Both the position numbers and the translations under genes were made by a program. DNA of 64,000 nt. Source: an uncultured Candidatus Saccharibacteria bacterium. Its GTDB lineage: Bacteria; Patescibacteriota; Minisyncoccia; UBA9983. The notes beneath the pieces were generated by a model, which saw nothing but the letters and a program-made list of their open reading frames with translations, ran no database searches and had not been told where the DNA came from. Below are positions 1 through 64,000 of the stretch, one piece after another. The stretch is taken from positions 6,563 to 70,562 of the forward strand of contig CAYJQX010000001.1 of NCBI GenBank assembly GCA_964372755.1, written 5' to 3'. Position 1 is the first letter of the stretch. Each line of letters starts with the position of its first letter.

Positions 1-1241
1 CCTTGAGCTAATTTTTCTACCCGCCATCTATCTAGATTTTCAGCAACTTCAGTAAAATTTGGCTCTAAAATAACCAAGTAGCCATTTTTATCTACTGCCC
101 GTATCCTTCCCATGGAATCAAAATTTACTTGGGTGAGCCCAGACACTCTCTTTACTTCATCTAAGGTATCTTTTATTACTACAACCAGATCTTCTTTGGA
201 GTAAAAAAGGAAGAAATTTCCGGTCGGATCCAATTGGAGATTACGAACACTTTCATATTTTTTTGGAAATTCTGTTACTACTGATTTCCACGTATTTGGC
301 TCTTCACTTAAATCAAGTCGTGCGACACTTCTAGGATTACTGCTCTGACAGTAATAAATGACATTCGGGTTTGAAGGATCTATCGCTATATTTCTCTCCA
401 CAGAGGGTATGCTTTCAGAAAATATTGGTGAACCTTGAGCATCTCCGGTATCAAAGATATTTATACCAACATCAGTGATAAGTGCGTAATGGGATGCATT
501 AAGTTGTTTGTAACCCTCATTTTCTCCAAGTAATTTCTCTACTTCTTTTTTTAGTTCTTGTGGTATTGGATCAGATGGATTTAGTCTTTTCCAATCTTTT
601 GGGGCAAGAGTGACTCCTTTTTCATTTTTTGTTACAAAAGCAAAGAAAGCACCTTCCTTTGTGGTTAATAACACATATTTATCTGACAGAACAGTAAGCT
701 CGGAGGCAGAAAGCTTTACGGGTTTTTGACCGGAACTTCTTAGTTCAAAATATGTATTTCGATAATTACCGAGAGACTTTTGTGCAAACGCTTTCAACTC
801 AAGTGGAACTTGGTCAATCATCATGATTAAATTACTACTCACATGATCACGGCTGTTACCTATATAAGGTTTACCGATTTTATGTCCTATATCAGATTCT
901 GCCCAATTTACTGTTATTTCTTTAGTACTCAAAGGGGGCTTGAAGTCGTCAATAGGTTCAGCATTTTCATCAAGAATTATTATTTCAGGAGATTCCTCTA
1001 ATGTAATAATTGTATAGTTATTCCAAGGTCGAATTATTTCAATTTTCTTTTTTTCACCGCCTTCTTGATTGATAGGTTGTGCTGATCTTTGTATTTCTTT
1101 CAACTCCAATTCTGGCAAAGCCCGCCCTTCTTCTATGGGTGGCTGTAGTGGTTTACCCGAAGCATCTAATTGAGATTCTGAAAATTCCATATACAAGAAT
1201 AGTAATAAAATTTTCGTCAATGGTAAAGCGCCCGCATTCAT
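1..1241 (-). CDS. hypothetical protein, C-terminus cut by window edge (start at 1241 or alternative ATG at 1190)
   Basis: Hand-translated minus-strand frame is open from ATG 1239-1241 (MNAGALPLTKILLLFLYMEFSESQLDASGKPLQPPIEEGRALPELELKEIQ...) down to coordinate 1 with no stop. It is absent from the ORF track only because it has no stop inside the window. A GGGGA SD-like element sits about 6 nt upstream of 1241. No family recognised. Confidence 0.5.
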   Translation of the reverse strand, partial: MNAGALPLTKILLLFLYMEFSESQLDASGKPLQPPIEEGRALPELELKEIQRSAQPINQEGGEKKKIEIIRPWNNYTIITLEESPEIIILDENAEPIDDFKPPLSTKEITVNWAESDIGHKIGKPYIGNSRDHVSSNLIMMIDQVPLELKAFAQKSLGNYRNTYFELRSSGQKPVKLSASELTVLSDKYVLLTTKEGAFFAFVTKNEKGVTLAPKDWKRLNPSDPIPQELKKEVEKLLGENEGYKQLNASHYALITDVGINIFDTGDAQGSPIFSESIPSVERNIAIDPSNPNVIYYCQSSNPRSVARLDLSEEPNTWKSVVTEFPKKYESVRNLQLDPTGNFFLFYSKEDLVVVIKDTLDEVKRVSGLTQVNFDSMGRIRAVDKNGYLVILEPNFTEVAENLDRWRVEKLAQ

Positions 1242-1697
1242 TCCCCAGACCCCTTTCTGCGGGTGGGAAATCAACCGAGGCAAAACGAAAAATCCTTTTT
1301 CCCAGAAAAAAGATTTTCGCTTTGCCGAGTCCGTATTGAAGCCCCACGCACCCGGCGCGTGCCACATTACCAATTTTGGAAATAGGTTCTAACTTGGTAC
1401 AATAAATACACAATATAATCGAGTCAGGCGGGCGGGTAAGCCGTTAATGTAGGTTCGATTCCAACGTGGTGCAGAATACTTGAATTAGTCCGAACGCATT
1501 TTTCCGAAAAAATCCCCCCGAAAAAATTCGGAAAGGCGGCCGAGTCGCACCGCTCAAAACCGCAAAAGAACCCGGAGAAAAACATCGGCTCGAACCATGT
1601 TTTAGAAAATCGCCAATTCGTTTTTGCCCCGAAAATTCAATACCAACTGGCCGCCGAGCGAAGCGAGGCGGCTTCCTCTGGCTTGCTATTTCCGAAA

Positions 1698-1774
1698 TGG
1701 TGCGGGATGGAGGATTCGAACCCCCGGCATCGTCAGTGTAAATGACGCGCTCTAACCAACTGAGCTAATCCCGC
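1698..1774 (-). tRNA. tRNA-Val (anticodon TAC), CCA encoded
   Basis: Reverse complement is GCGGGAT TA GCTC AGTTGGTTA GAGC G CGTCA TTTACAC TGACG ATGCC GGGGG TTCGAAT CCTCC ATCCCGC ACCA. This gives a canonical cloverleaf with 7-bp acceptor stem, D arm, anticodon loop TTTACAC (anticodon TAC) and a TTCGAAT T-loop. Confidence 0.85.
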
Positions 1775-1865
1775 GATTATTTTAATCTATACGAAAAACA
1801 ACCTGAGGACAAGATGTGTATAAGTAGACTGGTAATATGTATTCTACATACAGTATACTTTACTT

Positions 1866-2540
1866 GTGAAAATAATTGAAAAACAAAAGGCTAGGGAGTT
1901 ACGAAAACAAGGTAAGTCGATTAACCAGATTGTAAAGGAAGCTGGATTATCAAAGTCTAGTGTTAGCGATTGGGTTAGAGATATTGTTTTAACAAAAGCC
2001 CAGAGAAATAAAATTTCTCAAAGAGGTAGGAGTGTTGAATCTATAGAGAGAAGAAGATCAAGTCGTCTTGCAAATGAATATAAAAAGAAAAGAGCCATAA
2101 TTGATTTAGCGAAAGAGGATTTTGATAATATTACTGCAGAGCAGTTAAAGCTAATCGGAATTATTTTATATTTAGGCGAGGGGGCAAAAACTAATAAGGG
2201 AGTGGTTTCTGTGGCAAACAGTGATCCGATAGTTATTAAAATTGTGGCTAAATTCTTAAGAGAAACCTGTAAGGTTTCTGAGGATAAATTTCGTGGACAT
2301 ATACATACATTTGCTCATGCCGATGTAAACAAAACAGAAAGATTTTGGTCAAAAATTTCAGGAATTCCCAGAAATCAGTTTTATAAAACATATATTAAGT
2401 CTAGTTCTGCTAGCTTGCAAAAAAGACAAACACTTCCTTTTGGAACATTTAGTATTTCTACCAATGACACAAAACTTTTTCTGACTATAATGGGTTGGAT
2501 TGAAAGGATTAAGGAATTAACTGTTGGATTTATTAAATAG
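1866..2540 (+). CDS. HTH (resolvase/sigma-r4-like) + LAGLIDADG-like endonuclease family protein
   Basis: GTG start. N-terminal HTH KSINQIVKEAGLSKSSVSDWVRD. LAGLIDADG-like block LIGIILYLGEGAKTNK. Paralog of ORF 61792-62457, aligning over LYLGEG / LFLYWGEGG and the C-terminal part. Lies directly beside tRNA-Val. Confidence 0.5.
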   Translation: MKIIEKQKARELRKQGKSINQIVKEAGLSKSSVSDWVRDIVLTKAQRNKISQRGRSVESIERRRSSRLANEYKKKRAIIDLAKEDFDNITAEQLKLIGIILYLGEGAKTNKGVVSVANSDPIVIKIVAKFLRETCKVSEDKFRGHIHTFAHADVNKTERFWSKISGIPRNQFYKTYIKSSSASLQKRQTLPFGTFSISTNDTKLFLTIMGWIERIKELTVGFIK

Positions 2541-2548
2541 ACTTTTTT

Positions 2549-3256
2549 ATGCAAATTACCTCTATTTACGAAGACGAAGATGTTTTGGTTTTGAATAAAC
2601 CCGCCGGATTACAGGTGCATCCTGCGCCGAATGGGGACACAACACAAAAAACATTGGTTGATTGGATTAAAGAAAACCGACCGGAAATTTTGGGGGTAGG
2701 CGATGACCCTCTTTTGCGCCCGGGGATTGTTCATCGTTTAGACAAAGACACCTCCGGTGTTTTAGTCGTCGCCAAAAATCAGTCCACGTTTGAGTTTTTA
2801 AAAAAACAATTCCAAGAAAAAGTTTTACAAAAAACATATATGGCCCTTGTTTACGGCAATATTAAAAACAACGAAGGAATTATTAATCGGCCGATTGGCA
2901 AGAGCAGGAGCGATTTCCGCAAGAGGTCTTCTTTTGATAACTTGCGTGGGAAAATAAGGGAGGCAATAACCGAGTACAAAGTTCTTCAAAGATTTAAGGA
3001 TTTCACATTTATTGAATGCTATCCAAAAACGGGTCGAACCCACCAGATAAGAGTCCATATGAAGTTTATCGGCCATCCGATAGTCGGGGATATTCTCTAT
3101 GGGGGAAGGAAGAAAATTCCGCCCGAAGGTCTTGCAAGGCAATTTCTGCACGCCAATTCCATAGAAATTACTCTTCCAAACGGAACAAAAGCCCTCTTTG
3201 AGGCTGATTTACCTGCTGATCTTGAGGGCGTTCTCAAAACCTTGCAAAAACTCTGA
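2549..3256 (+). CDS. RluA-family pseudouridine synthase
   Basis: Catalytic motif HRLDKDTSGVLVVAK and downstream THQIRVH are typical of RluA/RluD-class 23S rRNA/tRNA pseudouridine synthases. Confidence 0.85.
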   Translation: MQITSIYEDEDVLVLNKPAGLQVHPAPNGDTTQKTLVDWIKENRPEILGVGDDPLLRPGIVHRLDKDTSGVLVVAKNQSTFEFLKKQFQEKVLQKTYMALVYGNIKNNEGIINRPIGKSRSDFRKRSSFDNLRGKIREAITEYKVLQRFKDFTFIECYPKTGRTHQIRVHMKFIGHPIVGDILYGGRKKIPPEGLARQFLHANSIEITLPNGTKALFEADLPADLEGVLKTLQKL

Positions 3257-3281
3257 TTTCTGTGCTATTGTTACGAGCGTT

Positions 3282-3680
3282 ATGGCATACTCAATAAAGG
3301 AGGAAAGAAAAAGCTGGGCGCCTGTTATCAGAGCCGGCAACACCGTAAAGGTGTGGCAAAAAATCAAGGAAGGCGATAAATTCCGCCTTCAGGCTTTTGA
3401 AGGACTGGTAATCGCCCATAAACATGGCACTGAAGCCGGAGCGACTTTTACCGTGAGAAAAGTGTCAGAAGGTATTGGCATTGAAAGAATTTTTCCTCTT
3501 TATTCTCCGAATGTGGAAAAAATCGATCTTGTAAAAAGCTCTCAAGTGCGTCGCGCCAAACTTTACTATGTTCGCGAAAAAGCCGCTAAAGAGATAAAAA
3601 AGAAAATGCGTCGCTTAAACACTCTTCCCAAAAAAGAGGCGGTAATGGAGGATGTCATCGAAACTTTTAAAGAAGAATAA
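3282..3680 (+). CDS. rplS: 50S ribosomal protein L19
   Basis: MAYSIKEERKSWAPVIRAGNTVKVWQKIKEGDKFRLQAFEGLVIAHKHG...RAKLYYVR matches the L19 signature. The internal ATG at 3282 was chosen over the upstream GTG of the track ORF. Confidence 0.85.
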   Translation: MAYSIKEERKSWAPVIRAGNTVKVWQKIKEGDKFRLQAFEGLVIAHKHGTEAGATFTVRKVSEGIGIERIFPLYSPNVEKIDLVKSSQVRRAKLYYVREKAAKEIKKKMRRLNTLPKKEAVMEDVIETFKEE

Positions 3681-3733
3681 TCTTTTTTACTATAATCCTC
3701 AGGATTTGTTATTTTAAATAATTAATTAAAATT

Positions 3734-3816
3734 GCGCGGGTGCTGTAACGGTAGCCAGGCTGGCTTGAGGTGCCAGTGTCCGCAAGGACGTGGAGGTTCA
3801 AGTCCTCTCCCGCGCA
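3734..3816 (+). tRNA. tRNA-Leu (anticodon GAG), type II with long variable arm
   Basis: GCGCGGG TG CTG TAACGGTAGC CAG G CTGGC TTGAGGT GCCAG TGTCCGCAAGGACGT GGAGG TTCAAGT CCTCT CCCGCGC A. It has a 3-bp D stem, anticodon loop TTGAGGT and a variable-arm hairpin GTCC/GGAC. CCA is not encoded. Confidence 0.85.
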
Positions 3817-3967
3817 TAGTGAGCGAAGCGAACAAAGCGCGGAGCGAGCCAACTGCTTGGCTCGCGAGAGAGGGCTTGAATGCCGGAGTCATATCAAGTC
3901 AGCAGACGAGATGGCGAGGCGGGGGCGAGAAAATTTGTGAGTGACTGACGAACAAATTATTCGTGCC

Positions 3968-3995
3968 CAAGTCCTGATGTCTCTCCCGCGCACCA
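3968..3995 (+). repeat. direct degenerate copy of the tRNA-Leu 3' end (CAAGTCCT..TCTCCCGCGCA + CCA)
   Basis: CAAGTCCTgatgtCTCTCCCGCGCACCA matches the tRNA-Leu 3' region CAAGTCCTCTCCCGCGCA apart from a 5-nt insertion. The intervening 3817-3967 is GC-rich with the hairpin GAGCGAGCC aactgctt GGCTCGCGAG. Confidence 0.5.
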
Positions 3996-4072
3996 GAACA
4001 GAACTCAAAGGTTTCCTTCAACTTCGCTCAGGACAGGTTTCGGAGGTCGAATAAATGTGGCTTTGATAAAAT

Positions 4073-5149
4073 TTAATTGAAAATCTCAAACGAGCAGTTG
4101 TTTTTGTTTGGAATACTTCCTAGGTACTCGTCACAAAAAATCGCAGTTTCCTCGGGGGATAAAAGTTTTGGCTGGGTGCTTATTATTTTGTAGGGGATAA
4201 TATGAACCTCTGTTTTGTTTTGTCCCAAAATCACTCCACCCGCGATTCCTTGATTGGTCTCTGCTTCAAGCTGGTCAAAAACAAAATTTCCGAGAGAGTA
4301 AAAGATCGCTTTTCCTTTATATACTTCAACTGACTCTATGACATGAGGATGGTGGCCGAAAATTATATCGGCGCCACTGTCTATAAGGCTATGAGCTATT
4401 TGCTCCTGATTTTTTGAATGTTGCTTTTGATATTCTATTCCCCAGTGGATATTTACAACGACGTAATCGTTTTCTTCTTTTAATTTCCCAACGAGAGGGT
4501 AAAAATCATGTAGAGGAATCGGTTGGACGGTTTCGTCTATTCCCAAAAAGGCGATATTTTTCTCTCCGATCTGCTTTGAGATGTGGCTTTTCTCGATTGT
4601 TCGTCCGCCAAAATATTCTATGCCAAAGTCATCCAAATTATTTTCTGTGGCGCGGACACCCTCTAGGTAGCAATCAAAGATATGATTATTGGCTAAGTTT
4701 ACCAGACTTACCCCCGCTTTTTTTAGTCTTTCACCCGTACTTTTGGAAAATTGGAAATTATATGCTTTCTTTTGGCAGTTTTCTCTTTCTGTTTCAATAA
4801 TTGGTCCTTCCAGATTACCCACAACAAAGTCTATTTTTTCTTCCAGAAAAGCGTTTTTTATTTCCTCAATATGCTCAAAAGGTTCGCGTCCTTTTGTGAT
4901 GGCATTTCTTACTCCGCGATCCAGCATTATGTCTCCAAAATTTAGGATGGAAATACCCCCCGTCAATTCTTTATATGGGTCTTTCGGTGGGTTTGGTATT
5001 TCTGGATAATTTTCTTGGGAGGTTTGAATTGACTCGTTTTCTTTTGTCTTAAAATAAATCAAGGTTGCCAAGAGAAAAAATATGGCGCCCATGAATACAA
5101 GAAAATGCAACGATTTTTTACCTTTTACCTTTTCCGAGTAATTTTCCAT
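4073..5149 (-). CDS. CapA/PgsA-family metallophosphoesterase (poly-gamma-glutamate synthesis-like), N-terminal membrane anchor
   Basis: Motifs LANNH and GHHPH and a calcineurin-like fold signature. Start placed at internal Met (MENYSEKVKGKKSLHFLVFMGAIFFLL, a TM anchor) so it does not overlap the divergent ORF at 5282. Confidence 0.65.
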   Translation of the reverse strand: MENYSEKVKGKKSLHFLVFMGAIFFLLATLIYFKTKENESIQTSQENYPEIPNPPKDPYKELTGGISILNFGDIMLDRGVRNAITKGREPFEHIEEIKNAFLEEKIDFVVGNLEGPIIETERENCQKKAYNFQFSKSTGERLKKAGVSLVNLANNHIFDCYLEGVRATENNLDDFGIEYFGGRTIEKSHISKQIGEKNIAFLGIDETVQPIPLHDFYPLVGKLKEENDYVVVNIHWGIEYQKQHSKNQEQIAHSLIDSGADIIFGHHPHVIESVEVYKGKAIFYSLGNFVFDQLEAETNQGIAGGVILGQNKTEVHIIPYKIISTQPKLLSPEETAIFCDEYLGSIPNKNNCSFEIFN

Positions 5150-5281
5150 ATTCACCAATGATGTGATTCTACCACTTTCCAAAATTTTTACGCTTTCTCC
5201 CGGGGAGAGAAGGACTGGATTGTTTATGGTATTTGTGGTATCGTCGGAGACGGTATAAGACTTAATCAAAAATATAAAAAT

Positions 5282-6304
5282 ATGGAAAATGTAGAAACAG
5301 CTATAGGGGGCGCGGGGGAGAAAGGCTTTCAAGATCATGGAGAGATAAAATTTCCTAAGGTTTTTTCTTTAATTGAATCTTCTTGGAATATTTACAAAGC
5401 AAATTGGCGGACCTTTTTCGGAGTCATCATTATTCCTCTTGCTGTCTCTGCTTTGTTTAATATTACGAGTCAGTTTATTGGAAATAGTAACAGTTTTTTT
5501 GGTTTTGCTTCATTCTCTGTTTTTTATTTACTTGCCCTATTTTTCCAAGTTTGGGGATATGTGGCTCTTTTGGTTGTGATAACAAACAACGAAGAGAAAA
5601 TCAGCTTCAGAGAAGCTTTCAAAAGAAGTTTACGGAAAATCCATTCTTATCTCTGGGTGACTATTTTATATGTCGCTCTTTTTTTGGGAGGACTGATTTT
5701 TTTTGTAGTTCCTGCCGTTCTTTTTGCCCTGTGGTTTATTTTTAGTTTCTTTATTCTTGTTGCAGAAAACGAGAAAGGAATGAATGCGTTGCTGAAGAGC
5801 CGTGAATACGTAAGAGGTCATTGGTGGCGGATTTTCGGAAAAATATTTTCTTTTGTTTTCTTGGCAATTGTCTCTTGTGTCATATTTCTTTTGCCTGCGG
5901 GTTTGGCTTTTAAGTTTAGTGATTTTTCTTTTCCTCTTATCGCTTTCTTGATTTTTTACTTTTCTATTTTTATGGCATTGGTAACTTTTATTCTTGTCCC
6001 GACGGGCCAAATTTATGCTTTCCTGATATACAAACATCTCAAGGAAATAAAAAAAGATTTTGAATTCAAACCGACAAAGAAAAGAAAAGCCCTTTTCTTT
6101 TCCGTGGCAATCATTGGCCCAGTTGTCGCTCTTGCTTTAACGGCATATTTTATACTCACTGTTTTGGGCTCAATTTTTAAAGCTTTTGGAACACCAAGAC
6201 AGTTTCCTTATGAAAACACCTCCGTTTCTTCGGGGAATGATTTGCAGATTAAAGATCTGGATGCTTTTTTGAATCTCCCAAAAACGATTCCTCCAAAAAA
6301 TTGA
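5282..6304 (+). CDS. polytopic membrane protein, function unknown
   Basis: Multiple hydrophobic helices (FFGVIIIPLAVSALF, LIFFVVPAVLFALWFIFSFFILV and others). No catalytic motif recognised. Confidence 0.45.
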   Translation: MENVETAIGGAGEKGFQDHGEIKFPKVFSLIESSWNIYKANWRTFFGVIIIPLAVSALFNITSQFIGNSNSFFGFASFSVFYLLALFFQVWGYVALLVVITNNEEKISFREAFKRSLRKIHSYLWVTILYVALFLGGLIFFVVPAVLFALWFIFSFFILVAENEKGMNALLKSREYVRGHWWRIFGKIFSFVFLAIVSCVIFLLPAGLAFKFSDFSFPLIAFLIFYFSIFMALVTFILVPTGQIYAFLIYKHLKEIKKDFEFKPTKKRKALFFSVAIIGPVVALALTAYFILTVLGSIFKAFGTPRQFPYENTSVSSGNDLQIKDLDAFLNLPKTIPPKN

Positions 6305-6329
6305 CACATAATCTACGTTGTGATACAAT
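6301..6329 (+). promoter_or_regulatory. sigma70-like promoter: TTGACA-N17-TGaTACAAT, 6 nt before the GTG start of the MscS gene
   Basis: TTGACA at 6301-6306 and an extended -10 TGATACAAT at 6321-6329. Start codon GTG at 6336 implies a leaderless or near-leaderless transcript. Confidence 0.5.
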
Positions 6330-6335
6330 ATAGGG

Positions 6336-7214
6336 GTGGAGTTATTCTCTTTTATAGACGGTTTTTGGAACAAAAATACTTTAGCTGGAGCTACGGCTAT
6401 TTTTGTTCTTGTTATTATCTATCGGCTACTTAGCAAAACTCTTCTTAAACATTTTGAAGAAAAAGGCGTAAAACAAGACGAAAGAAAAAACTTCTTTCTT
6501 TTCTGGCGCTATGGCTGGTATACCTTGGGTATTGTTTTGCTTTTAGTGAGTTTTTCTGGTTCTATCGCGGGCTTGGGTATTTCCGCCGCGTTTCTCGGTC
6601 TTATTATGGGTTGGTCGCTTCAAGCGCCGGTAACGGGCCTTGCGGGCTGGCTTATGATTATTTTGAAACGTCCGTTTAAAATCGGGGACAGAATAATTAT
6701 TGCCGGCATTACCGGAGACGTAACGGATATTAATCTAACCCACATAGTTTTGAATCAGGTGGGTGGCACTATTGGCGGAGAGGAGAGATCGGGCCGGGCG
6801 GTTTTGATTCCAAACGCCACTTTGTTCGGGCAAATAATTTACAACTACACTTCAGAAAGTCATTATTTGCTTGATGAAGTGGTAATTAATGTTACTTTTG
6901 AATCAGATATGGAAGAAGCCAATAAAATTCTTCTTTTGTCAGCCGAAGAGGTGACAGGGGATGTAATGAGGAAAACAAATGAAAAGCCATTTATCCGAAC
7001 GGAAATCATGGAATATGGCGTGCGTCTTCGCTTGCGCTACAAAGCTTTCGCCAAAGACAGGCAGAGAACAACCAGCGAAATATCGGTGCGGATTTTAAAA
7101 GGTTTTAGGGCGTCAGACAAGGTGGCTTTTGCTTATCCTCATACGGAGATAGTTTATAAACCCGACACCAATACGCGAATTGATGCGAATGGCACGAATA
7201 GTATTAAATCCTAA
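6336..7214 (+). CDS. mechanosensitive ion channel, MscS family
   Basis: Three N-terminal TM helices followed by the MscS beta-domain pattern LKRPFKIGDRIIIAGITGDVTDINLTHIVLNQVGG. Confidence 0.8.
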   Translation: MELFSFIDGFWNKNTLAGATAIFVLVIIYRLLSKTLLKHFEEKGVKQDERKNFFLFWRYGWYTLGIVLLLVSFSGSIAGLGISAAFLGLIMGWSLQAPVTGLAGWLMIILKRPFKIGDRIIIAGITGDVTDINLTHIVLNQVGGTIGGEERSGRAVLIPNATLFGQIIYNYTSESHYLLDEVVINVTFESDMEEANKILLLSAEEVTGDVMRKTNEKPFIRTEIMEYGVRLRLRYKAFAKDRQRTTSEISVRILKGFRASDKVAFAYPHTEIVYKPDTNTRIDANGTNSIKS

Positions 7215-7262
7215 CTTCCTTCATTCGCGATATTCGTGGGTATTATTCGTGTATTGGTGTCG
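7163..7262 (+). repeat. about 100-nt imperfect-palindromic MITE-like repeat, copy 1 (terminal inverted repeats CGACACCAATACGCGAAT / ATTCGTGTATTGGTGTCG)
   Basis: Related copies at 27469-27602, 34733-34773 and 39161-39263. This copy contains the last codons and the TAA stop of the MscS gene. Confidence 0.55.
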
Positions 7263-7284
7263 TTACTAAAATTTCATTTTAACT

Positions 7285-7842
7285 ATGACTAATCTTTACA
7301 CAGGCAAAGGAGATGGCGGAGATACGGGATTTTTTGATACCAAAAAAAGAGTATCCAAAGGCTCTTTGCGCGTGGAAGCTCTTGGCGCTCTCGACGAGAT
7401 AAATTCCCTTTTGGGAGTTTTGAAAGTCAAAGCCAGAAAAGATAATTTTAAAAATGTAAGCGAAGTTTTGTTTATCGTGCAAAACGACCTTTTCACCATT
7501 CAAGCGGAAACGGCGGCTATTTATGCGGGGGAAAACACACCCACAAAAACAATGCCAAAAGAAAGAGTGGAGTGGCTCGAGGACATCATCCAAAAAATCG
7601 GCGAGCAGATGAACCCGATAAAAAGTTTTACTGTCGCTGGAGGAAGCGAGCTTTCCGCTACTTTTGATTATGCCAGAGCCATTTCAAGAAGAGTGGAAAG
7701 AGTGGTCGTGCGTCTCAAAGACGAAGAAGGTTTTGGAGTAGAGTCGCTTCGATATTTGAACAGGCTTTCTTCTCTTCTTTTTGCTTTAGCTAGATTTGTA
7801 AACCATAAGCGTGGTATAAGAGAGGAAGCTCCGAAGTATTAG
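7285..7842 (+). CDS. PduO-type ATP:cob(I)alamin adenosyltransferase
   Basis: N-terminus MTNLYTGKGDGGDTGFFD...RVSKGSLRVEALGALDEINSLLG matches the PduO/MMAB family signature. Confidence 0.75.
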   Translation: MTNLYTGKGDGGDTGFFDTKKRVSKGSLRVEALGALDEINSLLGVLKVKARKDNFKNVSEVLFIVQNDLFTIQAETAAIYAGENTPTKTMPKERVEWLEDIIQKIGEQMNPIKSFTVAGGSELSATFDYARAISRRVERVVVRLKDEEGFGVESLRYLNRLSSLLFALARFVNHKRGIREEAPKY

Positions 7843-7918
7843 AGAGGAGGGATTGTATGTGGGATGTAGAGTATAGTGTGTAACTAGTCAGTATTTTAGC
7901 GTATCATTGTAAACTAAT

Positions 7919-7995
7919 GGTGGTCGTAGCTCAATTGGTAGAGCTCCGGTTTGTGGTACCGGCGGTTGCGGGTTCAAGCCCCGTCGATCACCCCA
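7919..7995 (+). tRNA. tRNA-His (anticodon GTG) with extra 5' G(-1), CCA encoded
   Basis: G GTGGTCG TA GCTC AATTGGTA GAGC T CCGGT TTGTGGT ACCGG CGGTT GCGGG TTCAAGC CCCGT CGATCAC C CCA. The G-1:C73 pair is characteristic of tRNA-His. Confidence 0.85.
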
Positions 7996-8101
7996 GACGT
8001 TTCAACTAAAAATGTTTGTTTTAGGTTCTAAATAAGATTTCCTTTTCGCTTCGGCATCATAGATTAAAGCCCTTCTTTTTTCTCTGATACAATAGGCTGT
8101 G

Positions 8102-9814
8102 ATGACTCAAAATCAAGCGCTTGAGATAATGAAAACAGGCGCTAATGTTTTTTTGACCGGCGAGCCCGGATCAGGGAAGACGCATACCATAAACGAGTAT
8201 GTGGCTTATTTGCTCTCTTGTGGCATTGAACCTTCTATTACGGCTTCAACCGGCATTGCCGCGACCCATATTGGCGGAATGACTATTCACTCGTGGAGTG
8301 GTATCGGGATTAGATCCAGATTGACTGAATACGATTTAGATAAAATTACTTCAACAGAATATATTGTAAAACGGGTGCGAAAAGCCAAGGTTCTCATCAT
8401 CGACGAAATTTCCATGCTCTCCGGAGAAACTCTTAATATGGTGGACGCCGTGTGCAAAGAAATAAAAAGAAATTCACTCTCTTTTGGCGGAATGCAAGTG
8501 ATTTTGGTGGGGGATTTTTTCCAACTTCCGCCTGTAAATAAAATTGAAAGAGAGGATGAGCCGGCGCAAATTTCTTTTCTTTTGGAAAATAAATCACATT
8601 TCGCTTACGAATCAGCCTCGTGGAAACAGGCTAATTTTATTGTTTGTTATTTAACCGAACAGCACAGGCAGGACGACCCTGATTTTCTCTCGCTCCTTTC
8701 TTCAATAAGGCGGAAGAATTTTAACCTTAGCCAGATCAAACATATGGAAAATCGCAAGATTTTAATACAAAACGCACCGCCACATGCGCCAAAACTTTTT
8801 TCGCACAATATAGACGTGGATGATGTTAATAAAAAAGCCCTGGAAGATATTTCGGGGAGCCCAAAAGTTTTCGAGATGTCCTCAAAAGGGAATGAAATTT
8901 TGATAAATGCCCTAAAAAAAGGATGCTTGTCTCCAGAGAAACTTTCTCTTAAAATCGGAGCCTCGGTAATGTTTACGAAAAATAGCCCAAGAGAGGGATT
9001 TGTAAACGGGACGCTTGGAGAAGTGACAGGCTTTGACAAAGAAAACGGCTATCCGCTTGTTAAGATTCGCAGTGGAAGGACAATTATGGTTCAACCTATG
9101 GATTGGACGATTGAGGAAGGAGGCACTATTCGCGCGCGAATCACGCAGATGCCTTTGAGGTTGGCTTGGGCGATCACGGTGCACAAGAGCCAAGGAATGA
9201 GCTTGGATCAAGCCGTGGTAGATTTATCACAAGTTTTTGAATTCGGGCAGGGATACGTGGCTCTCTCCAGAGTGCGGAGATTTTCCGGTCTTTATCTGTT
9301 GGGTTGGAACAAGCGGGCTTTTGAGGTTCATCCGGAAGTCTTAGAAAAAGATCAGTATTTTCAAAGTATTTCCCAAGAGATGGCAAGCGCTTTTTCTAAA
9401 ATGGATTCTGGCGAGATTGCAAAATTGCACAAAAATTTTATTGTTGCTTGCGGAGGAAAGAAAACTCAATTGCGAAAGAAAGCGCTAACTCGAATCGGGA
9501 CAAAGGATAAGAAAAAAACGACCTTTGAAACAACCTTGGAAATTTTTAAAAAAGGGAATAATGTTTCGGAAATTGCCAAAGAAAGAAATTTGGCTGAAAC
9601 GACCATCGTTTCCCACTTGGAAAAATTATATATGAAAGATTTGATTGATCAGAAAGAAATTTTGCGTATTATTCCCGCGCGGACAAGGGTGGATTTGGAA
9701 AAGATACAAAGAGCTTTTGGAGAAAGTGAGGACAATAAGCTCCTGCCCGTTTTTGAGAAGTTTAAAGGTAAGTATTCGTTCGAAGATTTGAGACTCGTGA
9801 GGTTGCTTGTTTGA
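8102..9814 (+). CDS. Pif1/RecD-family ATP-dependent DNA helicase with C-terminal HTH domain
   Basis: Walker A GEPGSGKTH, Walker B VLIIDEISM, the Pif1 signature DFFQLPPV, and a C-terminal HTH region (NVSEIAKERNLAETTIVSHLEKL). The extended -10 TGATACAAT at 8085-8093 lies 8 nt before the ATG. Confidence 0.8.
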   Translation: MTQNQALEIMKTGANVFLTGEPGSGKTHTINEYVAYLLSCGIEPSITASTGIAATHIGGMTIHSWSGIGIRSRLTEYDLDKITSTEYIVKRVRKAKVLIIDEISMLSGETLNMVDAVCKEIKRNSLSFGGMQVILVGDFFQLPPVNKIEREDEPAQISFLLENKSHFAYESASWKQANFIVCYLTEQHRQDDPDFLSLLSSIRRKNFNLSQIKHMENRKILIQNAPPHAPKLFSHNIDVDDVNKKALEDISGSPKVFEMSSKGNEILINALKKGCLSPEKLSLKIGASVMFTKNSPREGFVNGTLGEVTGFDKENGYPLVKIRSGRTIMVQPMDWTIEEGGTIRARITQMPLRLAWAITVHKSQGMSLDQAVVDLSQVFEFGQGYVALSRVRRFSGLYLLGWNKRAFEVHPEVLEKDQYFQSISQEMASAFSKMDSGEIAKLHKNFIVACGGKKTQLRKKALTRIGTKDKKKTTFETTLEIFKKGNNVSEIAKERNLAETTIVSHLEKLYMKDLIDQKEILRIIPARTRVDLEKIQRAFGESEDNKLLPVFEKFKGKYSFEDLRLVRLLV

Positions 9815-9901
9815 CAAGACCTGTCGTGGAAAGCTAAAATTCCCTTTGGTTTTGTTTTTTAACTATATTTATCTTCTTAAAATAACGCGAGGGGGTTCGT
9901 T

Positions 9902-10708
9902 ATGTTTGTGGTTAAAGTAGGCGGGAGTCGAGGGATTAATTTGGAATATGTAATCAAAGATTTGGCTGACTTATCAGCAGGAGGAGAGAAATTTGTTTTG
10001 GTGCATGGCGTTTCCGAAGAGATGAACGAGATGTCGTCTAGACTCGGAAAGCCTGTGCGCACGATAACTTCGCCGTCCGGCTATGTTAGTCGGTACACAG
10101 ACAAGGAGACTATGGATATTTTTGGGATGGTCTCTGCGAAAATAAGGAACAAGATAGTTGAAGCGTTCCAGCAAAGAAAAGTTAACGCCCTCGGTTTAAG
10201 CGGAGTGGACGGACGGTTGTTGGAGGGCAAAAGAAAAGACTACATTCGCTCCATGGATGAGAAGGGGAGAATCTTGGTTATCCGCGACGATTACACAGGA
10301 AGAGTTGAAGAAGTGAATGTACCCTTACTCAACTCCCTGTTAAGGCAGGGATATGTTCCCATCGTCAGTCCCATGGCTGTGAGCCATGAAAGCGAGGCTA
10401 TCAATGTGGATGGCGATCGTGCCGCCGCGATAATTGCCGGAGCTCTTGGATTTTGTCGGCTGATTATTATTTCAAACACAGCCGGGTTGTTAAGGGACCC
10501 CGAAGACGAGTCATCACTCATTCAGACTCTTACTGAGGCCAAGATTGACGAGACCATAGAAAAATTTGCCCGTGGAAGAATGAAGAAAAAACTCTTGGGC
10601 GCTAAGGAGGCCTTTAGTCTGGGTGTCAAAGAGGTCATCTTGGCCGATGGGCGGATAGAGTTTCCAGTCTCCATCGCCCTTTCCGGCAGGGGAACTGTAA
10701 TAAGATAG
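9902..10708 (+). CDS. amino-acid kinase family protein, LysZ/ArgB-like ([LysW]-aminoadipate/acetylglutamate kinase-like)
   Basis: MFVVKVGGSRGINLEY...VLVHGVSEEMNEMSSRLGKPVRTITSPSGYVSRYTDKETMDIF...GLSGVDGRLL...INVDGDRAAAIIAGAL is nearly collinear with Thermus LysZ. A GAGGGGG SD sits 6 nt upstream. Confidence 0.65.
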   Translation: MFVVKVGGSRGINLEYVIKDLADLSAGGEKFVLVHGVSEEMNEMSSRLGKPVRTITSPSGYVSRYTDKETMDIFGMVSAKIRNKIVEAFQQRKVNALGLSGVDGRLLEGKRKDYIRSMDEKGRILVIRDDYTGRVEEVNVPLLNSLLRQGYVPIVSPMAVSHESEAINVDGDRAAAIIAGALGFCRLIIISNTAGLLRDPEDESSLIQTLTEAKIDETIEKFARGRMKKKLLGAKEAFSLGVKEVILADGRIEFPVSIALSGRGTVIR

Positions 10709-10720
10709 AGTTTGTGTTCG

Positions 10721-10757
10721 GCCCGAGACAAGTGCTGTCTCGGGCTTTTTTTATTTT
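10721..10757 (+). terminator. rho-independent terminator
   Basis: GCCCGAGACA agtgc TGTCTCGGGC is a perfect 10-bp stem, followed by TTTTTTTATTTT. Confidence 0.75.
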
Positions 10758-10771
10758 CGTGATGAGATAGT

Positions 10772-11371
10772 ATGGAAAGTGTGAAAAGAGAGGAAAAACT
10801 GGCCGATTTTCTTTTTGAGATCGGAACATTGAGAAAAACGGCTCGGGCGCACAGGCAGGTGCTTTTTTCGGATGATTTGTCCGACAATATCGCCTCGCAT
10901 TCTTTTCGAGTGGCTGTTATCGGCTGGGTTTTGGCGAAAATGGAAAAAGCGGATGAAAATAAAGTTCTTAAAATGTGTCTTCTCCACGATACAGGGGAAA
11001 CCAGAAGCAATGACCATAATTGGATTCATAAAAAATACACTAAAGTTTTCGATAAAGAAATTATAGAAGATCAGCTCTCCGGTTTGCCTTACAAAGATTT
11101 TTTGTCTGCGGCCCAAGAATATGAAGAGAGAAAAACCAAAGAGTCTATAATTGCCAAAGACGCCGATATTCTTGATCAGATTTTGCTTTTGCGGGAATAT
11201 GAATGGGGAGGAAACAAAGAAGCATCCCTTTGGCTTTATGGAAATGGCAAGAAAGGGAAAAGCCAGCTCAAAAAATTAAAGCTGAAATCTTCTATTAGGC
11301 TCGGAGAGGCAATCTATAATCAAAACCCTTCCGATTGGTGGGATAATATCTGGACGCCAAAAAACAGATAG
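10772..11371 (+). CDS. HD-domain phosphohydrolase (YfbR-like 5'-deoxynucleotidase family)
   Basis: HD motif HSFRVAVIGW...LLHDTGETRSND and the downstream AKDADILDQ. Confidence 0.7.
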   Translation: MESVKREEKLADFLFEIGTLRKTARAHRQVLFSDDLSDNIASHSFRVAVIGWVLAKMEKADENKVLKMCLLHDTGETRSNDHNWIHKKYTKVFDKEIIEDQLSGLPYKDFLSAAQEYEERKTKESIIAKDADILDQILLLREYEWGGNKEASLWLYGNGKKGKSQLKKLKLKSSIRLGEAIYNQNPSDWWDNIWTPKNR

Positions 11372-11422
11372 GTCCTTAATTATTTTTCCCAGAGAAAATA
11401 TAAATAAAACTTTAAATATTTT

Positions 11423-11866
11423 ATGGAAAGAAGTTTGGATGTAATGCTCATACATTTTTTCAGAAAAATTTCCGTGCCGATGGCGCGCCTTGGGCTTTTT
11501 GTGATTTTTTTCTGGTTCGGCGCGCTTAAAGTTTTTGGATTGAGTCCCGCCAGCGGATTAGTGGAATCTCTTTTTGAAAAAACAATCAGTTTTATGGCTT
11601 TCAACCACTTTATAATTTTATTTGGGTTATTTGAATGTTTCATCGGAGCATTATTTTTAATTAAAGGTATGGAAAGATTGGCGATGCTGTTACTTATCTT
11701 TCACATGGCAACAACTTCCATGCCTTTGTTTTTAGTAAAAGAGGCTGTCTGGAGCGGATTTTTAGTGCCGACTTTGGAGGGGCAATATATAATCAAAAAC
11801 CTCGTGGTGATTGCCTCGGCTATCGGCATTGTTTCGCACCTGCACCCTGTTGGTAGAAAAAAATAA
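11423..11866 (+). CDS. small polytopic membrane protein, unknown function
   Basis: Four predicted TM helices. No motif recognised. Confidence 0.4.
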   Translation: MERSLDVMLIHFFRKISVPMARLGLFVIFFWFGALKVFGLSPASGLVESLFEKTISFMAFNHFIILFGLFECFIGALFLIKGMERLAMLLLIFHMATTSMPLFLVKEAVWSGFLVPTLEGQYIIKNLVVIASAIGIVSHLHPVGRKK

Positions 11867-11903
11867 TATCCCGTTTTTCAAAAAAGAAAAACGGGATATT
11901 TTA
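11866..11903. terminator. bidirectional terminator hairpin between convergent genes
   Basis: ATATCCCGTTTTT caaaaaag AAAAACGGGATAT is a 13-bp stem flanked by A/T runs on both strands. Confidence 0.65.
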
Positions 11904-11921
11904 AGACCACCTAAACCCCTT

Positions 11922-12380
11922 CTAAACCCCTTTTACTATAAATTTTTTTATCAGTTCCCGATGAGTTTTAAAAAATCTCTCTTCGGGAAAGAAAATGTCA
12001 TCAAATTCTTTGAGCTTGATGGTGAAAATCGTTCCTTCTGTCATTATGGTTTTTGGCAGAGAGGATATTTCTTCTTCGGATGCTTGCAACCAAAAAAGGA
12101 TAAGTTCATGGCCGGGTTTTTGCAGGCGCCCGACTTCTCTTAGAGGCTTCTCCGTGATGTCAAAACCTGCTTTATTTTTCACCACTCTTCTGGCGGTTTC
12201 CTCGGGTGTTTCTTTCAAGATTTTTCTTCCAACAGGAAGTTTCCAGAAAGTCTGCTTGTGGACATCTTCTTCTCGGATGCATAGTACATGAAGAACAGAG
12301 CCCTTTCTTTTCGGTTTTTTGATTGGGCAGTGAATAAAAACTGCTGAAGCATGATCTTTTTCTGGGTTGAACTCGGACAA
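11922..12380 (-). CDS. NUDIX hydrolase
   Basis: NUDIX-box-like FWKLPVGRKILKETPEETARRVVKNKAGFD, matching the GX5EX7REUXEEXGU pattern. Confidence 0.55.
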   Translation of the reverse strand: MSEFNPEKDHASAVFIHCPIKKPKRKGSVLHVLCIREEDVHKQTFWKLPVGRKILKETPEETARRVVKNKAGFDITEKPLREVGRLQKPGHELILFWLQASEEEISSLPKTIMTEGTIFTIKLKEFDDIFFPEERFFKTHRELIKKFIVKGV

Positions 12381-12530
12381 AACAATTCACCTCCTTTTTC
12401 GATTCTCCTCTGAATTATAATTTAGGGTAAACAAATTCTGGCTCTATTATAACAGAAACAAAAATAAGTTATAATCAATGGATTCTCGGGTTCTGAAAAT
12501 AAGAGTAGAATCTAGGTATTTTTCATATAA

Positions 12531-13082
12531 ATGTTTGCAGAAATAGTCTACCTTACGCTGAATATTTTTCTGATTGCGCTTATTGTTGTTTTTACCTATG
12601 GGCTTATTTGGTCTCGGCGCGCTCCGCCTTTTATACCCGTGCCGAAAGATGTTGTTCCCCTTGTTATGGAAACTCTTGGGTTGAAGTCCGGAGAAATTTT
12701 TTACGATTTGGGCTCCGGCGATGGCAGGATTGTTTTTGGCGCCAAACAGAATCAGCCGAATGCCGACTGCAGGGGAGTAGAATATAACCGTATGGTCTAT
12801 TGGTTTAGCTTATGGAAAAGAAAAAAATTAAAATTAGACGGAGTGAAATTGATGAGAAAAAGTTTTTACAAAATTTCTGTTTCCGATGCGGACGCTATTT
12901 TCACTTACTTATATCCAAAAACCATGGATCTGCTTCTGCCGAAGCTTGAAGAAGAACTAAAACCGGGCGGAAGAGTGGTCTCCGTTGATTTTGAATTCTC
13001 AAAAAAAGCACCAAGCGAGGTGATTGAAATTAAAGGCAGAGATAGAAAACTCGGGAGGAGAATACTTGTTTATAGATTTTAA
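12531..13082 (+). CDS. membrane-anchored class I SAM-dependent methyltransferase
   Basis: N-terminal TM helix, then motif I EIFYDLGSGDGRIVF. Confidence 0.5.
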   Translation: MFAEIVYLTLNIFLIALIVVFTYGLIWSRRAPPFIPVPKDVVPLVMETLGLKSGEIFYDLGSGDGRIVFGAKQNQPNADCRGVEYNRMVYWFSLWKRKKLKLDGVKLMRKSFYKISVSDADAIFTYLYPKTMDLLLPKLEEELKPGGRVVSVDFEFSKKAPSEVIEIKGRDRKLGRRILVYRF

Positions 13083-13120
13083 CCGCTTAAATTCTCTGGA
13101 TTTAAGTTATACTCAAAGAT

Positions 13121-13993
13121 ATGGAAATTCTTACAACAGAGCCTTCAAAAGACTACGAGTTGGTAGATTCTGGCGACGGGGAAAAACTGGAGAGATACGG
13201 AAATTTTGTGCTTGCCCGTCCTGATCCTCAAGCCATTTGGGAAAAAAGATTGTCAAAAAAAATCTGGGACTCTGCCCACGGGGTTTTTTTAAATGCGAGC
13301 AAAACCCGCTCTGGCTGGAAGCTACTTTCAAAATTGCCGGAGAGATGGCCTGTGCAAATGAATGATCTAAAGTTCTGGGTTCGACCAAGCCCTTTTAAAC
13401 ATACTGGGATTTTTCCTGAACAGTTGGGAAATTGGCAGTGGATTGAGGAGAAAATAAAAACTTCTGGTCGTGCGCCTGCGGTCCTCAATCTTTTTGGCTA
13501 CACGGGAGGGGCAACCCTAGCCAGTCTTCATAGCGGAGCCTCGGTTGTTCATGTTGACAGTTCTAAAACAGCGATTGGCTGGGCCAAAGACAACACGGAA
13601 CTTTCTGGACTTTCCGATAGGCCTGTTCGATGGATATTGGAAGACACCCTTTCTTTTGTAAGAAGAGAAGTTCGTCGCGGAAACAGATATGACGGAATTA
13701 TTCTAGATCCGCCTTCTTTCGGCAGGGGTGTTAAAGGAGAGGTTTGGAAAATAGAAAAAAACTTGCCGGAGCTAATGGAGCTCGTCTTAGAGCTTTTACC
13801 GGGAACTCCTCTTTTTATTTTGTTAAATGGTTACGCTTCCGGTTATTCATCTTTGGCTTATAAAAATAATTTATTACCCCTTATGAACCGTTATGGAGGA
13901 AAATTGTCTTTCGGCGAGCTTTCAATCAAAGAATCTGGAAATGGTTACAGACTTCTGCCGGCCGGTATTTTTGCCAGATGGAGCCTGCAGTAA
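13121..13993 (+). CDS. SAM-dependent RNA methyltransferase, RlmI/RlmK (Methyltrans_SAM) family
   Basis: VLNLFGYTGGATLASL (motif I) and GIILDPPSFGRG (motif IV, DPPxF) are typical of RlmI-type 23S rRNA methyltransferases. TATACT sits 7 nt before the ATG. Confidence 0.6.
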   Translation: MEILTTEPSKDYELVDSGDGEKLERYGNFVLARPDPQAIWEKRLSKKIWDSAHGVFLNASKTRSGWKLLSKLPERWPVQMNDLKFWVRPSPFKHTGIFPEQLGNWQWIEEKIKTSGRAPAVLNLFGYTGGATLASLHSGASVVHVDSSKTAIGWAKDNTELSGLSDRPVRWILEDTLSFVRREVRRGNRYDGIILDPPSFGRGVKGEVWKIEKNLPELMELVLELLPGTPLFILLNGYASGYSSLAYKNNLLPLMNRYGGKLSFGELSIKESGNGYRLLPAGIFARWSLQ

Positions 13994-14078
13994 TCGACTT
14001 GATCCTATCAATTGTTCCTCTTAAGATTTTTCCATCCAGTAATAGATAAAAATTATTATTTTCTGATACAATAAAAAA

Positions 14079-14462
14079 GTGGAGTACGGAATAAACAAAA
14101 ATATAACGCCTGCCGAGGAATTGGAAATTTTACGCAACAGAGTAAAGGAGCTTGAAGCCGTAAACCCAAACTCTGAAAAGAAAGAAATTATAAAAGAGGT
14201 GTTAGCAAAACACCTTGAAGAAACACCTTCCCCAATTTTGCCTCCACAAGAGGGCTCCCCAAAAATACAGGAATCTGTGAATGAGGATGGCGTGGAGATT
14301 ATTGTGGATGAACACGGCGTGGATATGCACAAGTTTCTTTCCTTAATTCACGAAAAAGGCGTCTGGTATGCGCTGGATCTGGCTCGCCGGACATCTCCCC
14401 ACTTGCTGGACGATTTTCACAGTGTGACAATTCAATATTTACAATCAAATCATGGGTTTTGA
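14079..14462 (+). CDS. hypothetical protein
   Basis: GTG start 6 nt after TGATACAAT (14064-14072). Acidic, helical composition. No family recognised. Confidence 0.4.
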   Translation: MEYGINKNITPAEELEILRNRVKELEAVNPNSEKKEIIKEVLAKHLEETPSPILPPQEGSPKIQESVNEDGVEIIVDEHGVDMHKFLSLIHEKGVWYALDLARRTSPHLLDDFHSVTIQYLQSNHGF

Positions 14463-14593
14463 AAGGAAAATGTTGCTCTCGGGGTGAGTGCTCATGGTGA
14501 AATATAGAAAGCATCTTTTTCTTGAAACAGTCGGTTTTTTATTTGATTTATTTTACTGCATACCATATAAAATAAGTTCTCTCTTTTTAAAAA

Positions 14594-16978
14594 ATGCCTT
14601 TCCTTGCCTACATTTTTATGATTATCCCTCTTGCCGGATTAGCTTATACGGCTATTTATTTCTCTCATCGCCATTTGGAGAGAAAAAAATTACTGGAGAG
14701 TTTGAATTATGTCTTGTATGAAATAACCCTGCCGCAAGATAAATTAAAGGAAGGAGAAACATTCAAAGAAAGTGTGGCTTCAATGGCCAAACTCTATGTG
14801 GGACTCTCTGGCGAAAATACCCCGTTTTCTTTTGAAGTGGGATTGCCTGAAAAGGGGAGTGAAATAGTTTTTTTTGCCTCCGTATTGAAATCAAAAAGCG
14901 ACCTTTTTGAAAAACAACTGCAGGGCGTTTTTCCAAACGCGCAAACCAAGCTTAGAAAGGCCGACTACAATGTGTTTAAACCGGAAGGAGTGTCAGTGGC
15001 GACGGAGGCCACTCTCAAAGAACCTTATTTCTTACCTATAAAAACTTTTGACAAGTTTGAAGCCGATCCATTGACTCTGGTTTTAAACACTTTTTCTAAA
15101 ATAAAAAAAGAAGGTGAAGGCGCGGTCATTCAAGTTGTTTTAGCTCATGCCAACGAGTCAAAAATTAAACATATTCTCCATGCCGGAAATTCTATGAGGA
15201 ATGGCAAATCTTTCAAAAAGGCCATTAAAGGGGAAGAGACAATAATCTGGGCAGTTTTGAGAGGTTTTTGGCATCTTATCGCCGGATTTCCGAAGGAGCC
15301 AGAAAAACCAGAAAATACCGATTCCGTAAAGCTTAAATTACTGGAAGAAAAAGCTCTTTATCCTATTCTTGTGGCGAATATTCGTCTTATCGCCTCAGCC
15401 GAAAATGAGACAAGAGCCGAAGGAATTTTAAGCGAGTTGAAAAGCGCTTTCCAGCAATTTACAGATACCGCGGGAAACAGCTTGGTTTTTAAAAAACTTT
15501 CCTTTGTAGATACAAGAGATTTGTTCTTTAGATTTTCTTTCCGATTGCCGAATGATAAAAAGGCTATTTTTTTAAACGCTGGAGAAGTGGCCACAATTTT
15601 TCATATGCCAAAAGGCATTTTAGGAGCTTCTGCTCCACAGCTGAAATACACAAAAACCAGAGAATCGGCTCCGCCACTCAATCTTGCGAAAAATGGCGTT
15701 TTGCTCGGAGAAAATATCTACAGAGGAGAATCTTTGCCGGTGTATTTGTCCGATGATGACAGACGCAGGCATTTATATGTCATCGGTCAAACAGGCACAG
15801 GAAAATCTACGATGATAAAAAACATGGCGGTACAAGACATTGAAGCAGGCAAGGGTGTTTGTTTTATAGATCCGCATGGCTCCGATCTGCAGGATATTTT
15901 GGCTCGCGTGCCCGATAATCGCATAGAAGACGTTGTTTATTTCAATCCGAGCGACGTGGAACGGCCGATGGGGCTCAATATGCTGGAATACGATCCCCGT
16001 TATCCGGAACAAAAAACGTTTGTGGTCAACGAGCTTTTGGGGATTTTTAACAAACTTTTTGATATGAAAACGGCCGGAGGACCGATGTTTGAACAATATT
16101 TTAGGAATGCCACTCTTTTGGTTATGGATGATCCGGCTTCCGGAAACACTCTTTTTGAAATTTCTCGAGTTTTAAGCGATAAGACTTTTCGCGATTATAA
16201 ACTTTCTAAAACCACCAACCCGATCGCCCTTTCTTTTTGGAGAGATGTGGCGGAAAAAGCGGGAGGAGAAGGAGCGCTTCAAAACATTGTGCCTTATATC
16301 ACTTCCAAGTTTGATAATTTTCTCTCAAACGATATTATGCGTCCGATAATCGGGCAAGAAAGATCTTCCCTTAATTTTCGGGAAATAATGGATAGCCAGA
16401 AGATTTTACTGGTCAATCTCTCCAAAGGAAGATTGGGAGATTTAAACTCTTCGCTTTTGGGTCTAATTTTGGTGGGCAAACTTTTAATGGCTTCATTGTC
16501 GCGAGTGGATATGCCGGAGGCGGAGCGAAAAGATTTTTATCTATACATTGATGAATTTCAAAATGTTACCACCAATTCTATAGCCACTATTCTTTCGGAG
16601 GCAAGAAAATATCGTCTAGATCTCACCATCGCTCATCAATTTATCGGCCAACTGCAGGAAGATATCAAGAAAGCCGTTTTCGGCAATGTGGGTTCAATGG
16701 CTATTTTTCGTGTCGGCGCCGAGGATTCTGAGTTTTTGGAAAAACAACTCGCTCCTTTATACACGGCTCAAGACCTAATGAATATAGACAATTATAACGC
16801 TTATGTCAGGTTGCTTATTGCCGGAGAAACAGCCCGGCCTTTTAATATTATCGCGAGACCTTTTACCAAGGGAAGCGAGGAGGTCAAAGAAAAAGTTGCG
16901 GCCTTCTCTTCCTTAAAATATGGGAGGCCAAGGGATGAGATAGAGGCGGAGATAAGAAAGAAGTATTTACAAGATTAA
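14594..16978 (+). CDS. type IV secretion coupling-protein-like ATPase (VirD4/TraG/TrwB-like), N-terminal TM anchor
   Basis: N-terminal TM MPFLAYIFMIIPLAGLAYTAIYF. Walker A HLYVIGQTGTGKST, Walker B FYLYIDEFQNV, plus the downstream LTIAHQFIGQL and MAIFRVG blocks typical of the T4SS-DNA_transf/TraG family. Confidence 0.6.
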   Translation: MPFLAYIFMIIPLAGLAYTAIYFSHRHLERKKLLESLNYVLYEITLPQDKLKEGETFKESVASMAKLYVGLSGENTPFSFEVGLPEKGSEIVFFASVLKSKSDLFEKQLQGVFPNAQTKLRKADYNVFKPEGVSVATEATLKEPYFLPIKTFDKFEADPLTLVLNTFSKIKKEGEGAVIQVVLAHANESKIKHILHAGNSMRNGKSFKKAIKGEETIIWAVLRGFWHLIAGFPKEPEKPENTDSVKLKLLEEKALYPILVANIRLIASAENETRAEGILSELKSAFQQFTDTAGNSLVFKKLSFVDTRDLFFRFSFRLPNDKKAIFLNAGEVATIFHMPKGILGASAPQLKYTKTRESAPPLNLAKNGVLLGENIYRGESLPVYLSDDDRRRHLYVIGQTGTGKSTMIKNMAVQDIEAGKGVCFIDPHGSDLQDILARVPDNRIEDVVYFNPSDVERPMGLNMLEYDPRYPEQKTFVVNELLGIFNKLFDMKTAGGPMFEQYFRNATLLVMDDPASGNTLFEISRVLSDKTFRDYKLSKTTNPIALSFWRDVAEKAGGEGALQNIVPYITSKFDNFLSNDIMRPIIGQERSSLNFREIMDSQKILLVNLSKGRLGDLNSSLLGLILVGKLLMASLSRVDMPEAERKDFYLYIDEFQNVTTNSIATILSEARKYRLDLTIAHQFIGQLQEDIKKAVFGNVGSMAIFRVGAEDSEFLEKQLAPLYTAQDLMNIDNYNAYVRLLIAGETARPFNIIARPFTKGSEEVKEKVAAFSSLKYGRPRDEIEAEIRKKYLQD

Positions 16979-17042
16979 AATGACAACTTTTTATTGTTCT
17001 GGTATTATTAAGATATAATTTATTAATAGAAAAATAATTTTT

Positions 17043-17369
17043 ATGCCCCCAAAAACACAAACGCTTCAAAACGACATTGTTACGGCTCTCGGCCTTAACG
17101 ATTTGCCGGAGGAGACTCGTGACGAGCTCATTGCCAAAATGACGGAAGTAGTGATCAAAAGACTGCTTCTCAATATTTTTGAAAAATTATCGGAGGATTC
17201 GGTTGAGGAGTTCGGCAAGCTTCAGACTTCCGGAGATGCGGAAGCTATGGAAGCTTTCTTGAAGGAAAAAATAGAAGATTACGATGGACTAGTGCAGAAA
17301 ACGGTTTCCGATTTTATTACCGAGGTGAAAGGAACAATAGAGACATTAAAAAGTTCCATAAATTCTTAA
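17043..17369 (+). CDS. small acidic hypothetical protein
   Basis: 108 aa, helical and acidic. Sits immediately downstream of the VirD4-like gene. Confidence 0.4.
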   Translation: MPPKTQTLQNDIVTALGLNDLPEETRDELIAKMTEVVIKRLLLNIFEKLSEDSVEEFGKLQTSGDAEAMEAFLKEKIEDYDGLVQKTVSDFITEVKGTIETLKSSINS

Positions 17370-17378
17370 TGATAAAAC

Positions 17379-20009
17379 ATGAGCTTAGAAAATCCCATCA
17401 ATCCACTGAATAACCCTGTCATCAGGAAAGGAGTTCTTGATGCTTTGGAGGGTAGGAATGATTTACCTACCTCTTTAGAGGTGGCGACCGCGAGAGCTTC
17501 AAGATTAAATGGACACGAAGAAGACGGGAACTCTTCTGGTAGTACGAAAAGTGAGAAGAAAGAGGAGGCTAATTTGGTGGACGCCGAGACGCAAATGGTT
17601 TTGGATGAAATGAAAGCCAAGGAAGAGCGTGAGAAAATGGAAAAACTTATGAGCGGAGGAGACAAAGAGCCGGAAATTCCGGGCGTGGTTGTTTTTGATT
17701 CCCCTAATGCTGAAATTCAAATGTCTTCTAATAAAAATCCAACTGATGCTGAGAGTATGCGCGGAGAAGCTGAAATTGTTCCGAAAATCCAAAAAGAAAC
17801 AGCCCCTGTTCCTCCTCAAGAATCTCCCCAAGAAGAAAAAATAGAAGCGAAAGAAGAGAAAAAAGAAATGCCTCAAATTTCCATAGAGGAAGCCAAAAAG
17901 AATCTTGATTCTTTTAGAAAAGCTTACGCTGTCTCAAGAGAAGCTAACGAAACAGCCATGAAAAAAGGAATGACTTCCGGAGAAATGCTAGCGATGGGAA
18001 AAGAAGCGGCCGATAAAGAAAGAGAATATTTTGAAGCTGTGGCAATGTATCGAGCCTCCTTGTTTAACGAGGCGCAAGGCAAGGGAGAGGCAAATGAAAA
18101 CATATTAAAAAATATTTTACTTGAGACAGTCACAAAGGAAGCCATTAACCTTCATGGAGAAAAAGTGCAGGCGGGATATGAGTCTCGCGGAGGCGATCCG
18201 AAATGGATAAAAGCCGGAAAAGTGGTGGCTAAAATAGGGGAGTGGTATACCAAACAGCCTTTAAAATATAAACTGGCCGCTGGTATTGGGCTAGGCCTTC
18301 TGGGAGGGTTGGCTGGAGGAGTAGTTGCTAGCGGTGTTTTTGCCGGACAGGCTGTTTTGCGGGGTGTAGGAGGAGCGGCTTCTGGAGTAGCGGTTGAAAG
18401 AGGTTTGGGAAAATGGCAGGAGAAAAGTTCCCAGAAAGAAGTATTAAAGGATTTTGGCGGCAACTTGATGGAGCATCTCGTTCAAATCGGAGGAGAAGCC
18501 GACAAAAAAATCTTAGCTTTGGAGAAAACGGAAAAATGGAATAGATTTAAACGTTTTGCCACAGCTGGTACCGTGGCGACTTTAATTGGTTCAGGTGCTT
18601 TTGCTGAAACTTTAAAATATGGTATCGGGAAAGTATCTTCTTTTTTTGGAGGAGGCAGTGTTTCAGCCCAGGAAACAGTTACTGGCAAAGTATTACCATC
18701 TTCCGAAAATATTCCAAGAAAATTTGACATGGGCGCGTTTGGAGAAGGAAGCAAAGCAGGGGAAATTGCAAAAGATTCCTTAAAATATGCTTCTCAAGAA
18801 GAAGCAAGGTTGAGAATGGGACTTCCTGAGGGAACGGTAATGCCGGAAATACCAAAATCGGTCGAAGATGTTTCGTTGGCTGGCTCGGCTGAAACAGCTA
18901 GCCTTTCAGCCGTAGCTGAGGGGGCAGTAAAAACAGCGGAAAGCATAGGAAGCGGCGAGTATGTCGTTAAAACAGGAGATAATCTTTGGCATATAGTCAG
19001 AGACAAAATAAATGAGGGAAGTTATTTCAAGGGCTTGACGGGGTCGTCCGAGGAATTAGCGGCCAAGAAAGCCAATGTGATCGCCAATCTTTTGAGGGAA
19101 GTGGAGAAAGATCCGAAAGCGTACGGAATCAATTCGCCCAAGGGCATAAATTTTGTTTATCCGGGAGACCATATCCAAATGCCAAAAGGTTTGTCTGATG
19201 CAAAAATAATGCAAGGTCTGATTGAACGAGCCAATAATCTTAGCTCTGATCAGATGAAAGTTATCACAGAGTCAATGAAAAAAATAGCCGGGGGAAAAGT
19301 GCTGGAAGATTTGGTTGATAATCAGACGGGGATAAAATTGCCATCAATGGGATTGCCCTATGAAGCCCACACAGCTTTAGAAGATAAATTAAATACGATG
19401 TCTTCTGTTACCCCAGAAGCTCCGGTAAGTGAAGTGCCGGAAAGACTTGGGTATACCGGCCTGCCATACGAGATGCATGCTGGGTTAGAGGATCAGATGA
19501 ATACGGGCGGAACAGAAAATCTTCCAAAGACAGAAATTCCAAGTAATCCACCGGTTAATGAAATGCAGGGCACTGTTTTGCCGGAAGAGCAGGGGCTTAC
19601 AGATGCCGAGAAGACTCTCTCGGCGGTCAATGAAGGAACAGCGAAGGCTTTGGCGAGAGAATCTTATAATATCAATGCGTTGGGGATTTTCGGACCCAAT
19701 TCCCCGATTTCTTATCGAGACATAAAAGAAATCCCTGTAAAGAAATTTCTTGACGCCTTGCCTCTTTCTGCCGAGGAAACAGAGAAAAATTTCAGTAATA
19801 GCACGCAATATATAAAAATACCCGGCCACAGTGGGGTATTAAATAATGTACAACTCGCTAAATATTTGAATCTTCGCGATTTTTTGAACAGTCCGGAAGT
19901 TTTTGGAAAAGGGTTTGATGCAAAACAGCTGGCTAACATAAAAATCGGAGATGCGATGAAAAATATTCCAAAGGAGTTGGTTGATAAATGGACTAGCTCT
20001 CATAAATAA
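17379..20009 (+). CDS. large (876 aa) membrane-associated protein with Gly-rich TM region, LysM-like motif and C-terminal tandem repeats
   Basis: AAGIGLGLLGGLAGGVVASGVFAGQAVLRGVGGAASGVAV is a Gly-zipper TM. YVVKTGDNLWHIVRDKI is LysM-like. Tandem repeat about 30 aa long, x2: GLPYEAHTALEDKLNTM / GLPYEMHAGLEDQMNTG. Confidence 0.45.
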   Translation: MSLENPINPLNNPVIRKGVLDALEGRNDLPTSLEVATARASRLNGHEEDGNSSGSTKSEKKEEANLVDAETQMVLDEMKAKEEREKMEKLMSGGDKEPEIPGVVVFDSPNAEIQMSSNKNPTDAESMRGEAEIVPKIQKETAPVPPQESPQEEKIEAKEEKKEMPQISIEEAKKNLDSFRKAYAVSREANETAMKKGMTSGEMLAMGKEAADKEREYFEAVAMYRASLFNEAQGKGEANENILKNILLETVTKEAINLHGEKVQAGYESRGGDPKWIKAGKVVAKIGEWYTKQPLKYKLAAGIGLGLLGGLAGGVVASGVFAGQAVLRGVGGAASGVAVERGLGKWQEKSSQKEVLKDFGGNLMEHLVQIGGEADKKILALEKTEKWNRFKRFATAGTVATLIGSGAFAETLKYGIGKVSSFFGGGSVSAQETVTGKVLPSSENIPRKFDMGAFGEGSKAGEIAKDSLKYASQEEARLRMGLPEGTVMPEIPKSVEDVSLAGSAETASLSAVAEGAVKTAESIGSGEYVVKTGDNLWHIVRDKINEGSYFKGLTGSSEELAAKKANVIANLLREVEKDPKAYGINSPKGINFVYPGDHIQMPKGLSDAKIMQGLIERANNLSSDQMKVITESMKKIAGGKVLEDLVDNQTGIKLPSMGLPYEAHTALEDKLNTMSSVTPEAPVSEVPERLGYTGLPYEMHAGLEDQMNTGGTENLPKTEIPSNPPVNEMQGTVLPEEQGLTDAEKTLSAVNEGTAKALARESYNINALGIFGPNSPISYRDIKEIPVKKFLDALPLSAEETEKNFSNSTQYIKIPGHSGVLNNVQLAKYLNLRDFLNSPEVFGKGFDAKQLANIKIGDAMKNIPKELVDKWTSSHK

Positions 20010-20012
20010 AGA

Positions 20013-20828
20013 ATGAAAGAAGTTGGGGGCGGACCGAAAAAAAAATTAGGTCAGAATTTTCTGACATCGGGCAAGATAGCGGGGGATATTGTATCCTCCG
20101 CTGGTCTTATTTCAAGCGATGTTGTTTTGGAAATCGGTCCGGGCAAGGGATTTTTGACGAAAGAAATTCTTAAAACCGGCGCGAAAATTATCGCTATTGA
20201 AAAAGATAAGGCGCTTGTGTCGATATTAAATTCACTTTTCGCCAGTGAAATTAAAAAAGGCTCTTTGGAGATTATCAGTGGAGATATTCGGGAATTTTTG
20301 AACAACAAGACCCGCGCTCCAAACCGCATTTTACTTACTACGCGCTACAAACTCATTGCTAATATTCCCTACTATCTCACTTCCTACCTCATCACTTCAT
20401 TTTTGAGGCTGTCTAATCCTCCGACAGAGATGATTTTGATGGTTCAAAAAGAAGTGGCGGAGAGGATTATCGCCAAAGACGGCAAAGAAAACCTTTTGTC
20501 TCTTTCAGTCAAATATTATGGCGAGCCGAAAATAGAGAGGCTGGTTAAAGCCGGAAGTTTTTTTCCAAAACCGAAAGTGGACTCCGCCGTTCTTTCCATA
20601 AAGAATATTCGCAAAGAAAATTCAAGGAGGTCAAAAACTTTTTTTAATTTAATAGAAAAAAGTTTTAACCAGAAAAGGAAAAAAATGTTTTCTGTTTTGA
20701 GTCAAAGCATAAAGAAAGAAACCCTTGCGAAAGCTTTTGAAAAGGGCGGTTTTAGCCAGAACATCCGCGCCGAAGATCTCTCGCTGGGTCAATGGAGGCT
20801 TTTGGCCGATTTTATCCCCATTGAATAA
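20013..20828 (+). CDS. rsmA: 16S rRNA (adenine1518/1519-N6)-dimethyltransferase
   Basis: KsgA signature LGQNFL, motif I LEIGPGKGFLT and NIPYYLTS. Confidence 0.85.
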   Translation: MKEVGGGPKKKLGQNFLTSGKIAGDIVSSAGLISSDVVLEIGPGKGFLTKEILKTGAKIIAIEKDKALVSILNSLFASEIKKGSLEIISGDIREFLNNKTRAPNRILLTTRYKLIANIPYYLTSYLITSFLRLSNPPTEMILMVQKEVAERIIAKDGKENLLSLSVKYYGEPKIERLVKAGSFFPKPKVDSAVLSIKNIRKENSRRSKTFFNLIEKSFNQKRKKMFSVLSQSIKKETLAKAFEKGGFSQNIRAEDLSLGQWRLLADFIPIE

Positions 20829-20889
20829 GTTTCTTTTGACGGAAAACAAGGCTGACGCGTGATACAATAATAAGCGGTATCAATATAAA

Positions 20890-21873
20890 ATGAGGATTAC
20901 CGCGTACCTTCCAACCAAAAGAAATGCTTATTGGATTTTGGCCGTTTTGATAATCTCTATCGGCCTTTTGGTGGTGTATCCGAGAAAGAAGATTCCAAAT
21001 TATTCTTATTCTAAAAATCTTTCTGGAATTCTTTCTCAACAAGCCGGAGGAGCAGACGATATAGACGGCGATGGCCTGAAAGATTGGGAAGAGGTTCTTT
21101 GGAAAACGGATCCGAATAGTCCAGATTCGGACAATGACGGCACTTCGGATGGAGAAGAGGTGGCTCTGGGCCGTGATCCGTTAAAACCCGGCCCAGACGA
21201 TATTTTCAACAATCCTCTCGCTTCAAATGTTTTTGTAAACAAATACGATACCGAGACGGAAGGTCTCTCCAGAAGGCTTTTTGCCGAATACTTAACGCTC
21301 AAGAAAGACGGGAGCTTGGATGACGAAACAAAAACGCAAATTATAGAAAGATTCATTAATGATTTGCCGGGACAAGACGGAGCGAAAGACCCTTTCACCT
21401 TGGCTGATTTGAAAATATCAAAAGATAATTCCGCCAGTGCTTACAGGAGGTATGGGAATATTTTAGGGCTTCTTGTGGCGGAAATGACCAAACCGGTAAA
21501 CGAGGAAGAATTGGAAATATTTTCTCGAGCCGTTGAAACAAATAATAATGAAATTTTGAAAAAATTGGATCCGGCCAAAGAAACTTTCAGAGGAATCGCT
21601 TCCACAATATCTCTGATGGAGGTTCCTTCGGGTTTGGCGGAAAATCATTTGACGTTGCTTAATTCTTTAGTTGGCGCCTATTATTCTCTCTCCGCCATGC
21701 AGGAAGTAAATAACGATCCCGCTCTCGCCTTGGGAGGCTTAAACGCTTATCAGTATGAGGTGGAGGTTATTACCGGTTCTTTTAAAGTGATCAGCCAAGC
21801 TGTCAAAAATAAAGGCGTGGTTTATTCTCCCAAAGAAGCGGGCGCTCTTATTTTTGAACTGGGCTCCGTTTAA
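20890..21873 (+). CDS. membrane-anchored hypothetical protein with Asp-rich calcium-binding-like repeats
   Basis: N-terminal TM. DIDGDGLKDWEE and DPNSPDSDNDGTSDGEE resemble thrombospondin type 3 or EF-hand-like D-x-D-x-D-G loops. Confidence 0.4.
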   Translation: MRITAYLPTKRNAYWILAVLIISIGLLVVYPRKKIPNYSYSKNLSGILSQQAGGADDIDGDGLKDWEEVLWKTDPNSPDSDNDGTSDGEEVALGRDPLKPGPDDIFNNPLASNVFVNKYDTETEGLSRRLFAEYLTLKKDGSLDDETKTQIIERFINDLPGQDGAKDPFTLADLKISKDNSASAYRRYGNILGLLVAEMTKPVNEEELEIFSRAVETNNNEILKKLDPAKETFRGIASTISLMEVPSGLAENHLTLLNSLVGAYYSLSAMQEVNNDPALALGGLNAYQYEVEVITGSFKVISQAVKNKGVVYSPKEAGALIFELGSV

Positions 21874-21887
21874 TTTTTGATATTTAA

Positions 21888-23945
21888 ATGAAAATTTTCA
21901 GTAAAAAAATTATTTCCCTTTTTATCGTCTCCTCCATTTTTTTGCAGATGCTTTTGCCTGTTGTTGTTTTGGCGGTGGAAGATGGAGCAAGCTTGGGAGG
22001 AGGAGAAAGCTCGTCCGGTTCCGGAGGAGCTGGCAGTTTGATACCGGGGAATGGTTGCTTCAGCGGAAAGGGCATCATGGGGAGAATAAGAAGTTTTGGC
22101 GAAAGAGTTTTTGGGGGCAAAGAGAAAGAGCAGGGAGCCAAAAATGTTTCCGATTTAGAGTTTAATGTAAGCGAGCTTGAAGCGGCGGCTGAAGAAGAAA
22201 ATGCGGCCAATCTCATTAAAGAGCAGGCTTCTCTTGAGAGGTTTCAAAAAGTTTTTGGCGACAAATTGAAACTCGGCTCGGCGGCTTCCGCTGTTTCCGA
22301 TGCCACCGGAATTTCCGGTTCAAGCGCATCCAGCGCGGCCAAAAGGGGTTTAAGTAGCGCGACTGAATTCGGAGCCAAACTTATTCCTATCCCCGGCGCC
22401 GGGGATGCAATAAGGGGAGCTCTTGGCAAGATTCCCGGTATTGGTGCCGTCTTTGGCGGAGGTCCGCAAGAAACAAAAGAAGTGGACGGCCCTCTTCTTG
22501 ACGCCACCAAGAACCTTTATGAAGTCCAGAAGGAGATGCTAAAAAAACAGGAGGAGACAAGAAAAATTGTTCAGACGGAGTGCGTCAAAAGCCATATTTA
22601 TGATTCCATCGCGTGGTTTGTGGCCAAGCGCATCATCCATAGTTTTACCACTAGCATTGTCGGATGGATAAGCGGGGAAGGCAAATCCGATCCGAAATTT
22701 ATCGTCAATACTCCAGAGTTTTGGAAAGATGTGGCAAACGAAGCCTCCGGTTTGGTCATAGAAGAGTTGGGGGTGGGGGATCTTCTTTGCAAGCCTTTTA
22801 AATTTCAACTCCAGTTTGATTTGAAGTTTAGGCAAAAAAGATTGGATACGAGACTGAAATGTACGGCTGACGACGTGGTGGATAATTTCAGGGATAGTTT
22901 TTCCTACGGCGGGTGGGATAGCTGGCTGAAACTTACAGCCAATCCGCAAAATTATTATTCCGGCGCCTATCTTTCTTCTTTGGACGAAATAGCAAGAAGG
23001 AGACAGGAAGCCGTTGAGGCGGCAAAGACGGATCAGGAAGCGGGGGGAAATTTTATGGGAGTAAGAGTGTGTGTAAACCAAACAGCAAACGGTTTGTGCG
23101 CGCGCTGGGAAACTAGGACTCCCGGAAAAACGGTGAGCGATCTTTTATCCCGTGCTTTAGGGAGCGATATTGCCCAGCTTGAACTGGCCGATGAGTTTAA
23201 CGAAATTGCCGTCGCTTTGGTTAATCGAATGAGAGGCTGGATTGTAACAGGCGGAGGAGGAAACAAAGGACTCCTAAAATTTGACGGGAAAATAGAAGAG
23301 GTGGCTGATTCTTCGGGAACGGGAGGAGGCGGATCCGGACAAACAGGGGGAGGGAACACTTCTTCCGATAATCAAGTAGAGACAAAAAGAGCGGAAATTA
23401 TCTCTCGCTTGGATGCTTATCTTTCAAGAGAGATTGCCTACAGGGACGCAAAACAAAAAATCTTAGACTTTATTTTAGAGAACGAGGGAAGTTACACGGA
23501 CTTAAAATTATGTTATCAGGGACAATTTTTTGTTAATCGCCAGAAGTTTTCCGGTAAAACAAACCCGACAGAAGCTGAAAAGGCGGAATTTGAGAAGGAA
23601 GACGAAAGACTCTCTGGCCTCATTGCCGGAGTGGGCGCCACCACTACCTCAATCTTTGGTCCTCTTGCAAGCGGTGTTCAGACAGAAATAGACCGCTCGC
23701 AAGCAATCATTGATGAGTTTTTTGACGGCAAATCCATCGCCAGAAATGTCACTATACTTGAGGCTTTAAATAGCGTGGAGGCAAATTATTTAAGCGGAGA
23801 GGCGATTAGGAATGTTCATGATGGTCTGGACGTGAAAAACGCGGAAGACGAGCTGGAGAGTTTGAAGAAAACTTTGAGTGAGAAAAGCGTTGAAACAGAA
23901 TTTAACAAATGTTTGGCCGATCTGGAAATCTTAAACAAAAAATGA
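21888..23945 (+). CDS. secreted hypothetical protein (685 aa)
   Basis: Signal peptide MKIFSKKIISLFIVSSIFLQMLLPVVVLA and Gly/Ser-rich linkers. Its stop overlaps the start of the next gene (ATGA). Confidence 0.4.
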   Translation: MKIFSKKIISLFIVSSIFLQMLLPVVVLAVEDGASLGGGESSSGSGGAGSLIPGNGCFSGKGIMGRIRSFGERVFGGKEKEQGAKNVSDLEFNVSELEAAAEEENAANLIKEQASLERFQKVFGDKLKLGSAASAVSDATGISGSSASSAAKRGLSSATEFGAKLIPIPGAGDAIRGALGKIPGIGAVFGGGPQETKEVDGPLLDATKNLYEVQKEMLKKQEETRKIVQTECVKSHIYDSIAWFVAKRIIHSFTTSIVGWISGEGKSDPKFIVNTPEFWKDVANEASGLVIEELGVGDLLCKPFKFQLQFDLKFRQKRLDTRLKCTADDVVDNFRDSFSYGGWDSWLKLTANPQNYYSGAYLSSLDEIARRRQEAVEAAKTDQEAGGNFMGVRVCVNQTANGLCARWETRTPGKTVSDLLSRALGSDIAQLELADEFNEIAVALVNRMRGWIVTGGGGNKGLLKFDGKIEEVADSSGTGGGGSGQTGGGNTSSDNQVETKRAEIISRLDAYLSREIAYRDAKQKILDFILENEGSYTDLKLCYQGQFFVNRQKFSGKTNPTEAEKAEFEKEDERLSGLIAGVGATTTSIFGPLASGVQTEIDRSQAIIDEFFDGKSIARNVTILEALNSVEANYLSGEAIRNVHDGLDVKNAEDELESLKKTLSEKSVETEFNKCLADLEILNKK

Positions 23946-26224
23946 GAAGAAAAATTTTAAAATCCGACATTTTTGTTTTTACCGGTTTTTTTGTCCTGAT
24001 TTTATTTTTCTTTTACGGGCCGTTTTCGGCGCATACCACTTACGCAGCATTTGAATTTATTGATATTGGGGCAGGGGTTTTAAAAAAATTAGTTGCCGGC
24101 ATCGGCGGAATAGTCATCCATATCGCCTCTTGGTTTTTAGCCCTTTCGGGATGGATTTTTGATTACACGATACAATTTTCCATTCTTAATTATTTCGGCG
24201 AGGGCGGATTTGTAGAAAAAGGGTGGACGACGGTGAGAGATCTCTCCAATGTGGTTTTTATATTCATTCTTTTGTACGCGGCTTTCATGACTGTCTTGGG
24301 GATGGGCGGAGTGGATATTAAAAAAGTGGTGGCCAATGTGGTCTTGATTGCCCTACTGGTTAATTTCAGTTTGGTTATCACAAAGGTGGTCATAGACGCC
24401 AACAACATCTTGGCGGTGGAGTTTTACAACAAACTTAACAACATTGAGGATGCCAGCAACCCCGGAAAAAAACTCACTCTTTCTGAAGGAATATCAAATG
24501 CTCTAAGCCCGCAGAATTTTTTTAAGCAACCAGAAGACAATTCTTCGTTTTGGGGAGAAATATTTTCCCGCGGGGCAGAAGCTGACGAGGAATCAACCCT
24601 GATGCAGATAGCCATAAGCACCATTTTTGGCTCAATATTCATTTTGGCTCTGGCTTTCGTGCTTTTGGCCGGAGGGCTAATGTTTATTCTCCGCACCGCC
24701 GCTCTGTGGCTTGTTATGATTCTCTCTCCCGCCGCTTTTGTTTGCTACGCTGTTCCGGGAGCGGAAAAATTTTTCACCAAATGGAAAGGGCATTTGATCA
24801 ACCACGCCCTTTTTGCGCCGGCCTATATGTTTTATCTCTATGTGGTCGTCAAAATTGTTTCCGAGTCCAATCTTCTCTCTTCAACGGGCAGGGAAAACGT
24901 TCATTTGAGTGCGGACGCCAAAGACCTGGACACGGCCTCCATGGGTCTGATTTTCAAATACCTAATCGTTCTTTTTCTCCTCACAATGGCTTTAAAACTC
25001 GCGAGTGATATGGGCGCTTATGGCGCTTCGGCGGCCAATAAATATTTTGATAAAGGCAAGGGTTGGCTGACCGGTAAGGCGAAAAGAATCAGTCAAAAAG
25101 TTCCCGGAGGCGCCTCTAGAGTTTTGTTGAGCAACCAAAAAACAAGACAAGCTCTGCAGAGTTTTGCGGCCAGCAGTCCGAGGGTCGGGGGGGCTATTTC
25201 AAGAACAGTTCGCTCTGGCGCCAAGCTCGGCTTAAACGAAGAGCTTATCAAAGCGAGAGCAGAGACAGCGAAATCCCTGACACCGGAACAGCAAGCAAAA
25301 TATTTCGCAAAGCTTGGCAGAGTGCCTTTTGCCGGCCGTTTGCAAGGGGCAAGTTCTAATGTTCCAGGCCTTAAGCAAGCGGCTTTTGTCCTAAGTCCTG
25401 TTGCAGCAATTATGAATTTTCTTGGCGGGGATAACCAGTCTCAAAAGAGAATGCTTGAAGAAATGTCCTCAAGCCAGAGAAGAAAATTTGTTGCTGAAGC
25501 TGACAAGGATACTGGCGCCAGAGCGCTCGTTAATAAATATTTGTTGGAGAAAGAAATCTTGGACAAACTCTCTTCAGAGGAGAAAATGGAATTTTATGCC
25601 AGAGGAGAAAATGATCCCACTATTGCCAAGGATCCGAGCAATGTAGAGTTCAGAAAAGGAATGGAAAAGAAAATTCTTGAAAACACGGAAGAATTCCAGA
25701 AACTTTCTATCCGTGACAGGGTGGAATTTGGAAAAATGATCGATAAAATGGGTGGAGATGTTGCTTTATTCAATAAGGCTGTCGATAAAATGTCAAAAGA
25801 AGACAAAGAGAATTATACTAAAACAAAAAACGAGGTTGGCAGGAAGGAAAAAATCGGAGATTTTCTTCTTAAGACAGATCCCATTTCTGGTAATCCCATT
25901 TCTGTGCCGGATCTTTCGGATAAAAGCGTCTTGGGTCGTTTCAACAACATAAAACCGGATGAGATTCAAACTTTAAGAGACGATCTGTTTACAGACAGCA
26001 ACGTTGATTACATGTTGGATAATCTTAGAACCGAACATTTCAATAAAATCATGGCTCGTGGCGATGAATCTTCCGATAAATTTATTGAAAGAGTTATCGC
26101 TAAAGCCCCCGGAGCCAAAAGTCCGGATGATGTCAGCAAGGCTTGGAAAACAATTTCTCCGTCTGTATCCGCTTGGGCTATCAGTCCGGCCGGACGATAT
26201 GCGCTAGAATCAAGATTGCCATAA
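23942..26224 (+). CDS. polytopic membrane protein, VirB6/TrbL-like candidate
   Basis: ATG overlaps the upstream TGA (translational coupling). At least six hydrophobic helices in the N-terminal 400 aa, then a long hydrophilic C-terminal domain, which is the VirB6-type architecture. Confidence 0.45.
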   Translation: MRRKILKSDIFVFTGFFVLILFFFYGPFSAHTTYAAFEFIDIGAGVLKKLVAGIGGIVIHIASWFLALSGWIFDYTIQFSILNYFGEGGFVEKGWTTVRDLSNVVFIFILLYAAFMTVLGMGGVDIKKVVANVVLIALLVNFSLVITKVVIDANNILAVEFYNKLNNIEDASNPGKKLTLSEGISNALSPQNFFKQPEDNSSFWGEIFSRGAEADEESTLMQIAISTIFGSIFILALAFVLLAGGLMFILRTAALWLVMILSPAAFVCYAVPGAEKFFTKWKGHLINHALFAPAYMFYLYVVVKIVSESNLLSSTGRENVHLSADAKDLDTASMGLIFKYLIVLFLLTMALKLASDMGAYGASAANKYFDKGKGWLTGKAKRISQKVPGGASRVLLSNQKTRQALQSFAASSPRVGGAISRTVRSGAKLGLNEELIKARAETAKSLTPEQQAKYFAKLGRVPFAGRLQGASSNVPGLKQAAFVLSPVAAIMNFLGGDNQSQKRMLEEMSSSQRRKFVAEADKDTGARALVNKYLLEKEILDKLSSEEKMEFYARGENDPTIAKDPSNVEFRKGMEKKILENTEEFQKLSIRDRVEFGKMIDKMGGDVALFNKAVDKMSKEDKENYTKTKNEVGRKEKIGDFLLKTDPISGNPISVPDLSDKSVLGRFNNIKPDEIQTLRDDLFTDSNVDYMLDNLRTEHFNKIMARGDESSDKFIERVIAKAPGAKSPDDVSKAWKTISPSVSAWAISPAGRYALESRLP

Positions 26225-26254
26225 TAATATAGTAGAGAATAATTATTTTTAAAG

Positions 26255-27010
26255 ATGAAAAAACATTCTTTTGAAGACATAAAAAAAGCTTACGCTTCTT
26301 TGCCGGAAGATTTGATTGAAGCGGGGTCTTCTGTTCAAACCACAGAAGCTTTAAGGGACATAGGCAAAAAATATGGGCTGATGATGGATCAGGCCGGGGA
26401 AATGGCGAGCGAAGCCGGTTCCGTCATCCTCGGCCTTACGCCTGTCCAGGAATTTGTTCCCAATCTTCAGGAAAGACTTGGAGTTTCTAAAGACATTGCC
26501 ACAAAGATAGCGGAAGACATCAGCGCTCAAGTTTTTTCCAAAGTAAGGGAGTCGATGAAAAAGATTCATTCAACTCACGGCGGAGATCAAGCTCTTTTAG
26601 AGGTGAAAGAAAATGCTCCCGCGGAAAAAAAGGATGATGTGCTAAAACATTTGGATGAAGACGCGGAAATAGAAAAGGATTTGAAAACAATGGTTGTTTC
26701 CAAAAACACGGAAGAAGAAAAAAAGAGATTTCCTGTGAGTGATTTAATTAATGCTTCTTTAGGTCTGGAGAGCAGGGAAAGAGAAGAATCTTTTCCCATA
26801 AACGACCTTATTAATGCATCCCTTCCTCCAGAGAATTTGCCGATCAATGGCTCTTCGAATTTACCACGACAGGAAAAAACTTCATCTACGCCTGTCCCTA
26901 AACCTCCGGTAAAACCAGCCGTTCCTCAAATAACCAGAATGCCGAAAGAAGAAAAAACACTGAATGTTCCCCTAAAGACAAAAGATCCCTACAGAGAACC
27001 AATAAGTTAG
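26255..27010 (+). CDS. hypothetical protein with tandem FP(V/I)SDLINASL repeats
   Basis: RFPVSDLINASLGLESREREESFPINDLINASLPPE. Pro-rich C-terminus. Confidence 0.4.
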   Translation: MKKHSFEDIKKAYASLPEDLIEAGSSVQTTEALRDIGKKYGLMMDQAGEMASEAGSVILGLTPVQEFVPNLQERLGVSKDIATKIAEDISAQVFSKVRESMKKIHSTHGGDQALLEVKENAPAEKKDDVLKHLDEDAEIEKDLKTMVVSKNTEEEKKRFPVSDLINASLGLESREREESFPINDLINASLPPENLPINGSSNLPRQEKTSSTPVPKPPVKPAVPQITRMPKEEKTLNVPLKTKDPYREPIS

Positions 27011-27034
27011 AAATAACAACTAAATCTAAAAGCG

Positions 27035-27466
27035 ATGAAATTTCAAGTTCCGCAATTCATAGAAGTTGAGACAAAAATATTCGGGCCGCTGACTTTGAAG
27101 CAGTTTTTGTATTTAGCCGGAGGCGCCGGCGCTTCTATCGTGCTCTACAGTTTGCTCCCTTTCTTTTTGATGATTATTTTCGCTGCGCCGATTGTCGCCC
27201 TCGCCCTCGCCCTCGCTTTTTACAAGCTAAATAATCAGCCTTTTGTGAGGGTGCTTGAAAATGCCATTAAGTTTTATCTGTCAGGCAGGCTTTTTTTGTG
27301 GAAGAAGACGCCAAATGAGGACAATAAATCAGTTTCTGTTGATAAAGAAGGAATATTGAAAACTGCGGGAATACAAACAAGCGGAACAACAGGTTATGTG
27401 CCGAAATTAACGCAAAGCAAATTAAAAGATTTATCCTGGAGTTTGGATATTAATAAAGAAACATAA
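27035..27466 (+). CDS. PrgI-family (VirB3-like) small membrane protein of Gram-positive-type T4SS
   Basis: MKFQVPQFIEVETKIFGPLTLKQFLYLAGGAGASIVLYSL matches the PrgI family N-terminal consensus (K.P.D.E...IFG.LT.RQF.YL) followed by a TM hairpin. Confidence 0.6.
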   Translation: MKFQVPQFIEVETKIFGPLTLKQFLYLAGGAGASIVLYSLLPFFLMIIFAAPIVALALALAFYKLNNQPFVRVLENAIKFYLSGRLFLWKKTPNEDNKSVSVDKEGILKTAGIQTSGTTGYVPKLTQSKLKDLSWSLDINKET

Positions 27467-27468
27467 CT

Positions 27469-27602
27469 CGACTCCAATACGCGAATTGACTCGAATGACA
27501 CTAATAGTATTAAAGCCTAACTTCTTTCATCCGCGTCATTCGTGCGCATTATTCCCTCCTTTGCTAGGAAGCTACGGGCGGGCAAGCGTGTATTAGCGTC
27601 GG
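27469..27602 (+). repeat. MITE-like repeat copy 2 (with an internal insertion of about 35 nt)
   Basis: CGACTCCAATACGCGAATTGACTCGAATGACACTAATAGTATTAAAGCCTAACTTCTTTCATCCGCGTCATTCGTGCGCATTATTC ... CGTGTATTAGCGTCGG is collinear with copy 1 at 7163-7262. Confidence 0.55.
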
Positions 27603-27608
27603 GTAAAA

Positions 27609-27624
27609 TGTTATAATTAAATCG
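27609..27624 (+). promoter_or_regulatory. extended -10 TGTTATAAT positioned 7 nt before the ATG (leaderless-type promoter)
   Basis: TGTTATAAT taaatcg ATG. The same layout recurs at many genes in this window. Confidence 0.45.
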
Positions 27625-28284
27625 ATGGCTATAAGTTCACAAGCAACACAAGTATTTGTTCCCATAAAAGAAATTCGTGAAGGAGTGGTTATTTTAAAAG
27701 ACGAATCGTTCAGAATGATTTTAATGTGCTCCACTCTGAATTTTGCTCTTAAATCTGAAGACGAGCAGAGCGCCATTGTCATGCAATATCAAAATTTTTT
27801 AAACTCCCTTGATTTTTCGGTGCAATTTTTTATCCAGTCGAGAAAATTAAACATTAATCCATACCTTACTACCCTTGAAGAGGCAAGAGTTCAACAGCCG
27901 AACGAGCTTTTGAAAATCCAAACAAAAGAATACATAGATTTTATTAGAAATTTTGTTACAACGACCAATATAGTGGAGAAAACTTTTTATGTGGTTGTGC
28001 CTTATGCTTCCTCCATTGCCATGCCCACAAAATCTTCGAACCCCATAAGCGGAATTCTTTCTATTTTTTCTCGGAACAAAGATAATCTGGGGCAGGCTGA
28101 GGCAATGCGTTTTGCCGAAGCAAGACTGCAAATTCAGCAAAGAGCAGACGTGGTTTCTCAAGGCTTGGCTGGAGCCGGCATTCGTTCCAAACAGCTTGGA
28201 ACGGAGGAGTTGATCGAGCTCTATTACAAACTTTTCAATCCGGGCGAGCTGGAAAAAGAATCTCTTAAAAGCATAAAATCATAA
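27625..28284 (+). CDS. virB4: VirB4/TrbE/CagE-family T4SS ATPase, N-terminal domain fragment
   Basis: VFVPIKEIREGVVILKDESFRMILMCSTLNFALKSEDEQSAIVMQYQNFLNSLDFSVQFFIQSRKLNINPYL matches the conserved VirB4 N-terminal domain. It ends with TAA one nt before the next ATG. Confidence 0.65.
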   Translation: MAISSQATQVFVPIKEIREGVVILKDESFRMILMCSTLNFALKSEDEQSAIVMQYQNFLNSLDFSVQFFIQSRKLNINPYLTTLEEARVQQPNELLKIQTKEYIDFIRNFVTTTNIVEKTFYVVVPYASSIAMPTKSSNPISGILSIFSRNKDNLGQAEAMRFAEARLQIQQRADVVSQGLAGAGIRSKQLGTEELIELYYKLFNPGELEKESLKSIKS

Positions 28285-28285
28285 C

Positions 28286-30154
28286 ATGAGCATATTAGAT
28301 TCCTTAAAAAATAATTCTGTCACCCCAGCTCCTCAGACGCCGCAACCTTCTTTGCAAAATCCTTCTGTGGCAAGCGGAGAAATATTGCCGGTCATACCTC
28401 AAAATATTTATGAATATGGCGTTTTAAAATTGCAGGACGTTATTGCTCCGTCGGCCCTGGAAGTAGCTTCAAACCACATAAAAATCGGCGAGAAGGTAGC
28501 AAGGGTGATTTTTGCCATGTCTTATCCGAGATTTTTATCATCGGATTGGTTTTCTCCGATAGTTAATCTCGATAAAGTTTTTGATGTTTCTATTTTTGTT
28601 CATCCGATAGATACCGCTTCAGTTTTGCATCAAATGCAGAGAAGGGTGGCGGAAGTGCAATCTCAAATTAACGAGAGAGAATCCAAAGGATTGGTGCGCG
28701 ACCCGATGCTCGATACCGCTTATCAAGATCTGGAGAATTTACGCGATGACCTCCAACAGGCCACTGAAAAATTATTTAATCTAGGGCTTTATGTTACGGT
28801 TTATGCCGACTCACTGGACGAATTGGATAAAATAGAAACGGAAGTGCGCCAGATTATGGAATCCAAGCTTATTTATGTAAAACCGGCTCTTTTCCAACAG
28901 CTTGACGGGCTCTACACGGTCTTTCCTTTTGAGACGGATAAATTGGACATTCATAATCAGATGAATTCGTCTCCTCTCTCTTCTCTTTTTCCTTTTGTCT
29001 CTTTTGATCTTTCTTCCGACAGAGGAATTCTTTATGGAGTAAACAGACACAATAACGGCCTTGTTCTTTTTGATCGATATTCTCTGGAAAATTACAACTC
29101 GGTAGTTTTTGCCAAGTCTGGTTCGGGAAAATCTTACGCGACCAAATTGGAAATTTTGCGTACCCTTATGTTTGATACGGACGTGATCGTGATAGATCCG
29201 GAGAGGGAATATGAATATCTGGCGGAATCGGTAGACGGACAATATTTCAGCATCTCTCTTTCATCCAAACATCATATTAATCCTTTTGATCTGCCTCCTG
29301 TGGGCGAAGGAGAATCCCCCTCGGATGTTTTGAGAAGCAACATCATTTCCCTCGTGGGACTCTTTCGTTTGATGTTGGGCGGTCTTACGCCGGAGGAAGA
29401 CTCTGTTATTGACAGAGCGATTACCGAAACTTACGCTTCTCGCGATATCACGCCGGACACGGATTTTTCTACTCTTCCTCCACCGACTTTGTCGGACTTA
29501 GAAATTATTTTAGCCAGTATGGAGGGAGCGGAGTCTTTGGCCCAGCGCTTGGCCAAGTTTACTCGCGGGACTTGGGCCGGCTTTATCAACCAGCCGACCA
29601 ATGTTGACGTGAACCGAAAGTTTGTCGTTTTTTCCGTTCGCGACATGGAAGACGAGCTTCGTCCGATCGCGATGTATATAGTTATGCACTATATCTGGAA
29701 CATGGTCAGGAAAAATATCAGGAAAAGACTTTTGGTGGTGGATGAGGCTTGGTGGATGATGAAATCCGAAGACACGGCTTCTTTTCTTTTTGGCATCGCC
29801 AAACGAGGCAGAAAATATTTTTTGGGATTGCTCACTATCACTCAAAACGTGGAAGACTTTTTAAGTTCTCCTTACGGAGTGCCAATCATAACAAACTCTT
29901 CTATGCAGTTGCTGTTGAAGCAATCGCCTGCTTCCATAGAGATAGTGAAAAAGACTTTCAATCTTACAGAGGAGGAGAAATTTCTGCTTTTGGAATCAGA
30001 CGTGGGGGAGGGTATCTTTTTTGCGGGAGCCAAACATGTGGCCATAAAAGTCATTGCTTCATATACAGAAGATCAGATTATTACTTCCGATCCGGCCCAG
30101 CTTTTGGCCATAAAAAAAGCGCGAGAGGAAATTGGCAACCCCGTTACCGCTTGA
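28286..30154 (+). CDS. virB4: VirB4/TrbE/CagE-family T4SS ATPase, central and C-terminal ATPase domain
   Basis: Walker A VVFAKSGSGKSYAT and Walker B RLLVVDEAWWMM. The LTITQNVEDF motif is typical of VirB4. Confidence 0.75.
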   Translation: MSILDSLKNNSVTPAPQTPQPSLQNPSVASGEILPVIPQNIYEYGVLKLQDVIAPSALEVASNHIKIGEKVARVIFAMSYPRFLSSDWFSPIVNLDKVFDVSIFVHPIDTASVLHQMQRRVAEVQSQINERESKGLVRDPMLDTAYQDLENLRDDLQQATEKLFNLGLYVTVYADSLDELDKIETEVRQIMESKLIYVKPALFQQLDGLYTVFPFETDKLDIHNQMNSSPLSSLFPFVSFDLSSDRGILYGVNRHNNGLVLFDRYSLENYNSVVFAKSGSGKSYATKLEILRTLMFDTDVIVIDPEREYEYLAESVDGQYFSISLSSKHHINPFDLPPVGEGESPSDVLRSNIISLVGLFRLMLGGLTPEEDSVIDRAITETYASRDITPDTDFSTLPPPTLSDLEIILASMEGAESLAQRLAKFTRGTWAGFINQPTNVDVNRKFVVFSVRDMEDELRPIAMYIVMHYIWNMVRKNIRKRLLVVDEAWWMMKSEDTASFLFGIAKRGRKYFLGLLTITQNVEDFLSSPYGVPIITNSSMQLLLKQSPASIEIVKKTFNLTEEEKFLLLESDVGEGIFFAGAKHVAIKVIASYTEDQIITSDPAQLLAIKKAREEIGNPVTA

Positions 30155-30198
30155 TTGAGATAAGGGATTAGAGGATTTGTTTTAAGTTTTTTAAAAAA

Positions 30199-30744
30199 AT
30201 GGCCGTTACACGTTATTCAGAAGAAGAGTTGCTGGAGGAAGAGAGGCGAACCACCTTGGAGAAAGCTCGTATGGAGGAAGATTCAGAAGAAGAGTCAGAG
30301 GAAGAAGAAACCTCTCGCCCTATGTATTCAGACAGAGAAGAAGAAAATGAAGAAAAAAAAGAGCCGAGAATTTCTACTTTCACGGCAATCCTGATGCTTG
30401 TTTTTGTTTCAACCGTAGAACTTGCGCAGTTCGGCCTTACCTTTCTTGTTGTGGGAGTCGTGGTGAGCCCGATAATCGCTTTCTGCGCGCAAATGATTGT
30501 GACTTTTTGGTTTTGGATGAAAGGCGTCAGCTTCAGGAGCGCTAAAAAAATTATCACAATCGGGGTTTCCATGCTCATAGAATTTATTCCCGGTTTGGAT
30601 GTCTTGCCAGGATTCTTGCTTCAAGTTATTGCTATTATATTAATGACAAAAGCCGAAGATGGCGCGCTGGGTAAAATTGCCTCGACAGTGCCAGGCGGAA
30701 AAAAATTAACGGAAGCCGTCGAGAAGACCTTGAAGAAAGCTTAA
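30199..30744 (+). CDS. small membrane protein with highly acidic N-terminal region (possible pilin/VirB2-like subunit, speculative)
   Basis: EEELLEEERR...DSEEESEEEETS is followed by two or three TM helices (AILMLVFVSTVELAQFGLTFLVVGVVVSPIIAF, ITIGVSMLIEFIPGLDVLPGFLLQVIAIILM). Confidence 0.4.
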   Translation: MAVTRYSEEELLEEERRTTLEKARMEEDSEEESEEEETSRPMYSDREEENEEKKEPRISTFTAILMLVFVSTVELAQFGLTFLVVGVVVSPIIAFCAQMIVTFWFWMKGVSFRSAKKIITIGVSMLIEFIPGLDVLPGFLLQVIAIILMTKAEDGALGKIASTVPGGKKLTEAVEKTLKKA

Positions 30745-30747
30745 AAA

Positions 30748-31731
30748 ATGAAGAAAAATTTTTATCTGATACTAACATTGATAATTATCTTTACGGCGAC
30801 CTTTTTAGCGCCAAGATTTTTTGTTTTAGCCTTCGGAGATGATTTATCTCTTTCAGTTTTTCCGGAAAATCCCGAGGCCGGAGAGGAAATAAAAATCACC
30901 GCTTCAGGTTTTACTTTCAATGTAGATGATTCCGATTTTATTTGGGCGATAAACGGCAAGGTGGCGCTCAAGGGACGCGGAGAAAAGTCTTTGACTTTCA
31001 CAAATGGCGAAGCTGGCAAGGTAACGGAAGTCGTTGTAACGGTAATAGGAGAAAACGGGGAAAGTGTGGTAAGGAAAATCTCCTTTGCTCCGCAAGATCT
31101 GGATATTTTATGGGAAGCCGAAACCTACACTCCTCCTTTTTACAGGGGGAAAGCTCTGCCGAGCTCTGAAGCCTATATCACCTTTTTTGCCCTGCCACAT
31201 TTTTTTGTGAGCGGAAAAAAACTCGCGCCAACGGAACTTACTTACACTTGGAAAATCAACAACAAAATTCTAAGCGATTTTTCAGGGCTGGGGAAAACCA
31301 GTATCCGCATAAAAGGCCCGGAACTTTTTTCCAAGATGGAGGTGGAAGTTGCCGTTTCAAACAGGACCGGCTCCACATCGCAAAATAAAAAATTGACCAT
31401 AGAACCTATTTTTCCGGAACTTATTTTTTATCGCGAGGATGCTCTGGAGGGGACAAATTATGCCAAAGTTTTGGAAAATCCGGCTAAATTTGGCGAAGGA
31501 GAAGTTGGGGTAAGGGTCGAGCCGTATTTCTTTTCTCTTTCAGAGATTAATTTTCTTGATTACGCGTGGAGAGTGAACGGATTTTTATCAAAGCAATACG
31601 AGAAATCCAGAGTGGTTGTTTTCAGAAACAGAGAAGGCCAGGAGAAGGGGCGAGTAAGTGTCTCCCTTGAAGTGCAGAATCAAAAAAATGTGGGGCAAAT
31701 TAGTAAAGCCAGCGCCATGTTAGAATTTTAG
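30748..31731 (+). CDS. secreted hypothetical protein
   Basis: Signal peptide MKKNFYLILTLIIIFTATFLAPRFFVLA. Beta-rich. Confidence 0.4.
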   Translation: MKKNFYLILTLIIIFTATFLAPRFFVLAFGDDLSLSVFPENPEAGEEIKITASGFTFNVDDSDFIWAINGKVALKGRGEKSLTFTNGEAGKVTEVVVTVIGENGESVVRKISFAPQDLDILWEAETYTPPFYRGKALPSSEAYITFFALPHFFVSGKKLAPTELTYTWKINNKILSDFSGLGKTSIRIKGPELFSKMEVEVAVSNRTGSTSQNKKLTIEPIFPELIFYREDALEGTNYAKVLENPAKFGEGEVGVRVEPYFFSLSEINFLDYAWRVNGFLSKQYEKSRVVVFRNREGQEKGRVSVSLEVQNQKNVGQISKASAMLEF

Positions 31732-31734
31732 AAT

Positions 31735-32754
31735 ATGAAAAAGATAGCGTATATTTTTCTTTTTATTTTTATATTTTTTCCGACAGCTTTGTTGGCTGTG
31801 GATTTTATAGATCCGAATTCATCCAATCCTTGCGGGGGAGGCGGTATAACGGAAGATATCCAGAGAGGCAACGAATTCAGGCCGTGTCTTTTGGCTCCTT
31901 TGCCGACAGGGGCGGCCAATGAAGCAAGCCCCACCTTCACCGAGTATCTTACTTTTGTTTACAGGTTTTTGATTGCTGGGACGGCTTTGGTTGCCACCGG
32001 CCAGATAGTTTACGCGGGAATTTTGCGTATTTGGGGCGGAGTGAGCCAGTCAAGTATCACCAAATCAAGAGAGATCATAGAACGATCTCTCTGGGGTCTT
32101 GGCCTTGCTCTATCTTCTTACTTAATTCTCTACACCATCAATCCCAGTCTGGCGGAGATTAAACTGGAAATTCCGCCGATAGTATGGAAGGTGCAGAAGT
32201 TTGAGCCGGTTGAAAAGGGTCCCACCCAAGGTTCTGTTCTAAGTGGCGAAAATATTTCCTCTTCAGAGGAGGCAACAAGAAAATATATACTCAGTAAAGG
32301 TGTAACTATTGTGAGTTCTGGAAATAATTCTGGTGTTGTGGATGCCTGTCCTGATGGGGAAAAATTCTTTGATTATAAAGAAAGAACAGGCAGGAGTTGT
32401 ACCTCAGTAAGAGGTTTAGCTACAAGTACCATAGACAAGATTGGTAATTTAAAAAAGGATTGTAATTGCTCCGTTGCTATTAGTGGAGGGACTGAAGAAG
32501 GACATCAAACTCATGGCCCGAATCATCCAAGTACCTTAGATCTGGAAAAGGGTTTGAATTTTGATAATTTAGAAAAATATATTAAGGAAAATTCTAGTGC
32601 TATTTGCACCAAAAAAATCAAGAAAAAAATAAAACAAGAAGATGGAACAGAGAAGGAAGTAGAAGTGGAAATTAAATCATACGTAACAGATGGTATTAAG
32701 TTTACGGATGAAGATAACCACTGGCACGTGCTGGTCGGAGGTAGATGTTATTAA
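31735..32754 (+). CDS. secreted/membrane hypothetical protein with Cys-rich C-terminal domain
   Basis: Signal peptide plus two hydrophobic helices (FLIAGTALVATGQIVYAGIL, LGLALSSYLILYTI), reminiscent of VirB2/TrbC pilin topology. The C-terminal domain has 8 Cys. Confidence 0.4.
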   Translation: MKKIAYIFLFIFIFFPTALLAVDFIDPNSSNPCGGGGITEDIQRGNEFRPCLLAPLPTGAANEASPTFTEYLTFVYRFLIAGTALVATGQIVYAGILRIWGGVSQSSITKSREIIERSLWGLGLALSSYLILYTINPSLAEIKLEIPPIVWKVQKFEPVEKGPTQGSVLSGENISSSEEATRKYILSKGVTIVSSGNNSGVVDACPDGEKFFDYKERTGRSCTSVRGLATSTIDKIGNLKKDCNCSVAISGGTEEGHQTHGPNHPSTLDLEKGLNFDNLEKYIKENSSAICTKKIKKKIKQEDGTEKEVEVEIKSYVTDGIKFTDEDNHWHVLVGGRCY

Positions 32755-32757
32755 TTT

Positions 32758-34002
32758 ATGTCAAAAAGAAAAATTATCATTTTAGTCCTGGCTGTAATTT
32801 TGATCGGTTTTTCCGCTTATTCCTATTTCTTTTTTGAAAAAAAAGATCTCAACAATAATACTGGAAATGATAACAGAGAGGGAACCTTAGAAAACCTTTT
32901 TCCTTCTTCTGGAGATGCGGAAAATGAAAAACAAAACGAGGGTGGAGTTTCTAGAGAAGAAAGTCAGCTTCCACAAGAAGGTTCAGAAAATAGAGAGGAA
33001 ATATTTGGTCAGGAGATAGAGGCGCCAAAGCAATTAACTATCAATCCAATCTCTGGTTATACCATTGTTTCCACAACTTCGGTCCGTTATGTAGAGACTT
33101 CAACGGGTCATATTTATGAAGTTGATTTTTCCGGAGAAAACTACAATAGATTATCTAATACTACTATTCTAAAAACAGAAGAGTCTTATTGGTCGCCCAA
33201 AGGAGACAAGGTTATCATTAGATATTTAAACGGCGTAAATGACTCTATGATTTTAAAAAATTATTCAGCTGTTTTGCCAAAATCGGCCTCTTCCACCGAG
33301 CTTACGGGATCATTCTTTAATGACTTTAAGGAAATAGCAGTTTCTTCTTCGGAGGAAAGTGTCGCTCTTCTCCAAAAAAATAGCGCAAAATACGATTTAA
33401 TTTTAACTAGCTTTGAGAATACCAAAAGAAAACTTCTTGCCAGTTTCCCCATAGGCCAGTTCAATATCTCTTGGGCCGGTAAAAATACTTTGTCTCTTTT
33501 AACAAAACCAACGAGGGGAATACAAGGAATCTTTTATGGGCTAGACATTAAAACAGGCTCACTAAGAAAAATAGTAGAAGGAAATTCCGGTTTGACGGCC
33601 AAACTTTCGCCGCTCAACAACTTTGTTTTTTATTCAGAAACTGACAAAACCGGAAAAGTCATAGGATATTTTTATGATGTTAAGAAAAACCAAAGACTTA
33701 TCCTTGGCACCAACACTTTTGCGGATAAATGTATCTGGAGCAACAAAACAGAGGGAATTATTTATTGCGCGGTTCCAAAGGAATATTCTTCCGGTGTTTA
33801 TCCGGATGATTGGTATAAAGGAGTAAAGAGTACGGAAGACAAACTATGGCTAGTAGATGCGCAAACAGGAGAGGTTCAAATTTTAAGTGAAAATATGGGC
33901 GGAAATATTGATGCCGTGGATTTGAAATTTACCTCTGACGAGAGTTATTTTTTCTACACAAACAAAAAAGATGGCACTCTATGGACGGTGAAAATAAGAT
34001 AA
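32758..34002 (+). CDS. membrane-anchored hypothetical protein, beta-propeller-like
   Basis: N-terminal TM anchor. Repeated Trp/Tyr-containing beta strands, TolB/WD40-like. Confidence 0.4.
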   Translation: MSKRKIIILVLAVILIGFSAYSYFFFEKKDLNNNTGNDNREGTLENLFPSSGDAENEKQNEGGVSREESQLPQEGSENREEIFGQEIEAPKQLTINPISGYTIVSTTSVRYVETSTGHIYEVDFSGENYNRLSNTTILKTEESYWSPKGDKVIIRYLNGVNDSMILKNYSAVLPKSASSTELTGSFFNDFKEIAVSSSEESVALLQKNSAKYDLILTSFENTKRKLLASFPIGQFNISWAGKNTLSLLTKPTRGIQGIFYGLDIKTGSLRKIVEGNSGLTAKLSPLNNFVFYSETDKTGKVIGYFYDVKKNQRLILGTNTFADKCIWSNKTEGIIYCAVPKEYSSGVYPDDWYKGVKSTEDKLWLVDAQTGEVQILSENMGGNIDAVDLKFTSDESYFFYTNKKDGTLWTVKIR

Positions 34003-34075
34003 GGTGTTTTTTTGACGGGAAACAAAAAACCAGCTAATTAAATATTGGCTGATTTTTTGTTTTGTTTATAAAATA

Positions 34076-34600
34076 TTATTTCTTTCTTTTCTCCTCTCTT
34101 TTTACCGCTTCTTTAATTTCTTTCTTGGCGGAAGTTGCGTTGCCCCAGCCTTTAATCTGAACCTTCTTACCTTCAAGCTCTTTGTAGGCCTGGAAGAAAT
34201 GGGAAATTTCTTTTAGAGAATGGCCGTGAATATCTTTTAAATCTTTCACATTTTCAAAACGGGGATTATCCGCTTGCACGCCGAGAATTTTAAAATCTTC
34301 TTCGCCTCCATCTATCATTTTTAAAATCCCAATCGGGCGCATTCGGACGACGCATCCGGGGAAAGAAGGATCGCTTCCTAAGACAAGGGCGTCTAAATGA
34401 TCTCCGTCTTCTGATCTGGTTTCGGGGATAAAGCCATAGTCGGCGGGATAATGCATGGGAGAAAAAAGAACACGATCGAGATGGATAGCGCCGGTTGTCT
34501 CATCAAATTCGTATTTATTTTGGCTGTTCTTGGGAATTTCTACTACGACATTTACTACTTCGGGATTTTTATCTCCAATTTTTATATTGTGTAAAGACAT
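34076..34600 (-). CDS. ppa: inorganic pyrophosphatase (family I)
   Basis: VVEIPKNSQNKYEFD...DGDHLDALVL...DGGEEDFKIL is the family I PPase signature, including the active-site Asp cluster. Confidence 0.9.
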   Translation of the reverse strand: MSLHNIKIGDKNPEVVNVVVEIPKNSQNKYEFDETTGAIHLDRVLFSPMHYPADYGFIPETRSEDGDHLDALVLGSDPSFPGCVVRMRPIGILKMIDGGEEDFKILGVQADNPRFENVKDLKDIHGHSLKEISHFFQAYKELEGKKVQIKGWGNATSAKKEIKEAVKREEKRKK

Positions 34601-34732
34601 GCTTGATAATTTAATTATTAGTAATTGTTTATTAATTCAAAAGGCAAGGGTCAAAATTTTCAGAGTTTTATACTTTACATTTTTTACTTTTAATTTTGCC
34701 TTTTGAGTTTTAACTTTTGATTTAAGTTTTTA

Positions 34733-34773
34733 ATTCGCGTCATTCGTGCGTATTATTCGTGTATTAGCGTCGG
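34733..34773 (+). repeat. MITE-like repeat, partial copy 3 (right half)
   Basis: TAATTCGCGTCATTCGTGCGTATTATTCGTGTATTAGCGTCGG. Overlaps the last codons and stop of nusA on the minus strand. Confidence 0.5.
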
Positions 34774-35931
34774 ATCTACGACTACTTCTTCCTCATCGGC
34801 GTTGGCCAAAGATTTCCCGTCTCTTGAAGAAATGTCTATCCTCCAACCTGTCAGACGGGCGGCTAGGCGCACATTCTGTCCGCCTTTTCCGATAGCCAGA
34901 GAAAGCTGGTCTTCGTCTACAATCACTTTGGCTTCGCGCATTTCTTTGTCGGTAATTTCCACGTCTACCACTTTGGCTGGTGAAAGAGAATTGCCTATAA
35001 ATTTTTCAGGATCGTCCGACCACTCTATCAAATCTATTTTTTCTCCTCCCAATTCCGAAATAATGGTGCCGACACGAACGCCTTTTTGTCCTACGCAAGC
35101 TCCCACAGGGTCTACTCCGGTTTCCTTGGAAAGGACAGCCACCTTGGAGCGGGAGCCGGCTTCCCGGACAATCGCTTTAATTTCTACAACACCGTTTGTG
35201 ATTTCAGGCACTTCCAACTCAAAAAGTTTCCCTAAAAATTTTGGGTGGGAGCGGGAGAGATAAAGATTGATACCACGCGGAGTATCTTCTATAAGATAGA
35301 GAAGCGCGCGAGTGCGTTCTCCCACACGATATCTTTCGCCGGCCATCTGTTCTTCCCGAGGGAGGATAGCCGTGGTTTTTTCCAAATTGATAAAAACATT
35401 ATTTGGCTCCACTCTTTGGACAATTCCGCTCACGATGGTATTTTCTCTGGACTTGAATTCTGCGTAAACGGAGCGTCTTTCTGCTTCTCTGATTCTTTGA
35501 GTGATAACTTGTTTGGCTGTTTGAGCGGCGATTCTGCCGTAATCCGTCTTTGACTCAAGCGGAAAAACAATCTCTTCTTCCGGATTCACATCTTTTTTTA
35601 TTTTTCTAGCTTCCTCGAGCATTATATGGTGTTCGGGATTGAAGCGCACTTTTTTCACGCCATTTTCATCTATCGTGACCTCTTCATAGTTGTCGCCCTC
35701 TTCGTTTTCGGGCTTAATCATGGATTCGTCTACCACTACTTTAATTTGGGAAAATTCAGTCTTCCCAGTTTCAAAATCAAAATTAGCGCGAATGATTTGT
35801 CCGCGTTTCCCGTAGTCTTTTTTATAAGCGGCCGCAAGAGCCATTTCTATGGCTTCTTTAACCTCTTCTTTTTTAATTCCTCGCTCGGCCTCAAGTTGCT
35901 CTAGAGCCACCTGCATCATCTTTAAATCCAT
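34753..35931 (-). CDS. nusA: transcription termination/antitermination factor NusA
   Basis: Has the N-terminal domain, S1 domain and two KH domains (GQNVRLAARLTGWRIDI). Lacks the C-terminal AR repeats, as in many small genomes. Confidence 0.9.
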   Translation of the reverse strand: MDLKMMQVALEQLEAERGIKKEEVKEAIEMALAAAYKKDYGKRGQIIRANFDFETGKTEFSQIKVVVDESMIKPENEEGDNYEEVTIDENGVKKVRFNPEHHIMLEEARKIKKDVNPEEEIVFPLESKTDYGRIAAQTAKQVITQRIREAERRSVYAEFKSRENTIVSGIVQRVEPNNVFINLEKTTAILPREEQMAGERYRVGERTRALLYLIEDTPRGINLYLSRSHPKFLGKLFELEVPEITNGVVEIKAIVREAGSRSKVAVLSKETGVDPVGACVGQKGVRVGTIISELGGEKIDLIEWSDDPEKFIGNSLSPAKVVDVEITDKEMREAKVIVDEDQLSLAIGKGGQNVRLAARLTGWRIDISSRDGKSLANADEEEVVVDPTLIHE

Positions 35932-36069
35932 ATTTTTTATTTAAACTTTTTTGTTAAAAAAGCCCGTTTCTCGAAATTTGAGAACGGACCATAAGTGCCT
36001 TTTATTATAGTTTATCCACATAGGGTTTGTCAATGTGGGCTTATTCTTGTGTGCTATAATGAGTCTATT

Positions 36070-36480
36070 ATGGATATGGACATAAAAAGCTTCATTTCTG
36101 CCAGTATTCCTCCCGAATCCTCTCAATCTTCAGAAGGAGGGAAGTCTCCCTCCGGAGGGATTAAACTTCTAGTAATCGTAGCTATAGTTGTCCTTATTGT
36201 GGGCGTTGTCTGGTATTATCCCACTATTTCTAGAAAAAATATCACGAGAGAAGAAGAAGCGATAAATAAACAAGTGGAAGAATTGGATAATTTGCGCAAG
36301 CAAGCAGGTGTTAAAACTTACTCAGAAAAAGAGCTTCAGGCTCAATCAAAGGAGCTTGATGCTATGAGACAAACTATTATAGGTTCAGATGGAAAGCCTG
36401 TCAAAGTAGAATCCAAACCGCTCACAGAAGCCGAAATTAAACAGCAGATTGACGAATTAGACGCATTAAGGAAAAGATAA
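36070..36480 (+). CDS. small membrane-anchored coiled-coil protein
   Basis: Internal ATG preceded by TGCTATAAT and a 9-nt spacer. One TM (LLVIVAIVVLIVGVVWYY), then a coiled-coil tail. Confidence 0.4.
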   Translation: MDMDIKSFISASIPPESSQSSEGGKSPSGGIKLLVIVAIVVLIVGVVWYYPTISRKNITREEEAINKQVEELDNLRKQAGVKTYSEKELQAQSKELDAMRQTIIGSDGKPVKVESKPLTEAEIKQQIDELDALRKR

Positions 36481-36520
36481 AATCTTCTAGTTTTTTAAGT
36501 TATTTTAAATTTTATTTTTA

Positions 36521-37927
36521 ATGAACAAAAAAATTCTCTTGCTTGCGATACTTGCTTTCGTTTTAGGAATGGGATTTTCCAAAGCTTTGGCTAATTGGTC
36601 TCCTCCTACCACTAATCCTACGGCGGGAAATGCCCCCACTCCTATTAGTGTTTCTGATTTGTCTCAATATAAAGGAGGGGCGCTTGGTGTGGGCGGTCTT
36701 TTTCGCGCTTTCAGTAATGTTTTGATAGACGGAAACCTTAATTTTTCTGCCAGCTCTACCGGAGCAATCAGAGTAAATGTTCCCGGCAAGCTCAATGCCA
36801 CCCAAGTTTGTATTAATGGAGATTGCAGAGGTAGTTGGGTCTCCGGAGGGGGTGGAGGTACAACAGTCAGCAACAATGGCTCCACTCTTGTGGCTGGAGA
36901 GGGCTTGAGTCTTTCTGATGGGACTCTTTCTTTGAATATAAATAACGGCACTGTCCAAACTTGTCCATCCGGTCAAAAGGCAGATGGCTTATCCCCGCTA
37001 GGAATTATTTCTTGTTCTGCCGATGCTGCTGGAGGTGTAGGGGGTTCGAACGTTTCTGGAGGGACAATAGGGAATCTAGCTTATTTCACCAGCCCAACTA
37101 CTTTGGGTAACTCTGCTCTTACACAGAACAACAAGGGAGCTCTTTACACTGGAGGCGCTTTGGGTGTGGGCGGACGTCTTGTTACTTGGGGGGGTTTTAA
37201 TGTGGGTTTGCCGGGTTTGGTGAATACGGCTCAAGTTTTTGTAAGACGCCCGAATCTTGGTGGCCAAGGAGTTTATGTTGGTAACCTCGATCCGGCTGGC
37301 TCTACTGATGGTTTTTCCACTAATTTTTCCGCAAACGCTACTCATTTCTCGGCGTTGATTAATGGCCAACCAGTTTTTAGTGTCGTCGGGAACGGGGACG
37401 GAAGTTTTAAAGGTAACCTTACGGTGGGTGGTACGGCTACTTTTGATAATGTCGTCACTTTCAAAAATAAATTAGAATTGTGGCCTCTGGATTTGCAATC
37501 TAATTCAGTGTCGGGTGGAGTTTCTCTTTCAAGTTCTGCAAGCGGTCGTTTTGATATCATGTTCGGAAACAAAGTAGGGGCTTTGTTCAACGCAAATGGA
37601 AACCTGACTCTTCCGGGCATAAATGATGTAAATGGTGGCCACATTAGAGCCGGACGACTGGAAATTGTGGACGGAAATTTTGTAACCACTATAGACGATA
37701 GTGTTTTGACAACCCAAGACGTGAATTTGCAGGATCCAAAATGGTCTATCACTAAACCAGAGCAAACAGCTCCCACAGTTAATACCACTAGGACAATCGG
37801 CGCTGTTTTTTACGATGAATGGAATAGGTGTCCAACAGGATATTTTATAAGCGGAATAAGGTTCGGCAAGAAAACGGCCGTGGGCGCAACCGCGGCAACC
37901 ACTGTCATAGAATGCAGCAAGCTCTAA
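36521..37927 (+). CDS. secreted Gly/Ser/Thr-rich fibre/adhesin-like protein (paralog family A)
   Basis: Signal peptide, then ANWSPPTTNPTAGNAPTPISVSDLSQYKGGALGVGGLF and a Cys-x-G-D-C-x-x-x-W motif (VCINGDCRGSWVS). Shares an N-terminal module with ORF 39280-40692. Confidence 0.5.
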   Translation: MNKKILLLAILAFVLGMGFSKALANWSPPTTNPTAGNAPTPISVSDLSQYKGGALGVGGLFRAFSNVLIDGNLNFSASSTGAIRVNVPGKLNATQVCINGDCRGSWVSGGGGGTTVSNNGSTLVAGEGLSLSDGTLSLNINNGTVQTCPSGQKADGLSPLGIISCSADAAGGVGGSNVSGGTIGNLAYFTSPTTLGNSALTQNNKGALYTGGALGVGGRLVTWGGFNVGLPGLVNTAQVFVRRPNLGGQGVYVGNLDPAGSTDGFSTNFSANATHFSALINGQPVFSVVGNGDGSFKGNLTVGGTATFDNVVTFKNKLELWPLDLQSNSVSGGVSLSSSASGRFDIMFGNKVGALFNANGNLTLPGINDVNGGHIRAGRLEIVDGNFVTTIDDSVLTTQDVNLQDPKWSITKPEQTAPTVNTTRTIGAVFYDEWNRCPTGYFISGIRFGKKTAVGATAATTVIECSKL

Positions 37928-39150
37928 AAAGAATTATATTGGCGGGTGTTTTGCTTTTGGTTTTTTCTTTTTTACCTGTCGTTCGCGCGGCTGGCACGGA
38001 AGTTTCTATAAACGGGCAAGCTTGGTCTTCCAATATCGGTTGGATAGATTTTCAGCCCGCCTTCGGCGGAGTTAAGTATGACACTTCAAACGGTAACCTT
38101 TCCGGATACGGCTGGTCTTCCAATGTCGGCTGGATAAGTTTTGAAAATAACGACACTAATAATTGTCCGGCCGGTTCTTGCAGGCCGAAAGTAATTCAAG
38201 ATAGCGACAATCCGAGTGATCCGACAAAGGGCATGGTTACCGGTTGGGCGAGAGTGGTTTCCGCTTGCGCGACAGACAAGTGGAACGGGAGTAATTGCAC
38301 AGGCAACGGAAGCGCGGGAAATTTAGCTGGAGGCTGGGACGGCTGGATAAGTTTTAATTGCACCAATAGTAACGGATGCGGAACTTCTAACTATAAAACA
38401 AAAATCAATCACGTAACGGGGGATTTTTCTGGTTATGCCTGGGGTTCGGACGTTGTGGGTTGGATAAGCTTCAATTGCACCAATCACAGCGGATGCGCCC
38501 AATCAAATTATAAAGTAACAAAAACCCCGGTAGTGGCTCCGACAGTGGATCTTACAGCCACTCCTTCTTCTGTAAATCAAGGCGGGTCTTCCACTCTTTC
38601 TTGGACTTCAACGGATGCAACCTCTTGTGATGCTTCGGGCGATTGGTCTGGCAGCAAAACAACAAGCGGATCTTCTGGAACAGGGACGCTAAATTCGCCA
38701 CCGGCTTCTCGCTCATACACGCTCACCTGTACTGGTCCGGGTGGAAGCTCTTTTGATACTGTGGCAGTTTCGATTCTTTATGATTTTGGAATAACTTCCA
38801 CTCCGGCAAATACGCAGGCGACATTTATAAGCGGTGCGTCTGCTTCAACGACGCCGGTAGATATCACCATTTCTCCCCTTGGCGGGTTCGCTCAACCTGT
38901 TTCCCTTTCTGTTTCTTCTATCACCAAAGATACGGACGGATCTCCGGTTACTGGTTTTACCTATAATATGAACCCAGCAACACAAAGTTCCCCCTACAGC
39001 TCTGGTTCTACTCTAGTGATTACTCTTCCTGGCACCACTCCGGCTGGAAGTTATACTGCCACGATTCAAGGCACAGGCGGGGGCTTGGTACGCACAACTT
39101 CTTTGAGAATCAACAGTGGCGGGGTGACGCCGGAGGTAAGGGAAAGATAG
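37912..39150 (+). CDS. secreted Cys-rich repeat protein
   Basis: Signal peptide MQQALKRIILAGVLLLVFSFLPVVRAAG. Repeats GWI(D/S)F...N..GC...NYK, x3 or more. Thr/Ser-rich C-terminus. Confidence 0.45.
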   Translation: MQQALKRIILAGVLLLVFSFLPVVRAAGTEVSINGQAWSSNIGWIDFQPAFGGVKYDTSNGNLSGYGWSSNVGWISFENNDTNNCPAGSCRPKVIQDSDNPSDPTKGMVTGWARVVSACATDKWNGSNCTGNGSAGNLAGGWDGWISFNCTNSNGCGTSNYKTKINHVTGDFSGYAWGSDVVGWISFNCTNHSGCAQSNYKVTKTPVVAPTVDLTATPSSVNQGGSSTLSWTSTDATSCDASGDWSGSKTTSGSSGTGTLNSPPASRSYTLTCTGPGGSSFDTVAVSILYDFGITSTPANTQATFISGASASTTPVDITISPLGGFAQPVSLSVSSITKDTDGSPVTGFTYNMNPATQSSPYSSGSTLVITLPGTTPAGSYTATIQGTGGGLVRTTSLRINSGGVTPEVRER

Positions 39151-39160
39151 TAGGTAGTAT

Positions 39161-39263
39161 AATGCGAACCCACGAATGTATGCGAATAATAAGAATTACA
39201 AGATTAAACCAGTGGTAAATTATTATTTTAACCTTAATTTGCGTCACTCGGGCGCATTTATAG
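39161..39263 (+). repeat. MITE-like repeat copy 4 (inverted left half + direct right half)
   Basis: AATGCGAACCCACGAATGTATGCGAATAATAAGAAT ... GCGTCACTCGGGCGCATTTATAG is related to the core GCGTCATTCGTGCGCATTATTC of copies 1 to 3. Confidence 0.5.
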
Positions 39264-39279
39264 ATTCACATTACGCTTT

Positions 39280-40692
39280 ATGAAAACAACCAAAACAATT
39301 TTAATTAGCGCTACGATCTTTACGGCTATTTTTATTGGCCAAGTTGTTTTTGCCTCTTGGACTGCCCCAACAGCTGATCCGACAGCCAACAACACGGAAG
39401 CGCCGATTAATGTAAGTGGTATAACTCAAAGCAAAGCGGGCGCTCTGGGGTCGGGAATTTTCAAAGCTTATGGGGATGTTGTGGGTTTGATTGACAACAT
39501 GCAGATTGTCGCAAGCGGTAATTCAAATACAAACAAAGGAATTACTATCGGCTATGACACTTCCGGCAACGTCGGGCACATATATTCCAGAGAAGTCGGA
39601 GCGGGCTCAAGGCCTTTGTCCTTGAACGGAAATAGTTTATACAGCACTGGTCTAAACGGTTCTGTGGGTATTGGCAATAATTCGCCGACTCAAAAATTAG
39701 ATGTCACAGGCAATGTCAAAGCCACTCAATTCTGTTTGGGTGCAAGTTGTATAAGCGACTGGACTTCAACCGGCAATAGCCAATGGACAAACGTAACGGG
39801 AGGCATTAATTATAGCGGTGGCAACGTAGGAGTGGGGGCCTCGACACCCGGAGCAAAATTCCATGTTTCAGGCACTTCTCTTTTTGACGGCAATATTACC
39901 CTAGATATTGCCGGTTCCGGCAATGATAGTCCTTCTCTCACTTTTGTAAGGTCTCCAAACGCCAACTGGTCTTTTCAAGACAGAAGCGGAAATTTTTATT
40001 TGGACACGAACTCTGAGGCCGACCAAACATTTTTTGTTTCAAACACGAATTCATCAAGAGTAGCTTCTCTTGATGTTGAAGGGAATGTAAAAGGAAGCCA
40101 ATTATGTATTGGCGGTGATTGCCGTACTGCTTGGCCAAGCACGGGGACATCATATGTTGGTAGCGCAAACATAGGCATCAGTGGCAGTACAATAAGTTTG
40201 GTCAGTTCGCCGACAGTTTCAAGTCTTACTTCTCAAGGTGCTATTTCTGCGAACTCGTTAAATCAATCGACTTATGGTTTACTTGTTCCCAATGGTAACG
40301 TCGGGATTGGCACGGCAGCTCCAAGTTCTAAGCTTGAAGTTGTGGGGAATATAATTGCCAACAGTCCGATTGCTAGTAATCATGTGGCCACGAAAGGATA
40401 TGTTGACGCTCAAGCTGGCGGAGCGCAATCGGTCATGGTTAAATCTCAATCCTCCTCCGTCAGTTGTCCGTCGGGATATGTGATTGCTAAATGCGGTTTT
40501 GGGAGTGGAAACAACGCTCAAGTCCAGAGTGAGGTCAACAACGGCGCAGCGCAATCATTTCAGGACGGGATAGAGACGGGCAGTACTCTTACGCGGACGT
40601 ATTGTCGTTATAACGATCTCGGTAGCCAAACGGCCACAAATCCGTATCCCAACCAAAAGAACGCTGCTGTAGCGCTTTGTGTCAAGCAATAG
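39280..40692 (+). CDS. secreted Gly/Ser/Thr-rich fibre/adhesin-like protein (paralog family A)
   Basis: Signal peptide, then ASWTAPTADPTANNTEAPINVSGITQSKAGALGSGIF. Two copies of the C-x-G-x-x-C-x-x-x-W motif (FCLGASCISDWTS, LCIGGDCRTAWPS). Confidence 0.5.
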   Translation: MKTTKTILISATIFTAIFIGQVVFASWTAPTADPTANNTEAPINVSGITQSKAGALGSGIFKAYGDVVGLIDNMQIVASGNSNTNKGITIGYDTSGNVGHIYSREVGAGSRPLSLNGNSLYSTGLNGSVGIGNNSPTQKLDVTGNVKATQFCLGASCISDWTSTGNSQWTNVTGGINYSGGNVGVGASTPGAKFHVSGTSLFDGNITLDIAGSGNDSPSLTFVRSPNANWSFQDRSGNFYLDTNSEADQTFFVSNTNSSRVASLDVEGNVKGSQLCIGGDCRTAWPSTGTSYVGSANIGISGSTISLVSSPTVSSLTSQGAISANSLNQSTYGLLVPNGNVGIGTAAPSSKLEVVGNIIANSPIASNHVATKGYVDAQAGGAQSVMVKSQSSSVSCPSGYVIAKCGFGSGNNAQVQSEVNNGAAQSFQDGIETGSTLTRTYCRYNDLGSQTATNPYPNQKNAAVALCVKQ

Positions 40693-40695
40693 ATT

Positions 40696-41229
40696 ATGAA
40701 GGTTGTCACTAGCTTTGTTGTGGTTGCCGCAATTGCCGTTCTTGCTTATTTCTACGGTGATTTTAAAAGTGGTAAAATCGTCGAAACAGATAAAACATGT
40801 CCTGTTTCAGAGACGATGCACGAAGTGCGCGGACAATCACTTGTGGGTGTCGTTGAAGAAGGAACAACGATTCTAATTGAGGAGGGATACTATAAATGCC
40901 ATAAAGCAAAAAAGAATGAAATTGTCGCTTATCGGTATGCCGGGAATCCGAACTTGATTATAAAAATTATTAAAGGTGTTCCCGGAGATTCTCTAAAGAT
41001 AAATCCAGAAGGTCAGATCGTCGTCAATAATGAAATTCTTGCAACAACTATGAATGAGCCTTATATCACAAGAGTTGATCCGCCAAGCGCCCTTAAACTT
41101 TATGAAGGTGCAATTCCGGAAGACGCCTATCTTATTTTAGGCAATATTCCAAGTGGGGGAGTGGACAGCACTCGTTTCGGCCTTGTCCACATTTCTGATG
41201 TGGTAGGGAAAGTTAAAATAGCCCCGTAA
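40696..41229 (+). CDS. signal peptidase I-like (S26 family) membrane peptidase
   Basis: N-terminal TM. Ser block RGQSLVGVV, Lys box IIKIIKGVPGDSL and the C-terminal GNIPSGGVDSTRFGLV match S26 boxes B, D and E. Confidence 0.6.
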   Translation: MKVVTSFVVVAAIAVLAYFYGDFKSGKIVETDKTCPVSETMHEVRGQSLVGVVEEGTTILIEEGYYKCHKAKKNEIVAYRYAGNPNLIIKIIKGVPGDSLKINPEGQIVVNNEILATTMNEPYITRVDPPSALKLYEGAIPEDAYLILGNIPSGGVDSTRFGLVHISDVVGKVKIAP

Positions 41230-41388
41230 AGGCTCCTAAAAAGATATCCACAGCTTTTTTAGGGTTTTTGTTTTACCCCCTTGCGTTTTTGTGCTATAGG
41301 AGTACCCTCTGAAGTAGAAGGAACCTTCAAAATCCGAAAAAAGTCAAATCTTCATCCACGAAATATTTTCTAGCATAGGAGGTGTCTT

Positions 41389-42582
41389 ATGAAAAAGACA
41401 CTAGCAATGCTTATTATGGCCATGTTTTGCCTTGTTTTAACGGCAAATTGTGGCGGAGGAAAGAATCCGGTCGGAGGACCAAATCCGACACCCACACCGA
41501 CCCCAACACCAACGCCGACTCCGACACCAGATCCTACTCCAACTCCTACCCCGACTCCAACCCCCGCAAATTGGCCGATTATTGATTTCCCCGTGGATTT
41601 TTATCCGCGAGGAGTCGCCGTGACCGGCAATGTTTTAACGGTTGTAGGAGTAAGAACGAGTCCTGGAATTTCCAATGCCATAGCTGGCTTCGTTTTTGGC
41701 TACAACAAAGAGACAGGAGAGAAAATCTGGCAGGCCGTTGTTCCCGAAATGAAAGAAACGGGATACACGAGAGGGATCGGAGCCAGAGACAACAATATTT
41801 ATTTCCCATGGAACCAAACAAACCTGGCCGGCAAGGTGTATGTCAGCGCATATACCAACACCGGTTTGAAGGTGGATCCATGGCCGGTGAAGCTGGCGGA
41901 TTCTGATTATCAGACAGGTTTGGTGGCCAATGGACAGATCTTCGCTTCCACGCTGGAGAAAGTAACATCCTTTTCTCTGAATGGGGACATGATTTGGTCC
42001 AGCACTCTTGGACTTAGCCATGTTTACGAAGCGATATCAAGTATTGCTTCTGCCGGAGGCGATATTCTGGTGGTTGGCAGTACCACGCGGAGTTTGTACA
42101 AAACATCCCTCGGAGACTGGGATATTTTCTTGACCCGCAGAGATTCTATGGGGAATAAAGTGTGGAATATCCAGTGGGGGGATGACACCAGAAATACCTC
42201 CACATGGGGAGTGGCGACCAATAATTCCCATATCTTTTTGGGAATTATGACTGGGGCTAAGACCGGGGAACCTGGGACCACCACACGGGTTATAAGTTTT
42301 TCTTTGGGTGGTCCGGATAATGCCGACCCAGTCTGGATCTCATCTGATCTTGATGGTGGTGGTGCATACGGCATACGAGCTCTTTCGGCTGAAGGCAACG
42401 ATATCTACGTGCTATTAAAGCACGGCCTTCAGAGGGTTGATGCCACAACCGGCATCCTGGGATGGAAAATCCCAGAGGTCAGTTCAGACCAATTCGGAGG
42501 CATTGTCGTTGACGGCGGGTATCTGTATGTTGTGAACGGAGAGAAGCTCTACCGAGTATCTCGCGGTGGAGCCGTCTCCTAA
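41389..42582 (+). CDS. lipoprotein with (Pro-Thr)n linker and beta-propeller-like domain; compositionally atypical
   Basis: Lipobox LTANC. PTPTPTPTPTPTPTPDPTPTPTPTPTP linker. Clear GGAGG SD 7 nt upstream. Local GC visibly higher than flanks. Confidence 0.5.
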   Translation: MKKTLAMLIMAMFCLVLTANCGGGKNPVGGPNPTPTPTPTPTPTPTPDPTPTPTPTPTPANWPIIDFPVDFYPRGVAVTGNVLTVVGVRTSPGISNAIAGFVFGYNKETGEKIWQAVVPEMKETGYTRGIGARDNNIYFPWNQTNLAGKVYVSAYTNTGLKVDPWPVKLADSDYQTGLVANGQIFASTLEKVTSFSLNGDMIWSSTLGLSHVYEAISSIASAGGDILVVGSTTRSLYKTSLGDWDIFLTRRDSMGNKVWNIQWGDDTRNTSTWGVATNNSHIFLGIMTGAKTGEPGTTTRVISFSLGGPDNADPVWISSDLDGGGAYGIRALSAEGNDIYVLLKHGLQRVDATTGILGWKIPEVSSDQFGGIVVDGGYLYVVNGEKLYRVSRGGAVS

Positions 42583-42724
42583 AATGGTTTTTGATTTTGA
42601 AGCAAAAAAACAACAAGGCGCGTTTGTGCGATCCACGGCGCGTCTTTTTTCTTGCAAAACACTTCTTCCACAAAGAGGTGTTTTTTGCTGTCTAAAAATT
42701 CATTTTCCGTTTATAATTAAATCA

Positions 42725-43681
42725 ATGGCAGAAGAAAGAATATCTCCTTTCAGTTTTCTTTTTCGCGGATGCAGAGAATACAGCTTGAGCCCTTGGCAGT
42801 GCCCGCAGTTTTTGTTTTTGTTGATGGGTACGATTATCATTGCTTCTATTTTGGTGACTAATTTTGTGGCTCGCCGTTATGTAGAACCGGAAGTGGTGGC
42901 TCTCATAGTTCTTTTTGTGACAGGCGTTCTTTTTATAATCAGCTATGTCATAGTTTCTTCCTTTGAGCGAATCGCCGAATCTTCGCGCTCCAAATCCGAA
43001 TTTATCAGTATCATGTCTCACAGGCTAAGGGCTCCTCTTTCGGGCATAAAATGGAAAGTGGATGCCATGATGAGCGATAAGTTTTCCGGGAAAGTCGAAC
43101 TCGTGGAAGAATCTATTCACGAAATAAGAAATTATAATGAGAGGATGATTTCGTTGGTAAACGATCTCCTTGACCTAAACAGAATAGAGGATCACACCGT
43201 AAAATTAAATCCTTCTTCTTTTTCTTTGAGAGCGTTGGTGGATGAGGAGGCCGATATTTTAAAGAAAGAAGCAAAAACCAAAGATCTTGTTTTTGAAATA
43301 AAATCCAGTGAAAACCTCTTGCCTGTTTTTGCCGACAGGGGAAGAATAAAAAATATCGTTCTGCATCTTTTAGACAACGCGGTAAAGTATTCAACTCACG
43401 GAGGAGTGATACAAGTTTCTCTGGAATCTTGGCAAAACGGCAAACAAATCAGATTTTCGGTAAGAGACCAAGGGATTGGAGTGTCTGAAGAAGATCAAAA
43501 AAAGGTTTTTTCAAAGTTTTTCCGCGCGCGCAACAGCTTGCAATACCAAACGGAAGGAACTGGAGTGGGCATTTATCTGGCCAAAAAAATCGTGGAGTTA
43601 TCTCAAGGAGAGATTGGCTTTACTTCCGTAGAAGGGAAAGGTTCAACATTTTGGTTTACCTTGCCGTCGCAGGGCGTTTAA
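42725..43681 (+). CDS. sensor histidine kinase (HisKA + HATPase_c)
   Basis: Two TM helices. H-box ISIMSHRLRAPLSGI, N-box LLDNAVKYS, G-boxes DQGIGV and GTGVGIYLAK. TATAAT sits 7 nt before the ATG. Confidence 0.75.
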   Translation: MAEERISPFSFLFRGCREYSLSPWQCPQFLFLLMGTIIIASILVTNFVARRYVEPEVVALIVLFVTGVLFIISYVIVSSFERIAESSRSKSEFISIMSHRLRAPLSGIKWKVDAMMSDKFSGKVELVEESIHEIRNYNERMISLVNDLLDLNRIEDHTVKLNPSSFSLRALVDEEADILKKEAKTKDLVFEIKSSENLLPVFADRGRIKNIVLHLLDNAVKYSTHGGVIQVSLESWQNGKQIRFSVRDQGIGVSEEDQKKVFSKFFRARNSLQYQTEGTGVGIYLAKKIVELSQGEIGFTSVEGKGSTFWFTLPSQGV

Positions 43682-43703
43682 GTTTAACAGGTTTATATAT
43701 TAC

Positions 43704-44081
43704 ATGGCTAAAATTCTTTTTATAGAAGACGAAGTAAAATTCCAAAAGTCCTTTATGGAATTTTTTAGCAGGGAAGGCTTAGAGGTGATTCCTGCTTACG
43801 ACGGTGTCTCCGGATTGAAAATGGCGGAGGAAAATATGCCGGATTTAATAATTTTGGATCTTGTTTTGCCTAAAAAAGACGGTTTCGAAGTTTTGAAAGA
43901 AATAAAAACCAACGCTCTTCTTCAAAAAATCCCGATCATCGTACTCACAAACTTGGAAGGAGCGGAGGACATAGAAAGGGTAATGAAATACAAGGTGCAA
44001 GATTACCTTGTCAAAGCCAATTATTCTCTGCAGGAAATTTTGGGAGTAGTAAAAAAATATGTTCCGAATTCTAACTCATGA
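43704..44081 (+). CDS. stand-alone response regulator receiver domain (CheY-like)
   Basis: Receiver motifs ILFIEDE, the phospho-acceptor region IILDLVLP, IIVLT and the conserved K. Confidence 0.8.
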   Translation: MAKILFIEDEVKFQKSFMEFFSREGLEVIPAYDGVSGLKMAEENMPDLIILDLVLPKKDGFEVLKEIKTNALLQKIPIIVLTNLEGAEDIERVMKYKVQDYLVKANYSLQEILGVVKKYVPNSNS

Positions 44082-45838
44082 AAATAACTAATAATCAAAT
44101 TAAGCTTTTTCTTCTGGACTCTGATTTAGTTTCAGCCAAAGATGTTGCGGAAGCGGAGGAAAAAGCTAAGAAAGAAAACAAATCCCTAGGAGAAGTTTTG
44201 GTCTCGTCTGGAAAAATTTCAGAAGATCAGATGAGTCGTCTCTACGCCTATATAATGGGAATTCCTTTTTTAAGCCTTGAACACGAAAAGATAGACAGCA
44301 AAGTTCTCTCCATCATACCCGAACCGATTGCGCGGAGCCATAACATTGTGGCATACAAGCTCACAGGAGAAGAACTTGAAGTGGCTATGCTTGATCCCGA
44401 CGATCTGGAGACCATCGAATTTATCAGAAAGGCTAATAAATACAAGATAAAACCTCGTCTTACGGATCAAAAATCCATCAAGCAAGCGCTTTCCCAGTAT
44501 CAGAAAAGTTTGGGCGCGGAATTCGGAGAAATTATAGACACTGAAGCTAAACTTGTAACGGTAAAAGACAAAGAGGGCGAAGACGTTTCGCAAGAAGATT
44601 TAAAAAAACTTGCCGAAGATTTGCCGGTGGTAAAAATTGTCGATACTCTCTTGAGGCACGCGATTTTGCAAAGAGCCAGTGATATTCATATAGAGCCGAT
44701 GGATAACCAGGTTATTGCTCGCTATCGGATAGACGGGATTTTGCACGATGCTATGAATTTACCTAAGGAAACGGCTTCCGGTATTATCGCGAGAATCAAA
44801 GTGTTGGCGAGTTTAAAGCTGGACGAAAAAAGATTGCCTCAAGACGGGCGTTTTAAAATTGAAAGCCAAGAAGATAAAGTTTCCCTGCGTGTTTCTATTT
44901 TGCCGGTCTACAATGGCGAAAAAGTGGTTATGCGTATTCTGAGGGAAAATGCTAAAGGGTATACTCTTGAAGGCTTAGGTATTTCCCCAGATCAAATAGA
45001 AAGAATTCAAAATGCAATGAGAAGACCTCATGGCATGCTTCTTGTAACCGGTCCGACAGGCTCGGGTAAAACTACCACTCTCTACACCATTTTGGATATT
45101 TTAAATACTCCCGCAGTGAATATTTCCACGATTGAAGATCCGATAGAGTATCAAATGCCGCGTATCAATCAAAGCCAAGTCAAGCCAGAAATTGGATTTT
45201 CTTTCGCCAACGGCTTGCGTTCCCTGTTACGGCAAGATCCGGATATTATTATGGTGGGGGAAATCAGAGACAACGAAACGGCCGCGCTGGCTATAAACGC
45301 GGCTCTTACCGGACATTTGGTGCTCTCCACTTTGCATACAAACTCTTCAGCAGGAGCGATTCCAAGATTGATTGATATGAAAGTGGAACCTTTTCTTTTG
45401 TCTTCTACTTTGAATCTTATTGTCGCCCAGAGGCTTGTGCGCAAACTTTCTAAAGACAAGGAAAAATATTTTTTGAGCAAAGACCAATACGAAAGTTTAT
45501 CCAAAGAAGTCGATCTAAATCTTATTTTAGATTATTTGAAAAAATGGAAGATAATTCCAGTTAATGATAAAGAAAAAAATCCGTGGGAAAAAATTCCCTT
45601 TTATTTGCCGAAAGCGGGAGAGGATTCTGCCGATGGCTACTCGGGCAGGGTAGGGATCCACGAATCTATCCTTGTAACAGAAACGATAAGAGCCATGATT
45701 ATCGGAAATGCTTCTTCCGATGAAATAGAGAAACAAGCGAAAAAAGAAGGGCTGATGACAATGTTAGAAGATGGCATTGTAAAGGCAGTGCAGGGGATTA
45801 CTTCCATTGAAGAAGTGTTAAGAGTGACAAGAGAATGA
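44078..45838 (+). CDS. pilB: type IV pilus assembly ATPase PilB (GspE family)
   Basis: N-terminal GSPII-like domain, Walker A LVTGPTGSGKTTT and the His box LVLSTLHTNS. Overlaps the RR stop and the pilC start (ATGA). Confidence 0.9.
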   Translation: MKITNNQIKLFLLDSDLVSAKDVAEAEEKAKKENKSLGEVLVSSGKISEDQMSRLYAYIMGIPFLSLEHEKIDSKVLSIIPEPIARSHNIVAYKLTGEELEVAMLDPDDLETIEFIRKANKYKIKPRLTDQKSIKQALSQYQKSLGAEFGEIIDTEAKLVTVKDKEGEDVSQEDLKKLAEDLPVVKIVDTLLRHAILQRASDIHIEPMDNQVIARYRIDGILHDAMNLPKETASGIIARIKVLASLKLDEKRLPQDGRFKIESQEDKVSLRVSILPVYNGEKVVMRILRENAKGYTLEGLGISPDQIERIQNAMRRPHGMLLVTGPTGSGKTTTLYTILDILNTPAVNISTIEDPIEYQMPRINQSQVKPEIGFSFANGLRSLLRQDPDIIMVGEIRDNETAALAINAALTGHLVLSTLHTNSSAGAIPRLIDMKVEPFLLSSTLNLIVAQRLVRKLSKDKEKYFLSKDQYESLSKEVDLNLILDYLKKWKIIPVNDKEKNPWEKIPFYLPKAGEDSADGYSGRVGIHESILVTETIRAMIIGNASSDEIEKQAKKEGLMTMLEDGIVKAVQGITSIEEVLRVTRE

Positions 45839-47052
45839 TCTTTGCTTACAAAGCTAAAAAAATATCCGGCGAAAAAACAGAGGGCGCGTTGGAAGCTCGT
45901 GACCGTTTTGAACTGGCTCGCAATCTGCGGTCTAGCGGGTTCATTCTGACCGAATGGGAAGAAGCAAACAAAGAAAAGGGAAATGTTCTTAACATAAATT
46001 TTTCATTTCTTCAAAAAGTGTCTCTTTCCGATAAAATGATTTTCAGTAAAAATCTTTCAGCCATGGTTTCAGCGGGCATGCCAGTCGTAAGAGGGATAGA
46101 GACGTTAGCACGGGAGACAAGCAATAAAAATTTTCAAAAGATTTTAAAAGATATTGCCGACAATATCAAACGAGGAAAAAGCCTGAGTGAAAGCTTGAAA
46201 GAACATGAGAAAATCTTCTCTCCGCTTTTTGTCGCCATGGTCAAGGTAGGCGAGGAGGGCGGTAAACTTTCGGAATCTCTTTTACTTATCGGTTCTCAAC
46301 TGGAAAGAGACAACACGCTAAGAAGGAGAATCAAGGGAGCTTTGATGTATCCCCTTATAATATTGCTTGCTATGTTCGGGATCGGCGCGCTGATGATGAT
46401 TTACGTGGTGCCAACCTTGGTGGGTACTTTTACAGAGCTTGGAGTGGAACTTCCTAGCTCCACCAAGCTGATAATTTTTTTCAGCAATTCCCTCTCGCAT
46501 AATCCCATAATTACCTTCTCTATAATTTTTGCTTTAGCGGGGAGTCTTTTTTGGTTTTTAAAAACGGAAACAGGCAAAAGAATGATTGTGGAAATCATGC
46601 TTAAAATGCCGGTGCTTTCTGTTTTGGTCAAAAAGATTAACTCTGCCAGAACAGCCAGAGCCTTATCTTCTCTCATCGGTTCGGGTGTTAATTTGGTGGA
46701 AGGTTTGAATATTACTAAAAATGTTTTACAGAATTATCGTTACAGGGCAATTTTAGAAGAAGCTAGCAGTCGAATCCAAAAAGGAGGCACCTTATCGGAA
46801 ACTTTTCTCCGTTACGAAAATCTTTATCCCTCTTTGGTTGGAGAAATGGTTTCGGCGGGAGAAGAAACCGGCAAGCTCGGAGAAATGCTCAATCGCTTGG
46901 CTGACTTTTATGAAGAGGAAGTGGCTGATTCCACAAAAGACTTGTCCTCCATCATTGAGCCGATTATATTAATTTTTATCGGCATAGCAGTAGGCTTTTT
47001 TACAGTTTCCATGGTAAAACCTCTTTATTCGGTGTTAGACACCATTCAATAA
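45835..47052 (+). CDS. pilC: type IV pilus inner-membrane platform protein PilC (GspF family)
   Basis: Two GspF repeats with three TM helices. Confidence 0.85.
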   Translation: MIFAYKAKKISGEKTEGALEARDRFELARNLRSSGFILTEWEEANKEKGNVLNINFSFLQKVSLSDKMIFSKNLSAMVSAGMPVVRGIETLARETSNKNFQKILKDIADNIKRGKSLSESLKEHEKIFSPLFVAMVKVGEEGGKLSESLLLIGSQLERDNTLRRRIKGALMYPLIILLAMFGIGALMMIYVVPTLVGTFTELGVELPSSTKLIIFFSNSLSHNPIITFSIIFALAGSLFWFLKTETGKRMIVEIMLKMPVLSVLVKKINSARTARALSSLIGSGVNLVEGLNITKNVLQNYRYRAILEEASSRIQKGGTLSETFLRYENLYPSLVGEMVSAGEETGKLGEMLNRLADFYEEEVADSTKDLSSIIEPIILIFIGIAVGFFTVSMVKPLYSVLDTIQ

Positions 47053-47856
47053 ATGAACAAAAATTTTTACATTATTGGTAATTGGAAGATGAATCCCGTC
47101 AGCTTACTACAGGCAAGAAAATTAGCTTCTGAGTTGAAGAGGGGCGCTGTTAATTTAAAGAAAATAAAGCTTGTTATTTGCCCGCCTTATGTATATTTAA
47201 ATGTGATAAAACCCAGCCATAGTCTTTCTCTCGGAGCTCAAGATGTCTCCGTGGATGGCCCCGCGGGATCTTTTACGGGAGAAATTTCCTTAGAAATGCT
47301 AGGAGATTCTTCCGTGGATTGGATTATTGTGGGTCATTCCGAAAGAAGAGCAAAAGGAGAAACAAATATTCTAATAAATAAAAAAATTAAATTGGCTTTA
47401 AAGTCAGGTTTTAAAACTATTCTGTGTGTCGGGGAGCTAGAAAGAGGAGAAGAGGAAAGTAATTTTTTTGAAAACAAAAAAGAAAACGCCTTTGCATATG
47501 TCAGGAGGGAATTAAAAGAAGGCTTGTCTGGCATAGACAAAAAAAATTTAGCGAACCTCTTTATTGCTTACGAGCCGGTCTGGGCTCTCTCCTCTAATTC
47601 TAGAGGTCTTTCTGCTCCGCCTGAACATGCTTTTAAGATGGCTTTATATATAAGAAAAATCCTTTTGTCGGTAGTTGGCGAAAAAATTGCCAAATCAGTC
47701 CCCATTCTCTATGGAGGTTCAGTTTCAAAAGAAAACATTGCAGATTTTTTAAAGGATGGCTGGCTACAAGGCGCTCTTGTGGGATCAAAGAGTTTGAATG
47801 CCAAAGAATTTTTGGCGATTGCAAAAATTGCTTCCGCTACCGCGTACTTTAAGTAG
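47053..47856 (+). CDS. tpiA: triosephosphate isomerase
   Basis: GNWKMN, the catalytic GHSERR, and YGGS. Confidence 0.9.
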   Translation: MNKNFYIIGNWKMNPVSLLQARKLASELKRGAVNLKKIKLVICPPYVYLNVIKPSHSLSLGAQDVSVDGPAGSFTGEISLEMLGDSSVDWIIVGHSERRAKGETNILINKKIKLALKSGFKTILCVGELERGEEESNFFENKKENAFAYVRRELKEGLSGIDKKNLANLFIAYEPVWALSSNSRGLSAPPEHAFKMALYIRKILLSVVGEKIAKSVPILYGGSVSKENIADFLKDGWLQGALVGSKSLNAKEFLAIAKIASATAYFK

Positions 47857-47901
47857 GTTCAATTCCTGCTCTGCGCATTTCTTGCTACAATTAGGACCAA
47901 G

Positions 47902-48999
47902 ATGGATTTTAGAACCATTCGGAATTTTGACCCCAGAGACAAGCGAGTAATTGTTCGTGTTGATTTTAATGTCCCATTCAGAAATGGCAGGATTGAAGAT
48001 GACCACAGAATAAAGAAGTCTTTGCCGACGCTGAAATACTTGATCGATAAAGACGCTCAGATAATTCTCATTACTCATCTCTCTGATAATATTCCAGGAG
48101 CCTTAGTGGCGGTGTCTGATTATCTCAAGAAGATTTTTGAAACGGTTGTTTTTATTCCCGGTAACGATTTAAGTATTGCCAAAGAGACTCTGAAAATAAC
48201 GGTTCCCGGAGAAATTATTCTTCTTGATAACATACGACTTTTTGAGGGCGAAGAAAAAAACGATCCGGATTTTGCCAAGGAGTTGGCTTCTTTGGGGGAT
48301 TATTACGTGAATGATGCTTTTAGCGTAAGCCACAGATCGCATGCGTCCATCGTGGAGATGCCTAAAATAATGCCGGGGTTTGCGGGATTTCTTTTTGAAG
48401 AAGAATATAAAAATCTTAGCTTGGCTTTTAAGCCGGAACATCCCTTTTTGTTGATATTAGGAGGAGTGAAGTTTGAGAGCAAACTTGGGGTTTTAAATAA
48501 ATTTATAAAAATTGCCGATAAAATTTTCATCGGCGGAGGATTGGCTAATAATTTTTTTAAAGCGTTGGGAGAGGATATAGGAGAATCCGTGATGGATGAG
48601 ACGGTTAATGTTATGCCCTATATTGGCAACCCTAAAATATTTTTACCCATAGACAAAAGGATTAAAAATGGAAAAATCCTAGATCTAGGGCCTGAAAGTA
48701 TAAAATTTTTATCAGGTTTGATAGAAAGAGCAAAATTTATCTTGTGGAATGGGCCTCTGGGTAGTTACGAAACAGAAGACTTTGATTGGGGAACCAAAGA
48801 GTTAGCTAAAATTATTTCTCATTCAAAGGCTAAAATAGTGATTGGAGGGGGAAATACTTTAGATGTCCTAAAGCACCTAGTTGATGAAAGTGATTTAGAA
48901 AAACATGCTTTTCTCTCCACCGCCGGCGGAGCGATGCTGGAATTTTTAGCCAACGAAACCCTCGTCGGCCTAGAGGCTCTTAAAACAAAAAGAGATTAA
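47902..48999 (+). CDS. pgk: phosphoglycerate kinase (short form)
   Basis: RVDFNVP N-terminal signature and the C-terminal GGGLANNFFKALG, GGGNTL and STAGGAMLEFL. Confidence 0.8.
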   Translation: MDFRTIRNFDPRDKRVIVRVDFNVPFRNGRIEDDHRIKKSLPTLKYLIDKDAQIILITHLSDNIPGALVAVSDYLKKIFETVVFIPGNDLSIAKETLKITVPGEIILLDNIRLFEGEEKNDPDFAKELASLGDYYVNDAFSVSHRSHASIVEMPKIMPGFAGFLFEEEYKNLSLAFKPEHPFLLILGGVKFESKLGVLNKFIKIADKIFIGGGLANNFFKALGEDIGESVMDETVNVMPYIGNPKIFLPIDKRIKNGKILDLGPESIKFLSGLIERAKFILWNGPLGSYETEDFDWGTKELAKIISHSKAKIVIGGGNTLDVLKHLVDESDLEKHAFLSTAGGAMLEFLANETLVGLEALKTKRD

Positions 49000-49000
49000 G

Positions 49001-49016
49001 TGATATAATATTTTCT
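49001..49016 (+). promoter_or_regulatory. extended -10 TGATATAAT, 7 nt before the GTG start of recJ (leaderless-type)
   Basis: TGATATAAT attttct GTG. Confidence 0.45.
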
Positions 49017-50696
49017 GTGCTTAAGCAGTGGAGAATTATAGAAAAGCTTCATCCTCAGCTGGTTCAACATCTTCTTGAAACTCGAGGTCTCAAAGAGACA
49101 AAAGAAAAAGAAAGGTTTCTTTTCCCTGATTATGAAAATCATTTAATTGATCCATTTGAGATAAAGGGAATGGAGGAGCTTGTTGGCCGGTTTGTACAAG
49201 CGATCGATAAGAAGGAGATGATTGGCATATTAAGCGATTACGATGCCGATGGTGTGTGCTCGGCGGCGCTCTTTTCTGATTTTTTTCGTGCGATTGGCTA
49301 TAAAAAATATTTCATACATATTCCAGACAGAAACAAAGATGGTTATGGCCTTTCTTTGGATTTTGTCCTTGAAGCAAAAGAGAAAGGGGTGAGCTTGCTT
49401 TTTACTTTGGACTCGGGCGTCTCAAATTTCGAGGAGATAAAAAAAGCTTCCGAAATGGGAATAGATGTTATTGTGGTGGACCATCATGAACCGCCACCCA
49501 TACTTCCTTCCGCGCTTGTTATTGTGGATCCAAAACAAAAAGACGAGACATCTCCTTTTATCTATTTTTGTACGGCGGGATTATTATTTAAAATAATCTG
49601 TGCCCTTCTTAAAAAAAGGAATTTTGGTTTGCCTATCGGTTGGGAAAAATGGCTTTTGGATTTGGTGGCCGTGGCAACTATCGCCGACATGGTTCCCATG
49701 GTAAATGAAAACAGGATTCTTGTTCATTACGGTCTTAAAGTTTTACGCAGGAATCGTCGCCCCGGTTTAAATGCCTTGCTTCAGAGTAAAAGATTATGGG
49801 CGAGTAATTTATCCGAAGACGATGTTTCTTTTAGTATTGCTCCAAGTATCAATTTGGCTGGACGGATGACTCACGCTAAGGAAAGCCTAGACCTACTTCT
49901 TTCTCCGTCCGTAGAAGAGGCAAAGGAGATTATTTCAAGATTGAACACGCTCTCTCTCGATCGGAAAAAAGCTGTTTCTACGATCATAGATAGTTTGGAT
50001 AAAGAGCTTGGAGAAGGTAACAAAAAAAATTTGATTGTTTCGGGACATCCCGATTGGCATCCGGGAGTGCTGGGTTTGGCTGCAAACAAGATGGTGGAAA
50101 AATATGGGGGAATAGTTTTTCTTTGGGGGCAAGGAGCGGGAGACAACGCCAAAGGTTCTTGTCGGAGTGATGGCGGAGTGGATTTGGTAAGCTTAATGCA
50201 AGCTATGCCAGAAAATTTCTTGAGTGAATTCGGAGGACACAAATTAGCGGGCGGTTTTTCCTTGTCTTTGGAGAAAACAAAAAATTTGAAAAAAGTTATA
50301 GAAAAAACTTATAAAGCTTTTAAAAATCAGGAATCCGAAAAATCAATTTTTGCCGATGCGGAATTGGTTTTGGACGATGTAAATTGGCTTAATTATGAAA
50401 AAATAAGGAAACTTTCCCCGTTTGGCAAAGAGAATGTAAAGCCAATGTTTGTTTTTAGAGATATTATTATTGAAGAAATAAAAATCTTTGGCGTGGGAAG
50501 GGAACATATAAAACTCGTTTTGAACAATTCAAAAGGCGAAGAAATAACGGCCGTCAGTTTTTTTTCGGGATCTCATTTATGGGGAGTAAAAGAAAAGATT
50601 AAAAAAGGAGAAAAAATCGATCTTCTTGCTTCATTTGATATTGAGAATTATCGAGGCGCAAAAAATTTAATATTAAGGATAGTTGATGTAAAGTAA
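49017..50696 (+). CDS. recJ: single-stranded-DNA-specific exonuclease RecJ
   Basis: DHH motifs ILSDYDADGVCS, DHH (VVDHHEPP) and the DHHA1 GGGHKLAGGFSL. Confidence 0.8.
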   Translation: MLKQWRIIEKLHPQLVQHLLETRGLKETKEKERFLFPDYENHLIDPFEIKGMEELVGRFVQAIDKKEMIGILSDYDADGVCSAALFSDFFRAIGYKKYFIHIPDRNKDGYGLSLDFVLEAKEKGVSLLFTLDSGVSNFEEIKKASEMGIDVIVVDHHEPPPILPSALVIVDPKQKDETSPFIYFCTAGLLFKIICALLKKRNFGLPIGWEKWLLDLVAVATIADMVPMVNENRILVHYGLKVLRRNRRPGLNALLQSKRLWASNLSEDDVSFSIAPSINLAGRMTHAKESLDLLLSPSVEEAKEIISRLNTLSLDRKKAVSTIIDSLDKELGEGNKKNLIVSGHPDWHPGVLGLAANKMVEKYGGIVFLWGQGAGDNAKGSCRSDGGVDLVSLMQAMPENFLSEFGGHKLAGGFSLSLEKTKNLKKVIEKTYKAFKNQESEKSIFADAELVLDDVNWLNYEKIRKLSPFGKENVKPMFVFRDIIIEEIKIFGVGREHIKLVLNNSKGEEITAVSFFSGSHLWGVKEKIKKGEKIDLLASFDIENYRGAKNLILRIVDVK

Positions 50697-50706
50697 GAGC
50701 AGTATT

Positions 50707-51150
50707 ATGAATGAGCAAAAAATAGTCATTTATACCGATGGCGGAGCGAGAGGGAATCCGGGACCTTCAGGTATTGGAATTGTCATAAAAAATGAAAAAG
50801 AGGAAGCAATTAAGGTGTTTTCCGAGAGTATTGGTTTTAGAACTAACAACGAAGCGGAATATGAAGCCGTAATTATCGCCCTCATGAAATTAAAAGAAAT
50901 GACTTTGGAAGATGCTAAAAAAATTTCTGTTGAAATAAGAATGGACAGCCAGTTGGTAGCGAGACAGTTGAAGGGTGAATGGAAAATTAAAGAGAGTCGC
51001 TTAAAGGCCTTATCTTTGAGATTTAGCCAACTCGCTTCAAATTTTAAAGCCGTGAATTTTGTGGAAATTCCGAGAGAAAAAAACATTGAGGCGGACTTAT
51101 TGGCCAACAAGGCGATGGATTTGGCCGAAGAATCAAATTCGGAAATGTAA
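50707..51150 (+). CDS. rnhA: ribonuclease HI
   Basis: IYTDGGARGNPGPSGIG and the downstream E and D catalytic residues (NNEAEYEA, EIRMDSQLV). Confidence 0.8.
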   Translation: MNEQKIVIYTDGGARGNPGPSGIGIVIKNEKEEAIKVFSESIGFRTNNEAEYEAVIIALMKLKEMTLEDAKKISVEIRMDSQLVARQLKGEWKIKESRLKALSLRFSQLASNFKAVNFVEIPREKNIEADLLANKAMDLAEESNSEM

Positions 51151-51160
51151 GCCTTTTGAA

Positions 51161-52627
51161 ATGGATGTTTTTCTAAAAACAATTGTCGCCGGGTTCACCC
51201 TCGGTGTCTTTGTTTCTTCCGTATTTCCGCTCGACGACATTCTTATCCCTATCGTTTTTAGCTTCTTCTCTTTTTTTATTTTAGTTATTAGTTTTTTTCT
51301 GAGAAAGAAAACTTTCTTCCTGTTTTGCGGTCTTTTTGGTTTTTCTTTAGCCTTAGGAACTTTTTATTTTATTTCCTCAAGTCCGAAAATTATAAATTTT
51401 ATCCCGCAGAAGATTATTTTCGATGGCTATGTCAGCGAAGAACCAGACGAGAGGGAAAATAACGTAAGGCTGGTTATTGAATCGGAAGAATATGGGCGAA
51501 CGATGGTATATGCAAAAAAATACCCCTCCTTTTTTTATGGAGATAGGGTGGTTATCGAAGGGCTTTTAAAAAAACCAAAAGGTTTCCTTGATGACCGAGG
51601 GGAGTTTTTTGATTGGCCGGCATATCTTGCTAAAGACGGAATAAACAGCGAGATGATTTATCCAAAAATAGAGAAAGCGGAGGGGTTTTCAGGAAGTTTT
51701 TTTATCCGGAAGCTTCTTGAATTCAAAAATCTTTTCGTAAGATCTTTAAGGGCAAATATTCCGGAGCCGGAAGCCTCACTTTCCTCTGGAGTAACCATAG
51801 GAGCAAGAGGTTCTTTGCCTTACGAGATGGAGAATGATTTTAGAATATCCGGACTTAGTCATATTGTGGTTGTCTCCGGATACAATGTTTCCTTGGTGGC
51901 TGATTATATTTCCAGACTGGTTAATTTTTTCTCGGTCAGAGCCAGTTTTCTTTTTGGATTCTTGGGAGTTGTGGCATTTACTTTTATAACTGGGGCCTCA
52001 GCCACGGTTGTAAGGGCTTCTATTATGGCTTCTTTGATTCTTGTGGCAAGAAAAACTGGCCGGATGTATGCCGCTCCTCGGGCTCTGTGCATTGCTGGAT
52101 TTCTGATGATTTTAGAAAATCCCCGGCTTCTTGTTTTTGACCTCTCGTTTCAGCTTTCTTTCTTGGCTACGCTGGGTATTATGCTTTGTTCCAAACCATT
52201 GGAGGAAAGATTTTACAAATTGCCGAATTTTTTGGGCATCAGAGAAATAGCCTCGTCTACTCTTTCGGCGCAAATTTTTGTTTCGCCTCTTCTTGCCTAT
52301 AAAATAGGCATGGTTTCTTTTTCTGGAATTATTGCCAATCTTCTTGTTTTGATCACGGTGCCATTTCTAATGTTCTCTTCCGCGCTCACGGGGTTGCTTG
52401 GCATATTTTCTGAAATTCTGTCTTTGCCCTTTGCTTATGTTTCCTATATGGTTTCTCATTATATTATCGCTGTTTCCCATTACACGGCACTGATCCCGTA
52501 TGGATCGACAATCTTAGAAGATTTTTCCTTATCTCTTATGGTGTTGATTTACATAATAATTTTATCGGGTTTATTTTTCCTTATAAAATTAAATAAAAAA
52601 CAAGGATCTCAGCAAGATGAACAATAA
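51161..52627 (+). CDS. comEC: competence protein ComEC/Rec2 (DUF4131 + competence channel domains)
   Basis: Polytopic membrane protein with the competence-domain motif ISGLSHIVVVSGYNVSLVA. Start placed at the internal Met after rnhA. Confidence 0.7.
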   Translation: MDVFLKTIVAGFTLGVFVSSVFPLDDILIPIVFSFFSFFILVISFFLRKKTFFLFCGLFGFSLALGTFYFISSSPKIINFIPQKIIFDGYVSEEPDERENNVRLVIESEEYGRTMVYAKKYPSFFYGDRVVIEGLLKKPKGFLDDRGEFFDWPAYLAKDGINSEMIYPKIEKAEGFSGSFFIRKLLEFKNLFVRSLRANIPEPEASLSSGVTIGARGSLPYEMENDFRISGLSHIVVVSGYNVSLVADYISRLVNFFSVRASFLFGFLGVVAFTFITGASATVVRASIMASLILVARKTGRMYAAPRALCIAGFLMILENPRLLVFDLSFQLSFLATLGIMLCSKPLEERFYKLPNFLGIREIASSTLSAQIFVSPLLAYKIGMVSFSGIIANLLVLITVPFLMFSSALTGLLGIFSEILSLPFAYVSYMVSHYIIAVSHYTALIPYGSTILEDFSLSLMVLIYIIILSGLFFLIKLNKKQGSQQDEQ

Positions 52628-53480
52628 AAGAGTTTTTACCATTTCAATTTTTGGCCTGCTTTTGGCAAGTTGTCTGGTTGCTTGGTTCCTTGTTCTAAAG
52701 GAGTCTCCTCATTCTCTCAAGGTTTATTTTCTTGATGTCGGCCAAGGTGACGCTGTCTTTATTGAGACTCCAAATGGAAATCAAATTTTAGTTGACGGAG
52801 GCCCGTCCAACGGAAAAGCAGTAAAAGAGCTTTCCAAGATAATGCCTTTTTATGACAGGACTATCGATATGGTTTTAGCCAGCCATCCGCATGCCGATCA
52901 TATCGGCGGTTTAAACGAGGTTTTTGAGAGATACAAAGTTTCTTTGGTTGTTGATTCTGGGGTGGCGCATAAAACATCAGAGTACGAGGCTTATCAAAAA
53001 AATGTTAAAAACGAGAAAGCGAAATATATGAGTGGAGAAAGAGGCATGGCCATAAAGATAGACAATGAGGTTTATTTGGATATCTTATTGCCGATTCAAA
53101 CCAATGCTAATCTCGCTCCGCATGACGGCATGTTGGTTTTGAAGCTCCGTTCCCCTTATGGCAGTGTTTTTTTCTCTGGGGACATGGAGATGCCCTTGGA
53201 AAAATATTTGGCCAGTCTTCACGGCAATATCAAAAGTGCAATCCTGAAAGTCGGACACCACGGATCAAAAACATCCACCTCGGATGAGATTTTAGAAAAA
53301 GTGCAACCTGAATATGCCGTTATTCCAGTGGGAAAAGATAATAAATATGGACACCCGAATCTTGAGGTTTTGAAGAGACTGCGTGATTTAAACATAAAAA
53401 CTTTTCGCACGGATGAAGATGGCACTGTTGAAATTATTTTTGATGAAAAAGGCTTGAAAATTCCAAAAAATAATTTATAA
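52617..53480 (+). CDS. ComEC-associated metallo-beta-lactamase-fold hydrolase, encoded as a separate ORF
   Basis: N-terminal TM. MBL motif HPHADHIGG and the KVGHHGS block. Overlaps the comEC stop by 11 nt. In many bacteria this is the C-terminal domain of ComEC. Confidence 0.7.
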   Translation: MNNKRVFTISIFGLLLASCLVAWFLVLKESPHSLKVYFLDVGQGDAVFIETPNGNQILVDGGPSNGKAVKELSKIMPFYDRTIDMVLASHPHADHIGGLNEVFERYKVSLVVDSGVAHKTSEYEAYQKNVKNEKAKYMSGERGMAIKIDNEVYLDILLPIQTNANLAPHDGMLVLKLRSPYGSVFFSGDMEMPLEKYLASLHGNIKSAILKVGHHGSKTSTSDEILEKVQPEYAVIPVGKDNKYGHPNLEVLKRLRDLNIKTFRTDEDGTVEIIFDEKGLKIPKNNL

Positions 53481-53490
53481 TGACAGGCAT

Positions 53491-53964
53491 ATGAAAAATT
53501 TTGAAGAGACTCTTGTCATTATCAAACCGGAAGGACTACAAAGGAATTTACTCGGGGAAATTATTTCACGTTTTGAAAGGAAGGGTTTAAAAATAATCGG
53601 ACTAAAAATGGTCCATTTGGGCGACGTTATTTTAAACGATCACTATTTTCATCACAAAGACAAACCCTTCTTTGATTCCTTAAAAGAGTATATGAAGTCC
53701 TCGCCGGTTATAGTAATGGTTCTCTCCGGTCTCAAGGCGGTTTCGGCGGTAAGATTGATTGTTGGACCCACGAAGAGCTATGAAGCTGATGCGGGGACGA
53801 TCAGGGGAGACCTTTCTTTGAGTACTCAAACAAATATTGTTCATGCTTCCGACTCTGTCGAAAATGCCCAGATTGAAATAAAAAGGTTTTTTGGCGAGGA
53901 AGAACTTTTTGAATACAGAAAAATAGATATGGAATATGTTTATGGCGAAGACGAAAGAGGCTAA
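53491..53964 (+). CDS. ndk: nucleoside diphosphate kinase
   Basis: ETLVIIKPEG and the active-site NIVHASD (His). Confidence 0.85.
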   Translation: MKNFEETLVIIKPEGLQRNLLGEIISRFERKGLKIIGLKMVHLGDVILNDHYFHHKDKPFFDSLKEYMKSSPVIVMVLSGLKAVSAVRLIVGPTKSYEADAGTIRGDLSLSTQTNIVHASDSVENAQIEIKRFFGEEELFEYRKIDMEYVYGEDERG

Positions 53965-54003
53965 TTTCTTTAGATTTTATACGTTATTTGATATAATAAA
54001 TGT

Positions 54004-54132
54004 GGGTCATCGGGATATAACTTCCTAACAAAAATCACAAGGGAGCCTCATATTGTTCCGAAAGCTTAGCTTTCGGAATTGCGGGCACCCACCTGGCATT
54101 TAGCTAGGAGTGATTATATCCCTTCATGGCCC
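54004..54132 (+). ncRNA. candidate structured 5' leader / small RNA (unclassified)
   Basis: TATAAT at 53994-53999, then GGGTCATCGGGATATAA (54004-54020), which is complementary to TTATATCCCTTCATGGCCC (54114-54132). A perfect internal hairpin CCGAAAGC tta GCTTTCGG sits inside. The region lies upstream of the membrane-protein gene at 54210. Confidence 0.25.
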
Positions 54133-54209
54133 CCAGAAAAAATCTTTCCGAAAACTTTAAAAATAAGTGTTCTGGAAAGATTTTTTCTTTTGTTTTACTC
54201 TAATAAGAT

Positions 54210-54722
54210 ATGGAACCAAAGGCTAGACGAAGTCTTGTGAAATTTTTTCCGTTCATTACCTCGATAGCAATCTTTTTTGTGCTGTCTCTTATAAATTATC
54301 TGGCGGTTAGATCTTATCTATATTGGAAAATCTATTGGTTGGATATGGTCATGCATTCTTTAGGCGGACTAGCTCTCGGACTTTTATTTTTCTCGCTTCT
54401 TTTTTATTTGAAAGAAAATAACAAACTCTTTTCTCCGAAATATTTTATTTTTCTCTCTGTAGTATCTTTTGCAGTTTTTGGAGGAGTAATGTGGGAAATG
54501 TTTGAATATGTTATCAGAGAATTTTTTTCTCCTCTTATAGACTTAAGACGAAATTTGGTTTTTGGGGAGATAGGTTACCAAGATACAATTTCAGATTTAG
54601 GATTTGATTTTTTGGGAGGCTTGTTTGCTGGCCTTTTTTCTGTTCTCTATATCAGATATAATGAATCCCATGCGAGAAAAAGAAACATTGGAGAAAATGA
54701 TGCATCCGGACTGGAGTCATAA
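54210..54722 (+). CDS. small polytopic membrane protein, unknown function
   Basis: Four TM helices. Confidence 0.4.
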   Translation: MEPKARRSLVKFFPFITSIAIFFVLSLINYLAVRSYLYWKIYWLDMVMHSLGGLALGLLFFSLLFYLKENNKLFSPKYFIFLSVVSFAVFGGVMWEMFEYVIREFFSPLIDLRRNLVFGEIGYQDTISDLGFDFLGGLFAGLFSVLYIRYNESHARKRNIGENDASGLES

Positions 54723-55275
54723 ATACAAAATTTGTGTTTCTGGTAGCGCTTCGATGGCCGTTTGCGGAGAAGGAGCTAAAAATAAAGCAATTCTTGTTGG
54801 AGAGGAAATCGCTAAACAGGGTGGGGTTATCACGACCGGAGCAACGACCGGATTTCCTTACTGGTCTTCCTTCGGGGCAAAAAAGGCAGGCGGAATCTCT
54901 ATCGGCATTTCTCCGGCTATTACGGAGATTGAACACGTAAAAAAATATCATTTACCCACGGATACTTTCGATCTGATCATCTATACCGGCGCGGGATATT
55001 CAGCGAGAAATTTGCTTCTTACTCGTTCGTCTGATGCTGTTATTTTAGGCTGTGGAAGAATAGGCACCATAAATGAATTTACGGTCGCTTTTGAAGATAA
55101 AAAACCAATCGGGGTTTTAGAAGGGGATTGGACACTAGACGAAACTTTAAAAAATATTATCGAAAAAGCCAAAAGAGGAACTTCGGCTGGAATAATTTTT
55201 GACAGTGATCCCGTATCTTTAGTTTCAAAAGTCATTACCCTGATAGAAAAGAAAAAAAATCGTTTAAGACAATAA
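54697..55275 (+). CDS. TIGR00725-family Rossmann-fold protein (LOG/DprA-like SLOG family)
   Basis: KICVSGSAS...GEGAKNKAILVGEEIAKQGGVITTGATTGFPYW matches the TIGR00725 pattern. Start is uncertain (the ORF overlaps the upstream gene). Confidence 0.5.
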   Translation: MMHPDWSHKYKICVSGSASMAVCGEGAKNKAILVGEEIAKQGGVITTGATTGFPYWSSFGAKKAGGISIGISPAITEIEHVKKYHLPTDTFDLIIYTGAGYSARNLLLTRSSDAVILGCGRIGTINEFTVAFEDKKPIGVLEGDWTLDETLKNIIEKAKRGTSAGIIFDSDPVSLVSKVITLIEKKKNRLRQ

Positions 55276-55306
55276 TAATTTTTACTTATCTTCTATTTCC
55301 CGTGAA

Positions 55307-56473
55307 ATGATTTCAAAATATATTCAAGGTGTTGCTCTTTTGGTTGGAATGATTTTTGGGGCTGGTATTTTTGGCTTGCCTTATGTTTTTAGCGAAGCTG
55401 GCTTGGCTTGGAGCTTGCTGTTTTTTTTCTTGGCGCTTTTTATTGTCCTTATCTCACATATTCTCTATGCGGAGATAGTTTTTTTTCTAAAAGGAAACCA
55501 CCGTTTTGTTGGATATACAGAAATCTTGCTTGGTAAAAACGCCAGGATTTGGGGTCTTTTGAGCACTGTTTTTTCATACTATGGTTCACTTCTTATTTAT
55601 GGTCTTTTGGGAGGGATTTTTGTCAAGAATATCTTTAGCAATTTAGAGGTTGATATACTGACTTATTTATTTTTTTTGCTGGCTGGTATGCTCACCCTTT
55701 TGAAATTAAAAGATTTTGCCAAGGTTAATCTGTATCTGACCATTCCCTTACTGGGATTTGTAATATATCTTTTTTTCTCCTCTCTGCCTTTTATCAATAC
55801 AGAATATTTTTTATCTTCAGGTAATCACAGCTTCTCTTTTTCTTGGTTTTTGCCTTTTGGAGTATGGCTATTTGCTCTGGGAGGATATTCGTCCCTTCCG
55901 GAGGTAAGAGATATTTTTCGAAAAAGCAGTTTTCATCACTTTAGAAGAGTTATCCTTTTGAGTTTTGGGACTATTGTTTTTTCGTACCTTCTTTTTATTT
56001 TTGGCATATGGGGAGTAAGCGGTCCTCTTACAACGGAAGACGCTCTTTTAGGACTTCTTCCCGTTCTGGGATCGGGAGTTTTGTTGATTGGTTCTTTAAT
56101 AGGTATTTTAGCGGTTTTGACTTCTTATTTAGCCTTATCGGAAGATATGCGCTTTATTTTTAAGTTTGATTACAAGATTTCATCAACTTATGCTTGGCTT
56201 CTGACGGTGGCTCCACCGGTACTTTTTTTTGCCATGGGCGCCCAAAATTTTACAAGAGCCCTTAGTTTTATTGGCACCGTAGGATTGGGTATCTTTGCTT
56301 TGTTTATTGTTTTAATGTCAAAAGCTTTGAGAAAAGCAAACGAGACACGCCCTGAAATTTTTCAAGTCCTGCCCCGAAATGGAGAGTTACTGAAGTATTC
56401 AAAATTTTATGAGATTACAATTTTACTTGGCGTAGGCCTAGCTTCTATTCACGAGATCTGGAGAATTTTTTGA
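55307..56473 (+). CDS. amino-acid permease-family transporter
   Basis: Eleven or twelve TM helices. N-terminal GAGIFGLPYVFSEAG is typical of the aromatic/hydroxy amino-acid permease family. Confidence 0.55.
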   Translation: MISKYIQGVALLVGMIFGAGIFGLPYVFSEAGLAWSLLFFFLALFIVLISHILYAEIVFFLKGNHRFVGYTEILLGKNARIWGLLSTVFSYYGSLLIYGLLGGIFVKNIFSNLEVDILTYLFFLLAGMLTLLKLKDFAKVNLYLTIPLLGFVIYLFFSSLPFINTEYFLSSGNHSFSFSWFLPFGVWLFALGGYSSLPEVRDIFRKSSFHHFRRVILLSFGTIVFSYLLFIFGIWGVSGPLTTEDALLGLLPVLGSGVLLIGSLIGILAVLTSYLALSEDMRFIFKFDYKISSTYAWLLTVAPPVLFFAMGAQNFTRALSFIGTVGLGIFALFIVLMSKALRKANETRPEIFQVLPRNGELLKYSKFYEITILLGVGLASIHEIWRIF

Positions 56474-56522
56474 GATATTTTTGATCGCGATTGCGATGAT
56501 TTAAACTTTTTTATAAGACAAG

Positions 56523-56569
56523 AGTCAGTCAGCCTTAAGCAGTTTGCTTTACCTGACTGACTATTTTTT
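56523..56569. terminator. bidirectional terminator between the permease gene and rplT
   Basis: AGTCAGTCAG ...20-nt loop... CTGACTGACT is a perfect 10-bp stem, followed by ATTTTTT. The rplT stop codon lies in the loop. Confidence 0.7.
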
Positions 56570-56888
56570 CAAAGACAGCAGGATTGTTCTCGGCCAAAAA
56601 GGCAAGAACTTTTCGATCCAAAATAATGTTTCGTTTCTTAAGCTTGTCGATAAATTTACTGAAGGAAACTCCCAGTTTTCTTGAGGAAGCATTGATTTTC
56701 ACTTGTTGAAGCTCTCTCATTACGCCTTTTTTCTTTCTTCTGGCTTGAAAACTGTTGACACCCGCATGGAAAATGGCTACTTTAGCCGCTTTTTCTTTTG
56801 ATTTTATGCCAAAACGAAAACCTTTAGTTTTTTTCAAAACATTCCGTCTTCTTTTCGTTGCGATCATCCCACGTTTAACTCGAGCCAT
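56535..56888 (-). CDS. rplT: 50S ribosomal protein L20
   Basis: MARVKRGMIATKRRRNVLKKTKGFRF matches the L20 signature. Confidence 0.9.
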   Translation of the reverse strand: MARVKRGMIATKRRRNVLKKTKGFRFGIKSKEKAAKVAIFHAGVNSFQARRKKKGVMRELQQVKINASSRKLGVSFSKFIDKLKKRNIILDRKVLAFLAENNPAVFEKIVSQVKQTA

Positions 56889-56922
56889 ATTTTTAGATTA
56901 AGCAGGTCTTATTAATTAATGA

Positions 56923-57117
56923 TTATTTATGTGGCATAAAACGAGCCAACGACTTGTTTTTGATATTAACGCTAATCCTCCTTTTTTTATCTAATTGATT
57001 AGATCGATTTGCTTTGGCATTGAAATGATTCAAGCCGGCTCGGCGCCCCAAAACCTTGCCATTTTTGGTGATGGTCAGTCTCTTACTGAAAGATTTGTTT
57101 GTTTTGTTGGATGCCAT
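56923..57117 (-). CDS. rpmI: 50S ribosomal protein L35
   Basis: 64 aa, basic, between infC and rplT in the conserved infC-rpmI-rplT operon. Confidence 0.85.
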   Translation of the reverse strand: MASNKTNKSFSKRLTITKNGKVLGRRAGLNHFNAKANRSNQLDKKRRISVNIKNKSLARFMPHK

Positions 57118-57118
57118 A

Positions 57119-57628
57119 TTATTTCTTTTTTTCTATGATTATGTTTATGCCTCGGGGACCCTTTTTAGGTTCCTGGGCTACTTTATACTCTTCTGTCACA
57201 AATTTCAAGATGCGACTCATTCTTTCATTCAAAAAACTTGGTTCCAGATATTTTTCCCTTCCTCTCAACACCATGTCTATCTTGACCCTGTCCCCATCCT
57301 TTAAAAACTCAGAGATCTTCTTGGCCTTCATTTGGAGGTCATGTTCACCAGTACCTAGGTTTACTCTCACCCCCCGGATCTCCGTTTCTTTTACCTTACT
57401 CATAGCTTTTCGCACTTTCTTTTGTTCTTCATATTGCCACTTGCCATAGTCCATGATTTTTACAACTGGCGGAGTGGCACTTGAAACCAATTCAATCAAA
57501 TCAAACTCCAAAGACTTGGCTCTTTCTAAAGCTTCTGAAGTTTTCATCACACCCAAATTCTCTCCGCCGGGGCCAATGACACGAACTTCTTCGGAATCTA
57601 TTTGATTATTGATGCGAATTTTCTTCAA
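57119..57628 (-). CDS. infC: translation initiation factor IF-3 (TTG start)
   Basis: KKIRINNQIDSEEVRVIGPGGENLGVM matches IF-3. The start codon read by hand is TTG (revcomp of CAA at 57626-57628). Confidence 0.9.
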   Translation of the reverse strand: MKKIRINNQIDSEEVRVIGPGGENLGVMKTSEALERAKSLEFDLIELVSSATPPVVKIMDYGKWQYEEQKKVRKAMSKVKETEIRGVRVNLGTGEHDLQMKAKKISEFLKDGDRVKIDMVLRGREKYLEPSFLNERMSRILKFVTEEYKVAQEPKKGPRGINIIIEKKK

Positions 57629-57717
57629 TCAAGTTCTTATTTACAAGGTACATTGTAACACAGGATAGGTTTATAAGTCCAACCCTGTTTCTAGCAATTT
57701 TCTGGTATAATGAACAT

Positions 57718-58164
57718 ATGCCAGTTTTAGCCGAAAATCGTAAAGCCAGATTTGATTATGAAATCATTGAAGTTTTTGAATCGGGCTTAAAACTTACAGG
57801 TAGCGAAGTGAAAGCTGTTCGGGATGGAAAGGCCTCTATTGCGGGCGCTCATGTCATTATTCGCGGCGGGGAAGCTTATATTGTGGGGGTATCCATACAG
57901 CCATACCAGCCTTCAAATAAGTCTTCTTTGGTGGAAAAAGAAAGAACCATCACTCTTCTTCTAAACAAAAAGGAAATAGAATATCTTTTTGGGAAAACGG
58001 AAAAAACTGGTTTGACAATTGTGCCTATACGTGTTTATACTAAAGGGCCGAGAATAAAGCTGGAAATAGCTCTTTCTCGAGGCAAGAAAAAGAGCGATAA
58101 GAGGGAAACCATAAAAAAAAGAGACGATGAAAGGATTTCCGCTCGCGCTCTAGTACGGGAGTGA
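57718..58164 (+). CDS. smpB: SsrA-binding protein SmpB
   Basis: ENRKARFDYEIIEVFESGLKLTGSEVKAVRDGKASIAGAHV matches the SmpB signature. TGGTATAAT lies 6 nt before the ATG. Confidence 0.9.
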   Translation: MPVLAENRKARFDYEIIEVFESGLKLTGSEVKAVRDGKASIAGAHVIIRGGEAYIVGVSIQPYQPSNKSSLVEKERTITLLLNKKEIEYLFGKTEKTGLTIVPIRVYTKGPRIKLEIALSRGKKKSDKRETIKKRDDERISARALVRE

Positions 58165-58228
58165 CAATTGGTATCGACAAGAAATGTACTTTTATATGCG
58201 CATCGAGCAACATCTCAAATCTCGTAAA

Positions 58229-58516
58229 TCTGGGGGATAAAAACTCAAATGTAGCATCACCTTTTGCTACTCCGGCTCCCGCATACGCGTAAAGTCGGCG
58301 TTTCTTTCCGCAATTCTTGGTAGCGGAGAGAGGCGTTAATTGCCAAGATCGAAATATCACTTTGATTGATAGATGATGTTTCTAAACAAAAATCAATCAC
58401 GGCTTTAAAGATTTGGCCCACTTTCTACTTTAAGGTTTAAAAAATAAAGTGAAGCTACATGCGTAGAAATATTCAAGGAACCTTCTTGCACGTGGGTTCG
58501 AACCCCACCACTTCCA
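58229..58516 (+). ncRNA. ssrA: candidate tmRNA (ssrA) region; ends not resolved
   Basis: Immediately downstream of smpB. A tRNA-like T arm GTGGG TTCGAAC CCCAC (58492-58508) is followed by a 7-nt acceptor-like strand CACTTCC plus A (58509-58516). Upstream candidate 5' end GGGGGAT (58229), hairpin GTAGCA..TGCTAC and a short Ala-rich frame GCT ACT CCG GCT CCC GCA TAC GCG TAA (ATPAPAYA*). The intrinsic terminator at 58580-58607 closes the region. No clean 5' acceptor partner could be found by eye. Confidence 0.35.
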
Positions 58517-58579
58517 CTCGACTCGTTTTGCTTTGGAAAGCAAAACTCGCTCGTGGTAAACCACGTGAGCGATAAAAAT

Positions 58580-58607
58580 ACCCAACCGTAACGGTTGGGT
58601 ATTTTTG
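58580..58607 (+). terminator. rho-independent terminator
   Basis: ACCCAACCG taa CGGTTGGGT ATTTTTG. Confidence 0.7.
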
Positions 58608-58699
58608 AGTTGAGTGCCCCGAGGTTTTGTCGAGGGGCAGTATTCGACGAGTCGAGCGGGCTGTTTACCATGAAGTATCCGAGGGGATATAATTTATCT

Positions 58700-58966
58700 A
58701 TGTATTTTGTTTATATGATTATGAATTCTAGTAGAGATCTTTATGTCGGAGTTACTAAAAATCCAAATGAAAGAGTAAATTTTCATAACAAAAAACAAGG
58801 AGCGAATTTTACTAAAAATAGACTAGAATTCAAGATAGTTTTTCTTGAAGAGTATAAAAGTTTTAAAGAAGCAAGGCAAAGAGAAATCCAAATTAAAAAA
58901 TGGCGAAGAGACAAGAAAGAACGTTTAATAAGTCTTTACAAACAAGGATTAAACACAAAGAAATAA
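58700..58966 (+). CDS. small GIY-YIG nuclease-superfamily protein (YhbQ/UPF0213-like)
   Basis: MYFVYMIMNSSRDLYVGVTKNPNERVNFHN matches the GIY-x10-YIG...R...H...N pattern. TATAAT lies 6 nt before the ATG. Confidence 0.6.
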   Translation: MYFVYMIMNSSRDLYVGVTKNPNERVNFHNKKQGANFTKNRLEFKIVFLEEYKSFKEARQREIQIKKWRRDKKERLISLYKQGLNTKK

Positions 58967-59041
58967 TAGCGGTAATCAAGAGTGGGTTTCCGAGTCGTTC
59001 CAACCCTCGGAGTTACCTCTATTATTTGATAATATAGGCTT

Positions 59042-59671
59042 ATGAAAAATCTTGCTTCAATTTCAAAAACAAAAAGATTTGCTTTCATAGATGTTCAAAA
59101 CACAGCGAGTACAACTGCTAAATTGCTCGGATTTATTATTGATTGACATAAACTTAGTGTCTATCTGAAAGAAAAATGGAATTGTGAAAAAGTTTTCTTT
59201 TATTCTGGTATTGACGAAGGGGATACAGAGTCTGCAAAAGAATTCGATTCTCTGTCAAAAAGTGGCTGTATTGTAAAAGCTAAAACCGTTTTTTCTTACA
59301 AGAAACCGGACAAAACAATATCTATAAAATGTGTTGATTGCGGAAAAGATAATGTTGAAGTTGTCGACATGGGATATAATAGAAAATCAAATTGTGATGT
59401 TGATTTGACTGTTGATGCTATGGAAATAGCCAGCACTAAAACAGAATTTCTTATTTTTACCGGTGACGGTGATTTTGATTATCTTATTCGTAAAGTGGTG
59501 GAAAGAGGAACAAAAGTTTATATAGTTTCTTCCAATGCTGGAGTTCGAAAACCTGGAATAAATACAAAACGCCTTTCTACTAGGCTTAAAAGCCTAGTAG
59601 ATGGAAATAGGGGAAAAATTAACCTTATTGATATCAATAGTTGGAAAATGAGGATAAAGAAAGAGATATAA
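59042..59671 (+). pseudogene. NYN/LabA-like (PIN-related) domain gene interrupted by an in-frame TGA at 59144-59146
   Basis: A single frame reads MKNLASISKTKRFAFIDVQNTASTTAKLLGFIID * HKLSVYLKEKWNCEKVFFYSGIDEGD...NCDVDLTVDAMEIAS...EFLIFTGDGDFDYLIRKVVERGTKVYIVSS. The NYN/LabA conserved blocks span the stop. TGA is a genuine stop elsewhere in this window (for example pilB). Confidence 0.5.
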
Positions 59672-59855
59672 TACAAATCGCCACGAAGCGTGGCGATTTG
59701 CGAATGACATCAGCATACTATCAAAATCAGGGAAAAAGTCAAGGTTAGTGTAGATAAAACACCGGAAACACTCAATCTCGCCCAATTGAAAGTTTATCGT
59801 TTTCGTGACTTATTATTTGCCTTTCTGCCCCTAAAATCCTATACTCTTTAGGTAT

Positions 59856-61718
59856 ATGGAAAGCTTAAAATCCTTTTCCCGCCATATTGTGGCCGCCCTT
59901 TTGATTCTGATGATTATGGCCGGTTTGTATTCCATAATTGTCGGACGCGAAGCCAAAAAACCGGAGACTCTGACTCTTTCGGAGGTTGTTGGCGCTATCA
60001 AAGGAGGCAATATCAAAAATATAGAAATCAAAGGAAATGATTTAAAAATTGTTTTTGGTGATGACTCTGTAAAGGAAGCAAAGAAAGAAAGCGATGCGTC
60101 TTTGACTGATACTCTCGCCAACTACGGACTTTCTAAAGAGGAAATTTCCAAAGTGGGAATTTCCATAAAAGAACCCTCAGGTTTTCTTTTCTGGATTGGA
60201 AATATCTTGCCCTTTCTTGCTCCCATTATAATTATCCTTGTTTTTTTCTGGCTGGCTTCAAGGCAGGTCAAGGGGGCAAGCGGACAAGCTTTTTCTTTCG
60301 GGCAATCAAGAGCGAGGATTGCTCTGCCGGATGATCAAAAACCAAAAACTACTTTCAAAGATGTGGCGGGCGTGAAAGAAGCCAAAGAGGAACTTCTGGA
60401 AATCGTGGATTTTTTGAGAAGTCCGGAAAAATTTCTTTCAATCGGAGCAAAAATTCCCAAAGGCGTATTGTTGATGGGCGCGCCGGGGACAGGAAAAACT
60501 CTTTTGGCCCGCGCGGTAGCGGGCGAAGCAGAAGTGCCGTTTTTTCATATTTCCGGTTCGGAATTCGTGGAAATGTTTGTGGGGGTGGGCGCTTCTCGCG
60601 TGCGTGATCTGTTTAAGATGGCTAAACGCGCCGCTCCTGCCATAATTTTTATAGACGAGATAGACGCGGTGGGAAGACACAGGGGTTCTGGTATGGGAGG
60701 GGGACATGACGAAAGAGAGCAGACCCTAAATCAGATATTGGTGGAAATGGATGGATTTGAGCCGACGGAAAAGGTGATTGTAATGGCAGGGACAAACAGG
60801 CCGGATGTGTTGGATCCTGCTCTTCTTCGGCCGGGCAGGTTTGACAGAAGAGTAATTTTGGATTTGCCGGATATAAAAGAAAGAGAAGAGATATTGCAGA
60901 TTCATTCAGTCGGGAAACCGCTTGCGAAAGATATTGTTTTAAGAGTCATTGCCGAGCGCACTCCGGGGTTTTCCGGCGCTGATCTCATGAACTTAATGAA
61001 CGAAGCGGCAATTTTAACCGCTCGGCAAAACAGGAAAGAAGTGGAGCAAGATGATCTTATTCGTTCTATCGAAAAAGTAATGCTGGGGCCGGAGAGAAAA
61101 AGCCGGTTACTGACCGCGAAAGAAAAAAAGATTACCGCTTATCATGAAGCCGGGCACGCTCTCGTCTCTTCTGTTTTGCCCCACGCCGATCCGGTGCATA
61201 AAGTCTCAGTTGTCTCAAGAGGGAGAGCTGCCGGCTACACGCTAAAACTTCCTCTTGAAGAGAAACATCTTCATTCAAGAGCCCATTTTCTGGACGATTT
61301 GGCGGTTTCTATGGGCGGTTTTGTGGCGGAGAAATTAATTTTCGGAGATATGACTACGGGAGCTTCAAACGATATTCGCGTTTCGTCTGATTTAGCGCGT
61401 GCGGTAGTCACAAAATACGGCATGTCGGAAAAAATCGGGCCAGTCGCTTATGGTGAGGACGAGCCGGCTCTTTTTCTGGGAAAAGATTTTGGGCATGGTA
61501 AAAACTACTCCGAAGAAACAGCCAAAGAAATTGATGCCGAGGTGACCAAACTGATGAAAGACGCCGAAAGGCGGGCGCGGGATGTCATCACCAAACACAA
61601 AGACGCGCTGGAAGCCATTACAAAAACTCTGATGGAAAAAGAAACGATCGAACAGGCGGATTACGAAAAAATAATATCCTCTTTTGGAATTACGCCTAAG
61701 AGAGTAGAGATAGTATAG
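59856..61718 (+). CDS. ftsH: ATP-dependent zinc metalloprotease FtsH
   Basis: Walker A GAPGTGKT, the SRH, the zinc motif HEAGHAL, and an N-terminal TM pair. Confidence 0.9.
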
Positions 61719-61791
61719 CTGTTTAGATAGATATTTTTGTAAAAACGAACACACGCTGTATAATATACGCACCATTTAATGGTTCGTATAT

Positions 61792-62457
61792 ATGGCAAGA
61801 AAAGAAGATAAAATAAAAGCAATAAGTCTCCGGCTTAAAGGCCAAAGTTACAGCCAAATAAAATCTAAAATTAAAATAAGTAAAAGCACCTTGAGCAATT
61901 GGCTTCAAGATTATCCGCTTTCAGAAAAGAGAATAAGAGAACTTCGCGATTTAAATCCCCAAAGAATAGAGAGGTATAGGGCAACTAGAGCTTTGCAGAA
62001 AAAAACTCGCTTGGATGAGATTTATGCAAAAGAGAAGAAAGCGCTTCTGCCTTTTTCAAAACGAGACCTTTTTATCGCAGGTCTTTTCCTGTATTGGGGA
62101 GAGGGAGGGAAAACCGCCAATGCACAGTTGACTTTAACAAATACAAAACCAAGTATTATCAAGTTTTTTATTTTTTGGGCGGACAAAGTTTTAAAAATAA
62201 ATAAAAAAGATATTGTATTTCGTCTGCATATTTTTAAGGATATGAGTCCCGAGAAAGAGATATTTGCTTGGTCTAAAGAGTTAAAAGTTTCTAAAAATCA
62301 GTTTAGGAAATGTTTTGTAAAGAAAACTTTAAGTTCTAGCGTGACATACAAAAGAAGCTTTAGGCATGGGACATGTGACGCGATAATCAGGGGTGCTCGA
62401 TTAGCAGAAAAAGTTTTAATGTCACTTAAAGCGATTGAAGATAGTTTCCGAAATTGA
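61792..62457 (+). CDS. HTH + LAGLIDADG-like endonuclease family protein (paralog of 1866-2540)
   Basis: HTH QSYSQIKSKIKISKSTLSNWLQD. LAGLIDADG-like block FIAGLFLYWGEGGKTAN. The stop lies 18 nt before the tRNA at 62476. Confidence 0.5.
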   Translation: MARKEDKIKAISLRLKGQSYSQIKSKIKISKSTLSNWLQDYPLSEKRIRELRDLNPQRIERYRATRALQKKTRLDEIYAKEKKALLPFSKRDLFIAGLFLYWGEGGKTANAQLTLTNTKPSIIKFFIFWADKVLKINKKDIVFRLHIFKDMSPEKEIFAWSKELKVSKNQFRKCFVKKTLSSSVTYKRSFRHGTCDAIIRGARLAEKVLMSLKAIEDSFRN

Positions 62458-62475
62458 TATAGTCAGCAAATAAGC

Positions 62476-62547
62476 GCGTCCGTAGCTCAATGGTAGAGCA
62501 GTCGTCTTATACACGACTGGCTGGGGGTTCGAGTCCCTCCGGACGCA
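62476..62547 (+). tRNA. tRNA with anticodon TAT (UAU; would decode AUA = Ile); CCA not encoded
   Basis: GCGTCCG TA GCTC AATGGTA GAGC A GTCGT CTTATAC ACGAC TGGCT GGGGG TTCGAGT CCCTC CGGACGC A. The cloverleaf is regular. Anticodon stem GTCGT/ACGAC is perfect and the loop CTTATAC puts TAT at positions 34-36. Confidence 0.65.
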
Positions 62548-62563
62548 TAGCAAGTCTTCAGGC

Positions 62564-62585
62564 ATGCGTCTGGAGGGACTCGAAC
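62564..62585 (+). repeat. inverted copy of the tRNA 3' end, forming a 22-bp hairpin with the tRNA T-arm/acceptor 3' strand
   Basis: ATGCGTCTGGAGGGACTCGAAC is the reverse complement of the tRNA 3' end GTTCGAGTCCCTCCGGACGCAT (62528-62549). One G-U position. A 14-nt spacer separates them. Confidence 0.6.
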
Positions 62586-62716
62586 AGGAAAGGGGTCGGG
62601 CGATTTTTAAGCGTAAAAATCGGTTCAAAATCTGCTAATTTTAAACTTCCTTATTCTTCTATTTTTCCCGTGGAGGAAAAATACGAAACCGTGGGTTTAG
62701 TAGGAGCGAAGCGACG

Positions 62717-62739
62717 TTTGATTCCCTCCGGACTCATAT
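62717..62739 (+). repeat. direct degenerate copy of the tRNA(UAU) 3' end
   Basis: GTTTGATTCCCTCCGGACTCATA versus tRNA GTTCGAGTCCCTCCGGACGCATA gives 20 of 23 identical, about 170 nt downstream of the tRNA. Confidence 0.5.
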
Positions 62740-62805
62740 AATATTCTCTCCCTGCCCTTGACTTCACAACACCAGATATGATAGAAATTTTACTGGAAAT
62801 ACCAA

Positions 62806-62878
62806 AGCGGGTTCGTTCAAACGGTCCAGGACGCCTTTCTCCCCGGAAGGAAATAGGGTTCAAATCCCTACCCGCTTT
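62806..62878 (+). other. tRNA-like element / possible pseudo-tRNA (T arm and acceptor fold; D arm does not)
   Basis: AGCGGGT ... TAGGG TTCAAAT CCCTA CCCGCTT T. The acceptor (7 bp) and T arm are good. A candidate anticodon arm CCTTT CTCCCCG GAAGG exists, but no D arm could be folded. Followed by the terminator at 62881-62920. Confidence 0.3.
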
Positions 62879-62880
62879 TA

Positions 62881-62920
62881 CCCACAATCATTTTTTATAA
62901 TTGTGGGTTTTTTATTTTTT
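62881..62920 (+). terminator. rho-independent terminator
   Basis: CCCACAAT cattttttat AATTGTGGG TTTTTTATTTTTT. Confidence 0.7.
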
Positions 62921-62941
62921 AAATCGTATAATGGATAAGAA

Positions 62942-63766
62942 ATGGTAAATAAGGAGGTTTTAAATTATATCAGCGGGGAAATGGACAAAGGAACGTCGCG
63001 CGAAGCGATAGAAAAAAATCTTTTAAGCAATGGCTGGGACGCCAATGATTTAAAAGAAGCTTTTGCTTTAGTTTCTAGCGTCAATTCTTCATCTTCTTCT
63101 CCTGTCAACGCAAATAAAATTTCTGACATGAAGGAGGGAGTTTTAAAAACTGAACAGACCTTTCCCTCCGTGAAAACAATGCCAAATGAGGCAACCGACA
63201 ATAACTCTATAAATCCTGTTGCTAATTCTCCGTCTCCTAACCTTTCAAATAAAATTCCCGAAACTAAGCCTCTTTCTGGCTTTACGACGATGCAGAGCCA
63301 GCTTAGCCAATCGCCCTCGCCTCAAATGAATTCAGGAGAGACTAATTTATCGCAAAACTTTGCTAGTGTCAAAACCGTGACTCGCGAAACAAAAACAAGC
63401 GGTTTTATGGGATATGTTTGGACAGCTTTAATTTTCGTTTTAATTGGTCTGGGAGGAGGATTTTATATCTCAAATAAATTTTTTGGAATATCTGAACCGG
63501 TGGAGGAATACACCTCCTCAACACCACAGCCTGTTCTGCCCCCAACAAAAGATGTATCCGAAGATCCGGTATCAAATGAGATAGCAACCAGCACGAATGA
63601 TATTATATGTATTCAAGTGGTCACGAAAGCCAGAGATCCAAAGACGAAGATCGTAAAAGAATTTGGAACTCCTTGCGATGTTCCTGAAGGATGGGAGATA
63701 ATCTCTGCAACCAGTACGGATGTTTCTCCTTTGTCTAATTCAACATCTTCTGTTCCTAAAAGATAA
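62942..63766 (+). CDS. single-pass membrane protein, Ser/Pro-rich, unknown function
   Basis: TCGTATAAT lies 9 nt before the ATG. One TM helix (FMGYVWTALIFVLIGLGGGFYI) and low-complexity S/P/N-rich segments. Confidence 0.4.
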   Translation: MVNKEVLNYISGEMDKGTSREAIEKNLLSNGWDANDLKEAFALVSSVNSSSSSPVNANKISDMKEGVLKTEQTFPSVKTMPNEATDNNSINPVANSPSPNLSNKIPETKPLSGFTTMQSQLSQSPSPQMNSGETNLSQNFASVKTVTRETKTSGFMGYVWTALIFVLIGLGGGFYISNKFFGISEPVEEYTSSTPQPVLPPTKDVSEDPVSNEIATSTNDIICIQVVTKARDPKTKIVKEFGTPCDVPEGWEIISATSTDVSPLSNSTSSVPKR

Positions 63767-63767
63767 G

Positions 63768-63989
63768 CTACTCAAAATGAATTTCTTTGTGCCTCTTTTC
63801 TATAATCTGGAGAAGAGGTTTATTTTTTTCCAATTCAGGATCGTTTGATAAAATTAATTTCGCTTCCTCTCTGGCCGCTTCCACCATGCGAATATTTTTT
63901 ATCGCTTCCATGCCGACATCCGATATTCCCCACTGCTTTACCCCATCCAAATTTCCCGCGCCCCTAAATTTTAGGTCATATTCGGCCAA
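63768..63989 (-). CDS. small hypothetical protein (may extend beyond window end)
   Basis: 73-aa ORF at the window edge. No family recognised. Confidence 0.3.
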   Translation of the reverse strand: MAEYDLKFRGAGNLDGVKQWGISDVGMEAIKNIRMVEAAREEAKLILSNDPELEKNKPLLQIIEKRHKEIHFE

Positions 63990-64000
63990 TTCAAATCCAT

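Follow-up and report, generated by a model that had tools for sequence, protein, structure and literature searches.

A family of tRNA-linked structured RNAs in Patescibacteria, probably copies of a protein-less insertion element

Why should an intact tRNA gene be followed, within 180 nt, by a second copy of its own 3' end? The question is raised by the tRNA-Leu(GAG) gene in the stretch of Patescibacteria DNA analyzed in this study (64,000 nucleotides in all, hereafter the window). The gene (3734-3816, + strand; 3733-3817 by ARAGORN; Rfam tRNA score of 46.2 bits) is intact, includes the first and functional copy of the 3' segment, and has no encoded CCA; TAG lies directly 3' of it. Its last 12 nt, CTCTCCCGCGCA (3805-3816), recur at 3981-3992, and the 8-mer CAAGTCCT is present both at 3799-3806 and at 3968-3975. 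The second copy (3969-3995, + strand) starts at tRNA position 57 and consists of AAGTCCT, a 5-nt insertion (GATGT) that splits its two blocks, CTCTCCCGCGCA and a CCA (3993-3995) that follows this copy only. An earlier note on this DNA had described the duplication, and the 12-mer and 8-mer repeats bear it out. A chance repeat is ruled out by the exact 12-mer within 180 nt and by the recurrence of the pattern in dozens of loci. The note had also called the ORF at 3732-3944 spurious, and we agree, since it overlaps tRNA-Leu and structured RNA and is without support as a gene.

The neighbors of the insert are rplS and a PGA_cap gene. The order tRNA-Val(TAC), rluD, rplS, tRNA-Leu(GAG), tRNA-His is common to the window and about 36 relatives, and the L19 protein of the window is 63-79% identical to those of the best genome relatives, which are Patescibacteria metagenome-assembled genomes of the Parcubacteria/Paceibacterota-like kind to which the window is itself assigned. 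A RluD protein identical to that of the window was found on just one other contig, which is 1.7 kb long and ends at the tRNA. Most tRNA genes in the compared loci (L001-L038 and L082-L201) are without an encoded CCA and end in the form discriminator-C-A (...GCAC A...); a minority carry the full CCA.

Directly 3' of tRNA-Leu is a predicted mini-hairpin (3819-3833, + strand, as are all features of the insert) that holds GAGCGAAGCGA (3821-3831). The 64 kb contain exactly three copies of this motif, one next to each of tRNA-Val, tRNA-Leu and tRNA-Ile. The mini-hairpin is followed by an antisense copy of the tRNA end, here called the guide, which had gone unremarked in the earlier note, as had the start of the repeat at T-loop position 56/57. 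Guide part 1 (3837-3842) reads GCGCGG, the antisense of the acceptor 3' strand sequence CCGCGC, and pairs with 3986-3991 in the minimum-free-energy fold. Guide part 2 (3866-3880), GAGAGAGGGCTTGAA, is complementary to the T loop and the 3' strand of the T stem (about positions 54-65). The two parts are split by a predicted 9-bp hairpin with a CUGC loop (3844-3865), which is the strong hairpin already pointed out in the spacer, GCGAGCCAA-CUGC-UUGGCUCGC; of 74 members of the family described below, 43 have CTGC in the spacer/guide region.

The remainder of the spacer forms a three-way-junction core of about 90 nt (type A, 3876-3972), delimited by a covariance model (R1), by covariation and by the predicted fold. 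It is composed of helix P2 (3882-3884 with 3918-3920), an internal loop of GGA (3885-3887) and GA (3916-3917), the hairpin hp2 (3888-3915) and the long hairpin P3 (3921-3968), whose 3' end is GCCC where the family consensus is GACC. P3 runs straight into the second tRNA-Leu copy, and the first 8 nt or so of that copy are predicted to pair with guide part 2 as helix P1, closing the junction. The whole insert folds as described with -74 kcal/mol (z = -4.6 versus shuffles), and the core of the window, itself among the 117 training sequences of R1, scores 88 bits against that model (E about 1e-21). No credible ORF lies within the 150-180-nt insert, no integrase, reverse transcriptase or transposase was found inside or beside it, and no bulge-helix-bulge motif was evident in its predicted fold.

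The fold of the core is supported by comparison across the family. In a MAFFT alignment, compensatory changes were many in P2, in the closing pairs of hp2 and in both parts of P3; the pair counts in P2 were 50 GC, 39 CG, 30 AU and 8 UA. In the model-based alignment (A2), which is fitted to a model trained on 117 sequences, that of the window among them, paired cells made up 98.4% versus 78.8% in shuffled alignments, and none of 500 shuffles reached the observed value. Compensatory double changes were found in 18 of the 19 core pairs, and the covariation score was 0.548, versus 0.161 for shuffled alignments and 0.04-0.11 for slid partners. Some of the seemingly invariant core positions were imposed by the pattern used for retrieval; the window copy itself fails this pattern, having GGGGCG and TGCCC, a compensatory replacement of U-A by G-C. 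Read on the sense strand, the core pairs include 150 G-U pairs and a single A-C mismatch, versus 20 and 61 on the antisense strand, and the sense strand was the more stable in all 74 elements, by a mean of 8.4 kcal/mol. The junction strands are GAAA, NG and none. Taken together, these comparisons indicate that the core is a real functional fold and that it folds as RNA only on the sense strand. No clear strand bias was seen in the palindrome of tRNA end, spacer and guide, so that for this part a DNA-level feature or origin of the guide, or a bidirectional terminator, is possible.

The earlier note had proposed a search for other copies of the spacer, and a pattern derived from the type A core finds at least 120 metagenome loci. 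Among the matches listed, 75 (73 distinct cores) lie within 130 nt downstream of a tRNA on the same strand, and their host tRNAs represent 30 anticodon types. Most other matches are at contig ends, in tandem arrays behind another type of element, or after tmRNA. In the tmRNA-linked elements (L142, L127, L082 and L143), guide and second copy alike correspond to the T arm and the acceptor end of tmRNA. Model R1 yields further copies, with four to six on each of several contigs of about 10 kb, and has no match in the five non-Patescibacteria loci searched. In unbiased loci, about 10-15% of tRNAs carry an element. Around rplS in the relatives, the last 14 nt of many tRNAs (Arg, Leu, Val and His) recur at a distance of 125-260 nt downstream, and several of these tRNAs also have an antisense copy. 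The elements are always on the tRNA strand and often lie between two tRNAs of a cluster; the inserts measure 130-250 nt and their cores 60-100 nt. Tandem arrays are found in L098 (three copies), L090, L011, L036 and L165.

At least three kinds of core lie between guide and repeat: type A as at tRNA-Leu, type B, which is described below for tRNA-Ile and is present also in L023, L026 and L198, always behind a tRNA, and type C, defined from six sequences read by eye. The elements also fall into two classes by their arms. The tRNA-Leu element of the window is of the long class, whose guides are complementary to positions 54 to about 75 and whose GACC leads into a copy of the tRNA that starts at position 57. 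Guides of the short class comprise only about positions 70-75 plus the trailer; they run on into a long, A/T-rich, CUGC-looped hairpin, and the spacer here resembles an intrinsic terminator continuous with the tRNA end. Just A-C/T-A follows GACC in this class, repeating positions 73-75 of the local tRNA: ACA where the gene has ...CACA, and ATA or ATG where it has ...CATA. The junction is 3 nt from the 3' end of the guide in both classes, and L151 combines a short guide with a long repeat. A search of the spacer region against Rfam had also been proposed; it was run, and neither at the gathering threshold nor at permissive E-values did any Rfam 15 family match the elements. Full-text literature searches returned no description of such elements; the one relevant paper found deals with group I introns in the anticodon loop of Patescibacteria tRNAs (PMC13011429). 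The family is large, and it is absent from Rfam 15 and from the literature searched.

The pattern had further been reported to recur in the window at tRNA-Ile(UAU) and, weakly, at tRNA-Val. The first of these recurrences was confirmed: tRNA-Ile(UAU) (62476-62547, + strand) has both an antisense and a direct copy of its end downstream. Its element (62548-62736, + strand), which is without an Rfam match, comprises a guide at 62565-62585, antisense over 21 nt with one mismatch that gives a G-U pair, a type B core that contains GGGGTCGGG...GTGGAGGAA...AACCGTGGGTTT, a GAGCGAAGCGA hairpin at 62704-62714 and a degenerate direct second copy at 62720-62736. Thus it has a second type of core and follows the same logic as the tRNA-Leu element. 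The claim for tRNA-Val was not borne out: no copy of the Val 3' end lies downstream, and the region shares just the GAGCGAAGCGA hairpin, in opposite orientation. An orphan 3' piece of tRNA-Arg(TCT) accounts for the apparent recurrence; it lies at about 1436-1473 (+ strand), convergent to tRNA-Val, extends from the anticodon loop to the 3' end and has a degenerate T stem. No 5' half of it was found within the window, and in relatives an intact tRNA-Arg(TCT) adjoins tRNA-Val.

Several other features were observed near the RNA genes of the window. ARAGORN reports a tRNA-Gly(CCC) at 62805-62878 (+ strand) with the anticodon at position 37 and hence an enlarged anticodon loop; this candidate is unreported by Rfam at the gathering threshold, is without an encoded CCA, and may be an unusual or defective tRNA. 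Two paralogous ORFs with 29% identity (1866-2540 and 61792-62454, both + strand) each adjoin a tRNA gene and combine an N-terminal HTH with a LAGLIDADG-like motif (LYLGEGAK and LYWGEGGK, respectively). Homologues occupy the same place beside tRNA-Val in L028, L022, L016, L020 and L012, and lie directly upstream of element-bearing tRNAs in L121 and L089. Searches against Pfam, NCBIfam and PDB sequences gave weak HTH matches only and no structural homologue, and these ORFs were dropped as a partner of the elements since no clear link to the elements was seen. A tmRNA gene is present at 58157-58519, with no element of the family downstream. Just 3' of it, a small ORF (about 58700-58860, + strand) that starts MYFVYMIMNSSRDLYVGVTKNPNERVNFHN resembles by eye the N-terminus of a GIY-YIG-type nuclease.

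The guide matches the local tRNA in each element, and similar cores adjoin different tRNAs. In the register common to the family, the last 3 nt of the guide pair with positions 54-56 and the remainder with position 57 onward; 5.75 of 9 positions are paired in this register, versus 4.19 in shuffles (sd 0.14). Direct repeats are present in at least 30 family members. Their 5' boundary is fixed (56/57 or 72/73), their 3' boundary varies from position 73 to about +18, and their length ranges from about 3 to about 65 nt. In the nine loci in which the two copies differ, and in the window, the first copy pairs at 7 of 7 positions with the acceptor 5' strand and the second at 2-6 of 7. Across the family, mismatches in the second copy amount to 0-7% at positions 57-64 and 13-33% at positions 65-72, and the conserved part is exactly where the ungapped guide pairs. 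This pattern suggests that the 8 or so proximal nt of the second copy belong to the RNA fold, as P1, and that the rest is a decaying relic. The tRNA upstream of the elements is intact, and none arises only by joining position 56 to the second copy. An obligate T-loop intron with the second copy as its 3' exon was rejected for this reason: the first copy is always compatible with the acceptor, and splicing would add no tRNA.

Several observations bear on whether the elements move. The nearest neighbor of a core shares its tRNA type in 4 of 73 cases, versus 2.9 expected, and cores with pairwise similarities of 0.82-0.84 are found at Ile and Lys, Arg and Leu, and Ile and Ser tRNAs. Homology of related cores runs from the spacer hairpin or P2 to exactly GACC, and the flanking arms are target-specific. 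The comparison of the locus among relatives that the earlier note had called for showed the element to be polymorphic. The orthologous rplS-linked tRNA-Leu(GAG) carries a type A element in the window, L028, L036 and L017, type C in L006, both A and C in L007 and type B in L023, and is empty in about 25 relatives. L145 and L186 differ in element content within flanks that are 95-100% identical. We infer from these distributions present or past mobility of the element. Divergence among the cores of one genome counts against recent bursts and permits long residence with a cis function. No autonomous version with a mobility gene emerged: in cases with 0.9-1.4 kb between tRNA and element, this gap holds an ordinary gene or an IS fragment and no dedicated enzyme. 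In L017 (about 1530-2980), an IS-like fragment between tRNA-Leu and its guide and core separates the halves of the element by 1.45 kb; its ORF ends ...YYNYERKQWTRNKMTPVEYRNHLLAKS and resembles by eye the C-terminus of a DDE transposase.

The explanation that we favor, and consider probable from the sequence comparisons, is that the approximately 180 nt behind tRNA-Leu are an old copy of a protein-less insertion element of Patescibacteria that is targeted to the 3' ends of tRNA and tmRNA genes. From 5' to 3', such an element would consist of a replacement gene end, one or two small hairpins, the antisense guide and the three-way-junction core ending in GACC. In the window, the replacement copy would complete tRNA-Leu from T-loop position 57, and the host gene would remain functional without excision. 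The guide, by pairing with the target over 3 nt upstream and at least 8 nt downstream of the insertion point, would select the phosphodiester at which the 3' end of the core is joined, 56|57 or, in the shorter class, 72|73. The displaced original gene end would then directly follow the core, its first 8 nt or so closing the junction with the guide while the rest decays. Entry would thus take place at a single phosphodiester, and the apparent target duplication would be the sum of an element-borne copy and the displaced original. Single-site entry with an own gene end would give a fixed 5' boundary, a variable 3' boundary and an intact host gene.

The chemistry of such an insertion could be a strand transfer catalyzed by a ribozyme, or the work of a recombinase supplied in trans and acting on a folded single strand. 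Since mutation would hardly produce a guide that matches its target over up to 20 nt, a templating step is postulated; speculatively, the guide might be acquired through gene conversion between adjacent repeats or through templated correction within the hairpin. It is possible, though we put it forward tentatively, that the core of about 60-100 nt is itself a new guide-directed ribozyme that cuts or joins, or both, RNA or single-stranded DNA exactly 3 nt from the base of the guide helix. The elements would then form a new class of bacterial intron-like mobile RNA. They would enter tRNAs and tmRNA, and now and then an mRNA, at the T loop or the 3' end, and the spare host 3' end that they bring along would free the host from any need for excision.

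By their defining features, the elements appear to fit no integrase island, group I or group II intron, MITE, IS200/IS605 derivative or known ribozyme. In size, three-way junction and conserved unpaired purines they are reminiscent of small self-cleaving ribozymes and retrozymes (hammerhead, twister, hatchet and HDV-like), and they share with self-cleaving ribozyme repeats the tandem arrays and the linkage to other RNA genes. However, no Rfam 15 ribozyme family matched in E-value mode, and the hammerhead and HDV core motifs (e.g. CUGANGA/GAAA) are absent. A likeness to hammerhead, HDV and hairpin ribozymes was dropped after comparison by eye with the junction strands. A MITE of a DDE transposon was likewise rejected, as the inverted segments are target-specific, the repeat length is variable, and there are no constant terminal inverted repeats or fixed duplication.

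Among the alternatives to an insertion element, the one that survives best, although we think it unlikely, is a resident and non-mobile cis module of the tRNA transcript, with a role in termination, 3' processing, stability or the punctuation of polycistrons. The second copy would then be a by-product of local duplication. Such a role would agree with the constant tRNA-strand orientation, the frequent position between clustered tRNAs, the terminator-like spacer of the short class, the divergence of cores within a genome, and a core that is clearly a functional RNA fold. It agrees poorly with the occupancy of about 10-15% of tRNAs in unbiased loci and with an orthologous tRNA-Leu that is mostly empty. 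Related cores at unrelated tRNAs, the same core at the 3' end of topA, and near-identical strains that differ in element content argue in the same direction, and a pure cis role leaves the fixed repeat boundary at 56/57 unexplained.

The topA insertions bear on the next alternative, that of a facultative and very small intron of a new kind, which we regard as improbable. On this explanation the guide would act as an internal guide, excision would join position 56 to the second copy, and the first copy would make splicing dispensable. Type A elements are present at the topA 3' end in L123 (3480-3900) and L129 (1-330). The last 23 or so codons are duplicated, and both copies are intact and differ mostly at synonymous sites, as continued expression of the downstream copy would lead one to expect. 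The L123 copies encode ...KTIPERCSNKKCANHNPHKLEK (upstream) and KTIPERCSNKSCENHNPHKIKVK (downstream), with about a dozen synonymous codon differences (TCA/AGT and CGT/AGA among them); in L129, the downstream copy is intact at the same site. Either the element took its 3' end from a distant donor, or expression of the downstream copy persists, for which excision would be needed. The topA duplicates keep the facultative intron alive as an explanation; for tRNAs, the decayed second copies oppose it. The downstream copy of tRNA hosts decays in the acceptor strand and has, in the window, acquired the 5-nt insertion as well, so that a spliced tRNA would be defective, and no host tRNA depends on splicing.

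The geometry of the guide does resemble that of group I introns. A guide beside a structured core pairs across both sides of the junction, which lies 3 bp from the base of the guide helix as in a P1/P10-like arrangement, and its upstream and downstream partners are mutually exclusive, the start of the insert and the downstream copy pairing alternatively with the same guide. This is a resemblance only. Patescibacteria are rich in tRNA group I introns, which lie in the anticodon loop (PMC13011429), whereas the elements are located at T-loop position 56/57 or at 72/73. They are also without a terminal G and without a group I or group II signature, their core of 60-100 nt is far below the size of known self-splicing introns, and the host tRNA is complete with the element unexcised. 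With the Rfam Intron_gpI model, neither the window elements (E <= 10) nor 20 loci (E <= 1) gave a match.

Still less probable, in our estimation, is a non-autonomous single-stranded DNA transposon of the IS200/IS605 type, moved in trans by a Y1/HUH transposase that recognizes the hairpins, with a guide that pairs with a target on the same strand. The elements are, like the palindrome-associated elements of that group, small, non-coding, strand-specific and built of hairpins; they are strictly oriented, their guide lies beside hairpins and pairs with the flank, and, if the first copy is taken to belong to the element, a single phosphodiester would be the site of insertion. However, known members have guides of 4-5 nt, versus up to 20 nt here, and bring no target gene end along. 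The hairpins at the two ends of our elements are unlike each other, and the core covaries as an RNA three-way junction. By tblastn, a single Y1 transposase homologue was detected in about 160 Patescibacteria loci (about 1.2 Mb), in L082 and 2.4 kb from an element, and none in the window.

T-loop-type integrases leave a direct repeat of the tRNA 3' end that starts in the T loop, and the resemblance to integrase islands and prophages is close in this respect: the 3' part of a tRNA or tmRNA gene is targeted, a replacement end keeps the gene intact, and the displaced end persists as a direct repeat. The elements differ from such islands in that they are without integrase or cargo, the whole insert being 130-250 nt, in that they combine a conserved structured RNA core with an antisense guide specific to each target, and in that one family spans 30 anticodon types, whereas one integrase uses one site. 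The attL/attR scar of a deleted, larger integrase-dependent island or prophage, or else a chance repeat, is therefore the least credible reading and very improbable, since, for all that the repeat does start in the T loop, the 150 nt between the copies are a covarying RNA that is conserved at over 100 further sites, no att site is known to need a tRNA-specific antisense segment, no integrase remnant is present, and the 12-mer and its recurrence exclude chance.

These comparisons bear out the options of the earlier note in part. Its view of the repeat as a signature of insertion at a tRNA 3' end is retained, and the miniature mobile insert and the tRNA-linked structured RNA that it named separately are both supported and describe one and the same object. 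The scar of a deleted integrative element is not supported, because the spacer is itself conserved, consisting of a covarying core and a tRNA-matched antisense segment that recur at many tRNAs.

The genomes of Patescibacteria are among the smallest known. If the insertion element that we propose is correctly understood, these very small genomes would tolerate a widespread parasitic or accessory RNA of a previously undescribed kind, one that has no protein of its own, recognizes its target by base pairing and repairs the gene that it interrupts. It would also be a compact candidate for a new guide-programmable RNA activity. For annotation, spurious ORFs such as that at 3732-3944 and misplaced tRNA ends stem from these elements, and many duplicated tRNA ends and unannotated GC-rich spacers in this group would be explained by them.

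Follow-up and report, generated by a model that had tools for sequence, protein, structure and literature searches.

The MscS-like gene at position 6336 of the window—the whole 64-kb stretch of DNA that was analysed—raises the question of whether its mRNA carries a leader at all. Its GTG start codon is preceded by TTGACA at 6301-6306, a 17-nt spacer with a TG at 6321-6322, TACAAT at 6324-6329, and six further nucleotides (N6, with N denoting the spacing between the -10 hexamer and the start codon). The -35 hexamer overlaps the upstream gene's stop codon. With 11 of 12 positions agreeing with the consensus, this promoter ranks first among the promoter-like sites within 5800-8300, and the public gene call for the MscS-like gene places the start at the identical GTG. 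Among the sites described here, it is the only one with a consensus -35. The first-pass annotation had proposed that the layout recurs—an extended -10 box (TGnTAnAAT) shortly before a start codon, without a Shine–Dalgarno (SD) sequence—and implies widespread leaderless mRNAs. This interpretation is supported by every sequence-level test run, namely enrichment, promoter features, spacing, start codons, and conservation. With a probability of roughly three in four, the sites would be extended -10 promoters of the sigma-70 type giving mRNAs that are leaderless or have a leader of at most 4 nt.

All 14 sites listed earlier were re-read in the sequence, and each carries the motif, spacing, and start codon claimed for it. 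Four further sites of the same type extend the list (Table 1). As judged by a hexamer with A at position 2, T at position 6, and at least five of six matches to TATAAT at N5-10, the layout precedes an ATG or GTG in 18 of the 57 curated window genes. Local shuffles of the upstream regions give an expectation of 5.06, and none of 5000 attains 18; the predicted excess of the motif over background upstream of starts is, hence, borne out in the window (18/57 versus 5.1). Adjacent 6-nt bins contain 4-7 genes each versus the 18 at N5-10. A blind longest-ORF start rule still yields 15 of 57 genes (0/5000 shuffles), and the histogram of -10-to-start distances for the longest-ORF starts of the window peaks at N6-7. 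Of the 20 full TGnTAnAAT motifs, 15 are on the gene-rich + strand and five on the - strand. At eight of these 20 sites, an ATG or GTG at N5-10 begins a reading frame of 80 codons or more and lies close to the 5' end of that ORF, an association with P ~3e-16 under a null of uniform placement. The TG at -15/-14, one base before the TAnnnT hexamer, is present at 10 of the 18 sites. The GTG starts of the window, four in number, all belong to the -10-box class (4/18 versus 0/39, p = 0.008); tolerance of GTG may be specific to 5'-terminal starts.

Table 1. Start codons of the window preceded by a -10 box, with one short-leader site and the 6S-like RNA for comparison. "Extra" marks sites absent from the first-pass list.
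Start or feature	-10 element	Spacing	Interval	Strand	Gene or remark
GTG 1866	TATACT	N6	1854..1868	+	helix-turn-helix protein, weak transposase N-terminal-region matches
GTG 6336 (focal)	TACAAT	N6	6301..6338	+	MscS-like gene promoter; gene 6336-7214
ATG 8102	TGATACAAT	N8 (or N5 to GTG 8099)	8085..8104	+	RecD2-like helicase gene
ATG 13121	TATACT	N7	13108..13123	+	rRNA methyltransferase-like gene
GTG 14079	TGATACAAT	N6	14064..14081	+	127-aa protein, no family match
ATG 27625	TGTTATAAT	N7	27609..27627	+	split VirB4-like ATPase, N-terminal piece
28286	TAAAAT	N6			extra
ATG 31735	TGTTAGAAT	N8	31718..31737	+	extra; box within 3' end of upstream gene
ATG 36070	TGCTATAAT	N9	36052..36072	+	138-nt divergent intergenic region
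ATG 42725	TATAAT	N7	42712..42727	+	histidine kinase
ATG 47902	TGCTACAAT	N10	47883..47904	+	extra; phosphoglycerate kinase (PGK)
GTG 49017	TGATATAAT	N7	49001..49019	+	RecJ
ATG 53491	TATAAT	N9	53476..53493	+	nucleoside-diphosphate kinase (Ndk); box overlaps upstream stop codon
ATG 57718	TGGTATAAT	N6	57703..57720	+	smpB
ATG 58700	TATAAT	N6	58688..58702	+	88-aa ORF
ATG 59042	TGATAATAT (4/6 match to TATAAT)	N6	59027..59044	+	weakest of set
ATG 59856	TATACT	N10	59840..59858	+	extra; FtsH
ATG 62942	TATAAT	N9	62927..62944	+	274-aa protein, no family match
ATG 20890	TGATACAAT	21-nt spacer	20860..20892	+	short-leader contrast, no SD
6S-like RNA and promoter	TGATATAAT, 53989-53997	7 nt	53989..54131	+	RNA 54005-54131

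The boxes at 1866, 8102, 36070, 57718, and 62942 follow tRNA genes or lie in divergent regions: tRNA-His is located upstream of the RecD2-like helicase gene and tRNA-Gly upstream of the gene at 62942. Downstream of smpB, a tmRNA is found at 58157-58519. Four sites of the set lie 1-17 nt past the end of the upstream gene, and two of them, 28286 and 31735 (1-3 nt), may reflect chance or internal promoters. The ORF at 59042, with its 34 codons, appears to be the opening piece of an NYN-type gene that has been disrupted and resumes at 59369-59671. The ORF at 58700 features a GIY-YIG-type likeness by eye, with no NCBIfam match.

Ahead of the starts at 8102, 36070, and 42725, the ORF is open further upstream than the start chosen earlier, and these three starts differ from the longest-ORF starts. 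The longer ORF of the 36070 gene, from GTG 35995, was rejected: its extra stretch is non-protein-like by eye and falls within the divergent intergenic region. The same holds for the longer ORF of the histidine kinase from 42566, the extra residues of which are non-protein-like by eye and located in the intergenic/promoter region; past ATG 42725, a hydrophobic stretch resembles a transmembrane segment, again by eye. In profile alignments, residue 4 of SmpB falls on profile position 2, residue 1 of PGK on position 1, residue 4 of Ndk on position 3, residue 14 of RecJ on position 3, and residue 18 of FtsH on position 4. Residue 1 of RecJ, encoded by GTG 49017, aligns with the ATG starts of its relatives. 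N-terminal homology supports the predicted start codons of RecJ, MscS, SmpB, Ndk, PGK, and FtsH; this check covers genes with homologues, and the products of 14079, 36070, and 62942 have no family match.

The spacing N6-7 is the canonical distance between the -10 hexamer and the transcription start; the first base of the start codon, A or G, lies at that distance and would, hence, occupy the canonical +1 position. The sites at N8-N10 probably have leaders of 1-4 nt, with 1-3 nt predicted for PGK and ~4 nt for FtsH. From this geometry, we infer the position of the transcription start and the route of translation, the leader lengths being predicted from the spacing alone. Leaderless expression would be common but not universal: several other first genes appear to have short SD-less leaders of 12-30 nt instead of none, some of them behind the same kind of box. 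For approximately 10 gap-preceded genes, the best -10 box lies 12-33 nt upstream, and the transcript of 20890 would have a short leader and not be leaderless.

A calibrator for the spacing is offered by a structured 6S-like RNA of 127 nt, encoded at 54005-54131. Four genomes show the conserved RNA starting after TATAAT plus 7 nt, i.e. 8 nt past the box. Its terminal stem carries compensatory changes in four of seven pairs, and in three Firmicutes its conserved 17-mer falls within 6S RNAs called by Rfam. Against the Rfam covariance model RF00013, the RNA scores 20.4 bits, below the gathering score of 46.4, and no Rfam family matches it at gathering score. Since the ends of mature 6S RNA can be processed, the calibrator is an indirect one. 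The region past an orphan extended -10 box at 1395 likewise matches no Rfam family at gathering score.

SD sequences are scarce in the window. Between -4 and -18, six of the 57 genes have a four-nucleotide SD core, versus 3.1 in shuffles (p = 0.09); such cores are, hence, not enriched. The first-pass statement that few genes have an SD holds, clear ones being present only at 41389 (AGGAGG), 11922 (- strand, AAGGAGGTG), and 9902 (GAGGGGG). Because these three clear sites exist, the ribosome of the source organism, whose 16S gene lies outside the window, probably retains its anti-SD. Within the same -4 to -18 range, the only SD-like 4-mer at the 18 box sites is an AGGA inside the N10 spacer of 47902. 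The upstream regions of 16 tightly coupled genes are A/T-rich with few G. A dual model, in which the remaining internal or leadered genes would use SD, does not describe the window, where SD cores stand at background.

The window genome belongs to the Patescibacteria (CPR) and is of the Paceibacteria/Parcubacteria type; RecJ homologues are named Patescibacteria, Paceibacterota, or Parcubacteria, the nearest being 52% identical. In six Paceibacteria relatives with public, independently made gene calls, the layout is found in 32 of 102 genes versus 9.9 expected (0/5000 shuffles), with a spacing peak at N6, where 15 genes are located. Individual orthologues, although only 43-79% identical between genomes at the protein level, keep the spacing. 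The RecJ box is present in six genomes at N7 (window and the relatives L002 and L005), N6 (L003 and L006), or N8 (L007). The L008 MscS gene, 79% identical to the focal one, features TTGACA-17-TAAAAT-N6-ATG, and the N-termini of the two proteins are in register. For ndk, TATAAT-N8-ATG is found in L005 and TAGAAT-N6-ATG in L007, and smpB has N6 both in the window and in L002, the latter as TGATATAGT-N6-ATG. The extended -10 box of the L002 PGK gene lies 44 nt upstream; the layout is, hence, not fixed for every orthologue. TGnTAnAAT stands directly before an ORF start at 8/20 sites in the window, 6/35 in Paceibacteria relatives, and 6/29 in Saccharibacteria loci, versus 0/31 in Firmicutes loci (Fisher p = 0.008). 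For an 876-aa protein encoded at 17379-20009, a search against the genome contigs found no relative.

Three other explanations were weighed. The motif might not be a promoter but act in translation, as an AT-rich non-SD signal on mRNAs with leaders, comparable to the ribosome-binding sites of GeneMarkS-2 group B, the Bacteroidota type. Almost all gene-upstream regions are indeed A/T-rich and without SD, and the motif is also found at a few genes in tight coupling (28286, 31735, and 18850 in L005, the latter at N2). Such a signal would, however, be expected equally at internal and first genes, whereas 14 of 37 gap-preceded but 4 of 20 tightly coupled genes have it. In addition, the TG extension is promoter-specific, the -35 of the focal site is perfect at 17 nt, and in four genomes the very same box stands before a non-coding RNA; it also precedes leadered genes, at 20-30 nt. 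The A at position 2 and the T at position 6 of the hexamer are contacts of RNA polymerase, and both are invariant here. A translation signal is, on these grounds, quite improbable. A further explanation, that TATAAT-like words arise by chance in AT-rich intergenic DNA and starts were chosen with a bias toward them, was tested and rejected, and it now appears very remote. It draws on the composition of the genome (~41% GC overall, with A/T-rich gene-upstream regions), on a background of -10-like hexamers of ~1 per position per 57 genes, and on the three starts chosen earlier that are not longest-ORF starts. Yet none of the shuffles attains the count found in the window, not even when starts are assigned blindly by longest ORF, the same excess recurs in the publicly called genes of the six relatives, and the spacing is conserved at orthologues. 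Moreover, 16% of TATAAT occurrences have a long-ORF start at N5-10, while the 19 letter permutations of the word have no such effect (0-9.6%), and in Firmicutes control loci 0 of 31 TGnTAnAAT sites adjoin an ORF start.

The promoters could also be real but minor or condition-specific, with starts further upstream making most of the mRNA leadered or polycistronic. The boxes at 1866, 8102, 36070, 57718, and 62942 speak against this, for they have no immediately upstream same-strand protein-coding gene. The exact N6-8 spacing is, moreover, conserved across genomes, which suggests that the leaderless form itself, and not just a promoter somewhere near, is under selection. The genes are, on the other hand, tightly packed and nearly all on one strand, and the boxes of 6336, 13121, 47902, 49017, and 53491 lie only 10-45 nt past the upstream gene, which makes read-through plausible. 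Dominance of upstream starts is unlikely, albeit with some weight left to it.

In the leaderless interpretation, the housekeeping RNA polymerase would use -10-dominated promoters, many of them with TGnTAnAAT and most lacking a good -35, and would start transcription ~7-8 nt past the -10 hexamer. For about one third of genes, and ~40% of gap-preceded ones, the -10 box lies 6-10 nt before ATG or GTG, so that the transcript would open with the start codon (N6-7) or a leader of 1-4 nt (N8-10). Such mRNAs would be unable to pair with 16S rRNA, and the ribosome together with initiator tRNA would bind the 5'-terminal AUG or GUG directly. Downstream operon genes have no SD, are preceded by A/T-rich sequence, and often begin 0-10 nt past or overlapping the previous stop codon; they probably rely on SD-independent initiation or on termination–reinitiation coupling. 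Whether leaderless mRNAs are the default for first cistrons across Patescibacteria—Paceibacteria and Saccharibacteria, with low GC, the standard code, and SD-independent internal cistrons—is a proposition for and against which we see even odds. No description of leaderless genes in Patescibacteria, CPR, Parcubacteria, or Saccharibacteria was found in the literature, where the papers retrieved use the word leaderless only in bibliographies or in connection with other subjects, and the GeneMarkS-2 tables may already list CPR as group C.

Start prediction in CPR metagenome bins varies with the initiation model that is assumed; should one gene in three be leaderless and SD unused, SD-based gene callers would misplace starts there. 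The leaderless interpretation, if true, would also show how ribosomes that often lack the anti-SD motif and bS21 find start codons. As a default across Patescibacteria, leaderless expression would offer a mechanism for the loss of anti-SD and bS21 in many Parcubacteria and place this very large uncultured radiation beside Actinobacteria and Deinococcus-Thermus as a third major bacterial group with leaderless translation. For the few cultivable, transformable Patescibacteria, it would suggest a rule for expression constructs: TGnTAnAAT, 6-7 nt, ATG.

GeneMarkS-2 takes a Pribnow box ~6-10 nt before first-gene starts as the signature of bacterial leaderless transcription, and in its group C—Mycobacterium tuberculosis and other Actinobacteria as well as Deinococcus-Thermus—an estimated 25-50% of transcription units are leaderless (PMC6028130). 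The window is similar to group C in having a -10 box 6-10 nt before first-gene starts and no SD on those genes. Mycobacteria use both ATG and GTG as 5'-terminal starts, and both are likewise found at the leaderless-type starts of the window. Group C genomes with code 11 are, however, almost all high-GC (bioRxiv 10.1101/2022.07.25.500264), whereas the window genome has ~41% GC. In addition, the remaining genes of group C use SD, unlike the window with its SD cores at background, and Patescibacteria are not among the lineages named for group C in the literature examined. In Mollicutes, 30-60% of genes are predicted to be leaderless in 33 code-4 genomes (bioRxiv 10.1101/2022.07.25.500264). Like those of Mollicutes (Mycoplasma), the window genome is low-GC and reduced, with a strong -10 and a -35 that is weak or missing, but Mollicutes belong to another phylum and use genetic code 4, whereas TGA is a stop codon in the window (e.g. 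6302-6304). In E. coli and Gram-positive bacteria, extended -10 (TGn) promoters of the sigma-70 type have the same TG one base before the hexamer and a dispensable -35, yet there they normally precede leaders of 20-200 nt with an SD. Of the same lineage are the SD-poor Parcubacteria, in which the anti-SD motif is detected in only 48% of 16S genes and bS21 is often absent (PMC9297842), with the implication, shared by the window, that SD pairing is not the main means of start selection. That study covered rRNA and ribosomal proteins, not the 5' regions of mRNAs, and makes no leaderless proposal. Leaderless expression is, in sum, known elsewhere; what is new here is the lineage and not a mechanism.

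A −10 box lies directly ahead of the start codon at 18 sites in the window. All 14 starts for which the first-pass annotation had described a box 6–9 nt upstream carry box, spacing, and start codon as stated, as judged by re-inspection of the sequence, and four more sites of the same type occur at 47902, 31735, 59856, and 28286. The focal site, ahead of the MscS-like gene, is the top sigma-70-like match of its neighborhood (11 of 12 positions) and features a perfect −35. The latter includes the TGA stop codon of the upstream gene 5282–6304; likewise, the −10 box TATAAT of ndk (53476–53481) includes the TAA stop codon of the gene 52617–53480—an example of compact promoter embedding in a small genome.

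Coordinates and spacing of promoter and RNA features (Nx, nucleotides between −10 hexamer and start codon; L002–L007, loci of relatives carrying RecJ homologues)
Feature	Source	Position	Strand	Description	Basis
Focal −35	window	6301–6306	+	TTGACA	sequence
Focal spacer	window		+	17 nt, includes TG 6321–6322	sequence
Focal −10	window	6324–6329	+	TACAAT, then 6 bases	sequence
Focal start codon	window	6336	+	GTG	sequence
RecJ −10 box	L002, L005			N7	
RecJ −10 box	L003, L006			N6	
RecJ −10 box	L007			N8	
6S-like transcription unit	window	53989–54190	+	extended −10 promoter, 127-nt RNA, hairpin	
6S-like RNA	L002	10114–10237			conservation
6S-like RNA	L005	15582–15707			conservation
6S-like RNA	L006	6978–7113			conservation

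The start codons were compared with full-length protein families. Profile alignments begin close to the N-terminus for SmpB (residue 4 at profile position 2), PGK (1 at 1), Ndk (4 at 3), RecJ (14 at 3), and FtsH (18 at 4), and the PduO-type adenosyltransferase aligns with residue 5 at profile position 1. For RecJ, the window protein and those of six relatives share their N-terminal register from residue 1 onward (M-L/K-K-x-W), and the GTG at 49017 therefore corresponds to the ATG of the relatives. The MscS protein of a further relative (L008), 79% identical to the focal one, has its N-terminus in the same register. Its gene carries TTGACA, 17 nt with TG, TAAAAT, 6 nt, and ATG; hence, the box-to-start geometry is kept, whereas spacer sequence and start codon differ. 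Both RecJ (P0001) and MscS (P0121) of the window are present in public protein collections with the starts chosen in the first-pass annotation. The four GTG starts of the window (1866, 6336, 14079, and 49017) all have a box at N6–7, which amounts to 4 of 18 boxed genes versus 0 of 39 others (Fisher p = 0.008), and the RecJ and MscS orthologues have ATG at the position of the GTG. Longer ORFs from 35995 and 42566 were rejected; the added residues appear non-protein-like by eye and lie within promoter regions.

Boxes were counted as hexamers that match TATAAT in five or more of the six positions, with the A of position 2 and the T of position 6 required. At N5–10, 18 of 57 genes have such a box compared with 5.06 in shuffles of their own upstream regions (0 of 5000 reach 18), so that the frequency in this start-anchored search exceeds background. 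The adjoining 6-nt bins hold 4–7 genes each, and the spacing histogram peaks at N6–7. A blind longest-ORF start rule still yields 15 of 57 genes (0 of 5000 shuffles as high). With no gene starts assumed, an ATG or GTG that opens a long ORF near the upstream stop of that ORF is present at N5–10 after 8 of the 20 TGnTAnAAT sites. TATAAT precedes an ORF start in 16% of its occurrences, versus 0–9.6% for 19 letter permutations. The layout recurs in partly syntenic RecJ-homologue loci of six other Paceibacteria with public gene calls (GC 37–45%, three computed): 32 of 102 called genes have a box at N5–10 versus 9.9 expected (0 of 5000 shuffles), 15 of them at N6. RecJ is translationally coupled in L004 only; boxes also precede smpB in L002 (N6) and ndk in L005 (N8) and L007 (N6). 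In comparison loci collected by an unrelated DNA-pattern search, TGnTAnAAT abuts an ORF start at 6 of 29 sites in Saccharibacteria and 0 of 31 in Firmicutes (CPR loci without the window versus Firmicutes, Fisher p = 0.008). Chance, which would account for about five boxed genes in the window, carries no real weight as an explanation of the pattern.

An AT-rich translation signal is likewise without real weight: the motif behaves like a promoter and not like a translation signal. TG occurs at −15/−14 in 10 of 18 sites, and the same box precedes a non-coding RNA (54005–54131) and lies 12–33 nt upstream of other genes, e.g., TGATACAAT 21 nt before 20890. The box is found in 14 of 37 genes with an intergenic gap or divergent arrangement versus 4 of 20 tightly coupled genes. 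The only rival with real weight is that the boxes are minor internal promoters beneath read-through transcription; the + strand carries nearly all of the ~57 protein genes. The best-supported reading of the sequence is that extended −10 promoters would provide a large minority of genes with mRNAs that are leaderless or nearly so. Ribosome and initiator tRNA would then bind directly at a 5′-terminal AUG or GUG. At N6–7 sites, transcription would begin with the A or G of the start codon itself; at N8–10 sites, a purine 7–8 nt past the box would leave a leader of 1–4 nt. SD cores are at background (6 of 57 genes versus 3.1 expected), and the claim that few genes have a clear SD holds, with only 41389, 11922 (minus strand), and 9902 found. 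Internal cistrons lack an SD, have an A/T-rich context, and often start 0–10 nt past the previous stop; they probably use SD-independent initiation or reinitiation. For the listed sites, the leaderless interpretation is supported in silico but unproven.

The non-coding RNA (+ strand, 127 nt) forms a transcription unit of its own and has a stable fold (z = −5.6), with a hairpin bearing a T-run ~20–60 nt 3′ of it as judged by eye. It is kept in three relatives; in the window as well as in L005 and L006, it lies 3′ of ndk, and in the third relative it follows an adenylate-kinase-like gene. The RNA starts exactly at TATAAT plus 7 nt in all four genomes, and the terminal stem has compensatory changes in four of seven pairs, which fixes the start position. 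From this, the spacing between −10 box and RNA 5′ end can be estimated internally; it equals the canonical value and agrees with the N6–7 peak at coding genes. The Rfam 6S match is sub-threshold (20.4 versus 46.4 bits). Three Firmicutes have Rfam-called 6S RNAs that contain the conserved motif TGCGGRCACCCACCTGG, which also matches many Saccharibacteria and Patescibacteria contigs; a 6S call is absent in all 12 such contigs scanned. The RNA is probably a shortened 6S/SsrS RNA of Patescibacteria, ~125 nt versus ~185 nt. In E. coli, the preferred targets of 6S RNA are promoters with an extended −10 and a weak −35—the dominant type here.

Further features were noted in the window. Orphan extended −10 boxes occur at 1395–1403 (+; TGGTACAAT, in the region 1395–1700, with no ORF start behind it), 4064, and 63846. 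A tRNA T-arm-like stretch (GGTTCGATTCC, ~1440–1470, +) 3′ of the first received no call from ARAGORN or Rfam. The infC gene (IF3, 57119–57628, −) has an apparent TTG start with TGTTACAAT 23 nt upstream and without an SD; unusual start codons are frequent in IF3 genes, for autoregulation. Among five tRNA genes, ARAGORN called a tRNA-Ile with anticodon TAT (62476–62547, +), an uncommon bacterial way to read AUA, for which a modified CAT anticodon is usual. The tmRNA gene (58157–58519) lies directly 3′ of smpB and is followed by small or broken ORFs (58520–59850, +): an 88-aa ORF (58700–58966) of GIY-YIG-type look by eye, with no match in a family search, and fragments 59042–59146 and 59369–59671, by eye one disrupted NYN-type gene. 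The cluster may be the remnant of an element inserted beside the tmRNA gene. A VirB4-like conjugal transfer ATPase is encoded in two adjacent ORFs (27625–28284 and 28286–30154, +) with only a stop codon plus one base between them and the TAAAAT N6 ATG of 28286 at their junction. The N-terminal piece covers profile positions ~6–240 and the C-terminal piece ~185–734; a split gene, a pseudogene, and a sequencing error are each conceivable.

RecJ homologues are named as Patescibacteria, Paceibacterota, Parcubacteria, or Minisyncoccia, the closest at 52% identity; the window therefore represents a divergent Paceibacteria-type CPR member. In Parcubacteria, the share of 16S genes with a detected anti-SD motif is only 48%, and bS21 is frequently absent (PMC9297842), which fits the scarcity of SDs here; mRNA 5′ regions are outside the scope of that work. 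A link between leaderless transcripts and CPR was not found in the literature searched, GeneMarkS-2 supplementary lists lying outside that search. The architecture is of a known kind, and it appears undocumented in this lineage. A −10 box ahead of starts is the defining signature of group C, the GeneMarkS-2 class for bacterial leaderless transcription, which is frequent among Actinobacteria and Deinococcus-Thermus (PMC6028130). Code-11 members of group C are almost all high-GC, the low-GC members being code-4 Mycoplasma (preprint 10.1101/2022.07.25.500264). In contrast, the genome described here comes from a different lineage, combines low GC (~41% over 64 kb) with the standard code, and shows no SD use in its remaining genes.

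Follow-up and report, generated by a model that had tools for sequence, protein, structure and literature searches.

A palindromic sequence that recurs at several gene junctions of one genome and contributes the last codons of two unrelated proteins raises the question of what kind of DNA it is and whether the copies move, serve the host or merely resemble each other. The window, that is the whole stretch of 64 kb analysed here, has a G+C content of 41% and carries a gene set typical of Patescibacteria with a VirB4/TraC-TraG-PrgI type IV-like cluster, type IV pilus and ComEC genes besides small ribosomal and glycolytic genes and tmRNA/SmpB, and the nearest named homologues of its proteins belong to 'Candidatus Paceibacterota' or 'Patescibacteria group'. 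An initial annotation had recognised a family of imperfect palindromes of about 100 nt at four loci, which has been borne out at all four with refined boundaries. With a probability of roughly two in three, the copies belong to a palindromic DNA element of the MITE-like kind that is non-autonomous and restricted to one lineage, its host genome being of Patescibacteria (CPR, Paceibacteria-like) type. The features on which the analysis is built are the following.

7163 to 7262, plus strand: copy 1, an intact, complete element of 100 nt.
7163 to 7180 and 7245 to 7262: terminal inverted repeats of copy 1, 18 nt each.
7174, 7184 and 7193: starts of the three YRCGAAT words in the left arm of copy 1.
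7223, 7232 and 7245: starts of the three ATTCGYG words in the right arm of copy 1.
7210 to 7218: part of the loop of copy 1, which includes CCTAACTTC.
7164 to 7214, plus strand: element-encoded tail of MscS, 16 sense codons DTNTRIDANGTNSIKS followed by a TAA stop.
7263 to 7284, plus strand: spacer between copy 1 and the cobA ATG, which shares homology with the right outer arm of the different element present at this junction in a sister species (contig L013, 1641 to 1665).
27469 to 27601, plus strand: copy 2, an element of 100 nt split by an insert of 33 nt (end initially placed at 27602).
27555 to 27587, plus strand: foreign 33-nt insert (type B) CCTCCTTTGCTAGGAAGCTACGGGCGGGCAAGC, in the right arm of copy 2, directly after ATTC.
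34636 to 34725, no strand assigned: type C palindrome, AT-rich, fused to copy 3 and situated upstream of ppa; DNA fold z -3.0.
34730 to 34772, plus strand: copy 3, which consists of the right arm alone and agrees with copy 2 at 40/43 and with copy 1 at 37/43 positions.
About 39155 to 39263, no strand assigned: copy 4, a decayed member of a sister subfamily with outer arms TAATGCGAAC... / ...GGGCGCATTTATA.

Three clear copies and one diverged copy, dispersed over the 64 kb, have been recovered by repeat finder, self-BLAST and HMM, and profile and heptamer scans of the window gave no further copies or word clusters, with heptamer clusters located at the copies only. In the repeat finder, 7159-7248 and 27465-27554 form a 90-nt pair of 86% identity and the right arm a three-member family (7220-7262, 27526-27568 and 34730-34772), and self-BLAST of the window connects copy 1 with copy 2 at E=2e-19 and with copy 3 at E=3e-5. 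Copy 4 gave no match by BLAST and was found by nhmmer with the model of copies 1 to 3 (E=7e-4). The degenerate core CGCGNNATTCGTGNGNATTATTC has three matches in the window, exactly at copies 1 to 3, versus 0.03 expected; the core GCGTCATTCGTGCGCATTATTC quoted initially holds without mismatch in copy 2 only and departs by one mismatch in copy 3 and by four in copy 1. The full unit spans about 100-116 nt with terminal inverted repeats of 13-18 nt, and those proposed for copy 1 (CGACACCAATACGCGAAT / ATTCGTGTATTGGTGTCG) do pair, through 17 Watson-Crick pairs and one G.T pair. Each arm is composed of two or three words of 6-7 nt (GCGAAT, ACGAAT or GCTAAT and their complements) at a spacing of 9-13 nt around an asymmetric loop, CYTAACTTCYT, and the ends of the family read CGACNCCAATAC... 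or TGATGCGAATA..., single units beginning with CGAC or TGAT and occurring without clustering. Loop and words are common to all subfamilies, which thus form one superfamily, and with stop codons in five of the six frames within 17 codons the element has no coding capacity.

The consequence for protein ends is seen in mscS, the open reading frame of which (6336-7214) runs into copy 1. The conserved block of the MscS family closes at YPHxE(I/V), and the window protein ends with ...AFAYPHTEIVYKPDTNTRIDANGTNSIKS, an orthologue at 79% identity with ...TEIVYQGGIKT and one at 64% identity with ...TEIVYKR*. DNA homology of mscS to the sister species breaks at GTTTATAAAC, where copy 1 starts, and in the relative with the 64% identical MscS (L029) the mscS TAA is followed by 1 nt and then the cobA ATG. 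Because homology stops at the element start and the junction in L029 is this tight, mscS owes its last 16 sense codons and its TAA to the element; the initial annotation, which had placed the last 15 or so codons and the stop in copy 1 and had ascribed the C-terminus to an insertion, is correct in both respects. The spacer at 7263-7284, which separates copy 1 from cobA, is probably the remnant of an older insertion.

A second tail of this kind is found in NusA, the gene of which lies on the minus strand (34753-35931) and has, as initially described, its stop codon (TAA at 34753-34755) within copy 3. Read on the minus strand, copy 3 contributes to nusA 2 nt of a Pro codon and then the codons for TLIHE, closed by the TAA. 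The NusA of the window ends with ...EEEVVVDPTLIHE, relatives of 86-91% identity end with ...VVVEDEKIKS, ...VVVKEEKIDS* or ...VIEEEKIES*, and the nusA alignment to the relatives breaks between GTCGTAGA and TCCGACGC, so that, as had been suspected, the last 5-6 codons and the stop are element-derived. About 60 nt of ancestral sequence at the nusA end have been replaced by copy 3, which therefore is no clean insertion. Since five of the six element frames close within 17 codons, insertions that clip a stop codon merely swap a few C-terminal residues, as in mscS and nusA.

The two remaining copies lie clear of the neighbouring genes. Copy 2 sits between the stop of a prgI-like gene (27464-27466) and the start of a traC-like gene (27625) and is, after removal of the insert, exactly 100 nt long and 86/100 identical to copy 1 in an ungapped alignment. 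Copy 4 lies between two secreted-protein genes and overlaps neither open reading frame. The statement that all copies lie at gene 3' ends consequently needs rewording: all are in short spacers between co-directional genes, but copies 2 and 4 overlap no gene. In the relative L010, the spacer orthologous to that of copy 4 holds a clear family member of 116 nt between flanking proteins of 78% and 53% identity, and 33 nt of copy 4 are 94% identical to positions 1396-1428 of L009. Copy 4 is an old, decayed family member.

The same junctions have been compared in relatives, the contigs of which (L numbers) were retrieved via NusA, MscS and TraC-like homologues. Coding DNA of the window and its close relatives is 78-84% identical; against this yardstick, the 86% identity between copies 1 and 2, situated in spacers 20 kb apart, means recent copying or conversion. 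At the mscS-cobA site of L013, a hairpin of 116 nt (z -6.7) is built of the words of the family (TGCGAAT, ATTCGCA, GCTAAT), and its outer arm encodes the end of that MscS, IKT*; it has other boundaries and the loop of the family in opposite orientation (AAGAAGTTAAGAC, the complement of GTCTTAACTTCTT) and represents an independent or re-worked insertion. This element is about 85% identical over 112 nt to the one at the copy 4 site of L010, and with this L013/L010 unit the sister lineage, judged from sequence comparison, also has an intragenomic duplication. At prgI-traC, the copy 2 orthologue of L006 and L023 is degenerate and split by the AT-rich palindrome, L022 has a hairpin of CATTAG words (z -3.0) and L027, a 68% relative, is empty with a 9-nt spacer. 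L023 had been considered as another empty prgI-traC site with a 22-nt spacer; its sequence is identical to L006, and a spurious open reading frame had been called across the repeat. At nusA-ppa, the element is absent in L006 and L010 (NusA 90% identity), the spacer of L024 measures 33 nt, and L009 shows the 33-nt insert together with the stretch 94% identical to the arm of copy 4.

Summed over these sites, element-free junctions of 1, 9 and 33 nt occur at three of the four sites in more distant relatives, which are too diverged to define exact insertion points, and the sites of copies 2 and 4 are also occupied in sister species. Some of the sister-species hairpins are opposite in orientation or nested, at the same and at other junctions. 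The family HMM is positive for the window, L006/L023, L009, L010 and L013-L015 only, with no members in about 40 kb of the more distant L022 and L024-L028.

These observations fit a short mobile element that does not encode its own mobility. The copies are duplicated into new places within one genome, as is apparent from the likeness at unrelated loci (86/100 between copies 1 and 2, 40/43 between copies 3 and 2), and they insert where genes stood close together, at junctions which lack the element in relatives further removed. The two termini co-vary across the subfamilies, with the pair counts given below. Once inserted, copies decay and take up further small repeats, and in DNA folding the intact members (copy 1, L013 and L010 with z of -5.0, -6.7 and -6.6) are well separated from the decayed copies 2 and 4 (-1.4 and -0.4). 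Movement might be brought about by a transposase provided in trans, or copies might recombine or convert one another by way of their hairpins, the word arrays could serve as subterminal binding sites, and effects on transcripts would be a by-product and not the reason for the existence of the copies. On the other side of the balance, sequence inspection revealed no target-site duplication or conserved TA at the ends of copies 1 and 2, where TA dinucleotides stand in the AT-rich flanks, 2-4 nt beyond the ends and at no constant distance, and among the approximately 60 window proteins no transposase, RAYT or insertion sequence with matching ends is recognisable. It is chiefly in the missing target-site duplication and in the missing transposase or RAYT of the window that the MITE label falls short. 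When genome, metagenome and viral contig collections were scanned for exact patterns, chance matches with unrelated flanks were the only outcome, and BLAST against phage and plasmid collections gave no family match. Gene conversion leading to concerted evolution could mimic transposition.

Gene conversion is also part of an unlikely alternative that still carries some weight, in which selection maintains the hairpins as RNA or DNA punctuation at operon junctions, for instance to stabilise mRNA 3' ends, as RNase III sites, or as terminators or insulators of an unconventional type ahead of the next promoter, and in which conversion between them keeps them similar. For every one of the four spacers, one sister species or more (among L013, L006, L022, L009 and L010) has some long hairpin there, so that the sites could need a hairpin rather than merely tolerate one. 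Copy 1, L013 and L010 fold far better than their shuffles: in copy 1, all 32 of 32 modelled stem pairs are formed, with an RNA fold of -38.5 kcal/mol (z -4.4) beside the DNA value. In the outer stem, in an alignment of five sequences registered by hand, 5 of 13 pairs are changed on both sides, 91% of cells are paired and none of 500 shuffles reaches the covariation score. Equally, copy 2 ends 7 nt before an extended -10 box, TGTTATAAT at 27609-27617, which stands 7-11 nt ahead of the ATG of the traC-like gene, is the same in L006, reads TGTTATCAT in L022 and is conserved host sequence; the element-free 9-nt junction of L027 has no room for the extended -10 carried by the occupied spacers. The short distance between box and ATG suggests that the traC-like transcript may be leaderless.

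The state of the copies themselves is difficult to reconcile with selected punctuation. Folding is strong in copy 1 but in copies 2 and 4 no longer better than in shuffled sequences (for copy 4, RNA z -0.7 on the plus and -3.2 on the minus strand), and copy 3 is half an element, unable to fold. Relative to copy 1, 5 of 32 stem pairs are broken in copy 2 and none of the changes is compensated. The better-folding strand is the sense strand (slightly) for copy 1 and the antisense strand for copies 2 and 4, the orientation of the loop is flipped between species at one site, and the more distant relatives are without any such spacer at these junctions. The idea that the repeat doubles as a terminator does not hold: no U-tract follows any copy (the sequence continues with TTACTAAAAT past copy 1 and with GGTAAAATG past copy 2), the terminator scan found trivial sub-hairpins only at the copies (7223-7241 and, antisense, 34736-34750), and canonical terminators do occur nearby, at other places of the window such as 10720-10746 and 34020-34062. 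None of the Rfam 15 covariance models matches the copies at gathering score, the sole match at E<=1 being a chance one to snoR31 with 20.7 bits versus a gathering score of 44.

Somewhat less probable still is a layered arrangement, in which the spacers host several kinds of repeats and the word hairpins are protein-binding arrays that are themselves targets of the 33-nt element and the AT-rich palindrome. The 33-nt insert CCTCCTTYGCTAGNAAGCTNCGGGYGGGCAAGC has a second copy in L009 (1330-1362) with four differences, again after ATTC and absent from L010; the insertion after the word core ATTC is precise and without duplication, in two cases in two species. A REP-like hairpin is not formed by this insert, the fold of which is no better than that of shuffles (z +1.3). 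The AT-rich type C repeat, fused to copy 3 in the window, equally occurs within the copy 2 orthologue of L006 (8452-8560). The words, GCGAAT/GCTAAT in the family and CATTAG in L022, change in step on both arms, which would fit arrays for a so far unknown clade-specific DNA-binding protein or recombinase, on the basis of few copies. If this were true, few known site-specific mobile insertions would be as small as the 33-nt unit, and the word arrays would hint at a transposition or recombination system not yet described, in streamlined genomes regarded as poor in mobile DNA.

The arms as pure binding arrays, that is GCGAAT/GCTAAT words about one helical turn apart for a clade-specific regulator, nucleoid protein or recombinase, with the palindrome a result of two-fold symmetric binding, appear improbable. 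Copy 1 has three plus three words at 9-13 nt spacing, the words recur across subfamilies while the intervening sequence varies, and where a word has changed from G to T the opposite arm carries the corresponding change (GCGAAT/ATTCGC in L010 versus GCTAAT/ATTAG in L013). Two paralogous window proteins without known function (1866-2540 and 61792-62457) might be considered as partners; they give weak N-terminal HTH matches only and contain no catalytic domain. No partner protein has come to light, however, the copies decay, and outside the elements the heptamer is not enriched, with 32 occurrences observed versus 34 expected, which equally rejects a DNA-uptake sequence. Such word arrays are moreover equally expected of subterminal transposase sites, and the binding-array reading is partly compatible with that of a mobile element.

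REP units of 20-40 nt are clustered, carry a GT[AG]G head and are associated with RAYT, and REP/BIME sequences are intergenic imperfect palindromes without target-site duplication, often at gene 3' ends. That the present copies are of this type and owe their spread to a RAYT (Y1 HUH) transposase with its gene in another part of the genome is very unlikely. The likeness consists of intergenic imperfect palindromes without a visible target-site duplication and of the nested 33-nt insert after the fixed tetranucleotide ATTC in two cases, reminiscent of IS200/IS605-type systems, which insert after a fixed tetranucleotide. The units measure 100-116 nt instead of 20-40 nt, lack the conserved GTAG/GTGG head and are not clustered in alternating orientation, and among the window proteins there is no match to a Y1 transposase or RAYT gene. 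Of the combined label REP/MITE chosen initially, the MITE-like anatomy of dispersed imperfect palindromes is retained and the REP part is given up, at 100 nt and with neither GTAG head nor Y1/RAYT in the window.

Chance similarity or an assembly artefact can practically be dismissed, as, although copy 4 taken alone is weak and missed by BLAST, copies 1 and 2 match at E=2e-19, the core has its three matches versus 0.03 expected, copy 1 is 100% identical in two independent Logan assemblies and homologous copies exist in other samples.

Further systems with repeated units have been considered and rejected. A DGR TR/VR pair is incompatible with the 14 mismatches between copies 1 and 2, only two of which are at A in either copy, so that there is no adenine bias. 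TIGR arrays are described as tandem units next to a Tas gene (PMC12045711); for a TIGR or CRISPR array, the present units are single and dispersed, and no Nop/Tas-like match is found among the Pfam-scanned window proteins. Integron attC sites are excluded by inspection, RYYYAAC/GTTRRRY boxes being missing and the neighbours being housekeeping genes.

Among known elements, bacterial MITEs are characterised, in the parts of a review considered here, by a size of about 100-200 bp, no transposase coding, terminal inverted repeats, a stem-loop and dispersed copies (Delihas 2008, PMC2229807). In the present family, this size, the lack of coding capacity, terminal inverted repeats, stem-loop and dispersed copies are found together with filled and empty sites and open reading frame fusion. 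The same review portrays, in those parts, Rickettsia palindromic elements (RPE) as palindromes of about 100-150 nt between genes or fused to genes and translated (PMC2229807). As far as this portrayal reaches, size, terminal inverted repeats, a small reduced genome and translated element codons are shared; RPE, however, are typically in frame inside open reading frames with the downstream protein kept, whereas here the C-terminus is replaced and the stop supplied, in a host of another phylum, and no likeness in sequence was apparent. By analogy, the Rickettsia palindromic element is the closest analogue in lifestyle and effect.

Correia/NEMIS of Neisseria, ERIC/IRU of enterobacteria and RUP of the pneumococcus, elements of 100-200 nt with TA target-site duplications in the account of that review (PMC2229807), resemble the family, as far as described there, in terminal inverted repeats, a long stem-loop, a position in transcribed intergenic spacers and occasional open reading frame fusions, but differ in their target-site duplications, none being visible here. 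Correia elements are there assigned an IHF site and promoter parts, with no evidence of either in the present family, and arms built as word arrays (3+3 GCGAAT-type heptamers) are not among the Correia, ERIC and RUP features in Table 1 of the review (PMC2229807). QMITE1 and QMITE2 of Coxiella, in the sections of the respective report drawn upon, overlap open reading frames or 3' UTRs and are targets for other insertions (PMC5896051). According to these sections, a small-genome bacterium, open reading frame overlap and elements hit by other elements are common to both cases; unlike the 100-nt units here, QMITEs are of 150-400 bp with direct repeats, QMITE2 with a GTAG REP, and the nested invader is an insertion sequence there and a 33-nt insert or AT-rich palindrome here.

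CPR/Patescibacteria genomes are about 1 Mb in size, tightly packed and usually described as repeat-poor, and a literature search yielded no relevant account of MITEs or palindromic intergenic repeats in CPR. MITE-derived C-termini are already known from Rickettsia, enterobacteria and Coxiella, to which a new lineage is added here. A family that pushes apart genes once adjacent to each other and recasts the ends of essential ones such as nusA means that selfish DNA still shapes CPR genomes. In practice, such repeats break short-read assemblies and, on the other hand, can be used as markers for strain tracking. Equally, species-specific protein tails arise in this way, which are taken as native by annotation pipelines.

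In copy 2 of the palindromic repeat family (27469-27601), situated between the prgI-like stop and the traC-like start at 27625, a precise insert has been identified that recurs in another species, and a conserved promoter-like motif follows the repeat:

Window 27555-27587 and L009 (contig of a relative) 1330-1362: 33-nt GC-rich insert CCTCCTTYGCTAGNAAGCTNCGGGYGGGCAAGC, two copies.
Window 27609-27617, L006 ~8385-8393 (minus strand) and L022 ~9986-9994 (contigs of relatives): conserved extended -10 box, TGTTATAAT or TGTTATCAT.

The two inserts, with four differences between them, occupy the right arm of copy 2 in the window and the nusA-ppa spacer in the other species, in both cases immediately preceded by ATTC and without a duplication. 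Matching sequences of copy 1 (mscS-cobA), copy 3 (nusA-ppa) and the sister-species contig L010 do not contain the insert, its folding is not better than that of shuffled sequences (z +1.3), and the viral contigs searched gave no match. At its 5' start, the insert reads CCTCCTT, which is anti-Shine-Dalgarno-like.

In three species, 7-11 nt separate the conserved extended -10 box from the traC-like ATG downstream of it, which suggests a leaderless or near-leaderless traC-like transcript that would start just 3' of the repeat. The traC-like junction of the more distant L027 has no such spacer. Hairpins and an additional gene can be seen in relatives:

L013 1544-1660 and L010 1049-1164: 116-nt hairpins of the same superfamily, sister species.
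L022 9853-9990: hairpin at the prgI-traC site, built of a different arm motif (CATTAG/CTAATG).
L006 9059-9445 and L022 9073-9402: Avd-like gene (PF05635/bAvd) just upstream of prgI.

The outer arm of the L013 hairpin encodes the MscS tail, IKT followed by the stop, and the L022 hairpin is missed by the family profile. Avd-type (PF05635/bAvd) genes are companions of diversity-generating retroelements; the window lacks such a gene, and the spacer upstream of prgI measures 24 nt (27011-27034).

Copy 4 (39155-39263) is flanked by genes for secreted proteins:

37828-39150 and 39280-40692: secreted repeat-protein genes, either side of copy 4.
38023-38142 and 38341-38521: repeats within this region.

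The proteins, with repeats of the types WSSNIGWI(D/S)F and GNVGIG...LDV(S/T)GN(V/I)KA, have no match in Pfam or NCBIfam, and, judged by the L010 orthologue, the true start of the first open reading frame is probably Met29.

Towards both ends of the window, paralogous proteins and RNA genes are found:

1866-2540 and 61792-62457: paralogous proteins of ~220 aa (29% identity, E=5e-19).
62476-62547: tRNA-Ile with the unusual anticodon UAU.
3733-3817 and 62805-62878: tRNA-Leu(GAG) and tRNA-Gly(CCC), called by ARAGORN and not listed by the Rfam scan at gathering threshold.
58157-58519: tmRNA, reported only by Rfam.

Both paralogues contain the motif LY(L/W)GEG(A/G)KT and a weak N-terminal match to a transposase- or resolvase-type HTH, no catalytic domain being recognised, and each adjoins a tRNA gene (tRNA-Val, 1698-1774, and tRNA-Ile, respectively). 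Downstream of tRNA-Ile(UAU), after a gap of 15 nt, the final 22 nt of the gene recur in inverted orientation (arms 62527-62548 / 62564-62585, 95% complementary); this may be a scar left by integration, or else the tRNA 3' end may be sequestered in the resulting structure.

Furthermore, a second repeat is common to two species, at different loci:

Window 34636-34725 and L006 8452-8560 (identical to L023 20-130): AT-rich palindrome, TCAAAAGGCAAGGG... / ...AATTTTGCCTTTTGAGTTTTAAC.

Because the ATTCGCGTCATTCGT right arm directly adjoins this palindrome on its right at both loci, the two may travel or recombine together as a single composite.
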